Below are positions 1-64,000 of a stretch of DNA of 64,000 nt, piece after piece. Each line of letters begins with the position of its first letter. Position 1 is the first letter of the stretch. Source of the DNA: Marsupella aquatica (taxonomy: Eukaryota > Plantae > Marchantiophyta); assembly GCA_973895155.1 (NCBI GenBank), contig OZ316893.1:11608259-11672258 (forward strand), in the 5' to 3' direction. Made by a program: the position numbers and the translations under genes. The notes beneath the pieces are model-generated. The model was not told where the DNA came from, ran no database searches, and worked only from the letters and a program-made list of their open reading frames with translations.

Positions 1-1580
1 GCAGATCTCATATCCTTGGTACAAATCCCGCCACTGTAGATGTGGAATTTTGCTCTTTGGTTTTCTGTTGCTGTACGTAACGCCTTGAAAAGTTATGCCC
101 TGGTTCTCTATACTGTCAGGATTCCCCGTTTCTCAGCTGGGGTTTCGAGTTCACAAGCCTCTCTCACAAATATTTGTATGTAAGGGAACAATTAACTCTA
201 AGAGTGGATCCTAGGCACTTGCAATCTGGAGGAATTTAGTTAAATTGGCTGAAGCGGGACAAATCGTGGTTACAAATAATTCTTGCTACCTGACATTGCT
301 GATGAGATCTGAACCTACGTCTTAATCATCATTCTTCAGGTGAAAAAAACTGAATGCAAACGTTGTCTTGTCTGGGCAAAGGACGATAAGGTGGTACGGG
401 AAATTATACGTCGTTCAGCAAACACAAAGGTAATATGATAAGAGTCCTGGGATTGAGTGAACTGAGTGGACTGTGCTTGAATTGCTCCCTGGAAATCGTG
501 ACGATGCGCATTCTTTTTTATGTTAAGGCTCTCAAGCCTAAGCATTGGTGTTTCTTATACTGGCTTCCTGAATTTTTCATATTGTTTTACCTTTAGCTGT
601 GATCTGAAGCGGAATTGTGTTATACCGAGCAGACTGGCTACATTGTCATGAACGATACAGTGACTGGAAAGATTTCAGAGCTGCTGCGATTCGATGGGGC
701 AGAGGTTGTGGGCGTCTTCTATGGCCTAGTGACCAGAAAACTGGTCAGGGTTATCCACAGGTACTGTCGGGGATTGTAGAGTTAAAATTTCAAATAAAAT
801 GAAAGTAATAGTTTCTTATTGGGCTTTCATTGGCGTGTTTGCTAAGGATGTGCTGGGTTTGGCCAAGGCGCCAGTTACATCACGTTGTTTTTGGAGGAAT
901 AGGTCCTTTTCTTCAGTTCTTCCTGGGGACTGCAATTTCCTTCTTAATCATTGGATACCTTAATTGATGTGATGCGGGCCTCCCGTCTAGTTATGATGTT
1001 AACCACTCGTTTGGTTCTGATGTTAACTTGCCAATCCGAATGATTGTAACTTTCCACGGTCTTAACAACTTAGACAAGAGCATGAGAATGTTCTGACATT
1101 GGATCAAACTTCTAGCAGAGGCCAGACGGGGTAACCAAAAACAACGCCAGGGTATTGGGTTTCATTAACGTGGACAAAGAATGGGCATGACTGTGCCAAT
1201 CAAGTAGGATAGCGCACAATTTAGACAGAAATCTTTTGTGGATGGTGCAGAAGGTTAATGTCATCTGTTTGGCTCTTTAATCACGGTCATCAGATGGGCA
1301 GTTCAACGTCGTGAAGGGCTGGGTTGATATAAGAATGCGAAATACTGAGTGCACCTGAGCACATCCTCAATTTTTCTCAGGACACTGACAGAAGTTTGTA
1401 ACCCTTTTGTGCAGAGCTGGAAAGAAAGTACATGCCTGGACTGTGAATACTGCTGATGCTATGATTGGAATGCTCAAGGCCGGTGTGGACGCCATTATTA
1501 CAAATGATCCTAACTTACTACAGGGGGTAATGCAAGAGCAAAGGCAGCTCTGCATGTTGAATGGGTTCACGGCATTCTAA
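1..1580 (+). CDS. GDPD4: Glycerophosphodiester phosphodiesterase GDPD4-like, 3' part (exons 1-18, 340-429, 633-760, 1415-1580)
   Basis: GT-AG spliced manual translation gives ADLISL / VKKTECKRCLVWAKDD..IIRR / TGYIVMND..VVGVFYGLV / AGKKVHAWTVNT..GVDAIITNDP..F*. This matches the GDPD C-terminal motifs (WTVN, GVD.IITN.P). The 5' end lies outside the window. Confidence 0.88.
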
Positions 1581-4104
1581 ATCTTGTTGGCCATTCAAGC
1601 AACGATGTGTCCTTTATTCTAACGGTAATCAGCATCGTTCTCCATGAACGGGTCTAGGTAGTCAATCTGTAATTAATTAATTCCTTTGTAGTCACCCTTC
1701 TTGAGCAAATGTGCACATTTCCTCAATCAGATTGCCGCTTCCGATGACTATATGTTGCTTTTGTGAGTCTCGTTTATCCAAACTGCTGATGGAATCTTGT
1801 GATGTCTCTGTGCGGTAGGTTGGAGGCTGAATTGCAATCCTCCTCACTGGGGTGCATCTACCTTTCAGTGCAGTGCTTGAGAGTATATGAGTAAGTTGAG
1901 CAAAATTTTGTGACCCTATCCTGGATCGCTTACTATGTTTCAAATCTCGAATGGGAAGTATTACGTCGCTGTCAACGGAGGTGAGTAATTGAAGATGGTG
2001 CCATTACATCTCAAAGTAGGAAGTTACGATATAAAAGGGATTACTACCCCTTGTCCAATCATGACCACTGAACTACTATTGAAAGTGAGATACAACTTCT
2101 ACAGGACCATCTGCGGAAAGGTTAACGGTAGTCAGTGTGGACCATTGCTCGTCTCCTTGCCACATCTCTTCTCTCGGAAATCGTTCGGGGGGGGCAAGAC
2201 TCGATGCTCCACTCACACTCGAGGTTGCATCCATTCTTGGAGCCCTGTAATTGATGGGTCAGTTAACTCAGTTAGCTCGGATTAAATCAAGCATCTACAG
2301 TAGTTAGCATGCGCTTCTTGAGTCTGGGGATGACATATGCCATTCCTTGGTAAGAACTCCTAGTTTTTCCTTTCCAGATTGGGTAGGCACAATGACAGCT
2401 GAATTGGGCATCGGACGTCATTGGCTTGTAGGAGAAGCCGCATAAGCTAGCTGTGGTAGTTGTCCAATGATGATAGTTAACTCAGTTAGCCTAAACTAAA
2501 TTGAGGCTCGGAAAAATTCCAGTTGTCAAATGGAAATTCTGAGTAAAAGTGGAAGTTGTTCTAAAATCCAGATCTAAAGGCCCTTTGCGGAACCGGTCCA
2601 CATTATGTAACCCCTGCCCCGGACCAAGCTGAGCTCAGCTAAAGGATGCTGAGCTTGTTTTACTACGGAAGGATGAATGGAAAACTGCTGGAAATTATTA
2701 ACACTTTATTTTGTTTTTGATGTGGTCTAGCTGTTAATTGAAGTGTGTCTAGGTAGAGTGGCAAGTCTTGGAGGTCAGCCTAACAGCTCACTCCAACTGT
2801 GGCAGATTCTAAGGGAATTCTGGCAGTGCCAGTCTATGCGATGGTGTTTTGGGGTGGGGTTTGAAAAACATTGATGCCAAGTGCTTGCACAAAACAATAG
2901 TTTTGTTAGTGGCAAATGTTTTCCAAAACAAATTGGCTTGCTACTAATACAAACTCAGCCGGTAATCTTCCTTGCTTATGACCCATATAGCTCGATCTGA
3001 TGGTCATCCTGAAACTGCAAAACATCCAATAACTCCATGAGATGGGACCACACCAATGTAATTTCTAAGGTTATTTCTTTGTAGCAGGGTGGTGAGTGTG
3101 TGACGGCAAAGATACTAAGACTGTTCCTGATCTAATATTCTAAGATTAATTTCTGCCCATTAGATTTGCCTAGATTTAAGGATAAATGTTATATTCTGGC
3201 TAGTGGGGTATGTGGCTATGTGGGAAACTGGCCAATGAAGGACCAAGCAACAAGAATCTTGGTCAAAAACAAAATTAGCCAAGACTTTTGGTGACCTGGA
3301 ATTTGGCAAACTCTGGCCACTGAAAAAAACTTCTGGACCATTCCACCTTACATATATGGCCCAATACTAAACAAGTTTTACTTTATATATTTTCCATTTT
3401 TTACTGTTCCCTTGCTCAACTGCTTTTGCCAGTGTAGTGGCAAACACAAACAGAGGTGCTTGTTCATGGCGGCAATTGTGAACTTACGTGTTGGGGGCAG
3501 AAAGTGCCAACATGGCACGACAAGGAGCCAGAGGATTTGCAAAATACTTCTCTTGGCGGTAGGTAATAATCATTCCTTGGTGATGTAGTTTGAGCTTTGT
3601 CATCAAACAAAGTTTCTCAAAGTGAGGGAACGACAGATATTTCCAATATTATGGGGGATTTGAGGACACAGATCATCAACCCTGGTTGAAGGCTAATAGA
3701 CTACAGCCCTAAATGGTTTGTATGTCTTAGTTTGTCTTCATTATGGCCGTCTTCATGATTATTTTATGAAAAATAAAAAAGGCTGATGTAGTAGAGCCCT
3801 AAACCTCCTCAATAATGCTGTCTCACTGAGGCCCTTGTCCTTCCCTCCCACCTTTACTATCTTCTATATTTATAACTTGATGTCCTTAGTGAGTTTTTCC
3901 TTCGTACTTCACTGGGCATTCTGTAGCATATTGTCCAGGTAAAGATATTGGTCACTTAGTTCTCTATTAAGATTCTCCTCTACTTTTACTAAGCTAGAAA
4001 AAACCAAAATCTCTCCAAGCCTTAAAGTATAGGATTAAGTGCATACGGTGTGACCTTTACAAGGTATAGGCCGACCATATGTCGACCCGTCTATGGAGAG
4101 AAAT

Positions 4105-4345
4105 AGTGCCTCTAAACAGGGCTTTCCAGTATATTTAGTAATTATTGTAGTCATTCCTCAGCAATTTTGTTACTTTCGTTTTGGGGGGAAGTATATTTCA
4201 TAATGCCCTCTATTGTAGTTCTTCCTCAGCAATTTTGTTAGTGTCGTTTTTGGGGGCAGTATATCCCATAATGCACTCTGAACAGGGCTTTACTGTATAC
4301 TGAATATCCCATAATGCACTCTGAACAGGGCTTTTACTGTATACT
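4105..4345. repeat. Local imperfect duplications upstream of RPN9
   Basis: Repeated blocks ctct(a/g)aacagggcttt x3, tattgtagt..ttcctcagcaattttgtta x2 and atatcccataatgcactctgaacagggcttttactgtatact x2. Confidence 0.75.
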
Positions 4346-4590
4346 TAATAATTAATGTAATTCGTGCTGGGCGATATCGTTCCAGTGGCGCCAACGAGTA
4401 AAGTGTGTCGAAGTGAATCGCATCGAGCCTCCTCCCTCGTGTGTAGTGTATACCCATTATTCGCTCTGTTGGCCATTTGTTTGACCCAAACACTTCTACA
4501 AAGATCGCCATCTTCTCGATCCATCCCGTCTTCCTTACTTGCGCTGCGCTGGGCTGATCCCAATTTCGACTCCGATTTTGCTCCGCGAAG

Positions 4591-7384
4591 ATGGCAGCGT
4601 TGAAGTATCTGGAGATGCAAAGGGCAGAGCAGCCGGAGCTCTCCGAGTGGTACAGCTCGCTTGCGGATCTCTACGAGCGCAGGCTGTGGCATCAGCTCAC
4701 CTTGAAGCTGGAGCAGTTCGTGGCTCTCGCAGTGCTTCAGGTACATTCCGTTCCGAATGATGACTTACTTCCTTTGTCCATGCGTTCCCTTTTTTTCCGC
4801 TTCGGCTGTGAGAATTTGGCGTTAGGGTTGCTTGAAGGAATGGAGCTTTGGATTCGAATGGGGGGGCAATTTTTAGGTTAGAATTTTCTGGGGTATACTC
4901 CATCTCTAGGTATCAGCCACGACTTCAGGGGTTGAGAATTCCGACTGGTTAGCGGTTGAGGATGGAGCTTTTTCTTGTCCCCCGCCCTTCCATTTTCTTG
5001 GTTCAGAAATATGGGCTTACTCCGCTTGAGAAATCTGCGATTGCTTCTCTGTACTTGAGATGCGCCCGTTCAACTTCTCTTGTCCCACTGATATACTTTC
5101 TGAGCATATGCCCCTATGGGACCAATGTAGGGAGCATCGTTGAAGATGTTTTGGTTTCACATAGGAAGTCGGCCTCCGGAGAGACGAATGTCCAGCGATT
5201 AGGGTATAGCAGTTCCCTGTCGACATGTTGGGTTCTGGTTCATTTGCCCTTAGATTGAATAGTGCCTCGTTCGTTAATTCATTCTTATGTTTGCAGGCAG
5301 GGGACACTCTTATAACACTATACCACAACTTCATATCGGACTTCGAGACGAAGATCAATCTATTGAAGCTAGCCCATTTCTCGGTCATTGTGTCGCGTCA
5401 GTATGCTGAGGGTGGTGTTGCCATTCACTTTCTGGAGGAAGTTATCGAGAAGCTCGGGGCCACGAGGGAGAAACGTATTGAAGAGCCAAGCGATAAATTC
5501 AGGACGTCGAAGGACAGGCGAATTGAGGAGGCAATCCTTTATGTCAAGATGCAAATTGCTGCCCTGAAACTGCAACAAGGCGATCGAAAGCAATGTAAAG
5601 CCCTACTGGAGGAAGGAAAAACCACGCTGGATAGTATGACAGATGTCGACCCTTCTGTGCACGCCAGCGTGCACTGGGTGTCTTCTCAGTTCCATAAATC
5701 ACGGCAGGAGTTTGCGGACTTTTATAAGAGTGCTTTGCTGTACCTGGCCTATACATCCGTGGAGACCTTAGCTGAACCTTTCAAGCTGGTGGGTCTCCGC
5801 CTGCACCAAAGCAACCATCTTAGATTGCTTATGCAACACTTCGCATTCGTCATAGTTTTGTAGCTCCGATCATGTGTAATATTTTGAGTTTGTTCCTTCT
5901 GTTGAACCTAGGTTAGCAGTGTCGTTGATTTTCTTCGTCATGGTCATCATCTAAAATGGACTTTCACGCAAATGAATTGCTTTTCAATACCCAACTAGTA
6001 GGTGTACTCTCGGACTCGAGCTGTAGGCCATATTCTGGAATGCTTTGTATCTGAAACATCTGTTCTGCTTTTTCAGGATTTAGCATTTGACCTATCCCTC
6101 GCGGCCTTGTTAGGAGACCATATATACAACTTCGGGGAGCTTCTAGCTCATCCTATTGTGAGTACTTCTTGTGAAAATAATACACCTATTGGGGTCCTAG
6201 CATTTCAGATCCTCCTGAAAAATAACTGAAATAGTTGGGCCAGATCGGAGATCATCTAGTTAGACGCGTCGTTGATACTGAGGAGGTTTGGGGTCCTGCC
6301 AGTTGCAGGAATAGAGAACGGGTTCAATTTAGCTGCTTTTTGTAGTCGAACAGTTCTCTGGTAGGAAAGACCCTTAACTTTGTGTACCAAATGTGCAGGT
6401 GAAGAGTATGATGGGAACAGAAAGTGAATGGCTGTACTTTATACTAGAAGCTTTCAATGCCGGTGATCTGACAAAGTACCAGGAACTCTGTCGTGTGTAC
6501 AATGCTGCTCTTACTGCTCAACCTGCTCTTGTGGAAAATGAAAAGAAGTTATGGGAAAAAATTAATATATTGGCTTTGATGGAACTTATATTCAGGTCCG
6601 TTGATCTACCCGACAACTCATAGGCAGCCTTTCTTTGTTTCTCAGGACAGGCAGCCAATTTGTGTGAGATTACAAACAGCATGTAGACCTTCGTTAAAAT
6701 CTGAAGAGATTCTCAGAGCGAACAATCACTGTTTTTGCTCGGAAGCTAGAAATTATGGTTCGCGTAGACATTCCCGTGCTTTTTTTGGTACATGGATTCT
6801 TAAATTCACATTTCCTCGGACCCTCTTCAACCTTCACTATTGTAATAAAATCAGTTTCCTAGAAAACTGGCACCGTTTTTCTCGCTTTCACAGGAAATTG
6901 CCGTCCTCGTTTGAAGACACTGACGTGCACAGTGTTACTGTTACCTTTTCAGCCGCCCTTCTGAAGAAAGAACAATCCCTTTGAGCATTATTGCGGAGAG
7001 GACAAAACTATCACTTGATGCAGTGGAGCATCTCCTCATTAAGAGCTTATCGGTACTGTCTCAGCCGCCTAAATTTTCAATTTTCCTCATAGCTTTAGCT
7101 GTTTTACTGCTACTGGCGGACAAATTTGGTTTCTTTTGTTCCAGATGTTGTTAATTCTCATAATTGCACTAACTGATTCTTGGATGTGAGTGTTTCAGGT
7201 TCACCTAATTGAAGGAGTGATTGATCAAGTAGATGGAACAGTCCGAGTCTCATGGGTCCAGCCACGAGTTCTAGGAATTCCCCAAATTACCGCTCTACGG
7301 GATCGGCTTGATACGTGGCTACAGAAAGTCCATACTACACTGCTAGCTGTTGAAGCTGAAACTCCTGACCTGGTAGCTGCTTAG
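4591..7384 (+). CDS. RPN9: 26S proteasome lid subunit RPN9/PSMD13 (exons 4591-4740, 5297-5788, 6077-6157, 6399-6595, 6953-7052, 7199-7384)
   Basis: Motifs LYERRLWHQLTLKL, FETKINLLKLAHF, IYNFGELLAHPI, KINILALMELIF and the PCI domain GVIDQVDGTVRVSWVQPRVL. All introns are GT-AG and the frame is preserved. Confidence 0.96.
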
Positions 7385-8937
7385 GTTCACGATGGACTTC
7401 GTTCAATTCAAGTTCCTGAGGATGGTTGAATTCTTTCCACTTGAGAAGTTGGAGGTCAGCAGGGCTATCATTTTCAAGGCTAATGAGAGTTTTGAGCTTG
7501 GAAGCAAGCAAGAGTACCTGGAGATCGGTACCAGTGAAGACCGCCATCCTCTTCTCCCTGTGACATCGAAACAAATCGAGGAATGTATTCGTCTCTGAGG
7601 TTAAAGCAGGTAGCATCATTGATGAAGGTGGTACACATATCCTCATATTAGTGGCAAGGAGACTGTTGGAGTCTGTTCTCGTGAGTTGCTGATGTTTGGT
7701 CTTTGGACTTGTGCTGCATTTGTGCAAGCCTTTCTACACAGCAGCAGGAAGCAATCAACTGAAAGTTGAAATATGAGTGAACTTTTGGTTCAAGGCGTCG
7801 TTGTAATAAGTTTGATATGTTCATGGCGATTTGCCAACGGAATCATGAATGCAAATTTTCGTTTTGCATTTCCTGTGCGTAATCTACGGTAATGGCAGTC
7901 ATTGAGTCGTTGCCTTGGAGATGATCAATGATATTGAGTGGCTGAAGTTGTCATGGAAACATGTGATTTGTTTCCAAGAACGACCCCTTCACTAAAAATC
8001 TATGGTGAAAGGGGACCTTAAGGGACAAGACCTTCAGGCTTAGTTGAGCCCCCAAAAATGATTCTCGCTGAGGAAGCAATAGAATTTTACCATTAGAAGT
8101 GAAGAATGAGTAACTAGAACTAGAGAACCTCAATGCCTGTAACGGAGACCTGATATGCTGTCAAGTTGAGTCATGTCTCAGGTGCTTACAATGGATCTTA
8201 GTCAAATCAGAACTGGCTACATGGTCAATTGTCGTAACACGCAATGTTCCTACTGGATGATGCGACGGCGAATTTCCACTGGGCTTTCTCAAGTAGGGCA
8301 TGGGAAGGATGGAGCTGCTTTGCACGTTTGTGTGGTTTATCTGTCAGAATATTTATGTTTAATTGTTGTACAATGCACACAAACCTAAAACCACATGTAG
8401 TTGTCAGAACCATGATTAGAAACGAACTTTTCCGAAATTTCTCATAGCATTTTCAAGCAAACTTCCCAGGTGTTTAGATACGAAGGTTGACTTTAGGCTC
8501 TTGACTTGGATGTCACGATGAAGGACAGTAGAAGTACAGAGGAAGTTAAAGGGCAGAGAGAACAGTTCAGTGTTTAGGGTTTATCTTGAACTTTGCGAAT
8601 AACAAGGGATGAGTCGAGAGACCAAGGTAAAGGGGTAGCAAGATGTGAGCCGTGGTATTGAATTTCGTCCAGATACCCGTTTCATTTCCTCTTGTCGCGA
8701 AGCAATGAAATTGTTGTCTTGTCATGCAGATTGTGTCGTATGCCTAGAAAGGATGGCAAGAGTAAGAACTTGCTAACTGCTAACATGGTTTGGAGTGGAG
8801 ATGTGCTCTCTAAAATTCACCAATTGCATTTGCTTCTGAGTTTGACCCACTTCAGTACACACTGCTACATAGCCTGGGATCTTAACTGACTGGATAGAGT
8901 GCATTCAATCAGGTAAGTCCGTCATAGATGACTGCAG

Positions 8938-8997
8938 ATCACTTGCTGTGTCAATCACTTGCTGTGTCAATCACTTGCTATGTCAATCACTTGCTGT
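8938..8997. repeat. 16-bp tandem repeat, about 4 copies
   Basis: atcacttgctgtgtca repeated head-to-tail. Confidence 0.9.
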
Positions 8998-10388
8998 TGG
9001 AACTGCTCCTGTACATCATACGGTAGATTTGTCATAGATGAATCTCACCTAGTTGTGGAAACTGCTTCCTGATTTCGGTCGAGTTAACTTGGTAACCACC
9101 CCATAGGTGAACGCTAATCACTCAATACTGGAAATGGTTCTTTCATTCAGTCCTCCTGAAACTCCATTCTCAAGCCTCTACATGGAGGTTGAGGAAAGGC
9201 TCCCAGAACATCCTGCATATGTGGAGGAATCCTTCCCGATGAATTTTTCTTGTCTGAGACCTAAAGCTACAAAATCTCTTGATATGGAATCCAAACAGTA
9301 CAACACCTTTGTGTGATTTCCAACAACCCAACAACCCGTGGAAGTTAACTTTCATTTAGAGAGAGCAGTAAAGGCCATAGATAGTAAAATTATTATTCTG
9401 GAGAATAGAAAGGGTGCCGTACTATAACTGCAGTACACACTCTCCACCACCCAACCCGATGCAATGTAGATGTCATCAATTGCACGGAGTTGCAAGTCTG
9501 TTACAAAAGTGGTGGAATGACTGAAACCATTATGATACACTCCCCTTCCATGTACCCATTCATAACTAGGTGCATATAATAAATGGTGGAATAGAGATTC
9601 CAAGGTGAACTAGAACCACACTCCAGGGAAACTCTCAATTCACAGGAGCATCATCGACATTGGATTTACTTTTGAACCATTAACCATTTCGATAGTACAC
9701 TGAAGTGCAATACGCACTGTCCCAGGCCCGTCTACTATTGTTAACGAATAGTGACACGTAGAGGTTCAAGAAAACACACCTCCACAATAAGAATTACACC
9801 ACATCCTTGAGAATGGCGAAGGATCCCACTGGTTTCCTTAAGACTTGAGTTCATGCACATCTAAGAAGAGTTATCTCGACATTTTACATCCAGTACGCCA
9901 GAATGCCGGTTGTCAAGTACCTTGAATTTCAAGGCAGCGTCCATGAGCTTGTTTATGTGACATTGCTGACATCGTGCGATACTTTAGTTTCAGAATGGAG
10001 TTTTCATTTCAGAATGACGGCCTGAACTTCTTCTATAGGGGTGCTGCTGCTTTCCTCAGATGACTATTGTTCAGAAGCGTCATCTTGCAAATTGCCTCCT
10101 CCCTGTCTACCTGCTAGTTCGTCTTTCTAAATTTTCAGAGGGGCACAACCCCCAGATTCTCGAGCCTCGTCCACAGCGGTAAAACCATGTCTGAAACATT
10201 GAACGAACATTCGGTTACAATATTTTCCTATTCACATGCTGCGTAAATGAAACTGCACAGTAAGCCACTTATTGCCAAGCTACCAAAAGGTTGAAGAATG
10301 CACAGACCGATCTGTCGCAAGAATAAAATAAGTTCGATATGTCATGACAACACTTTCAAAGCACCAGTGACTTACGAGGGGTGTTCCG

Positions 10389-11465
10389 TCATCGTAATCT
10401 GCTGCAGAAGGGTCCACCCCCTTCACCAATGTATCTCGAATCTCCCATGTCTGCCCTTGTTCCCAGATAGTCTTGTAATGGTGTCAAAATCTCCAGCTCC
10501 TGGTCCTCTAACTGTCTAACAGCCATTGCCGTTTCAAAAGCTGCTACAGTGAACTGCGCTGCTTGTAATGGTGTCAAAATCTGCATCATCTCCCGCAGAA
10601 CGCGCAACCGGAGCTCCTCGGCCTCGATCAACAGGTCTCGTAACTCAACCAGTTTAGGTTCCATGGCCTCACGTACCTCAGATAAGTCATTCGTCTCACT
10701 TGGTGGTGGTTCTGTAGTCGTCGCTCTTGCCATGTGCTGATCTGCGACCAGCATCTGTTGTCATACCAACCCTAATATTAGTATGCAGCTGACGTTACTT
10801 GCCAGAAAGCATACACCCAATGCAAATTCACGATTCTATTCTGCCCTCATCGTACCGTGACCACATGGGAACGGAAGGTTCACTATTATTGGCACGTTGC
10901 TTCCTGATCTATAATACTCCGACAAGTTTACAAGCAAAAGGTACAATATCGGGGCAGATGTTCTCATTAGTCTCCCCAAAGAATAGCCAACACCGGCACT
11001 GAAGCAGCTCACCTGTAAAACAGCTAGTCGGTTGGAAATGTCATCCTCTGCGTCTCTAGTTTTCTTTTGCGTTGTATTAAGTTTCCCCAATTGCTTTGCA
11101 GATAGCGCAGCCATAGATGTCACTTCTATCCCATCCAAAACCTTTAGAAGTTCATTCTCTATCTGCATGCTCATGAGGGAGTACGCAAGCACGATGGCAG
11201 CTGTAGGCCTCCATCCCCCCATCCAAAGAAATCCAGCTTCCAGAGGAGTTTTCCACATTCCAGCAGCTACACAGGTGACATCTTCTCGTGTCGCTCGAAT
11301 CTTTACATCCGCATACTTCCTGGAATGACTATAGCATCCCTCTACCAGGCTAGCGATCTCTGCAGTTGAATTCTCGCTATCGACTAGCTTTCTCAGTGGA
11401 TCTATCATAGCCTTCTCTTCTTCCAACCACTCCCTGTAGAATTGCTCAAATCCTGTACTTGTCAT
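10389..11465 (-). CDS. DOG1-domain protein (DOG1-like/TGA C-terminal domain without a bZIP); exons 11465-11013 and 10754-10389
   Basis: FEQFYREWLEE..HS..YADVK..DV...GMWKTPLEAGFLWMGGWRP..LSAKQL..EDDIS / EAEELRLRVLREMMQILTPLQAAQF is the DOG1 domain pattern. The intron is GTGAG..AG and in phase. Confidence 0.9.
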
Positions 11466-12541
11466 GGCTGATCAGAAACCCTTCCCGCTAGATGGGACTC
11501 TATTCCATGTAAATGGAGGCAAGACAAAAGGTGACCAACCAAGCTCCACAGTTTTGCTCTAAAGACTGCTCCACAAGGAGGACTGAGCAACAAACCCTTC
11601 CCAGCAGAACTGAACAAACCAACCCAGCTTGTGATTCGTGCAGAGGTGACCAATAGACCTTTAAAGACTCCGACAGAGGTTGGCGTCCTGCAGAACACTT
11701 CCCCTCATGGCATAGAAATTCTCCATGCATTCCAAACTAGAAGTAGCCGTAAGTTACTGGTTGGTTCTTCTAAGGCATGACCAACTCCGCATTGGAGAAA
11801 CTAATGAGCTAAGTTCAATGTGCGAGGATACATTCATTCACTGGAGGCATCACTTCTCCGAAATCTCGGAGTAGGACAACCTTCCCTATTTCGCAGCTCA
11901 GTCCCCTGCTCTTGGGTCCAGTCCAATCCAGTCCCAAGATAAGATAGAATGCACTGATGCATGCACCTCACTCCGGCTTCTTTCGTGACTTCAAAATTGA
12001 TAACGCAGGCAGAAATCGTGCTACGTGGAATGAGCAAGCAGCAAACAACCTGGTCGATGGATGGATCAAAGGTGTAGCTACTTGCTTGATCTCTCTGCCT
12101 ATCTTTCCAACACAGGAGATGCTAGTGGTCGACTTGGCGTTCTGTACAAGCATATTGCATCTCATCGGTCATATGCTTGGCTTGGCTGGCTCTCTCTACT
12201 CCACCGCACGAGCTCCAGATTCTCAGAGCAATTGACGAAAAGTTCGGTATCTCTCGCACAAAACACAAATCCCGAGAGATGGGTCTGCGTTGCTGATCTC
12301 GCATTGCTTGTTGACACACCCATCTCCTCACTCATGCATATAATATCTTCCGCAGTTTCGCTCTCCTCGTAAATCTCCATCTGCCCGTCCATCTGCCCGC
12401 CCACCGCCTACCGCTGGTCCGTCCATCGGTCCGTCAGTCAGCTGTGATACGCAACTTTATGTATAAAGATATTTCACCATAAACGAGTGAAACAAAGATC
12501 TAGTGATAGAAAGTGATGCCTAACTAACCAACTTCAGAGAT

Positions 12542-12850
12542 ATGCTTAGTAGACCCCCTTCTGGAAAAAGTTTGCTTAAATCAACCCCCTTGATACTATT
12601 CCCCAATCTGGGCAGTTGATGGACCTTTCAATCTCAGATCTGGACCATTGATAGACCTCAGGGGGTCTATTAAGTAATGAGTTTCATTTTGAGGGTTTAC
12701 CTCTACAAAAATAGGATAGAGAGAGGGACCAGGTGTTTGATGGACCCCCAAAATGTTTCTTGATGGACCCATGAATGATCCAAGTGGTTGATAGATATCA
12801 AATCAATGTACCCAAAAGCTCATCAGGTCTCATGGGGTCTATCAAGTAAG
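12542..12850. mobile_element. MITE-like repeat rich in gatggacccc/ggggtctat motifs; related sequence at about 63780-63930
   Basis: Imperfect inverted ends tgcttagtagacccc ... ggggtctatcaagta and many internal copies of the motif. Similar motifs recur near the window end. Confidence 0.45.
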
Positions 12851-15149
12851 ACATTTCAATTTAGGGGTCCATGAAATATATACAGCCCTTTGAACTTGCA
12901 GTTAAACAGGGAGATGTCACACTGTGTGCGGGCACTGGGATTTGTTTCGAGAGGGCAGGCTTTGGGGGGCATTTTTTCCTCATTTTCAACAAGTTTATGC
13001 TCGGATGAACTCCAATAAAAGGTTAAAAAAAACTTTTGACACCCAAAAGAGAACATTAGAGCATCTCCAAGAGTGTACTTTATTTCCTTAATAGGGGTCT
13101 CAATTATTTTTTCACAAGATTATGTAAAATTTTGTTAGTTTTTTTCTTTCACCAGCCTCTACAGTGACTAATGGTAATGGCATACGATCAATCCTTATGG
13201 CAAAAAGTTATTCACTTTCAATTTCGTGGTCTTTAACTTTTTATGTCCTTAACCGGTAAGGTCCATCAAATTGTCAGCTTTGAGATGCCCTAATGCATTA
13301 AACATGGTAGATTAAGGATGATCACTTTTTAAGTACTTTGCCACTAAAGATGTTCTAATTGACAATATTGTCACGGTTTAGTATATGGATGACAAGTTCC
13401 CCAAGGTAACCAGGGGAGCTATACAAGGAAACCATGACATTTTTGTAAATACAACAAAACCATGGCAATATTTGTAAATTCAAACATCTTTAGTTACAAT
13501 GTATTTAAAAGCCGTAAGGATGATAATTATGGCAAAATTAGAGCAAAGATGATATGCCAAAATACTGGGTTGGTCTAGTGTAAGACTTGTTGACCACCCA
13601 GTAAGGTTGAGCTAAAAAGGCAACCCCAATGGATTAGTGGAACGTGATTCAGTCAAGAGCTTACTGGGTTTTTGGTTACTGAAATTAAAAATTTGAGCCA
13701 GTGTATTGAGTATCCACTGAGCACATGATTCATTCCTGGGCTATCCACAAATTGTATCCAAGGGTGCCTATGTGAGGAGGTAAGAACACACTAACCATTG
13801 GGCTCGCACCATTGAAGATGCTCTTATACAAAGAAAATATGTATAGACCTGTTACCTGAGCGAAAAGCATTGTGAAGGGTCCCGAGGGGATTATATGAGG
13901 TAATTTTGAGGGCAATGGGCACAAGGGGTTTGCATTCATGCCCCTCAAGTGGCCATGGATTAACAAATATAAGCCCTGAGTGTAATTTTACTCTATTTAT
14001 GACCTGAATTTTGCAGCTGAAATTGGAATACACTCCAGGTGGGCTAAAAAGGGGGCCAAAATCTCCTAACCCCCAGGCCAGGCTGAAGGAGAGTAATGGA
14101 TCATAGCCATCCATAGAAATAAAAAGGAAAAAGTACAAGAGAGCTAAATGCAGGATTTATGAAGGGATTCAGGGATAAAATGAGGGTGTTAATCACAATT
14201 CCATAACCAGACCTTCAATTTAATTAAAAACTTGATTAAGTATTAGATAGAAACCAGAAACAATCCCTGAAATTAGGTCATGCAACAATGTGAATAAATA
14301 AGAAGTTAAAATGCCAGGATCTTAGGCTATGCAAAGATTACCTGGCCTGTTGTGGTATTTCATTTTGTTTTACATAATATAACTTTTGTACATTGAGTTA
14401 TATATGTCTAGATTGATGTGTGATTGCATAATTTATTCCTGATAGCTCAAAATGAGACCAGGATAGACCTCTAGGTTTGTCAAAATGCTCCCATGGATTT
14501 TTGGATTTTTGCAACTCAGATTAACTGCATTGTACTCACAATGTGACAAGGAATATTCTCAATTGGTTCATCCCAATTGTATGGTTTTGGTCTACTGTCC
14601 ATGGGAGCATCATTTTCCCTGAAAGCAAGGACTGTATTGTGTGTAAAAAAATGCACTCAAAAATACAAAACCAAAACTATAGTAGCTACAGTCTACAAAG
14701 ATGTCCATGCAAGGAGTATATTGTGTATAAAATAAATGCCGTCAAAAATACAAAGCGAAAAGTAGCTAAAGTCTACGAAGATGTCCATGCAAGTTATAAT
14801 GATCTCTGTTGGTCCATGGGGCTTACTTTCCAACTTTACAAGAACCTGGGACCTTTATATTATTATTTTAAATGGGGGTCTTCCAAGCCACTCGAACGGC
14901 GTGCGCCAAGGTTTGTTTCCCCTTAAACCGCCACTGTCCGTATAAATACCGCTACTGCCAAGAGCCGGTCAGCTCATTCTTCCAGACCTGCCCAGCCAAG
15001 GCTCTACTGTACGTCCCTGCCAGAACCCGTTAGTCCCAGCCAGGCTCCGCAATAGTAGCTGGGTCAGTGGTCCAAATAGTGCTTTGGGACTTCTCCGAGT
15101 CTTTCTGTTCGCGTGAATGCTGAAGCCATGGTTCGTGAGTGTGCTGGTC

Positions 15150-16283
15150 TTGAAAAAACACAGGAGAACGACATTGAGGCTCGTGAGTGTGCATACTCTC
15201 TTCTTGTTCAAAGAACTTTATGGCCTCACTATGCAGCTGAAACGAAGTAACTTTTGTTCTCCCCTGTTTAGATCGTCTGCTCTTGGGCTGATTTCATTTC
15301 TGCGTCCCCTCAATCCAATACTTACCTTGTCCTCTCGATATTGCAGCAATGTATATATAATTGTGAGCGGGGGCAGTTACCTAGCCCAGGAGAGGGGGAG
15401 GGATGGGACATTGTCCATCGCTTGTTCAAATTGTCCCAGAACAGAGCTTGATCGCAGAGGTGTTTATAGCCATATAGCCAGCAATTGTTACTGTTATGTT
15501 CAGGTTTACACTTGTTATGACATCGACCACAAATTTGTCCAGCAAAATACATTCTCAATAGCACGAAGGCGAAAAGGTTACATTGTTTTTTTGTCTCCCT
15601 ACTCTGCTGTGATCGAGCATGTGTACAGATACCTGGAAAAGCAAACTCAAGTCTCCCCGTTTTGATTCACAGTAATAAATATATGAACAAGAGCAATGGC
15701 TCATGCCAATAGCCGTATAACCGGAAGATGAAGGATGAACTCTGCCTGTGGAGTGTTGCCTAAAGCTCTCCACAATTATCCAAACTCGAGCGACCAAAAA
15801 TGAGCTCTCCTAAACTCAGTTCTGTCCAATTCTCTTCCTCCATGTCGAACGCAATCAAAAACATAGGGGACGTGAAGGCCATCATATACAGAGCGACATT
15901 GAAATAAACAACTTTACTAAGACCCAGGTGTCTCCAAGAACAAGACCCATTTGTCTCCAAAAACACGACACGGAATCAAAGATTTGCACCCAGAACTGAT
16001 TTGCACCCAGAACATGGCACTTGTCATGATCATCGCGAGAAAAAACCGGGCCCAAGATCTCCCAAGTCTTGGCCCTCTCGCTCACCAATTTCTGGAACTC
16101 TCCGGCGCCCGGTGTCTCCTTGCGCCCACCTTCACAAAATTCCGTAGGAGAGAATCTGGCCAACCATGCTTTTGATAACATCTTAGCCTTGAAAATTGAA
16201 GGGAAAGGCATCATCGCTATAATGATTTCTACGATATGCTCGGGTAGCTGTCTCATAGACTGTCCACCCTCCATCTCCTCCAC
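15150..16283 (-). pseudogene. F-box protein gene, frameshifted
   Basis: N-terminal F-box LPEHIVEIIIAMMPFPSIFKAKMLSKAW. The downstream beta-rich segment (VYFNVALYMM..LIAFDMEEENWTEL) continues in other frames. The 3' limit is approximate. Confidence 0.75.
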
Positions 16284-17046
16284 AATGCACAGACAAATGG
16301 CTCAATGCAGCTGCAGCCCCCGTCGTTGATCCAATGTTTCTGTCAAATTGAGTGAAACCTTAAATTACTCCACAAGAGTTGGCGGTATTGGCAATCAAAA
16401 TGATGGAGGTAGGATGATATATGGGAGAGAACTTACTTCCGACAAAGATGACCTCCGGAGATGCACGACATGGGATTTGCAGGATCTCTGCTCCGTAGTA
16501 CATTCGTCATCCTGCATCGCTCGTCACTGGATCACGAGGCACCAACGCAAGATGCTCACACCTCGATCCGGAGATCTCTCCCCAAAATTGACATGAGTTC
16601 TAAGAAACAAACACTTTCATGAGGGGAAAAAAGTTGCAGTCAATAATTTCTCGCTTTACTTCGGAGAAAGAGAGAGACGAAGGTTGGGAGAGACACTGTT
16701 GACTGGTTCGTTCTCTTGTACAGATAGCACGTAGTTGTAAAAATCAAGTGCCATGAACTTGCACAATCAATCAATCCATGCACCATTGCTACCACCCGCC
16801 ATCGCCAAAGCTTACTAGTCACTTGGATAGTGAACATCCATCTAATCGCCACCTGAGAATGTGAATGCTAGAACCCAATGCTTGGACCTCCTTCCAGGGC
16901 TCCATGCGCTTCTGTATCTTTTGAGACATAAATGGCAAAAGGGGACAAGCAAAGCACAATTAGAGCGATTTTATGGCTTGGTCTAATATAAGCTGCGATT
17001 GCACAAGCGAGCTGTCACACTCTCCAGTCTCTACTGCCAGATTGCA

Positions 17047-17150
17047 CTTGATTTACGTATCTGCTAAGTAGAAGATATGATAGCTTAGGAGGGTTGCGCT
17101 TGATTTACGTATCTGCTAAGCAAAAGATATGATAGCTTAGGAGGGCTGCG
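17047..17150. repeat. 52-bp tandem duplication
   Basis: cttgatttacgtatctgctaagyaraagatatgatagcttaggagggytgcg x2. Confidence 0.9.
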
Positions 17151-17852
17151 ACATTGTCCTTCATTAATTTTGAACATTCATCTCAAACCACATGATGTTA
17201 GTGAGCACAATAGCCGGCTGAATCTTTGATTCATACTCAACATCCTACCTCTGCGATAGGGGAAAACAATCGGCTTCACAGAACCAAACATTCCTAACCT
17301 TCTCTATCCATCTTGTTACCATTTCCACAATGTTTGTGACGATCGCGATTCGGAGATGCTTCTCCTTCCTTGGCCATGCACTTCAACTTAGTCGTAGATG
17401 AGCAGGGAAGTCCCAAGTGCAATGATCATTTTACACATAATGACTCGGTAGGGTCAACATGGTTTACACTAAACGGGAGTCGGCTAGGTCTATCGTGCAT
17501 TTCTAGGTTTACACATAACGTACAGGGTCAGGGCGAGATGGCATGGTTTACACACAATGTAGACAGTAGTGGCAAGATATGTCATTGATGTCACAACTGA
17601 GAACGATGATGGGCATTGTGACGGGGTTCCCGTCACCAAAAACCCTCAATAATTGTTTACTGGGTTGTGCCACGTAAATAGCCACTGTAAATAAGCCATT
17701 TTTTAAAAAAAAATTGAGTTAATTCCATCCTTTCAAGTTGGTGCTGCTAGGAGGACTTTACTTTATTTTATTTTCTTCTCAGAATTGTTCTAAACGGCCA
17801 CGACAACCTAGAGGGGGGCAAATAGGTGGCCTTGCCATTTCGCTTGAACCAT

Positions 17853-20800
17853 TGTCAAGTTCCCCCTATAAGTCCAAGAGGTTAACTTTTCTTTTTGGGG
17901 TTAAATGGGTATAACCACAACAAGGGCCAAAAAAAGAGAATGAGTTCTTTTGAGAGGTTAAAAGTTTTTTGGAGTAAAGGGGCATTGAGGAAAGGGAGTG
18001 AAGAAGTCCATAAGGGGCAGCCCCGGTGGGCGCCACCTGGCATCTCCATAAGGGCAGTCGGGGCGCATGGCAGGCCCTCTTAAGAGGAGCCCTGCGAGTG
18101 AGGGGGGGAGGCCGCGAGCCCTGCATAGGGCCGCATGCAGGAGACGGAGGAAGGGGGATTTAAAATTCCCCGGCTATGGGGCGTGAGTGTGCAGCCGGGG
18201 CGAGCCAAAGCGAGCCAAGGTAGGGCAGCCGAAGAAGGGAGGAAGGAGTCGGGGGGAGTATTAACTCTCCCGTGTGTGGCAAAAGAGGGGGGATTTAATT
18301 CCCCATACCAGGGGGAGCGCTACGGGAGGCGTACCGAGCTGTGCCCCAAAAAGTGGGGCCAGTAAAGGTGGGGGGGTATTAAACCCTCCCGCGAGCCAAC
18401 AGGAAGGCGCAGGGCTGCCGGTACGCGAGGCGCTGCATAGGGCAGCGTGTGGCAAAAGAGGGGGGGAATTAAATCTTCCGGCCTCGGAGGTAACAGGGCG
18501 CAGTGCGAGCCCTGCATAGGGCCACGTGCTGCCGGGTGGCTCCCGCGAGTTGGTGGGAGGAGGGCGTAGAGAGGTGAGCCAGGGTACCAGGGCAGCCGGG
18601 GCGCGAAGTGAGCCGGGGCGCATGGCGAAAAGAAGCCATGGGGTTTCCTTTTTTTCTCCCTATTTTCTCACTTTCTCTCTTTTGCAAGACAACTCATTGG
18701 CGAAAGCAAAAACTCGGGCTCTCTCTCAACTCTTGCCAAAAGCTCTCTCCACGTTTTGCAACTATTTTAGAAGCTCTTTCTCATGGTCAATTGTTGGGGC
18801 TTGGTGGCGTGATTCTTCCGGGCATTAGCGGCAGCAGCATTGAGTGGCTTCTGAGGGAATTGAGGGTAATTGATTGATCGGGATACGGGGGCCGTTTTGG
18901 GCCAGGGAATTGATATTTCTACGGGTGACGGGATTTGGTGATTGAGGATTTGATTTCTGGATGCATGGATGCTGGATCAACCAGAGTTTAGTGCGGCACG
19001 CGTTCGGAGATACAAGGTTGCTTACCGTGACTACGTTGAGACATTGATTGCAAGAGAGAGAGAAGAGAGAGAAACTATGATGAGTACTGGACTGGCGGCA
19101 AGTTCCGCACCGGTGAGTAGGAAGGTTTTCTGTCAAATTTATCCCAAAACCTCCGCCAAGGTGATGGAGGATTGTAGGAATATTTTTCAAGCCACCGGGC
19201 TCACGGAGTTCATGAAGGTGGAGATTACAATCCCTTCGGGGAAGAGTTGGAACATTGAGGCCGGGATGGAGGTACGTACGGAAGGAATCTACTTTGAATG
19301 TCTCCAACGGGTAGTGCCCCATGTGGAGTTAGCTAAGCTCCTGTTTCTGGAGAACCAACAATTCTCATTCACACCCCGGAACATAAGGGGAGAGCTCACG
19401 TTGACAATGGTGGCCGGTTGGGTGATTAATCCCACCTCCACTACTTCCATTCCTCTTTCTGCCGTTAAGGATGCTGAGCACAAGGGATTTCTGGCCAAGG
19501 TTCATCAACGGGTCCTTGGTAACGTGCAATCCGGGGTGGTGAATGGAGAGCATTTCGTGGTAGCTATGGACATCAAAAACTATCTAGCCCATGTGTACAG
19601 ATGGTGGTACTATGGGTTGAAGAAGCTATTGGACACCGATCCCGAGAGTGTGAAACCAGGTGGGGCTGTACACTTGATGGGGTCATTTTTGCTGGCCAGA
19701 GCAGAAGGGTGGATTGTTTCCCCGGGACTGGAAGACTCTAGATCATCCCTTACCACGGAAATCAGGAGTATTGCCACTACCATCGTGGGGAAACTAACGG
19801 AGGGATCATCGTCGGCGGTTGGGGATGATAATAGAGAGGAAGAAAACCAAGATGAGGACTCCAATGACTCCACATTGGAGTGGCTTGAATCACTTGTGGG
19901 AGATCCGGAGGAGCCACTGGTCTACGACATTCCTGATATCTACCTGGCAGAGTTACGGGAATTCCGGGAGGGAGTCCATGAGGGACTCAAGCTAGTCCAC
20001 GCATTGAGAGATTCTCTCAAGCAGGCCACCGCCAGAGTAGAGACTTTGAAGCATAGTGCCCTGTCTATGAAGGAGGTGATCAAGGCCAAGGAGGAGGCCA
20101 TTCATGAGAAGGTTAAACTTCTCCAAGCAGCTCACGTAGAGATCTCCAACTTGAAGGGAGCCTTGTCCACCAAGGCCAAGGAAGCGGAAGAGGTTGGAGT
20201 ATGGAAACAGGCATTGGCCAAAGAGAAGCAGAATTCTGGAGAAGTGGTGGAGTTAAGAGCCCAGGTGGGAGCACTACGGAGTCAAATGGTGATCTTTGAG
20301 ACAAGGGCTAAGAGGAGTGAGGCCTTGAGTCTGGGGAAATGGAAGAACCCCTACACACCTAGCTCCACACTTTCCCCGGATTGGTCTCCAGGGCCATTGA
20401 GATGGTGGTGAAGGAAGTCAGTGGGAAGTATGGACCCCTATTGGATGCAGCCAAGAAGAGTCAAGAGAAGAGCAAGAGCTTAGAGAAGAAGCTCAGGGAG
20501 GTACGTAAATCGTTACGAGAAGCTCAAGTCAACACGGGGACCCTAGGGATGCCACCCCGATCTGTCACCCCTGGGACTCCCATGGCCACCGGGCACGTTT
20601 TACCGTTGGAGTTGCGGTCCGGTGAAGAGGCGGCCTTATGGAAGGACACCATTGGTGAGGGGTATATTAAGGCGTGGCAAGCCTTGGCCAATTTGAGGAA
20701 GCAGGGGAGCACTAGCACAAGGAGTACCCCGGTGAAAAAGAAGAGGAGTGAAGTGGCACTCACTCTAGTGGAGAGTGATGAGGAAGCCCACTCACGGGGC

Positions 20801-21761
20801 TCAAGCCAGGGCACCGTGAGTGAAAAGGAGGAGGATTAGAGTGGTCGTACGGACGTGGTTGTACGGCCCCTTGACTTTCCAACTTTTTTGTGAGGGGTCA
20901 CTCACGGGCTTTTTGGAAAGAGCTCGCTGAGCTGATTCCAACAAGAGGCGGCGCTCCTCAAACGGAGCCAGGATGAGCAAGTTAGGGCCCGACGAAGTTG
21001 GGTTTACGGGATACTGAAACGACCATAACTTGGTCGTCCAATGTCCGTTTCAAGAGCGGTTGAGTGCTTCATGATCAAGAGGAGGAGGGCTATCCAGGGG
21101 TGAACTCAGAAGTGCAAGTGGAAGGGCGCCTAGTTTCAGCCATTGTGGGGTTCCTTGCAATTTCACGGTTCACGGAGTAACGTTGGGGCACCGTCGAAGG
21201 CACCGTTGGCCCCATTGTTAGTTTAGGGTTTAGGGTTTTAGAAGCATGTGTGTGCCGCATGGTTTTAGTTTAGGGGTTTCTTAGTAAAGGGTTTAGCGGC
21301 ACCGCTAGGATAAGCCGCCATCGTTGTGGACCAATGAGGGGTGCTTTGGTGTGTTTTTTTGGTATTTAGGGGGAGGGCCCCGGAGTAGTTGCGGGGGGGG
21401 GAACTCAGTCTAGTATTTGCTTAGGGAAGTTAGCTCATAGCCAGAAGAGGGAATCAAGCCAGAGTAGTGAGGTAGAGGTGTAGCACTTGCCCCAGTGAGG
21501 CAGTAGTTGGGCAGACGGCAGGAGGCCGGGTTGTCCTTGCAATGTGTTACGATGTTTTGCCAAAAGATATGGATTTGGTTTGATTCTTCAAGTTTTGGTG
21601 TGGCGTTATTTTTTCTGGTTCAAGATTGTGCTCTTTCCCCAAGAAGTGTCTAAGGAATCCTTGCACGGTTTGGTCAACCCTGTGAGTAGGAGGAGTGGTG
21701 ACAACACTCCACCAACGACCAGTAGGAGTGTGTGTGTGGCGTAGTCCATGGGACTTGATCA
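17853..21761 (+). mobile_element. LTR-retroelement-derived GC-rich unit (solo-LTR-like) carrying a long accessory ORF
   Basis: Abrupt GC-rich block starting TGTCAAGT and ending CCATGGGACTTGATCA, with internal short repeats and an LTR-like tail containing GACCATAACTT and TTTAGGG motifs. No gag/pol. No TSD found, so the boundaries are tentative. Confidence 0.55.
18969..20839 (+). pseudogene. Retroelement accessory protein (PMD-like N-terminal part, acidic linker, coiled coil); one frameshift near 20380
   Basis: ORFs 18969-20411 and 20381-20839 overlap in different frames. Motifs TGLTEFMKV and FSFTPRNI resemble SGLEAFVRL and FYLTPKVI in the 32.3-35.8 kb ORF. Confidence 0.6.
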
Positions 21762-22561
21762 AAAGCAGAGCGGCTAGTCGATAGACTTGATCAAAAATTA
21801 CATTTCCGGAGCGGAAATAAACATACTCATCCTACATGCAATAGAATCCTAATAGCGTCCATCCACATTCTCGTCATACGATAACAAACGATTTTAGTAG
21901 GAATAAATACGTATTTTCCATGTAAATCGTTTGATAAGCAGGTGACAGGCATGGAAGGGAAGTAGCCTCGACTCTTCCTAGAAGGTGATAGTCTCACAAA
22001 AGTGTCTTTAGAACACTAGTGTGGGTGAAATGCAGACTCGGTGAGGGAGACCGACCACTTTTTGTTGGTGACTTTCCGTCTGGCAAGGCATTTGCATTTG
22101 TTGCAAGGGAAGGTATGAACCTACTAACTAAACTCTTGCATCTTTTTCCATAAGTGCATTCTTGTGAGCATGGTACTAGACAAATAATATAAGGACTTCT
22201 AATTTGCAAAATGTTGTTGTTGTCTTGTTTTGCTTGCCAGAGTAGTAGGAGAAATGGTCCATCAACCACATAGGATTGATTATCACCGAGTTGGGGGAAA
22301 TGTTGCACTTAGGCTTCCTGGAAGTCATATACGTACATACCATGACTTACAAGGTGCCCTCAAAATGTCCCATGGGAAGGTGGTGGCTTGGCTGATGGAT
22401 GGTATGTCCATGCAAATCTCTGCTGCTATTAGCGCTCATCATAGACAGGATGAAGAGGAAGTAATAGCACTTGAGGGTCCTAATGATTTTGGATGGATAA
22501 ATAATGAACACCTTGCTAATGAAGAGGACTTGAGAACATTTGGGATCATCGCCGAGGTACT

Positions 22562-22928
22562 TGTTGGGTATTTACTCTTACGTCTAGGTTAGGTATGACG
22601 TGGTTGGTACAACAACGTGGTTATGTACAACTATGTGGTTAGGTACAACTACGTGGTTAGGTACAACTAAGTTGCACACTATATCATAAGAGGCATGTGT
22701 GCTTGGAGAGGTAGAACCAAGGCTCATTGTTATGGAGCCACTTGAGAGATAGGGAGAGCTTACACTGTGGAGACTCGGTATAGCCGACGGGCTTAGAGTT
22801 CAGTAAAGCTCTCTTGTGTGTTCCCGTGGACGTAGCCTCAAGGAGGTAAACCACGTATCTCTTGTGTCGACTATTGTGCGTTGGATGGTTCATGGGCTTG
22901 CTGTTGCGATCGTCGTCTATGCTCAACA
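22562..22928 (+). repeat. Copia 5' LTR (367 bp)
   Basis: TGTTGGG...CTCAACA; direct repeat of 28587-28935. Confidence 0.96.
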
Positions 22929-22930
22929 AT

Positions 22931-22942
22931 TGGTATCAGAGC
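22931..22942 (+). promoter_or_regulatory. Primer binding site (initiator Met tRNA)
   Basis: TGGTATCAGAGC, 2 nt after the 5' LTR. Confidence 0.93.
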
Positions 22943-24081
22943 ATGCTTGGGAGGTGACGTGTGTTCGTGACAGGATTTCATGACGGTTTTTCCAGCGTTG
23001 AGTGTCGGTGGGTTTCCCAGAGTTCCGTCGCATGGAACTTGGAGTTTATTGGCTCAACGGATAGATCAGGGCAAGAGCTTTCTAACGGTGTGAAGAAATC
23101 GCTGAACGGAGCTCGTGGTGCAGAGAGATCTAAGTTTTCGTTGTTCTGGATTTTGTGAAGAAAGTTGGCAATCGACTCGGAGGGAGAAGCGTCAAGTGTT
23201 TTGACTCAACGGAGAGATTGAGGCAAGACGATTGTTTTGAGTCCGGGATTGGCTCTTTGATGCAAAGAGGAAGGCTAAGCAAAATCAATTACCTTGTTGG
23301 ACTTGGTGACGGCACCAAGTGCAATTGATCAACATTCGTTGTTGACAAGGTACCATTTTTTTCTCTTTGAAAAACTGATTCGAAATTGGCTATGGCAATT
23401 GAAAGAAATCTGTCATCTTTCCCATTTTTTTTCTCCCTCGTTCTTTCCTCGTTTTGGGTGCTTCTTATATCGATCTTCACCGCCTCGGAGTCTAGTTTCC
23501 AAATCTGAAATCAGTTCTTGATTTCGTCAAAACTCGAGTGAGATATCTTGCGTTTGGTGTCGAGGGGTACATTCTGCCGTGTGTATTTTCTGCGGGCGCG
23601 ACCAGATTTCGACGACGAAGGATGGTAGGGGGTTTTGGGGGTTCGAGGACACGTGTCAGCCCCTCGATTGTTCTTCCAAAATTCTCACAGGGCCTGTACA
23701 AGGGTCATAGAATATTCCAAAAAACCAGAGAGCTATTTTTTGACCGTCCGACAAAGATTTCATCCGCCGAACGGTAACTTTTTTGGTTATTTTTCGGCGA
23801 GGTCGTAGCCATTGAAGTTGGCAACGCGGCGCACCAATCACATCGCAATTCCGACAACGGGTTGTACTTGGTATTTTGGTTATTCCCTGAGGTGGTCAAA
23901 ACGGGGGAGTTTCCCAAGGTTTTACCCACCTCGATCGAAATTTGAATAACTTTTCCGTCAAATTTCAATTTTGATTTCGGTTTTCAGTATTGGACTCCTA
24001 GCTTTGTGGGCTACGCGGCGGTGTTGAGTTTCGAGTTTTTTGAGAAGTTGTGAAAAACAACATTTTTTGTGATTTTCTCAT

Positions 24082-27000
24082 ATGAGTGATTCGGAGGAGT
24101 TTTTTGAAGACGTGGAACTTGAAGCACGAGGATCACCGCGGAGGTTTCAGGGGCAGAGAGAGGAGCAGGAGGAAGAGCACGTGACACCGATACCATCACC
24201 GGTGCGGCGTGTGGTGGAGGAAGCAGTACTACTACCGAAGCTCACGGTAATGCCAAAGAAGAAGATGGGGACTTTCAAGCTTGGGGGGCCTAAGTATGAA
24301 GTGACAAAGTATGATGGGTGCTCTGACTACTTGCTATGGGAGAAGCGGGTGAAGGGAGTGCTCTATGCGTCAGGGATGGGCCAACTGCTGAGCCCTCGTG
24401 AAGACGATGTTGATGAGAAACAATGGGACCGCATGCAGGAGCAGGGAGTGTGGTGTGTTACACTCTATCTCATGTCTCCCATCATCAAGCAGTTGGGTGC
24501 ACATAAGGATTGCATGTCCTTGTTTGCGGAATTGTAGAGCAAGTATCACCGCAAGGAGTTGTCGAACCGGCTCTACACTTCCTACAAACTGATGAGTTTC
24601 AGGATGAAGGAATCCGGTACGAAGTTGCAAGACCATGTGGATGCTTTCAACAACATGGTCGTTGACTTGGAAAACCTTGGGGAGACTTTGAATGATGAGA
24701 CGAAGGCTCTACAGCTTCTTAGTTCATTGCCTCAATCTTACCAGTCCCTATCACGAGTGTTGTTGCATCGTGATAGGGATACCATTTCATACAATAACGT
24801 GGTAAGTTCTCTGCTTAGTGATGATCTTCAGCAGAAGATGCACATCACGTCACAGCCTTCATCATCTAGTGCTGCCCTCAATGTTAACCGTGGGAGGAGT
24901 ATGCAGCGACCAACTGGGGACCGTAGAACCCAGTTTAGATCTAAATCCAGATCTAAGTCCAAGGGTAAATCCCCTCAGAGGAGGAAGGTGACATGTTGGA
25001 AGTGCAACCAAGTTGGACACTTCAAGCGAGACTGTAAGGGAAAGGCAGCGGAAACTTCATCGGCAAATGTGGCTAGGGCTGATGGAGAAGCTGATTTACT
25101 CAATGATGAGTATGTTTTATGAAGTCGGGGGTATGCCCTGTGCACGTCATCTAGGAGAGCAGATGATGTGTGGATTCTTGATTGTGCTTGCTCTTTTCAT
25201 ATTTGTTACATTCATGAGTTTTTCAGTTCTTACTCTGTTTCAAACGGTTCAGTTCTGATGGGAAATGATCACTCCTGTCAAATTGAGGGAATTGGGTCTG
25301 TGAAGATTCAAATGTTTGATGGCGCTATGCGCACAGTGTCCGGAGTCAGGTATGTACCTGGCATGCGTAAGAATCTGATTTCACTCGGTGTGTTGGATTC
25401 AAATGGTCATCAATGGAGCGTTATTGATGGTGAACTTCAAGTCAGGTCGGGAGAGATAGTGATTTTGAAGGGGAGTAGACAAAAGAATTTGTATGTGTTA
25501 CAGGGCAATACTGTATGTGGAGAGGCCAATGTAACCAAGTCTCACGAGGAGATGACTCAACTGTGGCATTCACGGCTAGGCCACATGAGTGAGAAGGGTT
25601 TTGGCTATCTTACGGAAGAATGGACTCATTTCTGATTTGCAATCTTGTAAATTAGAGTTTTGTGAGCATTGCATTCTTGGAAAGCAGCATCGTCGTGCTT
25701 TTGGTGTTGGAACTCATCGTTCCAAAGCGATTCTTGAGTACATACATAGTGACGTGTGGGGTCCATCCCCGACTCCCTCACACTCTGGAAAGTTGTACTA
25801 TGTATCATTTATTGATGATTACTCAAGATTTGTGTGGATTTATTTCATGACGCATAAGTCTGATGTCTTGTCCATTTTTAAGAAGTGGAAGGCCTAGGTG
25901 GAGAATCAGATTGGAAACACGATCAAGTGTTTGGATACAAGGGTGAAGAGTCTGAGGTCAGACAATGGCGGGGAGTACACTTCAATGGAATTTGAAGAGT
26001 ACTGTTCAAAACAAGGGATAACTCGCCATGTCACCATAGTTTATACTCCGCAGCAGAATGGTGTCGCTGAGAGGCTCAATCGGACACAGTTGGAGCGGTC
26101 ACGGAGTATGTTGAGCCAATCAGGTTTACCACAAGAATTTTGGGCAGAAACTATCAATACCGCAGCTTATTTGGTAAATCTTTCTCCTTCTAGTGCTATC
26201 AATTTCAAAACGCCGTTTGAGATGCGCTATAAGCGGCAAGCAGACTATCATGGCTTGGTAGTTTTTGGAAGTGATGCATATGCTCTCACACCGAAGCAGA
26301 ATAGGACCAAGTTGGATCTTACCTCCAAGAAATGTGTTTTTCTTGGGTACCAGAGTGGTGTGAAAGCCTATAGGCTATGGGATCCTATTGCCTGTAAGCT
26401 CGTTGTCAGTAGGGATATTTCCTTCAATGAATCCAAATTATTGAAGGAGGGGGAGAATACTCAGGTCTCCCGTACTGACAAAGGAAAATCTCTTATCCCG
26501 GATCTCGTTGAGGGGGAGATTGGTTATGAGGTGCATGACCGAAGAGAAGGAGTTGCTCCAATTATGGAGCTAGTTCCTGTGCCAGAGGAACCAAAGGAGT
26601 TTGTTGATGCTGGTGAGCAGCAAGTGGATGCTGTTGAGCTTCAAATTGTACCAGCATACGCAGATCAACCGGAGTCATCGGCTAGAAGAACATCTGGTCG
26701 CACTGTACGCGCTCCACCAAGGTATGGACAGTGGGTTGATTCATCTCAACTGCAAGAGGATGATTTTACAGCTGATGATGAGGGTGATGCGTTAATTTTG
26801 GAAGAAGGGGAACCTTCTTCATTTCATGAGGCAAGTGCTTCAAAGGAGAAGCAGAAGTGGACTGCAGCAATGCAAACGGAGATGCAGTCACTAAAGGACA
26901 ACAAAACTTGGGAGCTTGTTAAGCTGCCTAAGGGTCAGCAAGTGGTGGACAACAAGTGGATTTACAAGCTGAAGGATAATTCCATAGGAGGTGGATCGAA

Positions 27001-28396
27001 GGTCTACAAGGCTAGGTTGGTAGCAAAGGGATTCACACAAGAGAAAGGTGTGGATTACAATGAGGTCTTCTCACCAGTTGCTAAGTAGTCTATAATACGA
27101 CTATTGTGTGTACTTGTTGTAATGTTTGGTCTGTTGCTAGATCAGATGGATGTTGTCATAGCTTTCCTCTATGGCACATTGGAAGAGGTGATCTTCATGA
27201 GACAACCGCTAGGTTTTGTGAAGAGAGGACAGGAGGAATTGGTTTGCAGATTGCTGAAATCCTTGTATGGGTTGAAGCAGTCACCAAGACAGTGGAACAA
27301 GCGGTTTGACGATTGAATTCGGTCACAAGGTTTTCACAGAAGTGTATTTGACCCTTGTGTGTATTTGAAACCGGAAAAGAATGTTGTCTTTGGGTTCATT
27401 GTTTTAGTACTTTATGTGGATGATATGCTAATTGCAGCCAAGGATAGGTCTGAGATTGTTAAGCTCAAGGCACTGCTTAGTGCAGAGTTTAAGATGAAGG
27501 ACTTAGGACCAGCTAAGAGGATTTTGGGTATGGAGATCACTAGGGACTTGGAGGCTGGCAAGCTATGGTTGACGCAGAGCAGTTATGCGAGGAAGGTAAT
27601 TGCAAGGTTCAACATGGGGAATAGCAAGCCAGTAAGTACCCCGTTGGCTCCACACTTCAAGTTATCATCAGCGTTCTGTCCTACGGATGACACAGAGAAG
27701 GGGTTGATGTCAAAGGTTCCGTATGACAAGGCAGTGGGGAGTCTAATGTATTTGATGACTTGCACTAGACCTGATCTTGCCATGGCTATGGGCAAGGTGA
27801 GCAGGTACATGTCGAATCCAGGGAAGGTACACTGGGAAGCAGTGAAGTGGATTATCAGGTACTTGAAAGGTACCGTGGATCATGGTCTTTTATTTGATGC
27901 GAATGCAAAGAATGCTAAATCATTGATTGGCTATGTTGATTCTGACTATGGACAAGATTTGGACCGAAGGAGATCAACAACAGGATACGTGTTCACACTT
28001 GGCGGTGGATGCATAAGTTGGAGATCTACTTTGCAGAAGTGTATTGCTCAGTCTACTACAGAAGCGGAGTATGTTGCAGCTGCGGAAGCAGCAAAGGAAG
28101 CGATTTGGTTGGATAGACTTATCACTGAAATGGGATTGCCACAGGGGAATGTGAAGCTCCATTGTGATAGTCAAAGTGAGCTCCACCTTGCTGTGAACCA
28201 GGTGATGGACAGCAGAGTGAAGCACATTGACGTCAGGTACCATTTTATCAGGCAGGCTGTGTCTGATAATTTGTTTGAGCTAGTCAAGATTGATGGTAAA
28301 CTCAACCCGACTGACGCATTTACCAAAGTGATTCCTTTGGAGAGTTTCTCTAGACACCGTGACGTATTGCAGGTTTTGCAATTGCATCACAAGTAG
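24082..28396 (+). pseudogene. Copia gag-pol polyprotein with stops and one frameshift
   Basis: Zinc knuckle CWKCNQVGHFKRDC, protease WILDCACSFH, integrase LWHSRLGH / HSDVWG / RSDNGGEY / QQNGVAER, RT YVDDML and RNaseH HIDVRYHFIR. Stops end at 24537, 25122, 25897, 27088 and 27316; an extra T lies near 25600. Confidence 0.95.
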
Positions 28397-28575
28397 AGTT
28401 TTCTTAACATTCATTGTAATTACTGATATATGCTCTTCCTCATTCCTATGTATTAGGCTACGGCTTAGTTCTGGTTTGCTCTAGTTAGAGAGGGAAACCG
28501 GTTTGGTTTTTGTCCAGAACTTCCCGCTGAGGGATCATATACATTGGCAGTATTACTCTCCCCTAGACCAGAGTC

Positions 28576-28586
28576 AAGGGGAAGAT
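28576..28586 (+). promoter_or_regulatory. Polypurine tract
   Basis: aaggggaagat immediately before the 3' LTR. Confidence 0.85.
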
Positions 28587-28935
28587 TGTTGGGTATTTAC
28601 TCTTACGTCTAGGTTAGGTATGACGTGGTTGGTACAACAACGTGGGTTGGTACAACTACGTGGTTAGGTACAACTAAGTTGCATACTATATCATAAGAGG
28701 CATGTGTGCTTGGAGAGGTAGAACCAAGGCTCATTGTTATGGAGCCACTTGAGAGATAGGGAGAGCTTACACTGTGGAGACTTGGTATAACCGACGGGCT
28801 TAGAGTTCAGTAAAGCTCTCTTGTGTGTTCCCATGGACGTAGCCTCAAGGAGGTGAACCACGTATCTCTTGTGTCGACTATTGTGCGTTGGATGGTTCAT
28901 GGGCTTGCCGTTGCGATCGTCGTCTATGCTCAAGA
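28587..28935 (+). repeat. Copia 3' LTR (349 bp)
   Basis: TGTTGGG...CTCAAGA (terminal CA changed to GA), followed by TSD GTACT. Confidence 0.95.
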
Positions 28936-29118
28936 GTACTTTCCATATCATTTTCCATTATACTTTCAAGATTGCTTTCTTTCACTAATCCTTGTTTTTC
29001 TAGGTTTTCATTCAAGTAAACCTCTTCTAGCATCTTTTAAAAAAGAAAAAGAAAATTGGGGTTTTCCGAAATGTAGAGGTCTTGTCATTGGTACATCCTG
29101 ATTTAGTATTGTTGTGTG

Positions 29119-29446
29119 CTCGGGGGGGTCACTATATGGAGGGTCATACATCGCGTGCGACGTTTTAGGGTTTGACCCCCCTAACTTTAAAGTGAAAAAT
29201 ATTTTTTTGCAAAGCCCTTTCTTTCTTAAAATTTTGTCATTTTTTATTAAAAAACCCCTAAAAACTTTATAGAAAGTATTTTTTGCAATTAAATAGGCCT
29301 ATGTGTTCTTTAAAGTCGACCAATCAATAAAACATGCCCTATGTGTTCTTCCACCAAACTTTGGAAGTCTTCCGCCACACCCATTTAAATGGGCCTATAC
29401 TTCGTCGCACGTGATGTGTCACTTCCGTGGAAGTGACCCCCCCGAG
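29119..29446. mobile_element. MITE-like insertion with 15-bp terminal inverted repeats
   Basis: CTCGGGGGGGTCACT at 29119-29133 and AGTGACCCCCCCGAG at 29432-29446, with an AT-rich interior. It splits a Cys-rich exon (..YCC / SCGALL). TSD unclear. Confidence 0.7.
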
Positions 29447-31379
29447 ATCTTGTGGTGCATTGTTATCCGTTTCAAACGGTGATGAGTCCATTCCTAACGA
29501 GGCATCACCTTCAGACGAAGAGGAAGATGATTTAGACTTGGACACTAGTGTATTTGACCACATGGAGTCTGGAGAGGAGGATGCAGACCACATTTGAGAT
29601 TCCAACATAGACGTGGAAAATGGTTCTATGATGTCCAACTCCCAGGTAACTTTGTTTAGGGTTTCTAATCCTTTTGCTGTGTGTTACATTTGTTCCATAA
29701 ATTGACAAGTCATGCAAATGATGAACTTTACTTTACATAAACAAAATGCATTCATTTTATGTAAACCTTAGTACCTTCAACTAGGAAACAATAATGCAAC
29801 CTAAACTCTTCACAGATGTCAAATGAGGATGGCGGGGAGGATGGAGCCATTCCTTTGTTGGAAGTGGCTGATCCAACTACATTTGGATTAGACAATATGG
29901 TTTTCATGGATTCTGGATTTGAAGAGAATCACACTCAGGTATTGTATTTTTTCACAATGTTGCCCTTCACTTTCATATATTGGCATCAATTCATAGTTTT
30001 AATTATATCTTTTCTATTTACTGCATCTTTACATAGTTTACTAATTATTGTGTGCTTTTCTAGGCATCTACTTCTTCGGAGCAAGTACAAGTTGACTCTC
30101 GTTTGGATTTTGAGTACGAGCCATCGTCTCAAGAAAATACAAATGAGTCAGACCCTGAGAGTGTAGTGGAGTCTGCTTTTTGGCAAAAAAGCAAAGTCCA
30201 CGAATTTTTCTAGGAATTTTGTGTGGATTGTCGTGTTGAAGGTTGCGATGGTAAGTATTTGGTTGAGGACATTGTGACCCATCATCAGTTGTGGATATTG
30301 AAGTTGAAGTGCCCAACAGGGCATACACAATCTTTCATGACTGGAGAGAATGAACTTCATAGAGGTATGTAAACTGCTGACATTTACACTATTTTTTAAC
30401 TTTTGCAAATATTGGATTGATTTAATATTGTGTGTTATCTTTTAATATTTTTTTATAAGATCTTGTTTTCTCTTGATGATTTACAGGCGTACCCGCAATC
30501 ACTGGACTAATTTACCATTCCGCTCTCTCTGCTGGTCTAACACACAACATCATATGTGAACTATTCTCTCACATTCAAATCCATGTTCCAAGAAACACCC
30601 ATTGGTTTCGATTTCAAAATGGAGCCCAAAGAGACATTGGATGGATTGCAGCAGTACTGCAAGTCTGGAATGATAAGAAACAAAGGTTGCAACGAAGCCT
30701 AGCCGAAAGAGATGGTATGTCAATCTTCTTTGTAGTGAAGCATTTGCTAGTTAGCAAGATTGATTCATGAATTTATCAATTTACTACATACTAGGTTGTT
30801 AGAGCATGCAGATACATGTTAGTTTCTAACTATTATTTTGTGGATTTATGATAATTGTAGGTTCCACTCCAATGATTTTATATGTGGATTGTCATTGGAA
30901 CTCATCACGTTCTGGATATCATGGCACTGTTCCTGTGATAGACGTGGTAACTAGTAAGGTAGTGGAGCTTGTAACCATTGACCGAGTTGAGGCTGGGAAT
31001 TCAGGCGCTATTGAAGCAATTAGTGTTCGTCGTGCTCTACAACATCTTCAGGATGTTGGAGTTACAATTAGTGAGGTTGTTCACAATGATAACAACACAG
31101 TTGATGCTATTCTTCGTGAGCTCAATGTTGATAACCAAAAGGATCTATGGCACAAATGTAAGAATCTTTTGAAGCAGTTTAACAAAGAGCTAGCAAATGT
31201 GAAAGAAACAGCACCTGCTGGTGGGATTGATGCTGCAATATCCTTGCAAGAATTGGGCAGATTCACTGTTCAAGTGTTGTCAAGTTGGTGCAAGAACCAA
31301 AATTTGAGGCATACAGGCAATAAGATAGAGTTGGTGCACCGCATAGGAAGACATAGAGGGCTTCCAGAGGAGGACATCA

Positions 31380-34300
31380 TGTGGTGCGTCCCATGGCTCC
31401 CTAAACCCAAGAAACCCCCCAGCTCAAGCCGATTCCCGCAGATTTCGCGCTTGGCGAGGCCGTTTCCGCGGCTTAGCGGCATGGGACGCTGCTAACCTCC
31501 TCCTACTATTACTATTAGCCTTTTACCCACATATACTGGACAGATCCTTCATCGGGTCATCAGATACGTAGCCGGCCTAATCTAGGCCTTCCCTCGTCTT
31601 CCCCTCCGTCTTGTTAGGTATGTTTGGATTCCGCCGCCGGAATGATCCCCAATAGGCTTGGTTAAGCCGCTAAGACCTCTCTCAGCTCGACACATCCAAC
31701 TCTCACTCCCCTGCTTACTTTCCTTCCTTCTAGTTGATGTGGGCACTCTTCACACAAGTTAATGCGACACACAAATAGCAAAATGACTCATTCTGACTGA
31801 GTCATACCATGCACTTGCCATACAAACAGTAGATCTCATACACAAGCTCTGCGAACTAAGCCTTGAGGCCAACTCTATTTAGCTCTTAGGCATGAGGAAA
31901 CATGAATATACACAAGGGTCACTGTATGACTAACCAAGAGCTTCTCTTACTACTTGATCCCAGCCTGGCTGGTGCAAACTAAAAACTTGCTAAAGAAGAG
32001 GCCCTGAGCTCCCCGCTGCCCAGGTACTTATCCTGGTAGTGGATCCGCCTAATTCTTTGCAACGTAAGCCTAATCTACCTAACAGTAATCTACTTGCCCG
32101 GATCTACCTATGTACAGCAAGGCACGAGCACAAGTGTTGCTCCTACCAGTGGAACCGCAATCCCACTAAGCTATGTGTCAGGGCCGCTCCTGGTCCTGAT
32201 CCTAATCCTAAACTTGGAGATCAGCGCCCGCCCTGCCCACTCACGCCTCCTCCCTCCACGTCCGCCCTTCCTAAAAGGAACGGTGCCCTTGCACTGTCAC
32301 GACACCGGTGGTGGATCCTCAATGGACGCCCCCAATGCTTCCTCCTCAACCACTGCCGTAGGTTCGTTTTCTGACAGATTACCTGCCCTTGACTGAGTCA
32401 ACTCTCCATCGGCCTGACTGGGTCCACCATCGGCGTCGGCATCGGCTCGGGAATCATTCTCGGCTACGGCCTCAGCCTCGGCTACGGTTTCCCCGGCTTG
32501 CTCAAGAGGCGGATCTGGGATACCGGCCTCATGATTGAGTAGTTCGGCTTGGGCCGCACCTTCCCCACCCTTGGTGATAGCGGGATCTATTGCCGTGTTC
32601 ATGCCGGAGGTTGGTGCTGGGTCTACCTCCTTGGTCACCACGGCCAGTGGAGTCGTATTACTCCTTGACCCTGAAGGTTTCCGCTTCTTCTTCTTTTTTG
32701 GTTCGGCAGCTGGTCCCTTCCCCTTCCCACTTACTTCCGGCACTCGTGCAGGTGGCGCGGCTTTTTCTTCGGCCAGTATCACTCTTGGTAACTTGGTTGC
32801 CCCAATTGGAGTTGGGCCTGATGAAGACAAGCACTTAAATACTGCGGCTTGTTTCTTCAGCCACTCTGTTTGGTTGTCGGCCCGCCGCTGGAGGTTCTCC
32901 ATCTTCCTCGTGATTTCCTCCAACTCCTCCTGGGTCTCATCCAGGTCCTTGCGCGCCTCCTCTAGTTCCTTTTGGGCTTCCTCCCGTTCTTTCTTCAAGG
33001 TAGCCCTCTCCTCCCGGGTTGCTCTTAGCTCCTTGTCGAGCTCTGCAATGATGACAGACTCCATCTGATTCATCTTGGCGTAAGTCTGATCGAGCATCTC
33101 GTCCTTCTCCCTTAGGTCGGCCTTGAAGCTGGCCGTCAGGGACGCAAGCTCCTGCTGCAGCGCCATAATCCCTTAATAGGATTTTCCTAACTCGGCCTCC
33201 TTCTGCTCAAGGGCTCCGCGGATTTTCTCGAGCTCCCCCTTCAACGCCCATTCCTTTCTTTGGGTCTCCGCCATGGCCCGGCTGTTGGCTGTTATGTGGG
33301 CCTCCTCTGCATTCCTCAGCTCTCGCTTCCACTTCTCCCTCTCTTTGATCGTATCGGCCAACTCTCCCTACGTCTGAGTCAGTTTATCCTTGATATTCTG
33401 ATTATCAGCCTGCGCGGTGTCCAACTGCCCCTGCATGATGTTCAGCTCATGCCGTTTAATCCGCAGTTCATCTTGGGCTTTCTTGGCCGCCCTTAGATCT
33501 TCAATCTCGGCTTCCATCCTCCTAAGCCGCCGAATGACCTCGTCCTTCTTGCTTCTCTCTAAAGCCACCGCTTCTTCTAATTGGTGCTTCTCCAACTGCT
33601 CCCTATGGAAAAAGGGTCCTACCTCCAACTCCTCTCCAAAGATGTCGAGTGCAAGTTCCCCACACATCTCACCATACTCCATGGCCCAATTCTTAGCGTA
33701 GGTGGAGTAAGTAGAAGTGATCGGCATCGCCCATCGCGGCCTCTGCTCCCAAGCCGTCTTGCGGATCTCTTCAATCGTGGCTAGAGGTTTGCTTCCTTTT
33801 TTGGCTAGCCGCCTGATGTCCTCCGGCCAATCTCCTCCTGGCAAATCCTTTTCTCTAGCCAGGGCTGCCTCCTCTTCCTACCTCATTCGCTCCTGAAATT
33901 CCTGCGCCGTCTGTTTTATGCCGTCAAAGCTCGGGGGAGCAACATCTGGTGGGGGAGACTCAGGGCTACTCTGCTGGTTGGGGTCCCCTCGTACTACCCT
34001 TGGAAGTGTGGGGACAAACCGGCCACAGGTCCTTACTCCTGGAACGTGATGGTCCGACCCATAGCCGGAGTTATCATGGCTGCAGTCCTCCACTGCCTCC
34101 TCTACTTCTTGGACTTTCGGCTTCTCCCTCTCCTCTTCGTCCGTAGGAGCTTCAGGCAATTCAGCCTCCGATTCAGAGCTTGAGACTCCCACATACATTC
34201 GAACACCTGGCTTGGATTCCGGCCTGATTCTCTCCTTGTCTCTAGCAAAGGGGTTTTCTCTTGTGAGCCGGTGTAGGCCTACCTATGGAGTAGTGTCCTG

Positions 34301-35954
34301 CATTGTTGCCGTTGCCGTTGTCGTTGCCGATGCCGATCTCTTTTCTTTCTCCAGTAGTTTCAGCAGACTCTGCATGCCTGGTTGCTGCATCGGCAAGTCC
34401 TCCTTCCTTGGCCTAAACACCTGCTCGATCGTAGGGCTAACAGGTGGTTGAGGCTTCTTTGCTACCGGCCTCGGTGCTGGAGCTTCCTCGGGTGCCCTTA
34501 CCTACAGGGGAAGTACTGGGGCAAAAGTCTGACCTCTGGCATACCGGCACAACAACAGCATGTGATAGCCAAGCCGCGACACGCTCCCCATGCCGATTAC
34601 CTGTTGCTCCTCCTTTAAGATTTTCTTCAATTGGTTGAGGAGGTACCCGTTGTAGTCCCGGCTTGGGTCTGGCCTCTCTGCCAGATAGACCTGTGCCTTG
34701 CCGATCTCTGCCCTCGGCAAGTTACAATGCATGGTCACCCACAAGAAGTCGATCATCTCTCCTATGTGCGGGTTGGTGCAGGTGTTCCGAAAGAAGCCAT
34801 TCTTTGTTGATGGCCCGGGGAACGACCGGAACTCCTTGTCAGGCAAGGTCTTCCTGGTATCAACTTTGGTCTTATTGCCTATCGGCAAGCCAAACACTTC
34901 GGCAATCACTTTGGGAGTAAGATAGAAATCCTTCCCATATATCCTCGTGCAATTGGTCTCAGGTTCCCATGACCCCACGAATTCTAATAGGTCTGACTCT
35001 GGTACCTCCGGCTTCAGCCATGGTAATCTTACAAAGGCCTCTAAGCCGGATCCGGCCATGAAGCCTTGGTACTTCTTGGTCTGCATGGTCGTAAAGCATG
35101 CATCCTCCTCCCGTGCAAAATGTAGTTGCACCTCCACCGGTAGGGTTGCCGCCCAGCCCTTCCAGGTGTCATCCCTGGTTGGAATGGCCTTGATGGGATC
35201 AACCTCCTCCTCTTCAGCTTCTCCCTGCCTCCTGCTCTGCTGCTCGGCTGGCTTCTTTGGTGCCGCCGACCTCGTTCTTTTTGCCGGGGTGGCTTCATCG
35301 TTGACGGCTCCCTTCCTCTTCATCTCTGCTGCCGTGGAGGTTTCTCCTAGCACCGTTGCCTGGGTCTACCTTTCCGTGCTACCCTTCAATTCCCAGTGTA
35401 TGTCGTTGCAGTTCTTGATGGCCTCTCGGATGCCGACGACGCTGTCTTTGCAAAACAGAAGATCGTCGAGTTGATTGGAAGTAGGAGTCCACAAGAACTC
35501 GTCCTTGATGAGTTCGCCTCCTAAGAAAGCCGTCTTCTGCAGCTCCCACAATCGAGCGAGCTCCTGCCGTTCTTGAGTTGCCCTTTCTGATTCCTCGTCC
35601 TCGTAAGTCTTGATGTACTCAGTTGCCCGTTCGAACAGGCATCCCTAGAAATGTGCTGCTTGATTGACGTTGCTCATACCCTCCTTAGGTCGATCGTCGG
35701 TATCTACTCTCTCCCCGAGTGCTTGCCTAAGCAGCTGTCAGTAGTTGGCCTCCCGTAGTCGTCTGCCTAGTTCGTGCTCATAAACGAGCCACCATCTCCT
35801 GCAAGCGCTCCTTACCCCTGGCCTCGGCCTGGGTTCCATAGTCGCCCCTAATTGTTTATATTTTCCTTGTTTTGTCCCTATACTAAGGTGTTTCTAGGGT
35901 GCATTCCTGCTTTACCCACTTCACTGGCCGAGTGATTCCTGGCTAGGCATCACA
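31380..35954 (-). mobile_element. 4,575-bp TG..CA element with 5-bp TSD (solo-LTR-like) inserted in the transposase
   Basis: Ends TGTGGTGC...GCATCACA; CATCA duplicated at 31375-31379 and 35955-35959. The host reading frame is restored on excision. Confidence 0.9.
32297..35839 (-). pseudogene. About 1,180-codon PMD-like/coiled-coil protein with about 8 in-frame stops and no frameshift
   Basis: Track ORFs beginning at 35551, 35353, 34198, 33844, 33361 and 33166 share one frame with an ATG at 35839. Motif LLEFV.SW..RIYGKDFYLTPKVIAEVFGLP resembles plant mobile domain / TE accessory proteins. Confidence 0.8.
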
Positions 35955-37639
35955 CATCACATTGCGCACCAGGAGGCAGTTAAAGTATCCAGAACTGACA
36001 GAGAAACAACTTGGTGATAAGTTGAAGAGTTGGTTCTACTATTGTTGCTGCAATGCAAAAGAAAGGTATGATGGCAACTACGGTATTTAATTGCATTGAA
36101 ATTAGCTTGAGCAATGAATTTGTTCATCATTTTAACTAAGCTAACTCTTGAATTATATTGTAATGACTACTTACTAGCAGAGGAAATGATGATGCTACCA
36201 TGTTGGCTAGGGAGATCATCACAGCAGCTGATCATTGGGCTGGCAACCATATATGAACCTTGCAAAAGCTTTCTTCCTCGCAAGTGTTGTGAGGAAGGTG
36301 CAACTTATATGCCATACTATGCGGCAGGTACAGTGTATTGATTATTAAATTTGGTTATGTACTTATGAGATAAATAAGGTGTTTGGATTGTTACCTAATC
36401 TGTTGGGATTTCTAATATTTGCAAGTATATGGAATCTTGTGGATTTTTCAGGGGGTGCTACTCATAGAGCTTTGAAGCAATGGTTGCAGAAGAACGTCAC
36501 TGCAGTCAATGTTTGCTTCTATACTAGAGCCCGAGCAAAATTTTTCAGTGAAACATTTAATGGAAACATCAACAAATATGCTATGAAGAGGATTCATTTT
36601 TCCATGACTCATGAGGCCCGCATGGCATGTGTTGCAATGTGCTGGAATGAAAACATTGGTCGAGAGGTGGTACGAGTTTGAACACGGCAGCCTAGTAATA
36701 CATGTACCCATCAGCGTACATCAAGGGTTCGTGACCTTGTTCCTAGAATCATCAGGTGGAAGAAAGTCGTGGGCTGTACCATATTTGGAAGAGGTGTAGA
36801 CTATGATATGTGATACTTGGTTAGTACATTTATTTTGGCAGGAAACTTCCACCCTTGTCGTGCATTTGACATTTAGAACATATGTAAGTTGTAGGTTTTA
36901 CTATATTCATTTGTCATGTTTTCAGTCCCATATATCACCTTGCCATTTACTTTTGTTTTTGTAATGGAATATATATTTGTAGGATGTGAAAGTTATATTA
37001 GGCGCGCTTAGCACCCTCAATGACAGTTGTGAGTATGTCGTTGTATATCAACTTTGGGAATACATGAACTTTGCAAATATTTTTCATAATTTCACAATAC
37101 TCCAAAGGGGAATTGAACCCCTTGTGCTGCCATCCAGTAGGAGTTCCAACCCAAAGGAGGGGGAAGGAGGCACAAGCCAAACAAACACAAAAAAACAAGT
37201 AGCACAAATAACCCAGACAATGAAAATACTAGGAAAAAACAAATATAGATACATTAAAATAAAAAAACTTTCAAAAACCAAATAACCAGGATGGTGTTTG
37301 CTTCGCATTTCCCAAGGAATTTGCAATGCAATTGGGAGAAAGAAGGAGGCACATGCCAAACAAAGAAAATGAAATAATATAGTAGAACAAAGAAACCCTG
37401 GAACAATAAGTAAACATAGATGAAAACATAGTTACATAGCTAAGAGCACTAGAGGCATACACCAACATCATGTTTGCTTAGAAACTCCCAAGTTATTTAT
37501 ACTTGCGGTTGGGAAAGGAAAGGAGGCACATGTGAAACAAACATGACAAAACCGGTGAAAACAAAGAACCCATGAAAAAATAACTCAAGTGATGACACAA
37601 CAATGATGAAAAAAAAGAAAAAAAACACAACTTAGAAAC

Positions 37640-38571
37640 CTAGAATCGGAAACCCACATGTTGTTCGCCTGGTAGTTCCCACGTGGACTGCACTGCAGCT
37701 ATGACTGCTGCTAGGAAGGGTGTTCCATCCCCAAAGCTAGCAACATATGCTAGCTTGCGATACACAACATACCCTTGTCTACGAGGAACTGTTTCAGTGT
37801 ATGCCCATGCGGCACACATATGAAAAGCTTCAGCTGTCGCAGGGGAAAGAACCTGGGCAAAGTTGAGGTCCCGAAGGTTGTCGTCTATCGCCGTGCAAAA
37901 AGTTGGGAACCTAGCAACTATGTCAACATGTCTCAACAATCAAAAATTTTGACGTCCCGGTGGAGGAATAGGCCATGATAAGTGATATATGTGATCTCCA
38001 TAGGAGATCAGCTCCGCCGGTCTGTTTTGATGCTCAACGCTCCTACAAAACATAGGAAATTGAACAAATGTAGTTAGCATCCCTACAAAACTAAGCCAAC
38101 AATTGTTGTTTGATGGAGGTTATATTTTACACCAAATTGAGGAAGAACAAACAAGTATTATGCGCGCATGAAGGAAAGTCAATTGTAAAAAAATTCACAT
38201 ATTTTGCTAAGGTAAGCAAACTAAGTATATGCATGCAAACTTGCCACATAGAAGTGCACACATGGCCAAAAAGAAAATGAAGGGTAAGTACCAAGTATCA
38301 CTCATGCATAATTGAAGGTATTCGGTCAACAAGAAAATGAAGGGTAAGTACCAAGCAAGTTTCACTCATGCATAATTGAAGGTATTCGGTAAATTAAAAA
38401 GAAAATGAAGGGTAAGTACCAAGTTTCACTCTTGCATAATTGAAGGTATTCGGTCAACAAGAAAATGAAGGGTAAGTACCAAGTTTCACTCATGCATAAT
38501 TGAAGGTATTCGGTCAAGAGAGAGTTCAAATTGTAGACTCTGCATGATTGAATGTACCTGGAATTATTCAT
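37640..38571 (-). pseudogene. KolX-like accessory gene (exons 38571-38558 and 38042-37640; frameshift near 37940)
   Basis: C-terminus R.GY..YRKLAY...G.G.P..AAVIAAV..TW..PGEQHVGFRF* fits the recalled KolX / P2X7-tail-like motif YR..AY..G..P.CV...IR..FP...Y.GF*. It is convergent with the transposase. Confidence 0.65.
38270..38518. repeat. About 60-bp tandem repeat x4 inside the KolX-like intron
   Basis: Unit aagaaaatgaagggtaagtaccaagtttcactcatgcataattgaaggtattcggtcaac. Confidence 0.92.
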
Positions 38572-38574
38572 GCC

Positions 38575-38831
38575 GATTGCAAGGGTGATCGAGAAACCAG
38601 TCAATAACTCCAGGGCGATTGAGAAACCAGTCAATAACTCCTAGGGTAAGTCTATTCTGATGTTCCAAGAACAACTGAACTGCACTCGGTCGATGGAAGA
38701 ACGATTGCAAGGGTGATCGAGAAACCAGTCAATAACTCCAGGGCGATCAAGAAACCAGTCGATAACTCCTAGGGTAAGTCTATTATGATGTTCCAAGAAC
38801 AACTGAACTGCACTCGGCCGATGGAAGAACG
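38575..38831. repeat. About 128-bp tandem duplication containing 30-bp subrepeats
   Basis: gggtgatcgagaaaccagtcaataactcc x4 and gggtaagtctatt..gttccaagaacaactgaactgcactcgg..gatggaagaacga x2. Confidence 0.9.
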
Positions 38832-39192
38832 AAACCAACTGCAAGAACAAATTTCCTCTGCAAAATGTTTTGCGGAGCTAAACTGCAATGTTATGCCGAG
38901 CTAAACTACAGAATGGCCGATCGAAGAACAACGAACTGCAAAACGGTTGATCAAAGGAACATAGAAAGTTTTCTAGTTACTCGGCCTTGAGCTCATTCAA
39001 ACCAAGGAACAGAGAAAAGGAGCTCATGTAGTTGAAGCATGCCCTTCTTATGGGAGTCGTAAACCCAAAAAGTGAGAAGCAGCACAAGCACATAGTTTGG
39101 TCGTAAACCGAAAAAGCAATCAAACCAATTATAGAAGTATGTGAGCTGTGAACGAGCACAATAGGCATGGGCAATAGGCATGGGGAAGGACT

Positions 39193-40600
39193 GTGAGTGT
39201 CTGTGGCCACAGTAGCGCTGATTTCATTGAGCTTCATTGGCCTAATGTAAGCACGTTTCCTGTGGCGGTGGCAATTGTGTTGGGGGCTGCTCTTCTCCTT
39301 TTCTTATGGGTGGTCCTGAATTGGGCACTGCGGCAAAGCATTTACTTGAACTCAAAGGCTAAAATTCCCAGAGGGTCCAATGGGTGGCCCCTGATCGGAG
39401 AAATGCTGGCTTTTGCGAATGCCAATCCTATAGAGTTTGCCACGCCTCGCCTGAAGAAGTAAGACCATCGTTGCACATTAACTCTTTACTTCTTCATTCC
39501 GATAGGCCAATGAATTCACTGAAGGGATTGTGAAGTAGCTCATTCATTTTTTGCACTATTTCAAGTCAATAGGTCGGCAAATATTTCTCCAGAAATTTGG
39601 GTTGTGGCTGCCGAACAATACCCATCCCTTCGCCAGGGGGTGTTACTCCTTTTCTCCCACCCTATGATAGTGGGTCTAAAGAGAGTGCACCTTCCAGCTC
39701 TAACACAAAAATCCGATACTCTCAAATAGAAGCAAAGAGAGATTGGAGATCCAATCCCCCAATGGCCTGTTGCCGTAAGAGCCTAATCCGATACTCTCAT
39801 TTAGAAGCAAAGAGAGATTGGAGATCCAATCCCCCAATGGCCTGTTGCCGTAAGAGCCTTCACTTTAGAAGTCATCAGTTTAACATAGTCATTTGAATGT
39901 CAGTTGGGCTAAGGTGTGATAAATTCTGAAAGTTTTTGCAATTAAATGGATTGCAGGTATGCAGCTGTCTTTAGATCCCATATAGCTAGAGTACCCTCGA
40001 TTGTAGTCACATCTCCGGATATGCCAAAGTTTGTGTATCCTGAAAAGAGTCTGTTCCGAGCAAGCTATCCGCGAAACATTGCAACTCTTATCGGCAAAAA
40101 ATCTCTTTCCAATTGCGACCCTGCGTGGCACCCCTTTTTGAAGAGAATCGTACACAGTGTTGTTCTTCCACAAACTCTAAAGCGTGAAGTGGGGCATTGT
40201 GCTAGACACTCTGAAGTCTTGGAATGGAAGAATAGTTCAGATAGCAGTAGAGAGGAAGGAGGTGAGTGCAATCCTGAATTTTCCACACTTAGAATCACGA
40301 GCGCAAACTTGAGATCACTGCATTGCTTTTGTTGGCAAGTGAAAGCTGGAATGGGACTGACCATCAAGAGACATAATGTCTGCCTTGAATGCTTGTCGTA
40401 ACAGCTACAAAAGCGACGAACATTTCTATTGGCTTTGTCCTACATGTCAGAACTACTAAAGGGAGAAAAAGATGTTTCGTTTTGTAGTGTGACGTTCTCG
40501 TCAATGCTTATCGAGCACTTTTGAAGGCCTTTTACGCCATCCCTATCAATCTCCCGGGCTTCACTTGGTGTAAAGCGCACTTGGTATAAAGCTTTGCAGG
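39193..40600 (+). pseudogene. Cytochrome P450, CYP85-clan-like, 5' exons only and degenerate
   Basis: Membrane anchor, hinge IPRGSNGWPLIGE, Y..VFRSHI...PSIVV, ASYPRN...LIG and a later AIPINLPGF..YKALQ segment. Frameshifted; no heme-binding exon seen. Confidence 0.8.
39710..39859. repeat. 75-bp tandem duplication in the P450 intron
   Basis: aatccgatactctca..tagaagcaaagagagattggagatccaatcccccaatggcctgttgccgtaagagcct x2. Confidence 0.92.
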
Positions 40601-41299
40601 TATCACGTCTGTCCAGGAAACGAGCTTGAGAAGCTGAATACCTCCCTGCTCTGCTGCAATTGACTCTGCAATGGTTTACACATGCAGCATGGGAGGAGGA
40701 AAAGCATTTGGACACTGGTGCATCATGGGCGAGAGGACTTGCCCACCAAGGCTTCTCAAACTCACGCGGCCCTCCGTAAAATGAGTAGAGACACTGTGGG
40801 GCAGGTGTAGAGTTGACCGGGCCAAAAAGCGACCTGTTAGAAACAATCGGGAATGCCCGGGCCTGAAATAACTCCTATATTAAGCAACCTGGTATAACCA
40901 GGTTTTTACAGTGGACAGTGGTGGTTTAAAATAGAATTAAGAAGGACAGGACAGGACACGTGTGCTCCCATGAGGGCTATAGGGCTTCAAGTTGAAATGC
41001 ATGAAGCGTCAGTCTGAAAAGTACATAAGTGGAAGAAACTGAGAGGAAAAACCAAAATATCACCTTTTGAAATGATCTAAAATTTTGGCTAAAAACAGAG
41101 CAAGTGGACATTTTCCTTTGGGCCCACTCAAAGTGCCAGACAAGAAAAACAACAAAATTTAAGATTTGTATTTCTACTTTTAACATCTGGGTATACAAGC
41201 AATCAATAAACTTGCATGAAAAGGGAAGGTACAACTCTTGTAGGTTGTGGGAAGCACACATCCGACCCATTTTGACTTCCATAGATCACTTTTACATAG

Positions 41300-41490
41300 A
41301 TCCTCACACTCTCAAAGAACGAAAACCCCAAAACGGGAAAACCTCAAAACGGGGAGATAGGATCCCAAAGGCAAAAGATCCAAGAAAGGGGGGAGTGGTG
41401 GAGGAGAAGGGAAAGACCACAAGAGGGCCAAAGAGACCCCACAAGTCCAAGAGCCCCTAACAAATGCAAGAGAACACAAAGCTATCTAAA
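41300..41490. repeat. Dispersed repeat, probably a LINE 3'-end fragment; second copy about 51560-51730
   Basis: Shared tcccaaaggcaaa...(gt/g)ccaagag(t)cccc.aa..aat(g/a)ca blocks, each followed by a C-rich tract. Confidence 0.5.
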
Positions 41491-42858
41491 CATTATAACA
41501 TATTATTATCCTATCACTTTTCTGCATTATGTTTACAAAACCAATCTGGGTGGGAACAAACCATGGTACTTCCCTTTGCCCCTCACATTTCTCCTCCATC
41601 TTCCCTGACCTCCTCTCTTGTCCTTGCCTCCCTTAGCCCAAGCCCCACCCTTGCAACCCTCCCGGCCATCACTCACCAACCTGAGAAACAGTCAGCAGCA
41701 CCGCATGGTCCATGCCATGGCCCAACCCAACCCGACGTGCAATGCCATTGACTAGGTTTTGTTTTGACACCACTATTACATCAGCCCCAACATATCTCTT
41801 ACATCAAGCCCGACATCAACAACATCCTCAAAGACATTTCCCTCTCCCGCTATTTCTTTCGTCAATGACTTCCTTTGCCTGGAAGACACACCCTTGCATT
41901 GATGACACATAAGATATCTCAGCAACTTCCTTACCTCCACAACTTACACTTCCTTGCCTTACTTGCAGCTTTGTCTCACCTCGACATTTCCTTTGCAATG
42001 CACAGGCATTGGGGTTGTCTAATTACTGAAGTGTGAACAAAAAGCTAGGGTAAGGGCCAACACCTAGATAGTGACTTTAGGGACAGCTAACATTGGTGAA
42101 AAAAACTGAGAATGGGCACAATTTAGAGAGACAATACTCACCATCTACTCACAAGTAAAGCTCGGGCATTTAGGGTAGTCAGAATCATGGATCAGGTACA
42201 TAAAAACGATTCCTCCAAGGCAAAAAATAATAATTAACAAATTGCCATAAGAAAATTTTATTTCCTCCATATTCATAAAAAATCAAACCAAGGCAAACTA
42301 TCATGATAAATGATCAAAGGGAGAGAGTGATGGCATGAGTGTTTTGTGGGTCCTTTTCAAGGCACTGCTACCCTTCGTATGAGGATTATGCCTATCTTTT
42401 GAAGATGAAGTAGCCAGCTAGAGACAATGTTCCTGTCCACTACCACTGTTTCATATCTCATTCCTGGAGATGATTTCTCTGGAGCTAGTGGCAGGTGGGC
42501 AAGAAGTCTCCAAAGGTCCTTGTTTGACTTGTGCATCCATATCACTTTGACAAGATTAATATCATGAAGATTCTCCTTCACTTCTTCCTCTTAAGGAAAC
42601 CCCCAATCAAACTCACTCTCCTAGCTCCAATCCAGCTCCCTCCTCCCCCAAATACATTTCCTCCCTCCCCCAAATGCATTTCCTCCTGTCCCTGATCATC
42701 TCAGGGGTTAAGTAATTGGCTATTTTGAGATACCTTGTGCTATATTAGCCTAATTTTAATAACCTTATATATAATCAATATGTTATAAGGAGTATTTGTT
42801 ATTTTCACTTTAATTGACTACATTATTTTACAAAAGATATAGATATTAGAGGGATATT

Positions 42859-43105
42859 CTAAATGTACGAGCCCTATGCTCTGGCATTGCATGGCGCAAG
42901 GAGGGCCGGCCCATAGGGAGTCGGGCTGGGGCATTTAGGGGGCAGCGCGGGGAAGCACATATGCGCCAGGGGTGCCCATTTCCTCCATCAACAGCCAGGG
43001 AAAACAGCCAAACAAATCCAATGGCTGTGGATCTTTCCTGCCCAGGAGTTTTTTGTATTGGGACAAAGGACGAAAAAATGTGGGATCCCTTATAATAGTT
43101 GTAGA
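42859..43105 (-). mobile_element. Non-autonomous Helitron-like element, copy A
   Basis: On the minus strand it starts TCTACAACTATTATAAG and ends with a GC-rich hairpin then TTTAG. About 250 bp, homologous to 63411-63659. Confidence 0.65.
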
Positions 43106-43494
43106 TAAGCGTACTGTTGCCCACCTTCTTTTTTACCTCCTCTGCTTTAGAAAACTTTTACAAATATCACTCAAATGTACATATTTTACTTGCATGTGTT
43201 TTTTACGGATTTCCACAGTCTACCCCTGGAGCTGACCATTTGACAATGCAACCTGTGCATAAGATGGCCATCCTGTCCGGTCCCATGTCCTTATCAACTT
43301 CCATCATGTAATGCAAGACCTAAACTTTGTTGGGTTGAATAGTGTTTGTTATCAAAATTGAGTACACTTAGAGATTGGCTTAGGCCAGCACTGGCCAGAC
43401 CAGGCCCTCTTTGATCACACATTAACCTCACTAGCTCCCCCTCCTGTTTGCTATCACCTGACATTAGTCTGTCTCCAGGACCCAAACAGTAGCT

Positions 43495-43788
43495 AGAGCA
43501 TATCCAATAGTTTTTTTTTGGCTTTTTCCCAGCCATAACCCCTTTGCCAAGGTGGCCTGCAGGTTCCAAGCCTCATAATCCCCACCCAGCCGCGCCAAGT
43601 CTCAATGTTTCAAAGTTTTGTGTGAAAATAGCATCAGGGGTTATATTTGCTAACCCATGGCCTGGTCAAGGCTAGGGCCATGGATGAAATTCCCCAGGAC
43701 TCACTGCATTCGGAGATCAATTACAGCCCATAATCTACTCCAGGCCATGAGTTACCCTACACTTTCCCAGCCCCTGTAGAGATGCTCT
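43495..43788. mobile_element. Tourist/Harbinger-like MITE
   Basis: Inverted ends AGAGCATATCCAA ... TAGAGATGCTCT. The same terminus AGAGCATCTCCAA also occurs near 13058. Confidence 0.55.
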
Positions 43789-43789
43789 A

Positions 43790-44210
43790 TATTAGTTTTG
43801 GATGTTGGTCATGAGTGGTAAACCACCTGTTTACGAGTCTGCCACTTTAGTTCCGGGAAAACCTGCATGACCCAAACTAGAGCCAAAACTGAGAGGTTTG
43901 AGACTCACTACTAGGGCGTCTCAAACCTGAAGGGCCAAAAAAAGTTCCAAGCCGGCAAGTGTCAGTTTTGGATGTCAACCGTAACCGGTAAAGCAGCTAT
44001 TTACAAGTCCGCCACCTTACTTCCAGGAAAACCCGGGTGACCCTGACTAGAGCCATAGCCTAACTCTAGTCCAGCCAGTGACCAAGACCAACACCATGGT
44101 CACAAACCTGGTACATACAACCAAACCAACACCAACACCTTGGTCACAAAGCTGGTACCTACAACCAAACCAAGACCAACACCTTGGTCACAAAGCTGGT
44201 ACATACAACA
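43790..44210. repeat. About 175-bp diverged duplication followed by an about 45-bp tandem repeat x3
   Basis: agttttggatgt...ggtaaa...gccac..ttcc.ggaaaacc..tgaccc..actagagcca x2; accaacacc.tggtcacaaa.ctggtac.tacaac x3. Confidence 0.8.
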
Positions 44211-45524
44211 TCCATCAGAGCTGTTGAATTGGCTGTTGAACTTCATTTAGGTCCTTCACCTTCGTTAGGTTTTGACTGGTCTGCGACTCCGCGTCGAGGA
44301 GTTCCAATTCAATATTTAACAACCGTAAACGACGGCAAAGTGCTGCACATTTAATCGATCGAAAAGTAGAGTTCCGACACAATCCATCGAACGTTCGAAG
44401 ATGATCACCGAAGCCTGCATCCCACTGTCACGATAATCACCGTCGAGAATCGAGAAGCGAGGAGGGAAAGGGGCTTTCGTTTCGCGACCGTGCATGAGCC
44501 AGGATTCGCTCCAGGCCGGTAAGTAAAGCTCCTCCGTTCTCTGCATTCCTTTGAAGAACAACAAGCTCGATGATGTCGTGTTTGAAAGGGAGGTGAGGAA
44601 GAATTTCCCATATATTTATGCCTGCAGAATGATGGATAGTCGTCGGTGTTCAAAGAGTATTCATAAGGAAATGACCATTGAACTTCTTGGCTACGTGTTC
44701 TGGTAGGCTAACTTCGCTGCCACATTTCCCTGGCTGAAACGAATGATAGTTTTAGGGTTTCATGGGTTGCGTAGGTGCAAATTAGCTTTTCCATCGAGAT
44801 GTTGTTTTCTTCTGGAGAGTGACAGGTAACGATTGTGGAGCTGTGTTTGGTCGATTTTCTGTTACTTGACTTCAGTGGAAAATCCTCCCAAGGCTCCCAT
44901 CACCTGTCCGTTCCTGTCCTTCTGTGCCATCAACGCGTTTATGCCATACTTCTCCTTTATTTATAACTTAGTATCGGCAAGCTAACCTAGGTGGAGTGTT
45001 TGTTACGCCAAGCTCTAGAGGACTGATTCGGGTACTCTTCCGCTGCCTCCCTCGTTTGAAGAGAAAAGGCTTTCTGACCCAGACCTCGCTAGACTATCTC
45101 CTTCTCTGGCTGCATTTCAACGACGGTCCAGTCCAGCATTCATACATCGCTCTTGAATTGTGACGAGATTTCTGTGCGTTTCTTTGCGTTTCAGTTTGGG
45201 CCCTGTCTGTGAAGGAGCGGCCCACGAAATAGTCTATCGTTGGTGTACTTGATACGGAGAACTCGCTTTTGCTCTTGCAGATGCATTTCCACTTCGGTCC
45301 AGTCCATGATTGTAACCTTACTCTCGAATTCCAGAGGAGACGTGAGTTTCAATCTGCGCCAAATCGGTGAGGGCGCGGCCACCGGAAGTTCTATCGGTGC
45401 TGTTGCCTTGCTGCGGAGAATTCGCTTGGCTGCTCTGCTGCATCTTTTCATCCGTCGGGACAAGGGTTCGGAGCAATTGAAGGAGGAGGAGGCGGCGGGG
45501 TAAGGAGGGATTCTTTGAAGCGGG

Positions 45525-45887
45525 ATGGCGACGCCGGTGGATATGGAGGTGATACCCTCGGGGACAGGAGGGGACGCAGGGGCGAGCAGCAGTGCAGGAC
45601 CGAGCACAAGGAGGCCCAAGCGGTTCGAGATCAAGAAGTGGAATGCCGTAGCACTCTGGGCTTGGGATATCGTAGTTGACAACTGTGCTATCTGCAGAAA
45701 CCACATCATGGATCTCTGCATTGAGTGCCAAGCTAATCAGGCCAGCGCTACCAGTGAGGAATGCACAGTTGCATGGGGTGTTTGCAACCATGCGTTTCAC
45801 TTCCACTGCATCAGTCGTTGGCTGAAGACTCGGCAAGTGTGCCCTCTGGATAACAGCGAGTGGGAGTTTCAGAAGTATGGGCGTTGA
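45525..45887 (+). CDS. RBX1: RING-box protein 1 (cullin-RING ligase subunit), intronless CDS
   Basis: [79 protein letters not shown] is the near-invariant RBX1 sequence. Confidence 0.99.
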
Positions 45888-48717
45888 GTTAATGATGCCG
45901 GGTACTGGCTGAGAAGCCTGGTACTGAAGTTCAGCGCTACCATAATATTCAGTATGATTGGCCAAACTTGTCTAGCAGGCAGTGCGCTGGTGCCTGTGTG
46001 CTGGGCCTTTCTCTCGTGGTCTTCTTCAGCGCAGCGCATCTTCTCTGTACAGAATCGCCAGGGCGATACTGTTTGCATTGTAGAGTTTGGCCTCCTGATT
46101 TAGGGTTGGCTTGGCAACCGGTCTATTAAATTGATAGTACACTGACAATCCGATGTAGTAGCATCATGTATTAGTCATGTTCTCGTTCCTTCCTCGCTAT
46201 GGAATTAGCTTCAGCCGGCCTAGAGTTTTTTGGGGTCGAGAATTAGAGAACTTGATGTCGATACAGTAAAGGTATAACTGAAATGTCATTCCCAACTTAG
46301 GTAAGGGTCAAGGGGAAAGCTCTATGAGACTGAATCCCATTCACTATTGGGTACTACTTGGCCAGTGAACCCAAATGTAAGGAAAGATTTGACTGGTGGA
46401 CGCCTAAACATTGCACTACCCTGAACCTACAGACTTACCAAAGCATTCAAAAAATGAGAATTTCAAGTTTTGCTCATTCTGAAATATGGTAGAGATAGTA
46501 GATTGCCCCAGTGCTATGGCTGTGAGAACGTCTGATGATATGAGAGTGAGCCGAGAGTTAGGAAGACTTGGAGCCTGTAAGCAAGAATTTTAGGCTATGA
46601 ATAGGATTTGGTGTCCTGTAAGCAATGTCTTGGGCTATGGAAGCATGATTCGGGGTCCCAAGGAGGGATTTTGGTTTCAGGCAAAGTTCTAGGCCCGATG
46701 CCCATGTGTCTATCAGATTAAATATCGACCAGGCTTGTTGATACATTAAGTCGATACAGTCCACTTTCCAGAAGACTTGACACTTCCTTCCGTGTACACA
46801 GTATGTAGGGGCACTTCTTTGAAGTTCACTCCAATTTGAACCCCCGTGTACCTTTTGTTTTCAGAGATTAGCCAGCGGCAAGTGCTCTGCAACAATTGCA
46901 TGTGCTTCACCATTTGACAAACTAGTCAAAATTTATTAGAATGCAGAAGCAAAAAATCTTCTGTTCTTCTGCTCGAAGAAAGTAAGGAAAGGAATCGGAC
47001 CTTTTTCCTATGCTGGAGGCCAAGACTTCCAGTATGTCTGAGGTGGACTTTACCAACTTCATGGTCATTCAATCTGATTTGCGCAGGAACTTCACGATGC
47101 AGGCCTCTGTTACTTTCTGTGAAGTTAATAGCCAAATGAAAGGTATCAACTGAGTGACGGACCCACAGCACAGGAACTTAACGATGCAGGCCCTCTGTTA
47201 ACTTTTGTGGAGTACGAACCAAATGAAAAGTATCCAATTGGGTGATGGATCTACAGCATTGATCGCATGTTGGATGTCTCAACTGCCCTTGGAGCTCGAA
47301 GATGGAGTTTTTGGTGATGCAATGCCCACACATTTCTCCACTGTCTTTTCATTTTGACTTAGCATAACACAGTCATTCAAGAGGAAAAGAATTTGACTAA
47401 GGTCTGCATGAGGTATAAACCGGCTTGTCCGGCCCGGTAAGACTGCAAAGTACGTGCTCCACAGACTGCATGATTGGGACGAATTGCCGTAAGAACAATC
47501 ACTTCCCTGAACCCTCGTGTCACATCTGTCTGCATACTGTTATCCTTCGTTGAATCCAAGATGTTCTTGACTTTCTTTCGAACGAGGGAGGCGGGGGTCA
47601 CACCAACTACACTGAAAGGAAAATAAATTGTTCTCAGAGTTGGGAAAAAGGTGCTTTGCCCCATTTGCTACAATGTGGAAGGGGATGATTAGAGAGGTGA
47701 ATGAAAAGAGCACCTTCGTCCATAAAATGCTTTAATGCCTTCATATGGCTTTAGTCCCAGGTCACTTAATTTTTTGTTTTTGGAAGCAATAGGGAAAACC
47801 AATCCTAGCATCAACAAAAATTTTGAAAAACAAAATTTTTAAGAGAACACGTCAGAATAAATTGGGGTCAATCAATGTAACTGTAGTTTACTTGCAAGTT
47901 AAGGTCCTGTGACCCTAAACTGCCATTAGCCTGCCTTTGAACCTATTAGTGATCTAGATCCAACTGCCACTGTCCATTTTCAAAACCTGGTGTATCCAAG
48001 TAACCATTTAGTCATTAAGATTCTTAACAAAGTTAAAAAGTGGACAAAAAGTGACTATTTAGTACTCCCACAGTTTCATGGACACTTGTGGTTTAAGCAT
48101 TGGTCGAGCAGCACGAGAGAGCTCCAAGTTTGTACGACATGCCAAAGATCAATGCTGCAGGATCCAGCTGCTGTGGCTTTTATCAGTTGGATCCTGCAAC
48201 ATCAATCTTTGGCATGTCATCCAAACCCTAATGTTCTGATTGGCCAAATTGATTGTCTGGTAACTTGTATTGTATCTGGTAGTTACACATGTGAACTCTT
48301 GTCTGGGTTGGCCAAATTGATAGGACTTACCGGTGCTCCCCAGTTTCTCTAGAGTTTCCCGGTCCACCCCCTGCTGAAATGGGATAGACCTGTTATCCCT
48401 TGGAAAGCCTTGTCCAGACAACCATTATCATATATCTAAAGCCCTCCCTCATACAGGGCATTGTCCCAACAAAAGGGTCCAATGTGGGTTTTCCTGGACA
48501 TTCTCCCCTTCACCCAGACTTCATATGGCAATCTATGATCTAGTGATGATTCCCATGGAGCGGGCCATGGAGTCTCAGTGAGAGGAGAATATCCATGAAA
48601 GCCATAAGCCATCAGTATTCACAAGCATAGTTTCAATCTTGAAAATAATTGTTACCAAGTATATTCATTCAAATATTAAAATAATTGTTGACAAATAAAA
48701 GGGCCATCATTACTCAC

Positions 48718-50534
48718 AGAACTGAAAGCCCGGAGGGACTGGGGCGTTGTCCACGAAGCCCATGTGGACAAACAAACCCTGCATGGACTGGACCCAACCA
48801 CTGGAATATGCTCCTGCACTGTTCATTCTTGTTCTGTCCAAAATGTGACCTGTAAATGGTCAGATGACCTGCGACTACAGGTTTCAGTTGAGTCTCCTGG
48901 TCAACCAGTCCTGACGCAGGTCACTCTGTCCTGTTACCTGTCTGGTACTTCTGGCTGGAGTGACAGGATCATTGGGAAGCTTGTCGTCGCATCTGAAAGG
49001 TGAGCACAATGTTGCCTAGCTTTCTACCTCTTTAAGCTAATGTGGAATGTGTGCTGATTTGTCCACCATAGCTAATTATTTGTGTGATATATGTTCTTAT
49101 GAAGGAGCGTCAGTCACCTCAAGCGTCTCTCTCTATTACAGAAAATGCAGTTTCTAAACAAAGAAACTCCAGGAGAAACTCCCAAACACGTGCTTGCTCC
49201 AGACAAGGTTGGACTTTTGAGCACCCTCTTTTTACTGCAATTACGTGAGGCAATGTCCGTTGCTTTTGCTATCATAGTGTTTTTGCTACTACGAGTCCAT
49301 TCTAGTTTCTTAGCCGCCATTGTCTTCTTAGATATTGTTGCATTCCTCTGCTTTTGCGTTGCTGCATTTGTGTTTGCGCTGCTACTTCTCCATTTGTGTG
49401 TACATTGCGATGCTGCATTTGTTACTGTTGTGTACTTATTGCATTTGCGCTGCTCCTGAATTTATGCACATTGAGGTTGTGTAGTCTGTGTTCCCTCTGA
49501 TTTCCATTTCAGCCCCGAACTGACAACTAGTATACTTCCACCAATGGGTGCCGTAAATCAGAATTCACAACAACTTTGTGGGATAGGTGAGGTTCAACAA
49601 AGCACCAAAGCTACGCCAGGGCAATACTTCATTTCTGGTATGATCTGAGTACTAACTCATCTACTTCATCTGGGAGCCATATTCACAGGATTCCATTCAT
49701 GAGTTCTTATTATTGGATGTGCATTAGTTCCTCATCCAATTGGATCGTTCTGATCAATGGATCTGAATTTGTAGCTCATTGAATTGAGACGCTGCATCGA
49801 ATATATTGTTAATGCACCAACTTCAACACTCTATGAAGCAAGCAATGTTGGTTGAATTCGATATAGCAAAAGTCACAATAAAGTTATTGATAGAGCTCAT
49901 ACCTCAATGCGGCATTGAGCTTTCCTACAGGAGGACCTGCAAACAATGACAATGAGAGATCACGTACATAATTAGGCAAGGAACATTGCATTACAAAATG
50001 TTCCACATTGAATGTGGATCTATAAGATCGTAGGCAAAAATCAGAGGCCCCGCAGTGGAACAATGATCATAGGCAGCAATTACTTGGTGCAGGCGCAAGC
50101 TTATTTCATTGGGCTATCAGCAAGAGGCGCAGATTGAGCAACAAAATATGCAACAGAGAAAAGCGCAGGGGCACACAAGCATCAAAGCATGAGAGACATT
50201 GACTCATACCTTCTTCTCGCGAGAGTTGCAAAGCGAGGGCAGCGTTTGGCACAGGAGTACTTCATTCTGTGATGCTTGTACTGTAGCGGGGATGTAGCGG
50301 GAGTTCTTCCCCTGGTGCTTCCCTGCAAATTGCACTAAGCTCCCTCTCTTCCCGCCACTCATATATATAAATGGAATTATTGATAAACTGCTAATAGAAT
50401 CATGTTCAACTACTAACATCCATTTTGAGGCGGTTTTGCGTGGAATTGGGGGTAATCACATTATTGTCCCTGTCACGGTCCATGGGAGGAGTCATGGACA
50501 ACACCCCTGCCAGTCCATCCGGGCTTTAAGTTCT
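48718..50534. mobile_element. Non-autonomous TIR DNA transposon, about 1.8 kb
   Basis: TIRs AGAACTGAAAGCCCGGAGGGACTGG and CCAGTCCATCCGGGCTTTAAGTTCT match at 23/25. Flanked by TACTCAC (48711-48717) and TACTCAT (50535-50541). Confidence 0.8.
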
Positions 50535-53500
50535 TACTCATAAGCATAATCTAAACATTAAAAATAAATAATTGTTTTAAAATAAATTAGTCCAAATAGT
50601 AAAAGCAATTGTTAGCAAATAATTAGGGCATACTATGAAAGTAGACTTGGATCACAAATCATACTATAATTAGTTTGATCGAGTACCCCTTGGTTATGTA
50701 AGCTTGTTTTATTGAATATTTGGAGCCATGAAGAGTTGCACATTGGAAATAGATGGATGAGAGGACAAAGATTAAATGGAGTATTTTAGATGAAGTGAAT
50801 TTTAAAGGTAGTTAGGACAATTTCATTGAAGATGAATAGGAGTATATTCATGGTAATACCAAGGGTAATTCTCCATGCAAAAAGTTAGTACCTTTATGTC
50901 TATACCATACATGCTTAACATTCCATATAGTTCGATCATGCAAAATATTACTTTGTCCATAGTAGTTGAAAGGTTGAGTCCCTTGGTATTCCTCTACTCC
51001 TAGTAGTTATGGTGTTTCCTACCTTTTCTTGTTAATTCTTTATCCATAGGAGCCAAATGCTAGGGTTTCTTAACTAAGTTACTTTGGTAAATGTTAGAGA
51101 AGTTGAAGAGTTTCTTTCTACTTGTCATTATTTCAAAACTGTGTAAATTAAATAGAAAATTGATACAGATTTCCAGATACACTAATATATCAATCACAAC
51201 TTATTCAAAGATTTTTTTCTTTCACCCCTGTTTTACCCTTTTATTTGTTTACTTGAAATGTTATTTTTCAGTTTTCCATTGTTTTTATAGTTACAAGGTC
51301 TAAATGTTTTTCTTTGCCTCGCCTCAAACATGAATAGTCAAATTTGGTTTTTCTTGCATAACTAACGGTTATTGTTTGTGACAAATCATGTAGATGTGGC
51401 TGCATGTGCATCCAGGAATTTTGGAAGGAACTTCCCATGGGAGTCCGTAAATAAATTCCCTTGCGAGAGGGCTTCACCTACCACTAATTGCTACGTTCTG
51501 TTTGATGCCAACTGACTGCCTTTTGCCTAACTGTATCAAGTAGAACTGTCATCTATATATCAAAGTGCAAAAGGACAAATATGCTGGCAGGGTCCCAAAG
51601 GCAAAGCAGCCCAATAAAGGTAAAGAAAAGGCAGGGGAAAAGGCCCTCAGACGACCAAGAGGTCCAACAAGCCAAGAGTCCCCCAAAACCAATACAGAAA
51701 AGGAACAACAAGCCAAAGATCTCACTAAGTGGCCTAGAAGACTAACACCCGGTTGGCCCGAGAACTGAAAAGCCTGACAGAGCTCTGGAGGATTCCTCCT
51801 CCTGATCCGTCCTTTCCCGTTTATGCGCCTACTTTGCCTCCCCCACCACCAACTCTCGTTGTCCCCCCTACTCCTCCTCCCACATCCCTACCAGATCCCA
51901 AAACATCAGAGGCAATAGGGGTCTCAAATATGCACAAGTGTTCTTCTTCCGTGTATAAGGGCCAGAATCCTAAACATGACCCGCAGATGACTTCAAGATT
52001 TTTAAAATTAATTTGATTTTCAGTCTCTCAACAGCCAGGCTGCTGCAGGGGGAAGTGGGCATCCGGAATAGGAGAAATCCAGTGACATGATTGTGCGGGC
52101 TAGGCTCAGGGAACCTGCACAGTTTTCAGCAGTGTCCCTGCCAAACCTAGACCCGGATTGTCCTTAGACTCCATGCCGGCTACATTTGAGACCCCCTAAT
52201 AGCAGCACTACAACCTGCAGATCGTCCTACTACTACCGCTCCTACACCAAGGGCTCCAGCTTGCTCCACAGCCTTAAACTTTCCATGCCTGGAATCACAC
52301 ATTAAAATGTGGTAATATAGGGTGTGCACTCATTGATTTAAAGAAGATAATAAGGTTTATTAAGGTACGGAGAGATGACATACACAATATATGTCAAATT
52401 TTTTATGTGCAGTTCAAAAACTTTCTCTTCTTAAATCACCACTAGCCATGACAAAACCTGGGTACCCACGGTTTCACCATATAGCATGTTCATCTTGGAA
52501 TATGCCTCTTCTTTTGTCTTGTAGTGATATGTATTCATTTAATTTATTTTATGATAAAAGAAGTAGGTACATGTACAATATATGCCAAAAAAATTAATAT
52601 GTGTTAGTTAAAAGCGAGTGACATAACACACACAAACATAAGTACACATGCAAAGAAAAGCACATTATGACCAAGAAAGTATAAAGGTACTAAAAAGTTG
52701 TGTACACTCAATACATATTTTCACTTGCTTTTAGGTAATGACAATCAACTCAATTAAAACCATAAATTTTATTAAAAAAAACACTAAGAGAACTTAGTAA
52801 ACCAGACGTGCACATTGTTCAAATTTATTTATTTCACTTTCATGAGAAAAAAAAAGATTTTTTTCTCATGAGAGTCAAATACATAAAAAATACTCTAAGT
52901 TCTCTAAAACTAAAAGGGGTCCAAAAGGTAATTCAAAATAAAATTAATACAAATGATTCACCTTGTTAAAGCACATTAAAATCAAAATATTGGACAAAAA
53001 ATATGACAAAATGTGAAAGGTGTATTCCCCATATAGAAGTCATAATGGGAATAATCACAAAACATGGGTACACCCTGTTTCACCATTAACACTACCATTA
53101 AACTGAAATTGTGGAGCAAATGGCACGGTAGAGACAAGGAACGTGAAAAAGGGTGCTGCAAAAGAAGAAAGAGGAGTAGAGGACCCGCAGCCGATGAATT
53201 TAGATCTTACAGAGCTAAAGACCCAATTGCCCATGTCCCAACAGTGCTGCTGCTGCTGCTCCAGCAGAAGCCCCCGGGAGAAGAAGCACCCCATGCCGAC
53301 CCGCTGCTTGACCCGATTGCACATTTCTGCTGTTACTACAACTGCTACTCCGGTGTTGCTTCTGATCTTGTAATCCCACAGCAAATTGCTGCGACGCTCC
53401 TGTTCAAGACAAAAAAGAGTGAAGCCCCCTCCTCCTGCTGAAGCATTACCACCACCCTTCGCTCCTCCTGCTCCTCCTGCTGCTCTTCCTGCTGATAATG

Positions 53501-53788
53501 ATTTCTGTTGGGCCGACGACGAAGACTTCGGAGCTCTAATATATAATCCTGGAGAGGCAGGTTCTGGCTTGGGAGATTTTGGCAACCCATCGTGATTCCT
53601 TCCTCTCAGTAGACTTCATATGGAATGATGACGTCTCGGAGGGACGCAAGACTCTCTTGTAGTTATGTGATTCCTGGAAGGACAGTAGTGATGAGGACAA
53701 TGTGGGTCTTCTTTGTACAAAGAGAGCAATTGGGAATGGTGGCTAATTCCTTGCTAACAAGAAGCCGAGCGCGCTCTGTCATGAATGG

Positions 53789-56700
53789 ATGATACATTTC
53801 TCATTTGGATCAGAGGGAAGCACAGAGATGGTAGCAGCACTGAGGAGAGGGGTCATGCTGCTCACCTCTGCCTCTCCGACGTCCACTTCTTCTCTCTCCT
53901 TTTCATATCTGTTTCGTCGTCATTCTTCCTGTCAGCAGCAGCTACAGCGGCATCCCGTTGGGCCTGCCGCTGAAAGGAGGGATGTTGTTTCCTCTAGTGC
54001 CACTCAGCAATCGTCTTTGTGGCCCATTTTCGGCGTCATCAAAAGATGGGTAGTCACTTCGAGGCGAACTTTTCATCAGCGAGGAAAGGGTTTAGCAGGG
54101 TTTGACGAGGGTTTTAGGCCAGAGTGCATGAGAGCTGCAGAGCAGAGGCTCTGGTGGAAGAGAACACCAGTTTTTGGATTGTTATTGGATCCGCCCAGTT
54201 GGAGGGAGAGGAATCAGAGACCGCCGCAGAGAAATCAGCGCGAGAGTGTTGGCAGTGGGCATGGCCACATCTGGGAAGCAGAAAGAGGAAGAGGAGGAGA
54301 ACTATTTTCGAGAGCTCTGTCGAATTCAACAGGTGAAGCAGCAATTGCTGCTACTCATAATCGTGGTGACGGATCAAATAAGGTCGAGACAAGAGAGGGG
54401 GAGAATGGAGACCAGCGAGGGCCTGGGATCAATCAGGGCTTCGAGATTTCGAAAGGTTCTGCTTCTAACTCGTCGTTTGTCCAGCCAGTAGCAAATAGTG
54501 GAAGTTCACAGGTAAAGGAGAGGCCTGCTGCCCCTCCTCTTAAGCCCAGAGCAAATTACTATGACAGAGTTGCGCAAGCTAGCGGAGAAGGAGGAGATGG
54601 GAGAAGCTCGGGAGAAAGTGGGGGACGCTTATCTAAATCCAAACCAAATGACCATGAGAAACTTACACAATTTAAGGGAGGACAAGATGGGAGGAGCTCC
54701 AAACCGAGTAGGAGACCTCCTTTCAAGCCCAAGGCAAATTATCATGACAAACTTGCCGAGTCCAGGAGTGGAGGACAAAAGGGTAGCCCTCGGGCTAGTG
54801 GGGGACAGCTTCCTTTCAAACCTAGAGCAAATTACTACGATACCATGGGGAGCCCTTCATTCAGTAAGCGTAAGACAGCGGACTCCAACAATGTGGGACA
54901 GCCTGCTCGAGAAGGTAGAAACAACCGCCCCACCAAGTTTTCTAGAGATCAGAATGCGGAGAACACTCAGTCGAGCAATGCCAGTAATGGAGATGGCCCA
55001 CATTATGGGTATAAATTCAGAGAGGGGAGATCAGAACTGGGCCACTTTCGTAGAACAGGACGTCCTCAAAATAGGGGTTCTGGAGGTGGGGATAGCCATG
55101 GAACGACAATTCCAGTCCGAGCAAGTAGATCTCTCGGACGGCAAACCTTTCCTGATAGCAGCAGTGGACAGAACCTCTTAAACTCCAAGGAAATTTCTCC
55201 CGAGGAGGGGAAGGAGGAGGTTGTAAGGAAGCATCTTCCACGCCGTCTCGAAGGAGAGAAGAAGTGGCAGTATGCCGTGAGGAAAAAGCAGCTGGGGCTT
55301 GCAGGCCATACCCGGGGTTCCAAAAGGAAAGTTGCCCCCCAGTGGGTTGATGATGAAAATCTCGGCAATGAACCACAAGGAGACGACTGGAGGCAGAAGA
55401 AGACAGCTTGGTTGTGCAAGGAGATCCCTGCCTTGAGGCCCCGTCCCATCGTCACTATTCTCAACGAGCAACGTAAGTGGCTCAAGGCTGAGGATACCAA
55501 ATACATTATCGAGCATCTTCTCCAGATAGACCAGACTCTTCGCGCCCACAGAGTATGGCCTCGTCTCCTCCTCTCTCTTTTCTATTCTCTGCCTAGTTTC
55601 AAACCTGATTTCGGGCCTGCTTCCTCAATCCACAGGGCGGTATATGAAATCTTAAAAAAGTGGAAAAAAAACGTTTTGTCGATTTCCTTCTTATTTGCAT
55701 ACATCTGGAAGAGAATTTGTAGTCATTTTCAAGCCCGCTTTCTCAATCTCGGGGGGCATATGAAATCTCTTACAAAACTCGAGAAGTTTTGTAGAGTACT
55801 TTCTTGTTTCCAGGAAGAGATGCTGTATTCCGTAATTGCCTTCAAGTATGCAAATGTTGACGTGGAATGTCAAGGAATATCTACAAAATGCTTTTCGTGT
55901 GTCAAAGGTTGATTGTTGATCTCTTTGAATTAATGTGCAGGTCTTGAAGTGGAAAATGCAGCAGCCTTGGTATGAATTCGACTACGAGCTCACTTCAAAA
56001 ATGGCTGTCCAACTCGGGCAAAATAACAAATTGAGCAGAACAAGGGACACATATGATTTCATCATAGAGAACGGCAAGGTCCCTACTCTTGCCACTTACG
56101 AAGTTCTCATCAACTGCTACATAGTAGATAATGAGAAGCCGGCATTGGCGCAAGCCTGGAGTCTTTACAATCAAATGAGTCAGCTGGGAGGCCACGAACC
56201 TCCACCAAGCCTCAGTTACAAACTGTTCCAGGGCCTTATTCAAAAGGGAGTGGCGTTTCTCGACCAGGCAGATGAGGTCTTTAAGCGCATAAAGATATCT
56301 GGGCTGGTCTGCAGTTCTGAGATGTACAGTTTGCTCATTCACGCTCACGGAACTAAGGGGAATGCTGACAGAGTAGACAGTCTAATCAAGGAGATGAAAG
56401 AAATAGGTTTACCAGTGGGCCAGGACGTGTATGCTGCTATTTTGAAATCCTGTGCAAAGGATGGGAACGTAGCAATCGGTGAACAGGCTTTCGCTGATCT
56501 GAAATCATTCACGCACAAGCCCATTCCTTCTGTCTATTCTTCCCTTATCAAGATATACGGGAAGGCTGGCCTTCCTGACAAGGCGTTTCAGACTTTTGAA
56601 GATATGAGGGAGACAGGGACAACTCCAAATTTGACTGTCTATGAGCCAATGATCGAAGTTGCTGTTTTATCTGGAAACATCGATCAAGCTGAGAAGCTTC

Positions 56701-57764
56701 TCAAAGAGGCACAGGAGAGAGGTACACCGTCATTGCATGCTTGCTATAACTCTGTAATGGAATTTTACTCCAAGAATGGGTTGCTGGACGAATCTGAAAG
56801 ACTTTTCAATGAAATGGAAAGTAAAGGATATCCTCCCAATCAAGCATCGTTCAATGTGCTTCTTGAGGCATATGTGATACAGCGCCTTGTTGAAAAAGCC
56901 GACGCAGTCTATGAGAACATGAAACGAAGTGAGAAAGTGAAGCCTAACAAGAAAACGTACGAGCTTATGATCAAAGTCTACGGTGAGGCGAAATGTCCTG
57001 ACAAACTGAAGGAGGTTTTTAGAGAGTTGGCTGACAAGAAACTGGATGTTACTGAGGAAGCAAACAGGTATCTTGAAGCTGCTGTCAAGCCGAAACAGCT
57101 GTTGGCTCACCGAAATGCACAACTCAAGCTGGGCCGAGAGGAACGAGAGATGCTGGCAGGGGTTTTATTAGCTGGCGCAGGTGTTGAAACTCACGATAGG
57201 AATCGGACCTATGAACTGCATTTCGGGTTGGACCCAGACAGTGAAGTTGGATTGCCACTTATCAACCATTTATATAATCAATTCTCTGCTTGGTCAACAG
57301 GGCCTCCAAACAGACAGCCTTTACCTGACCCCAAGAACCCCAAAAGGTCAAAGATGTTACTCGCGTTTCAGACTGTTAGCCATGGCTCTTTCCGGTTCTT
57401 TGCACACCAATACAGACCGAACCACTCTCCGGTAATTCCAAGGCTCATACATCGGTGGCTGACTCCCAGAGCACTTGCGTACTGGTATATGTACGGTGGT
57501 ACCAAGTGTTCCGAATCTGGAGACATTCTCTTAAACGCATCGGCTTACAGTGACAAGGAGATTATGCTAGTAGTGAATGCACTGAAGGCCAGAACCATTG
57601 ACTGTGAGAAGAAAAAGACTAGCATTGGGACGGCAATTTGTTTCAATGGCAGATCTGCCGTTTGGCTCTGGGGCTTAATGGAACCTCACATCCTTCCTGA
57701 AGTAAGAGGTCTACTAAGGCCAGAGGATGATCAAGGGGGAGAGGATTTAGTGCAGCAACTTTGA
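53789..57764 (+). CDS. OTP51: PPR protein with C-terminal LAGLIDADG-like domain, OTP51 (exons 53789 or 53828 to 55552, and 55941-57764)
   Basis: AWLCKEIP..ILNEQRKW / KWKMQQPWYEFDYEL, P-type PPR repeats, then REMLAGVLLAG..FFAHQY..IPRLIHRWLTPRALAYWYMYGG. One GT-AG intron at 55553-55940. Confidence 0.93.
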
Positions 57765-59199
57765 CCGGGTTTGTGGATAATTTTGTCAACAATGAGGAGC
57801 TTGGTCGAAAGGAATTAGTGAGTGAGAAGTAGTAAAACAAGGGAAACAGGACTTCTGGCCAAACGCCCAGTGGAATGCTATGGAAAGGTGCACGAGATTC
57901 TGGTCAGCCAATCTCTCTCGAGTAAGAGAAGTCCAAGTACTGCTTGTTGACTTCTGGCCTACAGTGCAGCAGGCCCTCCCAACTTTCCCCCGGCTTAAAT
58001 AGGAATTTTCTCTAGACTGTACAGACTTAGTACGTTCTGACCTTTTCCGAGGCACCATACTGGCTGCAATAGTTGAGAAATGTAATCGATTCAAAAGTAG
58101 TGGAGGCAATGGAGCCTTTTTGATGAGAGGGGACTGTAAGGACATTTCTGTTGATCTCTATTTGCAAGTACCCATAGCATCCCCAAAGTTCATAACTTGA
58201 TACCTGATACATGAACACTGGTTATCATGACGAGGTTTGATTGGAGGAGGGCTAGTGCCCTACCTGTCCAAGATCTGACAAGTCCAAAGCGGGGTCCAAA
58301 GGAGGCAGTGACTTGCAACTACACACGATACAATACAATGTTGGAAAGACTAATCCATCTAGTTCGCCCAATTTTTTTGTGCATGTACGTATAAAATTCT
58401 CCTGTAGATCTGTAATTTAAATGAATGCTTTACTGGGCAGTAAGGTGTCAGACATGTGGACAAAGGGAAGGAGCAACAAAGGAACCTCCTTGACGTTGGT
58501 GATGAGCCCTGGGGCCAATGCTAGATGCTAGATTACAATCACATGGAACTTGCCATAGTGTAAGATGATGGTTCTACCTAAAGCCAAACTAGGCAGGTGT
58601 CGGGGTGGCTAGCTCCATGACCCTGTTCTACCTTGGCTAGTTTCATGACCTTGTTCTACCTGAAAGAACCTATCAGATATATGGTTAGTGGAGGTGATAG
58701 AGTAGGGTAAACCATTCCCACAAGGGGGTTATGGACTGTAATGGCCAACAGGGCTTACAGGCCAGAGCCCCCAAAGTGGCAATTGGCTACCGAGCTCAAC
58801 TCACGAGTCTGTTTTCCTGAAGAAATTTTAACATGTAAAATTCATAACTCCGTGGCCAAGTTGGCTAGGTGATTGTGTGTGTAGTGAAACACACTACAAG
58901 TTTAAACCTATTGTCTAGATTTTCATAAAAGATAACTTCATAACCCACTTCATTGTTAAGTGAGTTACAAAAATCCATAATCTACTGCCTCTTCTCTGAG
59001 TTGGGACAGAAAACTGTCATGGCTGAAAACTCGACGGCAATAAGATACAAAGGCAATTACAAAGGAAAAACAGGCAGGTGGTTTAAGTTAAGTTTCCTTG
59101 GGTTTTCTTCGTAGCCCAATCGATGGCTGAAATGACAGCAATGCCTGTTAGGGAGATCTGACTGCTCAAGAGGAGAGAAGACACTACTCAATGCAGGCC

Positions 59200-59950
59200 A
59201 GAAACACTTTATGAAGTCTCTCTGTTTCCTCCCTCTTTGTTGAGGAGAGAGAGCTCAACTATTCTTTGGTCTGGTCTGCCAATCTTTGTCCCAACTTTGT
59301 CATTGATCTTGAAATACCCTTTTGAGCAAAAAGCAAGCCATGGTGATCACCATGCCCGTCTTGCAAATGCTTCACCTCTCCTGGAAATTTGTTGTGCTGC
59401 TTCTCTCGATCAAGCGTCCAAGCTTGTACTCTCCCAGGCAAGACTGTCACATAGGCAATGGTTTCTTTGTTCCTGCCAATAATAGTTTTTTTTTGTTTTG
59501 CTCGTGTTTGTCTGTCGAGGAACGTGCTTTGGAACCTCTCTCTCCTCCACCTTCTTGACGTCAGCCTTCACAAACAGGTTCTTGGTATCCTCTTCCAAAT
59601 TCTCCACTCCCTTGAAGAACTTTGTTGCTTCTTTCTCTCTCCAGTATGTGAGGTTCCAAGCTACTATTTGCCTTCAAAAGTATTTCCAGACGAGGTTGCA
59701 TCTTCTTAAATTGGGCAACTCCACCACTTGTCTATCAATGTGCTGTCTATTGGTAATACCTATGTACTTTTTTTATTCTATGATTTTTCTTTGCAATGCC
59801 TCAACTTCATCACACATGGGTTGCCATAGTTCTTTGCAAAATTGTCTCGGTTTGCTGGATAGACTATTTTGCTTTGAAAACAGTGGCCATGAATCAGATT
59901 CCCTTGTCAAAGACAAAACTCTAGCCTTATTTACTTGAAGAAGCCATCCG
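59200..59950 (-). mobile_element. Degenerate non-LTR (LINE) ORF2 C-terminal fragment
   Basis: Purine-rich broken coding-like sequence on the minus strand, with AWTL.RE...F resembling the L1 W.IW.ERN...F motif. Many disruptions. Confidence 0.35.
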
Positions 59951-60584
59951 TTCTTGCTAGCCTTCCAGAATTCTCGAAGTACTTAAATTTTAGTATCTCC
60001 AAACTGCATCAAGCTTCCTGCTTAGGAGGGACCTCTGGATATTTGTATCTTATCCATCATGGAGCCAACCAGCGTTACATTGAAGTGAATGCAAGGCTCT
60101 GCAACTCACGCAACGACGTAGTCATACATGAAACTCGCAGCCCAATTAACGCGTGGAAAGTACTCAGTGACACGGTTCTTGAAACTCAAATCCTACATCA
60201 GCAACCCAAACTGACGAACCGCATCGCACTGAAGCTACGGGTGAATCTCGGGAACAGGAGACTCGCAAACGTCCCAGTTTCTGCAAAGAAGAAACTCATC
60301 CCTAGAGACGTGTCACTCATTAAACATTTTTGGAGATTGCTGGGTACGCAAGACTGCATCCATAAAATTTCCGTCGGGAGGTGGAGGACTCATGTACTTT
60401 TCCTCACACAAATATTTTGTCATCCTCCACATCTGCATCTCAGTTGAAACCCATGGCTGACTTTTGGGGTGTGTAGTTTATGTGAGACGTAGTCATTCAC
60501 TACACCTGGATCTCCACTGGAAACTCCCGGAAAACTTGGGAAGAAGCCCGTTCCTGTCAGACGTCGTTATGAACCAGACTTCTA

Positions 60585-62432
60585 TCATGAGGAAATGCTT
60601 GGCCCTTGTACATCCTCCATAAGAGTCTTTAGCAAACCTGTCCCATTGACGAGCTTCGTGGTGGCTACAATAAAATCGTACTTCATTCCCTCCTGTGCAC
60701 CCAGGAAGCGAAGAGCAGAAATTTCCGCAAACGTGACACCTCCAATAAAGACGACTAACACCACAGCCCTCCTGCCATCGGCTGCCGGTTCACTGTCAGG
60801 AGCTGGTTGTGCTTCCCAAGTAGTGCCCTCTGCCGTGACAGAACCATTTGCATGAACTCCCTGCTTCTGTTCAAATGTTGGTCCAGGGAGTAGCTTGACT
60901 ACCTCATCGACTGTCTTCCATCCACCTTTGAGGACCTGCTCTACTAGTCTAATGCTGAGGGGGGCGTATCCTGAATACACGTAAGCAATGTCCGTTGGGT
61001 TGGCATCATCCACATCCTCTACAACAAGTTTCAGTCCCCGTTTTACATTTTGCCAACTGCTCTTGGCTTCTTGTTTCTTGAGAAGCCCAGCTTTCTCCAA
61101 ATTGGTGAGGGTAAACATGTGCTCAAACCCATAGCTCTGCAGGAACTCTCTCCTCAAGTAATCAAATTGCTTCTTCGGTATGCCACTGGTAAGGGAGAGC
61201 AATACTAATAAACGAAGAACACTCTCTAAGTTTCCCTGCCTGTGAATCATCTCTTCCACATACTCAAAACATACATCAGGATTTTGGCCCTCTACAAGCG
61301 TCTGCTCAATGTGAAGCCGGGCAAGAAAATCAGGCTTCTTTGTAAAAGTGGAAAGATGTTGAGCTATGTTTGTATGCCTCGTCAACTCTGGAAGAACATT
61401 CAACTTCTTCACAAAGTCCTTCAGTTCTGAAACTGACTGCTGTTTTGGACCTCCACCTGTCATATCAGTGTAGTCCTGTTTCATGCTAGTTGCCTTGTTA
61501 CGTAGGACATTGCCCACAACCCCAAAATTCAAATCTCTCAGTTCTCGGAAGAGATTGTCAGTAGAATTCAGTGGAACTTTCCTGGTGGAAGCAGCTGCTG
61601 CCCCACCAGCTGCTGGTGGAGCTTGACCTAAAATCGTTGGAGAAAGCTCCACTACTCCATTGTTAATTGAAAGAAACTCATCAATTAGACCTTCATAAGT
61701 CAGCTGCCAGCACATTGGGGTAACCAGATCTACCTGCCTGTCAAGAAGTATCATTGTGTCAATCTCCGAACACACCCCTTCTGTATCCACACCTTGCTCC
61801 CTTTGCATTCTACTGAGAATGTCAGCAACTTGAGCTGCAGCTCTCCCCTTGCCTTTGACGTTGGGGATCAAACCAAACCGGGACTGAAGCACATCAAGAG
61901 CCCGGGCAACGTACCAAAGCGCACTCTGGTCACCATCCACTTTTGTTTCTTTCAGAACATGATCTATTTCTAAGGAAAGTACGTCCTCATCGTAGGGCAT
62001 AAGGTACAACGCGTATTCCAAAATTGTGACATTGCGAAGAACTCCCTCCTCCTCCAAAACCTTCTCACACACAATAGTTCTCCGTGGTACAAAAACCAGA
62101 GAATAATTCTTCGACACCTTCAACCTAAGCTCCTGTTGAATCTGTGCAGCTATCAGCTTCATAAGCCCCATTCGTGGCCTAACTAAATAAACCACATTTT
62201 TGCATTCTGACTGAACTGGATCAGCTGAGAGGTGACGGAGGCTTTCCACTCCGTGCTCTTTCAAAAGGGAAGGTTGAGCAACTAGAGCGAGTGGGCCACT
62301 AATCTTGGAGTCCAGCACCATGACCTTCTTGCCTGGTATCGAGTCTAAAACCTGAGCTAGCTCCTTCTGAGCTTGTTCTCGAATAGAAAGAAGATTGATT
62401 GGGGCATGGTCTAAGCTCGGAATTTGAGCCAT
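60585..62432 (-). CDS. VPS33: Vacuolar protein sorting 33 (Sec1/Munc18 family, HOPS/CORVET), intronless CDS
   Basis: 615-aa ORF with MAQIPSLDHAPINL, LLDRQVDLVTP..QLTYEGLIDE, DIAYVYSGYAPLSIRLV and VFIGGVTFAEISALRFL. Confidence 0.97.
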   Translation of the reverse strand: MAQIPSLDHAPINLLSIREQAQKELAQVLDSIPGKKVMVLDSKISGPLALVAQPSLLKEHGVESLRHLSADPVQSECKNVVYLVRPRMGLMKLIAAQIQQELRLKVSKNYSLVFVPRRTIVCEKVLEEEGVLRNVTILEYALYLMPYDEDVLSLEIDHVLKETKVDGDQSALWYVARALDVLQSRFGLIPNVKGKGRAAAQVADILSRMQREQGVDTEGVCSEIDTMILLDRQVDLVTPMCWQLTYEGLIDEFLSINNGVVELSPTILGQAPPAAGGAAAASTRKVPLNSTDNLFRELRDLNFGVVGNVLRNKATSMKQDYTDMTGGGPKQQSVSELKDFVKKLNVLPELTRHTNIAQHLSTFTKKPDFLARLHIEQTLVEGQNPDVCFEYVEEMIHRQGNLESVLRLLVLLSLTSGIPKKQFDYLRREFLQSYGFEHMFTLTNLEKAGLLKKQEAKSSWQNVKRGLKLVVEDVDDANPTDIAYVYSGYAPLSIRLVEQVLKGGWKTVDEVVKLLPGPTFEQKQGVHANGSVTAEGTTWEAQPAPDSEPAADGRRAVVLVVFIGGVTFAEISALRFLGAQEGMKYDFIVATTKLVNGTGLLKTLMEDVQGPSISS

Positions 62433-62789
62433 GATGCTATATCTATCAACCTCTCAATCACTCACGACGAAATCCAAAAAGTTGGCGCCGTGGACAAAAT
62501 CGCAAATCAGAACCGACAATTGCCTCCCACGAAAGCGGCTCCGTAGTAGAAGAACAGCAGTCCCTTAAAGCAGCCTGTTACACTTTCAACGAACGAAGGA
62601 AAGCACGCAGCCTCAACGAGAAAAGAAGAACAGCAACGCAACCAGCGTGTGCACGAGTGCAGGACGAGGGAAAGCAGGCCGAACGAGAAAAGAAGATTCA
62701 GTGGGGCAAACCAGCCAGTTTTTAGAGGTACTGAGAGGCAGGGAAAGCGGCCAGCCTCCTCGCAATCTGGGGAGCAACGAGTGCAGGAA

Positions 62790-63095
62790 ACGAGAGAAGA
62801 CGAGACGAGACGAGACGAGAGGTGAAGAGTAGAGAAGAGACGAGAAGAGACGAGACGAGAAAGAGAAGAAAGGGTGCTGTTCATCGACAGACGGACACAA
62901 GAGGATACTACTCTTCTTCTACTGTATTAATTTCTCGGACGAGGTGGAAGACGTGCGTGTGAACGCCGACGGCCGGGCAACCCGTCGACGAGAGAAGAAG
63001 AAGGGGGAAACGCACCGGCGACAGAACCGGAAACGGTGCTCCCACTGCACAGTCGACAGTGGACAGACGGACGGACGGACGGACGGACGGCGGAG
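62790..63095. repeat. Microsatellites (GAGAC)n/(GAGAA)n and (GACG)n upstream of VPS33
   Basis: Seen directly at about 62790-62870 and 63060-63092. Confidence 0.85.
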
Positions 63096-63410
63096 GTACA
63101 GTTTCAAACCACGCGACGACGGCACTAACGGCGGTCCGATCTCACGGTGCTGACTAACGGCGATCCGATGTGACGGTGCTGACTCACGGCGATCAAATGC
63201 GACGGTGCTGACGGTAATGCCTTGACTGTGCTGAGAGCGATGCTGAGTCAATTTCTAGCGACAGATATATCCTGTGGACCCCAAAATGAAAATTTGTTAT
63301 TTGATTGATTTCATGAATGATCCATAAAATTCATAAACCTTATATAAATATACACAAAAAATCTTGTGGGGTGATAAAGTAACATTTTTACATTTTTCAT
63401 CAAGTATATA

Positions 63411-63659
63411 TCTACCACTATAATAAAGGATCCCTTTTTTTTTTTGTCCTTCGTCCCAATACAAAAAAAACTCCTGAGCAGAAAAGATTCACAGCCGATG
63501 AATTTGTTTGGTTGTTTTCCCGATTATTGATGGAAGAAATGGGCACCCCTGGCACATGTGCTTCACCAAGTTGCTCCATTAATGCCCCGGCCCGACTCCC
63601 TAGCTATGGGCCAGCCCTCCTTGCACCACCCAATGCACAAGCATAGGGCCCGTGTCTTG
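63411..63659 (+). mobile_element. Non-autonomous Helitron-like element, copy B
   Basis: Starts TCTACCACTATAATAAAG after an A; inverted homolog of 42859-43105. Confidence 0.65.
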
Positions 63660-64000
63660 AATCATGGGCACAAGTTTGGGTACTGGGTAATCAATATAAG
63701 TGTTTGAACATTTACTTGACTGTCCTCCAAACCAAAGTCTCCCCCCCCCACCAACCACATGAGGTTTTGGGTGAGTTGATTAAAGGTCTATTAGTAGTCT
63801 GGATCATTCCGGGGATCATTCATGGGGTCCATTGAGTAACATTTTTCATTTTGGATGTCCGTGACATAAATTTCTTCTGGGTAAGTTTATTTAAGGTCTA
63901 CTAACAGTATGGGGTCCATCGACACTCTTTATTTTGGATGTCCGTGAAATAAATTTGTGGTTTTTGTTTACTTTGAAAAATACTTACGCCCAAATGATTG

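Follow-up and report, generated by a model that had tools for sequence, protein, structure and literature searches.

A decayed, probably Kolobok-type DNA transposon with a TCP-like N-terminal domain in the liverwort Marsupella aquatica

Organization of the locus

The window analysed here is a 64,000-nucleotide stretch of Marsupella aquatica DNA (assembly GCA_973895155.1, contig OZ316893.1, positions 11,608,259 to 11,672,258 of the forward strand). Once three nested insertions are excised, it holds an eight-exon DDE transposase pseudogene, with seven GT-AG introns joining the coding exons, and a convergent small gene. The features, in window positions, are as follows.

22254-22556, plus strand: transposase exon 1; the first ~60 codons are a TCP-like (ribbon-helix-helix) N-terminal domain, followed by an acidic linker
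22562-28935, plus strand: Ty1/copia LTR retrotransposon in intron 1; target site duplication (TSD) GTACT; gag, zf-CCHC, rve and RVT_2; pol carries stop codons
29004-29645, plus strand: exon 2; acidic linker with stop codons; 5' boundary uncertain, 5' part without homolog support
29122-29443, no strand assigned: MITE inside exon 2; terminal inverted repeats (TIRs) GGGGGGGTCAC/GTGACCCCCCC, G7...C7; sits in a CTCGAG site
29816-29938, plus strand: exon 3; acidic linker; GT-AG, same frame as exons 4-7
30064-30364, plus strand: exon 4; C-x4-C...C-x2-GH zinc finger; one in-frame TAG
30487-30714, plus strand: exon 5; pre-catalytic helical region (YHSALSAG...GWIAA); 46% to P0011
30861-31379, plus strand: exon 6, 5' part; first D at 30887-30889; second catalytic position at 31085-31087 decayed to N
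31142-31153, plus strand: DxxH in the 5' part of exon 6
about 31253-31345, plus strand: SAP domain in the 5' part of exon 6
31380-35954, minus strand: 4.6-kb TG...CA element splitting exon 6; TSD CATCA; GC-rich; decayed minus-strand coiled-coil ORFs
35960-36065, plus strand: exon 6, 3' part; KYPEL...WFYYCC; in frame once the insertion is excised
36181-36327, plus strand: exon 7; HWAG-H..C..RKC zinc finger; frameshift near 36252
36452-36813, plus strand: exon 8; catalytic E at 36550-36552, KY-KR-HF, AR..WNEN; 62% to P0001
37156-37697, no strand assigned: three diverged ~178-bp copies between the 3' ends of the transposase and the small gene
37640-38043, minus strand: last exon of the convergent small gene; C-terminus KolX-like; TGA inside the exon at 37940-37942; multi-copy
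38267-38832, no strand assigned: local tandem repeats (60-64 bp x4 and 128 bp x2) upstream of the small gene, skipped by other copies

The spliced transposase matches P0009, an intact protein of Riccia sorocarpa, with E = 4e-123 (43% over 415 amino acids, residues 108-522, in a single frame through exons 3-7, and 50% identity over residues 548-659). Identity to Calypogeia P0001 is 61-64%, and the closest relative is P0179 (74%). Exon 1 aligns with residues 8-74 of P0009 in tblastn (E = 1.3e-6) and with the family N-terminal profile (E = 1.1e-14). Since exons 1 and 2 are out of phase, the acceptor of exon 2 is uncertain; exon 8 has a premature TGA at 36679 ahead of its natural stop (36811-36813). 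The Copia LTRs pair with 342 identities, 7 mismatches and 18 gap columns, and a CG duplication is possible at the CTCGAG site of the MITE.

A first-pass annotation of this DNA had described about nine exons, one more than the coding exons found. Its cuts for the Copia (22562-28940) and TG...CA (31380-35959) elements are correct, but that for the MITE (29119-29446) is too wide and takes six host bases (CTC and GAG). The motifs that it quoted lie where it had placed them: C-x4-C...C-x2-GH in exon 4, VDCHWNSS, VHNDN, KDLWHKCK, WFYYCC, HWAGNH and SETFN..INKY..KRIHFS..AR..WNEN. They are far beyond chance, because the spliced model matches P0009 and P0001 at the levels given above. VDCHWNSS and VHNDN are, however, decayed forms: P0179 reads VDCRWDSS and VVHDDN, and D stands at the window's N position in 47 of the 51 regex matches among 89 proteins. 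Overlooked in that annotation were the two features that distinguish this lineage, the TCP-like N-terminal domain and a SAP domain lying inside the catalytic insertion of the transposase, after DxxH (Pfam SAP, E = 3.6e-4; SAP_new25, E = 1.2e-4; both below gathering scores).

Convergent small gene, copy number and ends

The minus-strand ORF ending in YRKLAY...HVGFRF and a stop is present at 37640, as had been claimed. At its C-terminus the motif residues are spaced as in the KolX-like piggyBac-2_GrCh_2p (Data S6). P110 and R106 are present in other copies, which also have a sense codon in place of the window's internal TGA. A KolX motif pattern set post hoc matched once in the window and in none of 150 shuffles. 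Motif spacing supports the earlier KolX call, but the Pfam, PDB and fold searches returned no match; the fold search was uninformative because its single-sequence model had a pLDDT of only 43. Atlas scores reached at most 0.86, no homolog occurred among 10 candidates of 73-233 amino acids, and neither exons further upstream nor a cysteine-rich half of the gene were found. In the Kol0 lineage, KolX is a protein of P2X7 ballast fold that has seven cysteines. Judged by motif spacing, its one line of support, the gene likely encodes a KolX-type accessory protein.

Contigs matching the element number 109-233 per run in four related sequencing runs. In three runs about half to two thirds of them are less than 95% alike, against 37% in the fourth, X3, and depth over single KolX positions reaches 15-17 contigs (runs X1 and X2). 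Two Riccia genomes hold dozens of truncated family copies.

The ends formerly proposed, 21780 and 38990, are unsupported: neither a TIR pair nor a TTAA TSD is present there, and the true ends were not located. Inverted repeats did not exceed shuffles between 20400-22560 and 36800-41000, between 12000-22560 and 36800-43000, or between four left windows and 38850-39200. The left end may have been lost beneath another insertion. On the right, extra depth in contigs of other copies hints at element-like sequence up to about 39060-39120, a hint too weak for setting the end because the joints have only 23-25 letters on their short side. Separately, GGTTTAC/GTAAACC repeats occur near 17460-17550 and 39060-39100 and do not extend into an alignment.

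Relatives and host range

The transposase has relatives in Riccia, Calypogeia, Chara and Closterium, and among unnamed environmental records. Among 7993 scored candidates 86 matched the family, every one from Riccia; a host look-up of ten relatives assigned six to Chara and two to Closterium. P0101 is found in marine assemblies and in transcriptomes under the labels Pyramimonas and Prorocentrum, of which at most one can name its host. All named hosts lie within Phragmoplastophyta, and among the relatives none outside it was confirmed. A metagenome scan for the DNA context of relatives gave just two spurious matches of 22-23 residues, five viral-contig scans and one genome-contig scan confirmed no relative, and a tblastn search of phages with one N-terminal domain found nothing. 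The family tree is a quick tree of 36 rows covering this transposase family only, taken from 62 that cover the core after removal of two P0101 copies and the majority of the near-duplicates from Riccia. The lineage has likely been resident in streptophytes since before land plants. In the available text of a screen of 1007 plant genomes that included Kolobok, recently active clusters are given for seven other superfamilies only (PMC12973397).

Classification of the transposase

Family motifs were compared by eye with Data S5 of Kojima and Bao (PMC9587614). The first-D motif D-[CG]-R-[FY]-D-S resembles DARYS, DGRCDS and DVRYDT; the spacing from the first D to 'ME' is short, as in Kolobok_1_XT and _BF; HD and DLWH are as in Kolobok_16_CGi; and W-Y-CC, DH..H..C..C and ExF[HN] agree as well. 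The motifs D, HD and E together with the predicted fold indicate a DDD/E catalytic triad in an RNase H fold, and KDLWH supplies C/DxxH in the interval from the second D to E. This motif is not Kolobok-specific, because hAT, P, MuDR and Dada have it too (PMC9587614). A zinc finger between DxxH and E is a trait of all Kolobok lineages but Kolobok1, and MuDR, P and hAT are without it; by eye against Data S5, the family has it throughout (HWAG-H..C...RKC). The CCHC finger after the first D is absent from the family alignment, as expected of the Kol0 lineage. An N-terminal THAP domain is usual but not universal in Kolobok (PMC6004289); the family proteins have no Pfam match to THAP, and the TCP-like domain occupies that position.

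With the Kol0 lineage (Kolobok-1_XT, -1_BF and -2_DR) and Kolobok_16_CGi, 1_OwFu and 1_MyEd (PMC9587614), the window lineage has in common the DDE core with DxxH, the zinc finger between DxxH and E, the lack of CCHC after the first D, and an additional small gene whose C-terminus is KolX-like. Unlike those rows, it has a TCP-like N-terminal domain in place of THAP, SAP after DxxH and seven introns; it resides in liverworts, Chara and Closterium, hosts absent from the listing in PMC9587614, and its TIRs and TTAA were not found here. Kolobok_1_KlNi and Kolobok_1_MicRcc299 of Data S5 also have a Kolobok-type DDE core in green plants, but differ in having first-D motifs of the DGxW type followed by a CCHC finger and are therefore another type. 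From its abbreviation, the host of Kolobok_1_KlNi reads as Klebsormidium; this Kolobok is thus far the entry of that name in Data S5.

The predicted structure of P0009 (pLDDT 66) has its best fold matches in ISCth4 (Z = 13.4, r.m.s.d. 5.0 over 260 residues), the P element and Hermes (Z = 11.0). On this model, the core is a DDE fold of the C/DxxH group, alongside IS256, hAT and P. We know of no solved Kolobok structure in the PDB, and the nearest folds to be expected are therefore these same three. ISCth4 (IS256/Mutator), Hermes (hAT) and the P element have in common with the family the RNase H fold, a helical insertion domain and C/DxxH, but differ in their N-terminal domains and are only 8-12% identical to it; to our knowledge they have no SAP, TCP-like or KolX parts.

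The element likely belongs to the Kolobok superfamily; because TIRs with the 5'-RR...YY-3' ends of Kolobok and a TTAA TSD were not found, membership is likely rather than proven. To that extent, motifs, fold and the multi-copy family lend good support to the first-pass reading that a land plant carries a DDE transposon of Kolobok type. That it is instead of Mutator/IS256 type, or of an unclassified DDE superfamily with the convergent ORF as unrelated cargo, is unlikely. The top fold match is indeed to the IS256 family, the sole transposase Pfam match is a weak one to PF20700 ('Mutator-like'; above cut-off in one of 28 proteins), UniRef labels one Chara relative 'MULE transposase domain', and neither THAP nor TTAA or RR..YY ends were found. 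Yet the IS256, hAT and P folds were expected anyway, the intervening zinc finger is described as a Kolobok trait, and neither MULE (PF10551) nor the SWIM zinc finger that follows E in MULE elements was found in the 28 proteins at E up to 0.01; unrelated cargo sits poorly with the C-terminal spacing of the ORF and with other copies that restore the matching P and R. A domesticated host gene, which richness in introns and undetected termini might recall, is very improbable. For this copy it is largely refuted by the 4.6-kb insertion splitting exon 6, the frameshift in exon 7, the stop codons and the loss of the second catalytic D, now N, together with the many diverged copies in related runs and the truncated ones in Riccia.

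The TCP-like N-terminal domain

A profile built from transposases only (A4) found TCP15 best in the PDB (E = 3e-6), followed by PCF6 (3e-4) and TCP10 (0.05), with no ribbon-helix-helix (RHH) protein among its 27 matches. Without the three rows that match Pfam TCP (A5), TCP15 was found at 1e-6 and the class II proteins PCF6 and TCP10 at 0.48 and 0.29. A profile of eight non-liverwort N-termini reached TCP15 at only 0.25, ranked under designed ankyrin repeats. P0122 alone of 26 proteins passes the Pfam TCP cut-off (28.7 bits against 23). Exon 1 of the window by itself has no TCP match in Pfam or the PDB; by its profile match, it is a member of the TCP-like domain family. In the Atlas, TCP is the first row of the structure search (TM 0.54, under the tool's naming bar), and CopG RHH (0.75) is the closest named cluster when features are compared. 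In 23 of 234 proteins the N-terminal domain is accompanied by both the first-D motif and DxxH; it forms the front part of DDE proteins, which are not TCP factors in their own right.

With TCP factors (PF03634; AtTCP15 7vp3/7vp6, OsPCF6 5zkt, AtTCP10) the domain has in common a strand-helix-helix of about 55 residues, a D-x-H loop upstream of the strand, R in the strand, an L-x3-LG turn, I-x-[WF]-L, and AEPA where helix 2 ends. D-Y-H aligns with D-R-H of TCP, and of the RxR saddle the second R is kept and the first is not; the available text of PMC9841405 describes the roles of the DRH loop and the RxR saddle. Unlike TCP factors, the transposon domain, known from sequence, is fused to a transposase and much more variable. 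TCP factors are stand-alone host regulators that bind GGNCCC-type sites as homodimers. TCP factors are reported to have arisen in Phragmoplastophyta, the same clade as the transposon's named hosts, and extensive searches found no possible ancestor (PMC9480096); their ancestry remains unknown (PMC9682074).

Proposed function and relation to TCP factors

We consider it probable that the locus preserves a defunct copy of a multi-copy DNA transposon, likely Kolobok, with a TCP-like head predicted to bind its ends and a DDE core that would cut and paste it. N-terminal domains from two subunits would pair into a two-stranded sheet reading subterminal repeats, thereby filling the role of THAP in animal Koloboks; the SAP domain may add non-specific or target DNA contacts, the RNase H-fold core would perform cut-and-paste, and the convergent gene would supply the KolX-type accessory protein. 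The DNA-binding domain would be common to this lineage and TCP transcription factors by descent.

The transposon lineage may be the source of TCP transcription factors. We propose tentatively, as a serious possibility short of an established one, that TCP factors (TB1, CYCLOIDEA, PCF) were domesticated from its RHH head in the Phragmoplastophyta ancestor, that donors survive in Chara, Closterium and liverworts, and that terminal repeats may have seeded early TCP sites. The reverse, capture of a host class I TCP domain by the transposon as its DNA-binding head, seems somewhat less likely. The likeness to class I TCP15 far exceeds that to class II, liverwort members show it most strongly and the others weakly, and no host outside Phragmoplastophyta is confirmed, the labels of P0101 being in conflict. 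Against capture, the domain occurs throughout the sampled lineage, Chara and environmental members included (A6 against P0006, 95% by hhalign), and is more diverse than TCP; P0101 looks intermediate, scoring with VAPB_antitox (E = 0.003) as well as TCP (E = 0.016); and class I is reported as the more conserved class (PMC9480096), which could by itself yield the score gap between the classes. Independent recruitment of a generic RHH, the TCP match reflecting only a common small fold, is improbable: the nearest folds of TCP are bacterial RHH proteins in the available text of PMC9841405, single members weakly match RelB, RHH_1 and VAPB_antitox, and the aligned stretch is short, yet neither A4 nor A5 finds an RHH protein in the PDB at E up to 10 and the match covers the TCP-specific D-x-H loop and AEPA motif. 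For the proposed descent of TCP from the transposon there is precedent in FHY3/FAR1, plant transcription factors from MULE transposases; as far as the available text of PMC13306707 goes, these retain most of the transposase, whereas TCP would retain the small DNA-binding head alone.

These observations add land plants to the range of Kolobok-type transposons, in the form of a distinct lineage that has two domains absent from the Data S5 rows compared. A transposase family with a TCP-like head in the same plant clade is a concrete candidate for the origin of TCP; capture, if true, would still be unusual, with a transposase using a host transcription-factor domain. Since UniRef labels P0122 'TCP domain-containing protein', liverwort TCP gene inventories can be contaminated by these transposases.

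Structure and decay of the transposase gene

The element is a real, decayed member of a streptophyte Kolobok-type lineage that carries SAP and TCP-like domains and is apparently undescribed. The transposase and small-gene motifs quoted in the first-pass annotation were all recovered at the positions reported there. The transposase gene is indeed spliced with GT-AG introns, but it comprises eight coding exons and seven introns rather than about nine exons. The features are as follows.

22254-36813, plus strand: transposase pseudogene, exon 1 to the end of exon 8
22562-28935: Copia insertion
29122-29443: MITE
31380-35954: 4.6-kb insertion
37640-38043, minus strand: last exon of the convergent small gene, with the motif spacing at its C-terminal end

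The spliced product aligns with the intact transposase of the liverwort Riccia sorocarpa (P0009) with an E value of 4e-123 (43% over residues 108-522 in a single frame, 50% over 548-659 and 34% over 8-74) and shares 61-64% identity with a Calypogeia fissa protein (P0001). The copy is dead, with exon 6 interrupted by the 4.6-kb insertion, a frameshift in exon 7, stops in exons 2, 4 and 8, and a phase mismatch between exons 1 and 2. At its second catalytic position stands N, compared with D in 47 of the 51 motif matches among 89 family proteins.

The three proposed nested insertions are real. The Copia element has a GTACT duplication, gag, integrase and RT domains, and a near-identical LTR pair (342 identities, seven mismatches and 18 gap columns). 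The third insertion has TG...CA ends, a 5-bp target-site duplication (CATCA) and coiled-coil ORFs. It contains neither an internal LTR pair nor gag or RT, and may represent a solo LTR of exceptional length or else a non-autonomous retroelement with coiled-coil ORFs. The MITE itself was correctly recognized but not its borders, proposed as 29119-29446: it runs from G7 to C7 at 29122-29443, so that the earlier cut takes out six host bases. It has GG...CC ends and a target site that is not TTAA, and its terminal GTGACCCC and the TCP-type site GTGGNCCC differ at a single base. It may be a non-autonomous partner of TCP-headed transposases.

Probable assignment to the Kolobok superfamily

Kolobok is the best assignment for the family. 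Motif order and spacing and the predicted fold agree with this earlier proposal, but the expected termini were not found: inverted-repeat searches within the window gave no TIR or TTAA at or near the proposed ends, 21780 and 38990. Compared by eye with Data S5 of Kojima and Bao (PMC9587614, supplement 3; its first rows as an excerpt), the family matches the Kolobok_16_CGi group as well as the Kol0 rows in the first-D motif, HD, DLWH and W-Y-CC, in the short spacing to an 'ME'-like motif without a CCHC finger, and in the zinc finger ahead of E together with ExF[HN]. The best fold matches of an AlphaFold model of P0009 (pLDDT 66) are the ISCth4 (Z 13.4, rmsd 5.0, 260 aligned), P-element and Hermes (Z 11.0) transposases, types belonging to the C/DxxH group that also includes Kolobok, according to the part of the paper available (PMC9587614). 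Pfam searches of 28 family proteins gave only weak matches to PF20700 ('Mutator-like'), one of them above the cut-off, and none to MULE or SWIM. The helical insertion region of the P0009 model (residues 385-573) also resembles Arabidopsis PRIN2 (PDB 9ept_A and 8r6s_U; Z 6.8-6.9, rmsd 2.7-3.2 over ~90 residues), a degree of likeness that helical arrangements often show.

The convergent small gene

The small gene is likely to be KolX-like, as judged from its sequence. The earlier claim of a convergent KolX gene gains from the C-terminal spacing, but not from the Pfam, PDB, homologue and fold libraries, in which the gene was unrecognized. Its spacing, R..[AG]Y..[FY] ... R...P......h...W........GF-stop, is that of piggyBac-2_GrCh_2p, a KolX-like protein in Data S6 of Kojima and Bao (PMC9587614). 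A pattern drawn up post hoc from this spacing matched once in the window and not in 150 shuffles. The best-supported differences in other copies, L110 to P and G106 to R, both fall exactly at matching KolX-like positions, and the internal TGA is an Arg codon in one loose contig end read by hand. In four public runs whose contigs are ~98% identical to the window at the host flank, 109-233 contigs per run aligned to 37634-39470, many of them 80-95% alike; the small gene therefore belongs to a dispersed repeat family. In two of the four runs, coverage at individual positions within the small ORF reaches 15-17 contigs, a depth that does not equal copy number.

SAP and TCP-like domains

Two domains had been missed. 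A SAP domain, also present in Riccia and environmental relatives, lies in exon 6 between DxxH and the W-Y-CC helix, and exon 1 codes for a conserved N-terminal domain (family profile E 1.1e-14). The whole-protein profile found TCP15 in the PDB at the N-terminal positions only weakly (E 0.22), and a profile of 16 N-termini found TCP15 (E 3e-6), PCF6 (3e-4) and TCP10 (0.05), with no ribbon-helix-helix (RHH) protein among its 27 matches. Another profile, built from 12 N-termini by leaving out the three rows that match Pfam TCP and adding four that the tree places in its Chara clade, again found TCP15 (E 1e-6), with weak class II scores. The TCP15 alignment takes in AEPA and both helices as well as the D-x-H loop and the R of the strand. 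In a Pfam TCP scan of 26 proteins one relative, P0122, passed (28.7 bits against a cut-off of 23), another, P0135, reached E 0.012 and the other 24 gave no match. Exon 1 of the window by itself matched no TCP domain in Pfam or the PDB.

Relatives and novelty

A profile search gave 86 matches among 7993 scored candidates, every one of them named R. sorocarpa or R. fluitans. When 1.84 billion representatives were searched exhaustively, 1067 matched at E <= 0.001, and the best 150 of these were considered; the 30 matches looked up comprised six Chara braunii, two Closterium, ten Riccia and 12 environmental or unnamed representatives. In a quick, unfinished, midpoint-rooted tree of 36 rows, the Chara, Closterium, environmental and liverwort rows fall apart from one another, and the branching seems to follow the hosts roughly. 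The transposase nearest to the window copy, from Calypogeia (62% over 338 columns), forms a starred pair with it, which points to a liverwort as the likely host. An 891-residue relative (P0101, P0209-P0212) is near-identical in marine assemblies and transcriptomes labelled Pyramimonas and Prorocentrum.

The suggestion that this land-plant lineage might be undescribed has held so far as the literature searches extend: no earlier description was found in open papers, in part judged from excerpts. Among plants, the available text of Kojima and Bao names chlorophytes and rhodophytes alone as hosts of Kolobok, and the terms Marchantia, Riccia, Chara braunii and Physcomitr- are absent from its supplements (PMC9587614). 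A spinach annotation, as excerpted, includes Kolobok, with no detail given, in a group of 67 minor elements (PMC6337768), and the parts available of bioRxiv 2021.09.26.461848 and PMC8616336 hold nothing further on such a lineage.

Possible origin of the TCP domain and proposed mechanism

The TCP domain has an RHH-like fold and binds DNA via RxR saddle and DRH loops (PMC9841405, in part), and excerpted reports place its origin in the ancestor of Phragmoplastophyta, without an identified ancestor (PMC9480096; PMC9682074). The named hosts of the transposon family all lie within Phragmoplastophyta, and the literature, as far as accessible, yielded no link between TCP and a transposase. The family makes the origin of TCP testable, which is the main reason for interest in it. 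The TCP domain and the transposase N-terminal domain probably share descent. As to direction, domestication of TCP from the transposon seems somewhat more likely than capture of the domain from a host by the transposon, with neither reaching even odds, and the true host of P0101 would bear on the choice. The remaining probability falls to independent recruitment of an RHH domain or to an undecidable case. An Atlas structure search placed TCP in the first row (TM 0.54, below the naming bar) and a CopG-type RHH next; a profile of eight non-liverwort N-termini reached TCP15 at only E 0.25, and two of the eight matched Pfam TCP singly (E 0.016 and 0.051).

The anatomy of the element is observed directly; for its function we infer, as most likely, cut-and-paste transposition. 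TCP-like heads would form dimers at subterminal sites, by analogy to THAP, the N-terminal domain of animal Koloboks (PMC6004289, in part). The DDE core would carry out cutting and joining, extra DNA contacts would come from the SAP domain, and the role of the KolX-like protein would be that of an accessory.

Neighbouring sequence

The left side of the transposon adjoins a second GC-rich element of ~4 kb (17618-21703; TGTGAC...GTGACA) with a 485-codon coiled-coil ORF at 18954-20411. Neither a Pfam match above chance nor a matching TSD was seen, and tblastx did not relate the element to the insertion at 31380-35954; it may have removed or displaced the left end of the transposon. Directly after the right side begins a decayed gene (39170-40700) with PRGSNGWPLIG that resembles a cytochrome P450; two fragments scanned gave no Pfam match. 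An inverted pair of ~245 bp (42867-43107 and 63409-63653), 81% alike and 20 kb apart, is either a small repeat present twice or the two termini of one large element. At 53747-57764 a long ORF without a Pfam match is followed by one with PPR and LAGLIDADG_2 domains, and an intronless Sec1-family ORF occupies 60585-62453 on the minus strand.
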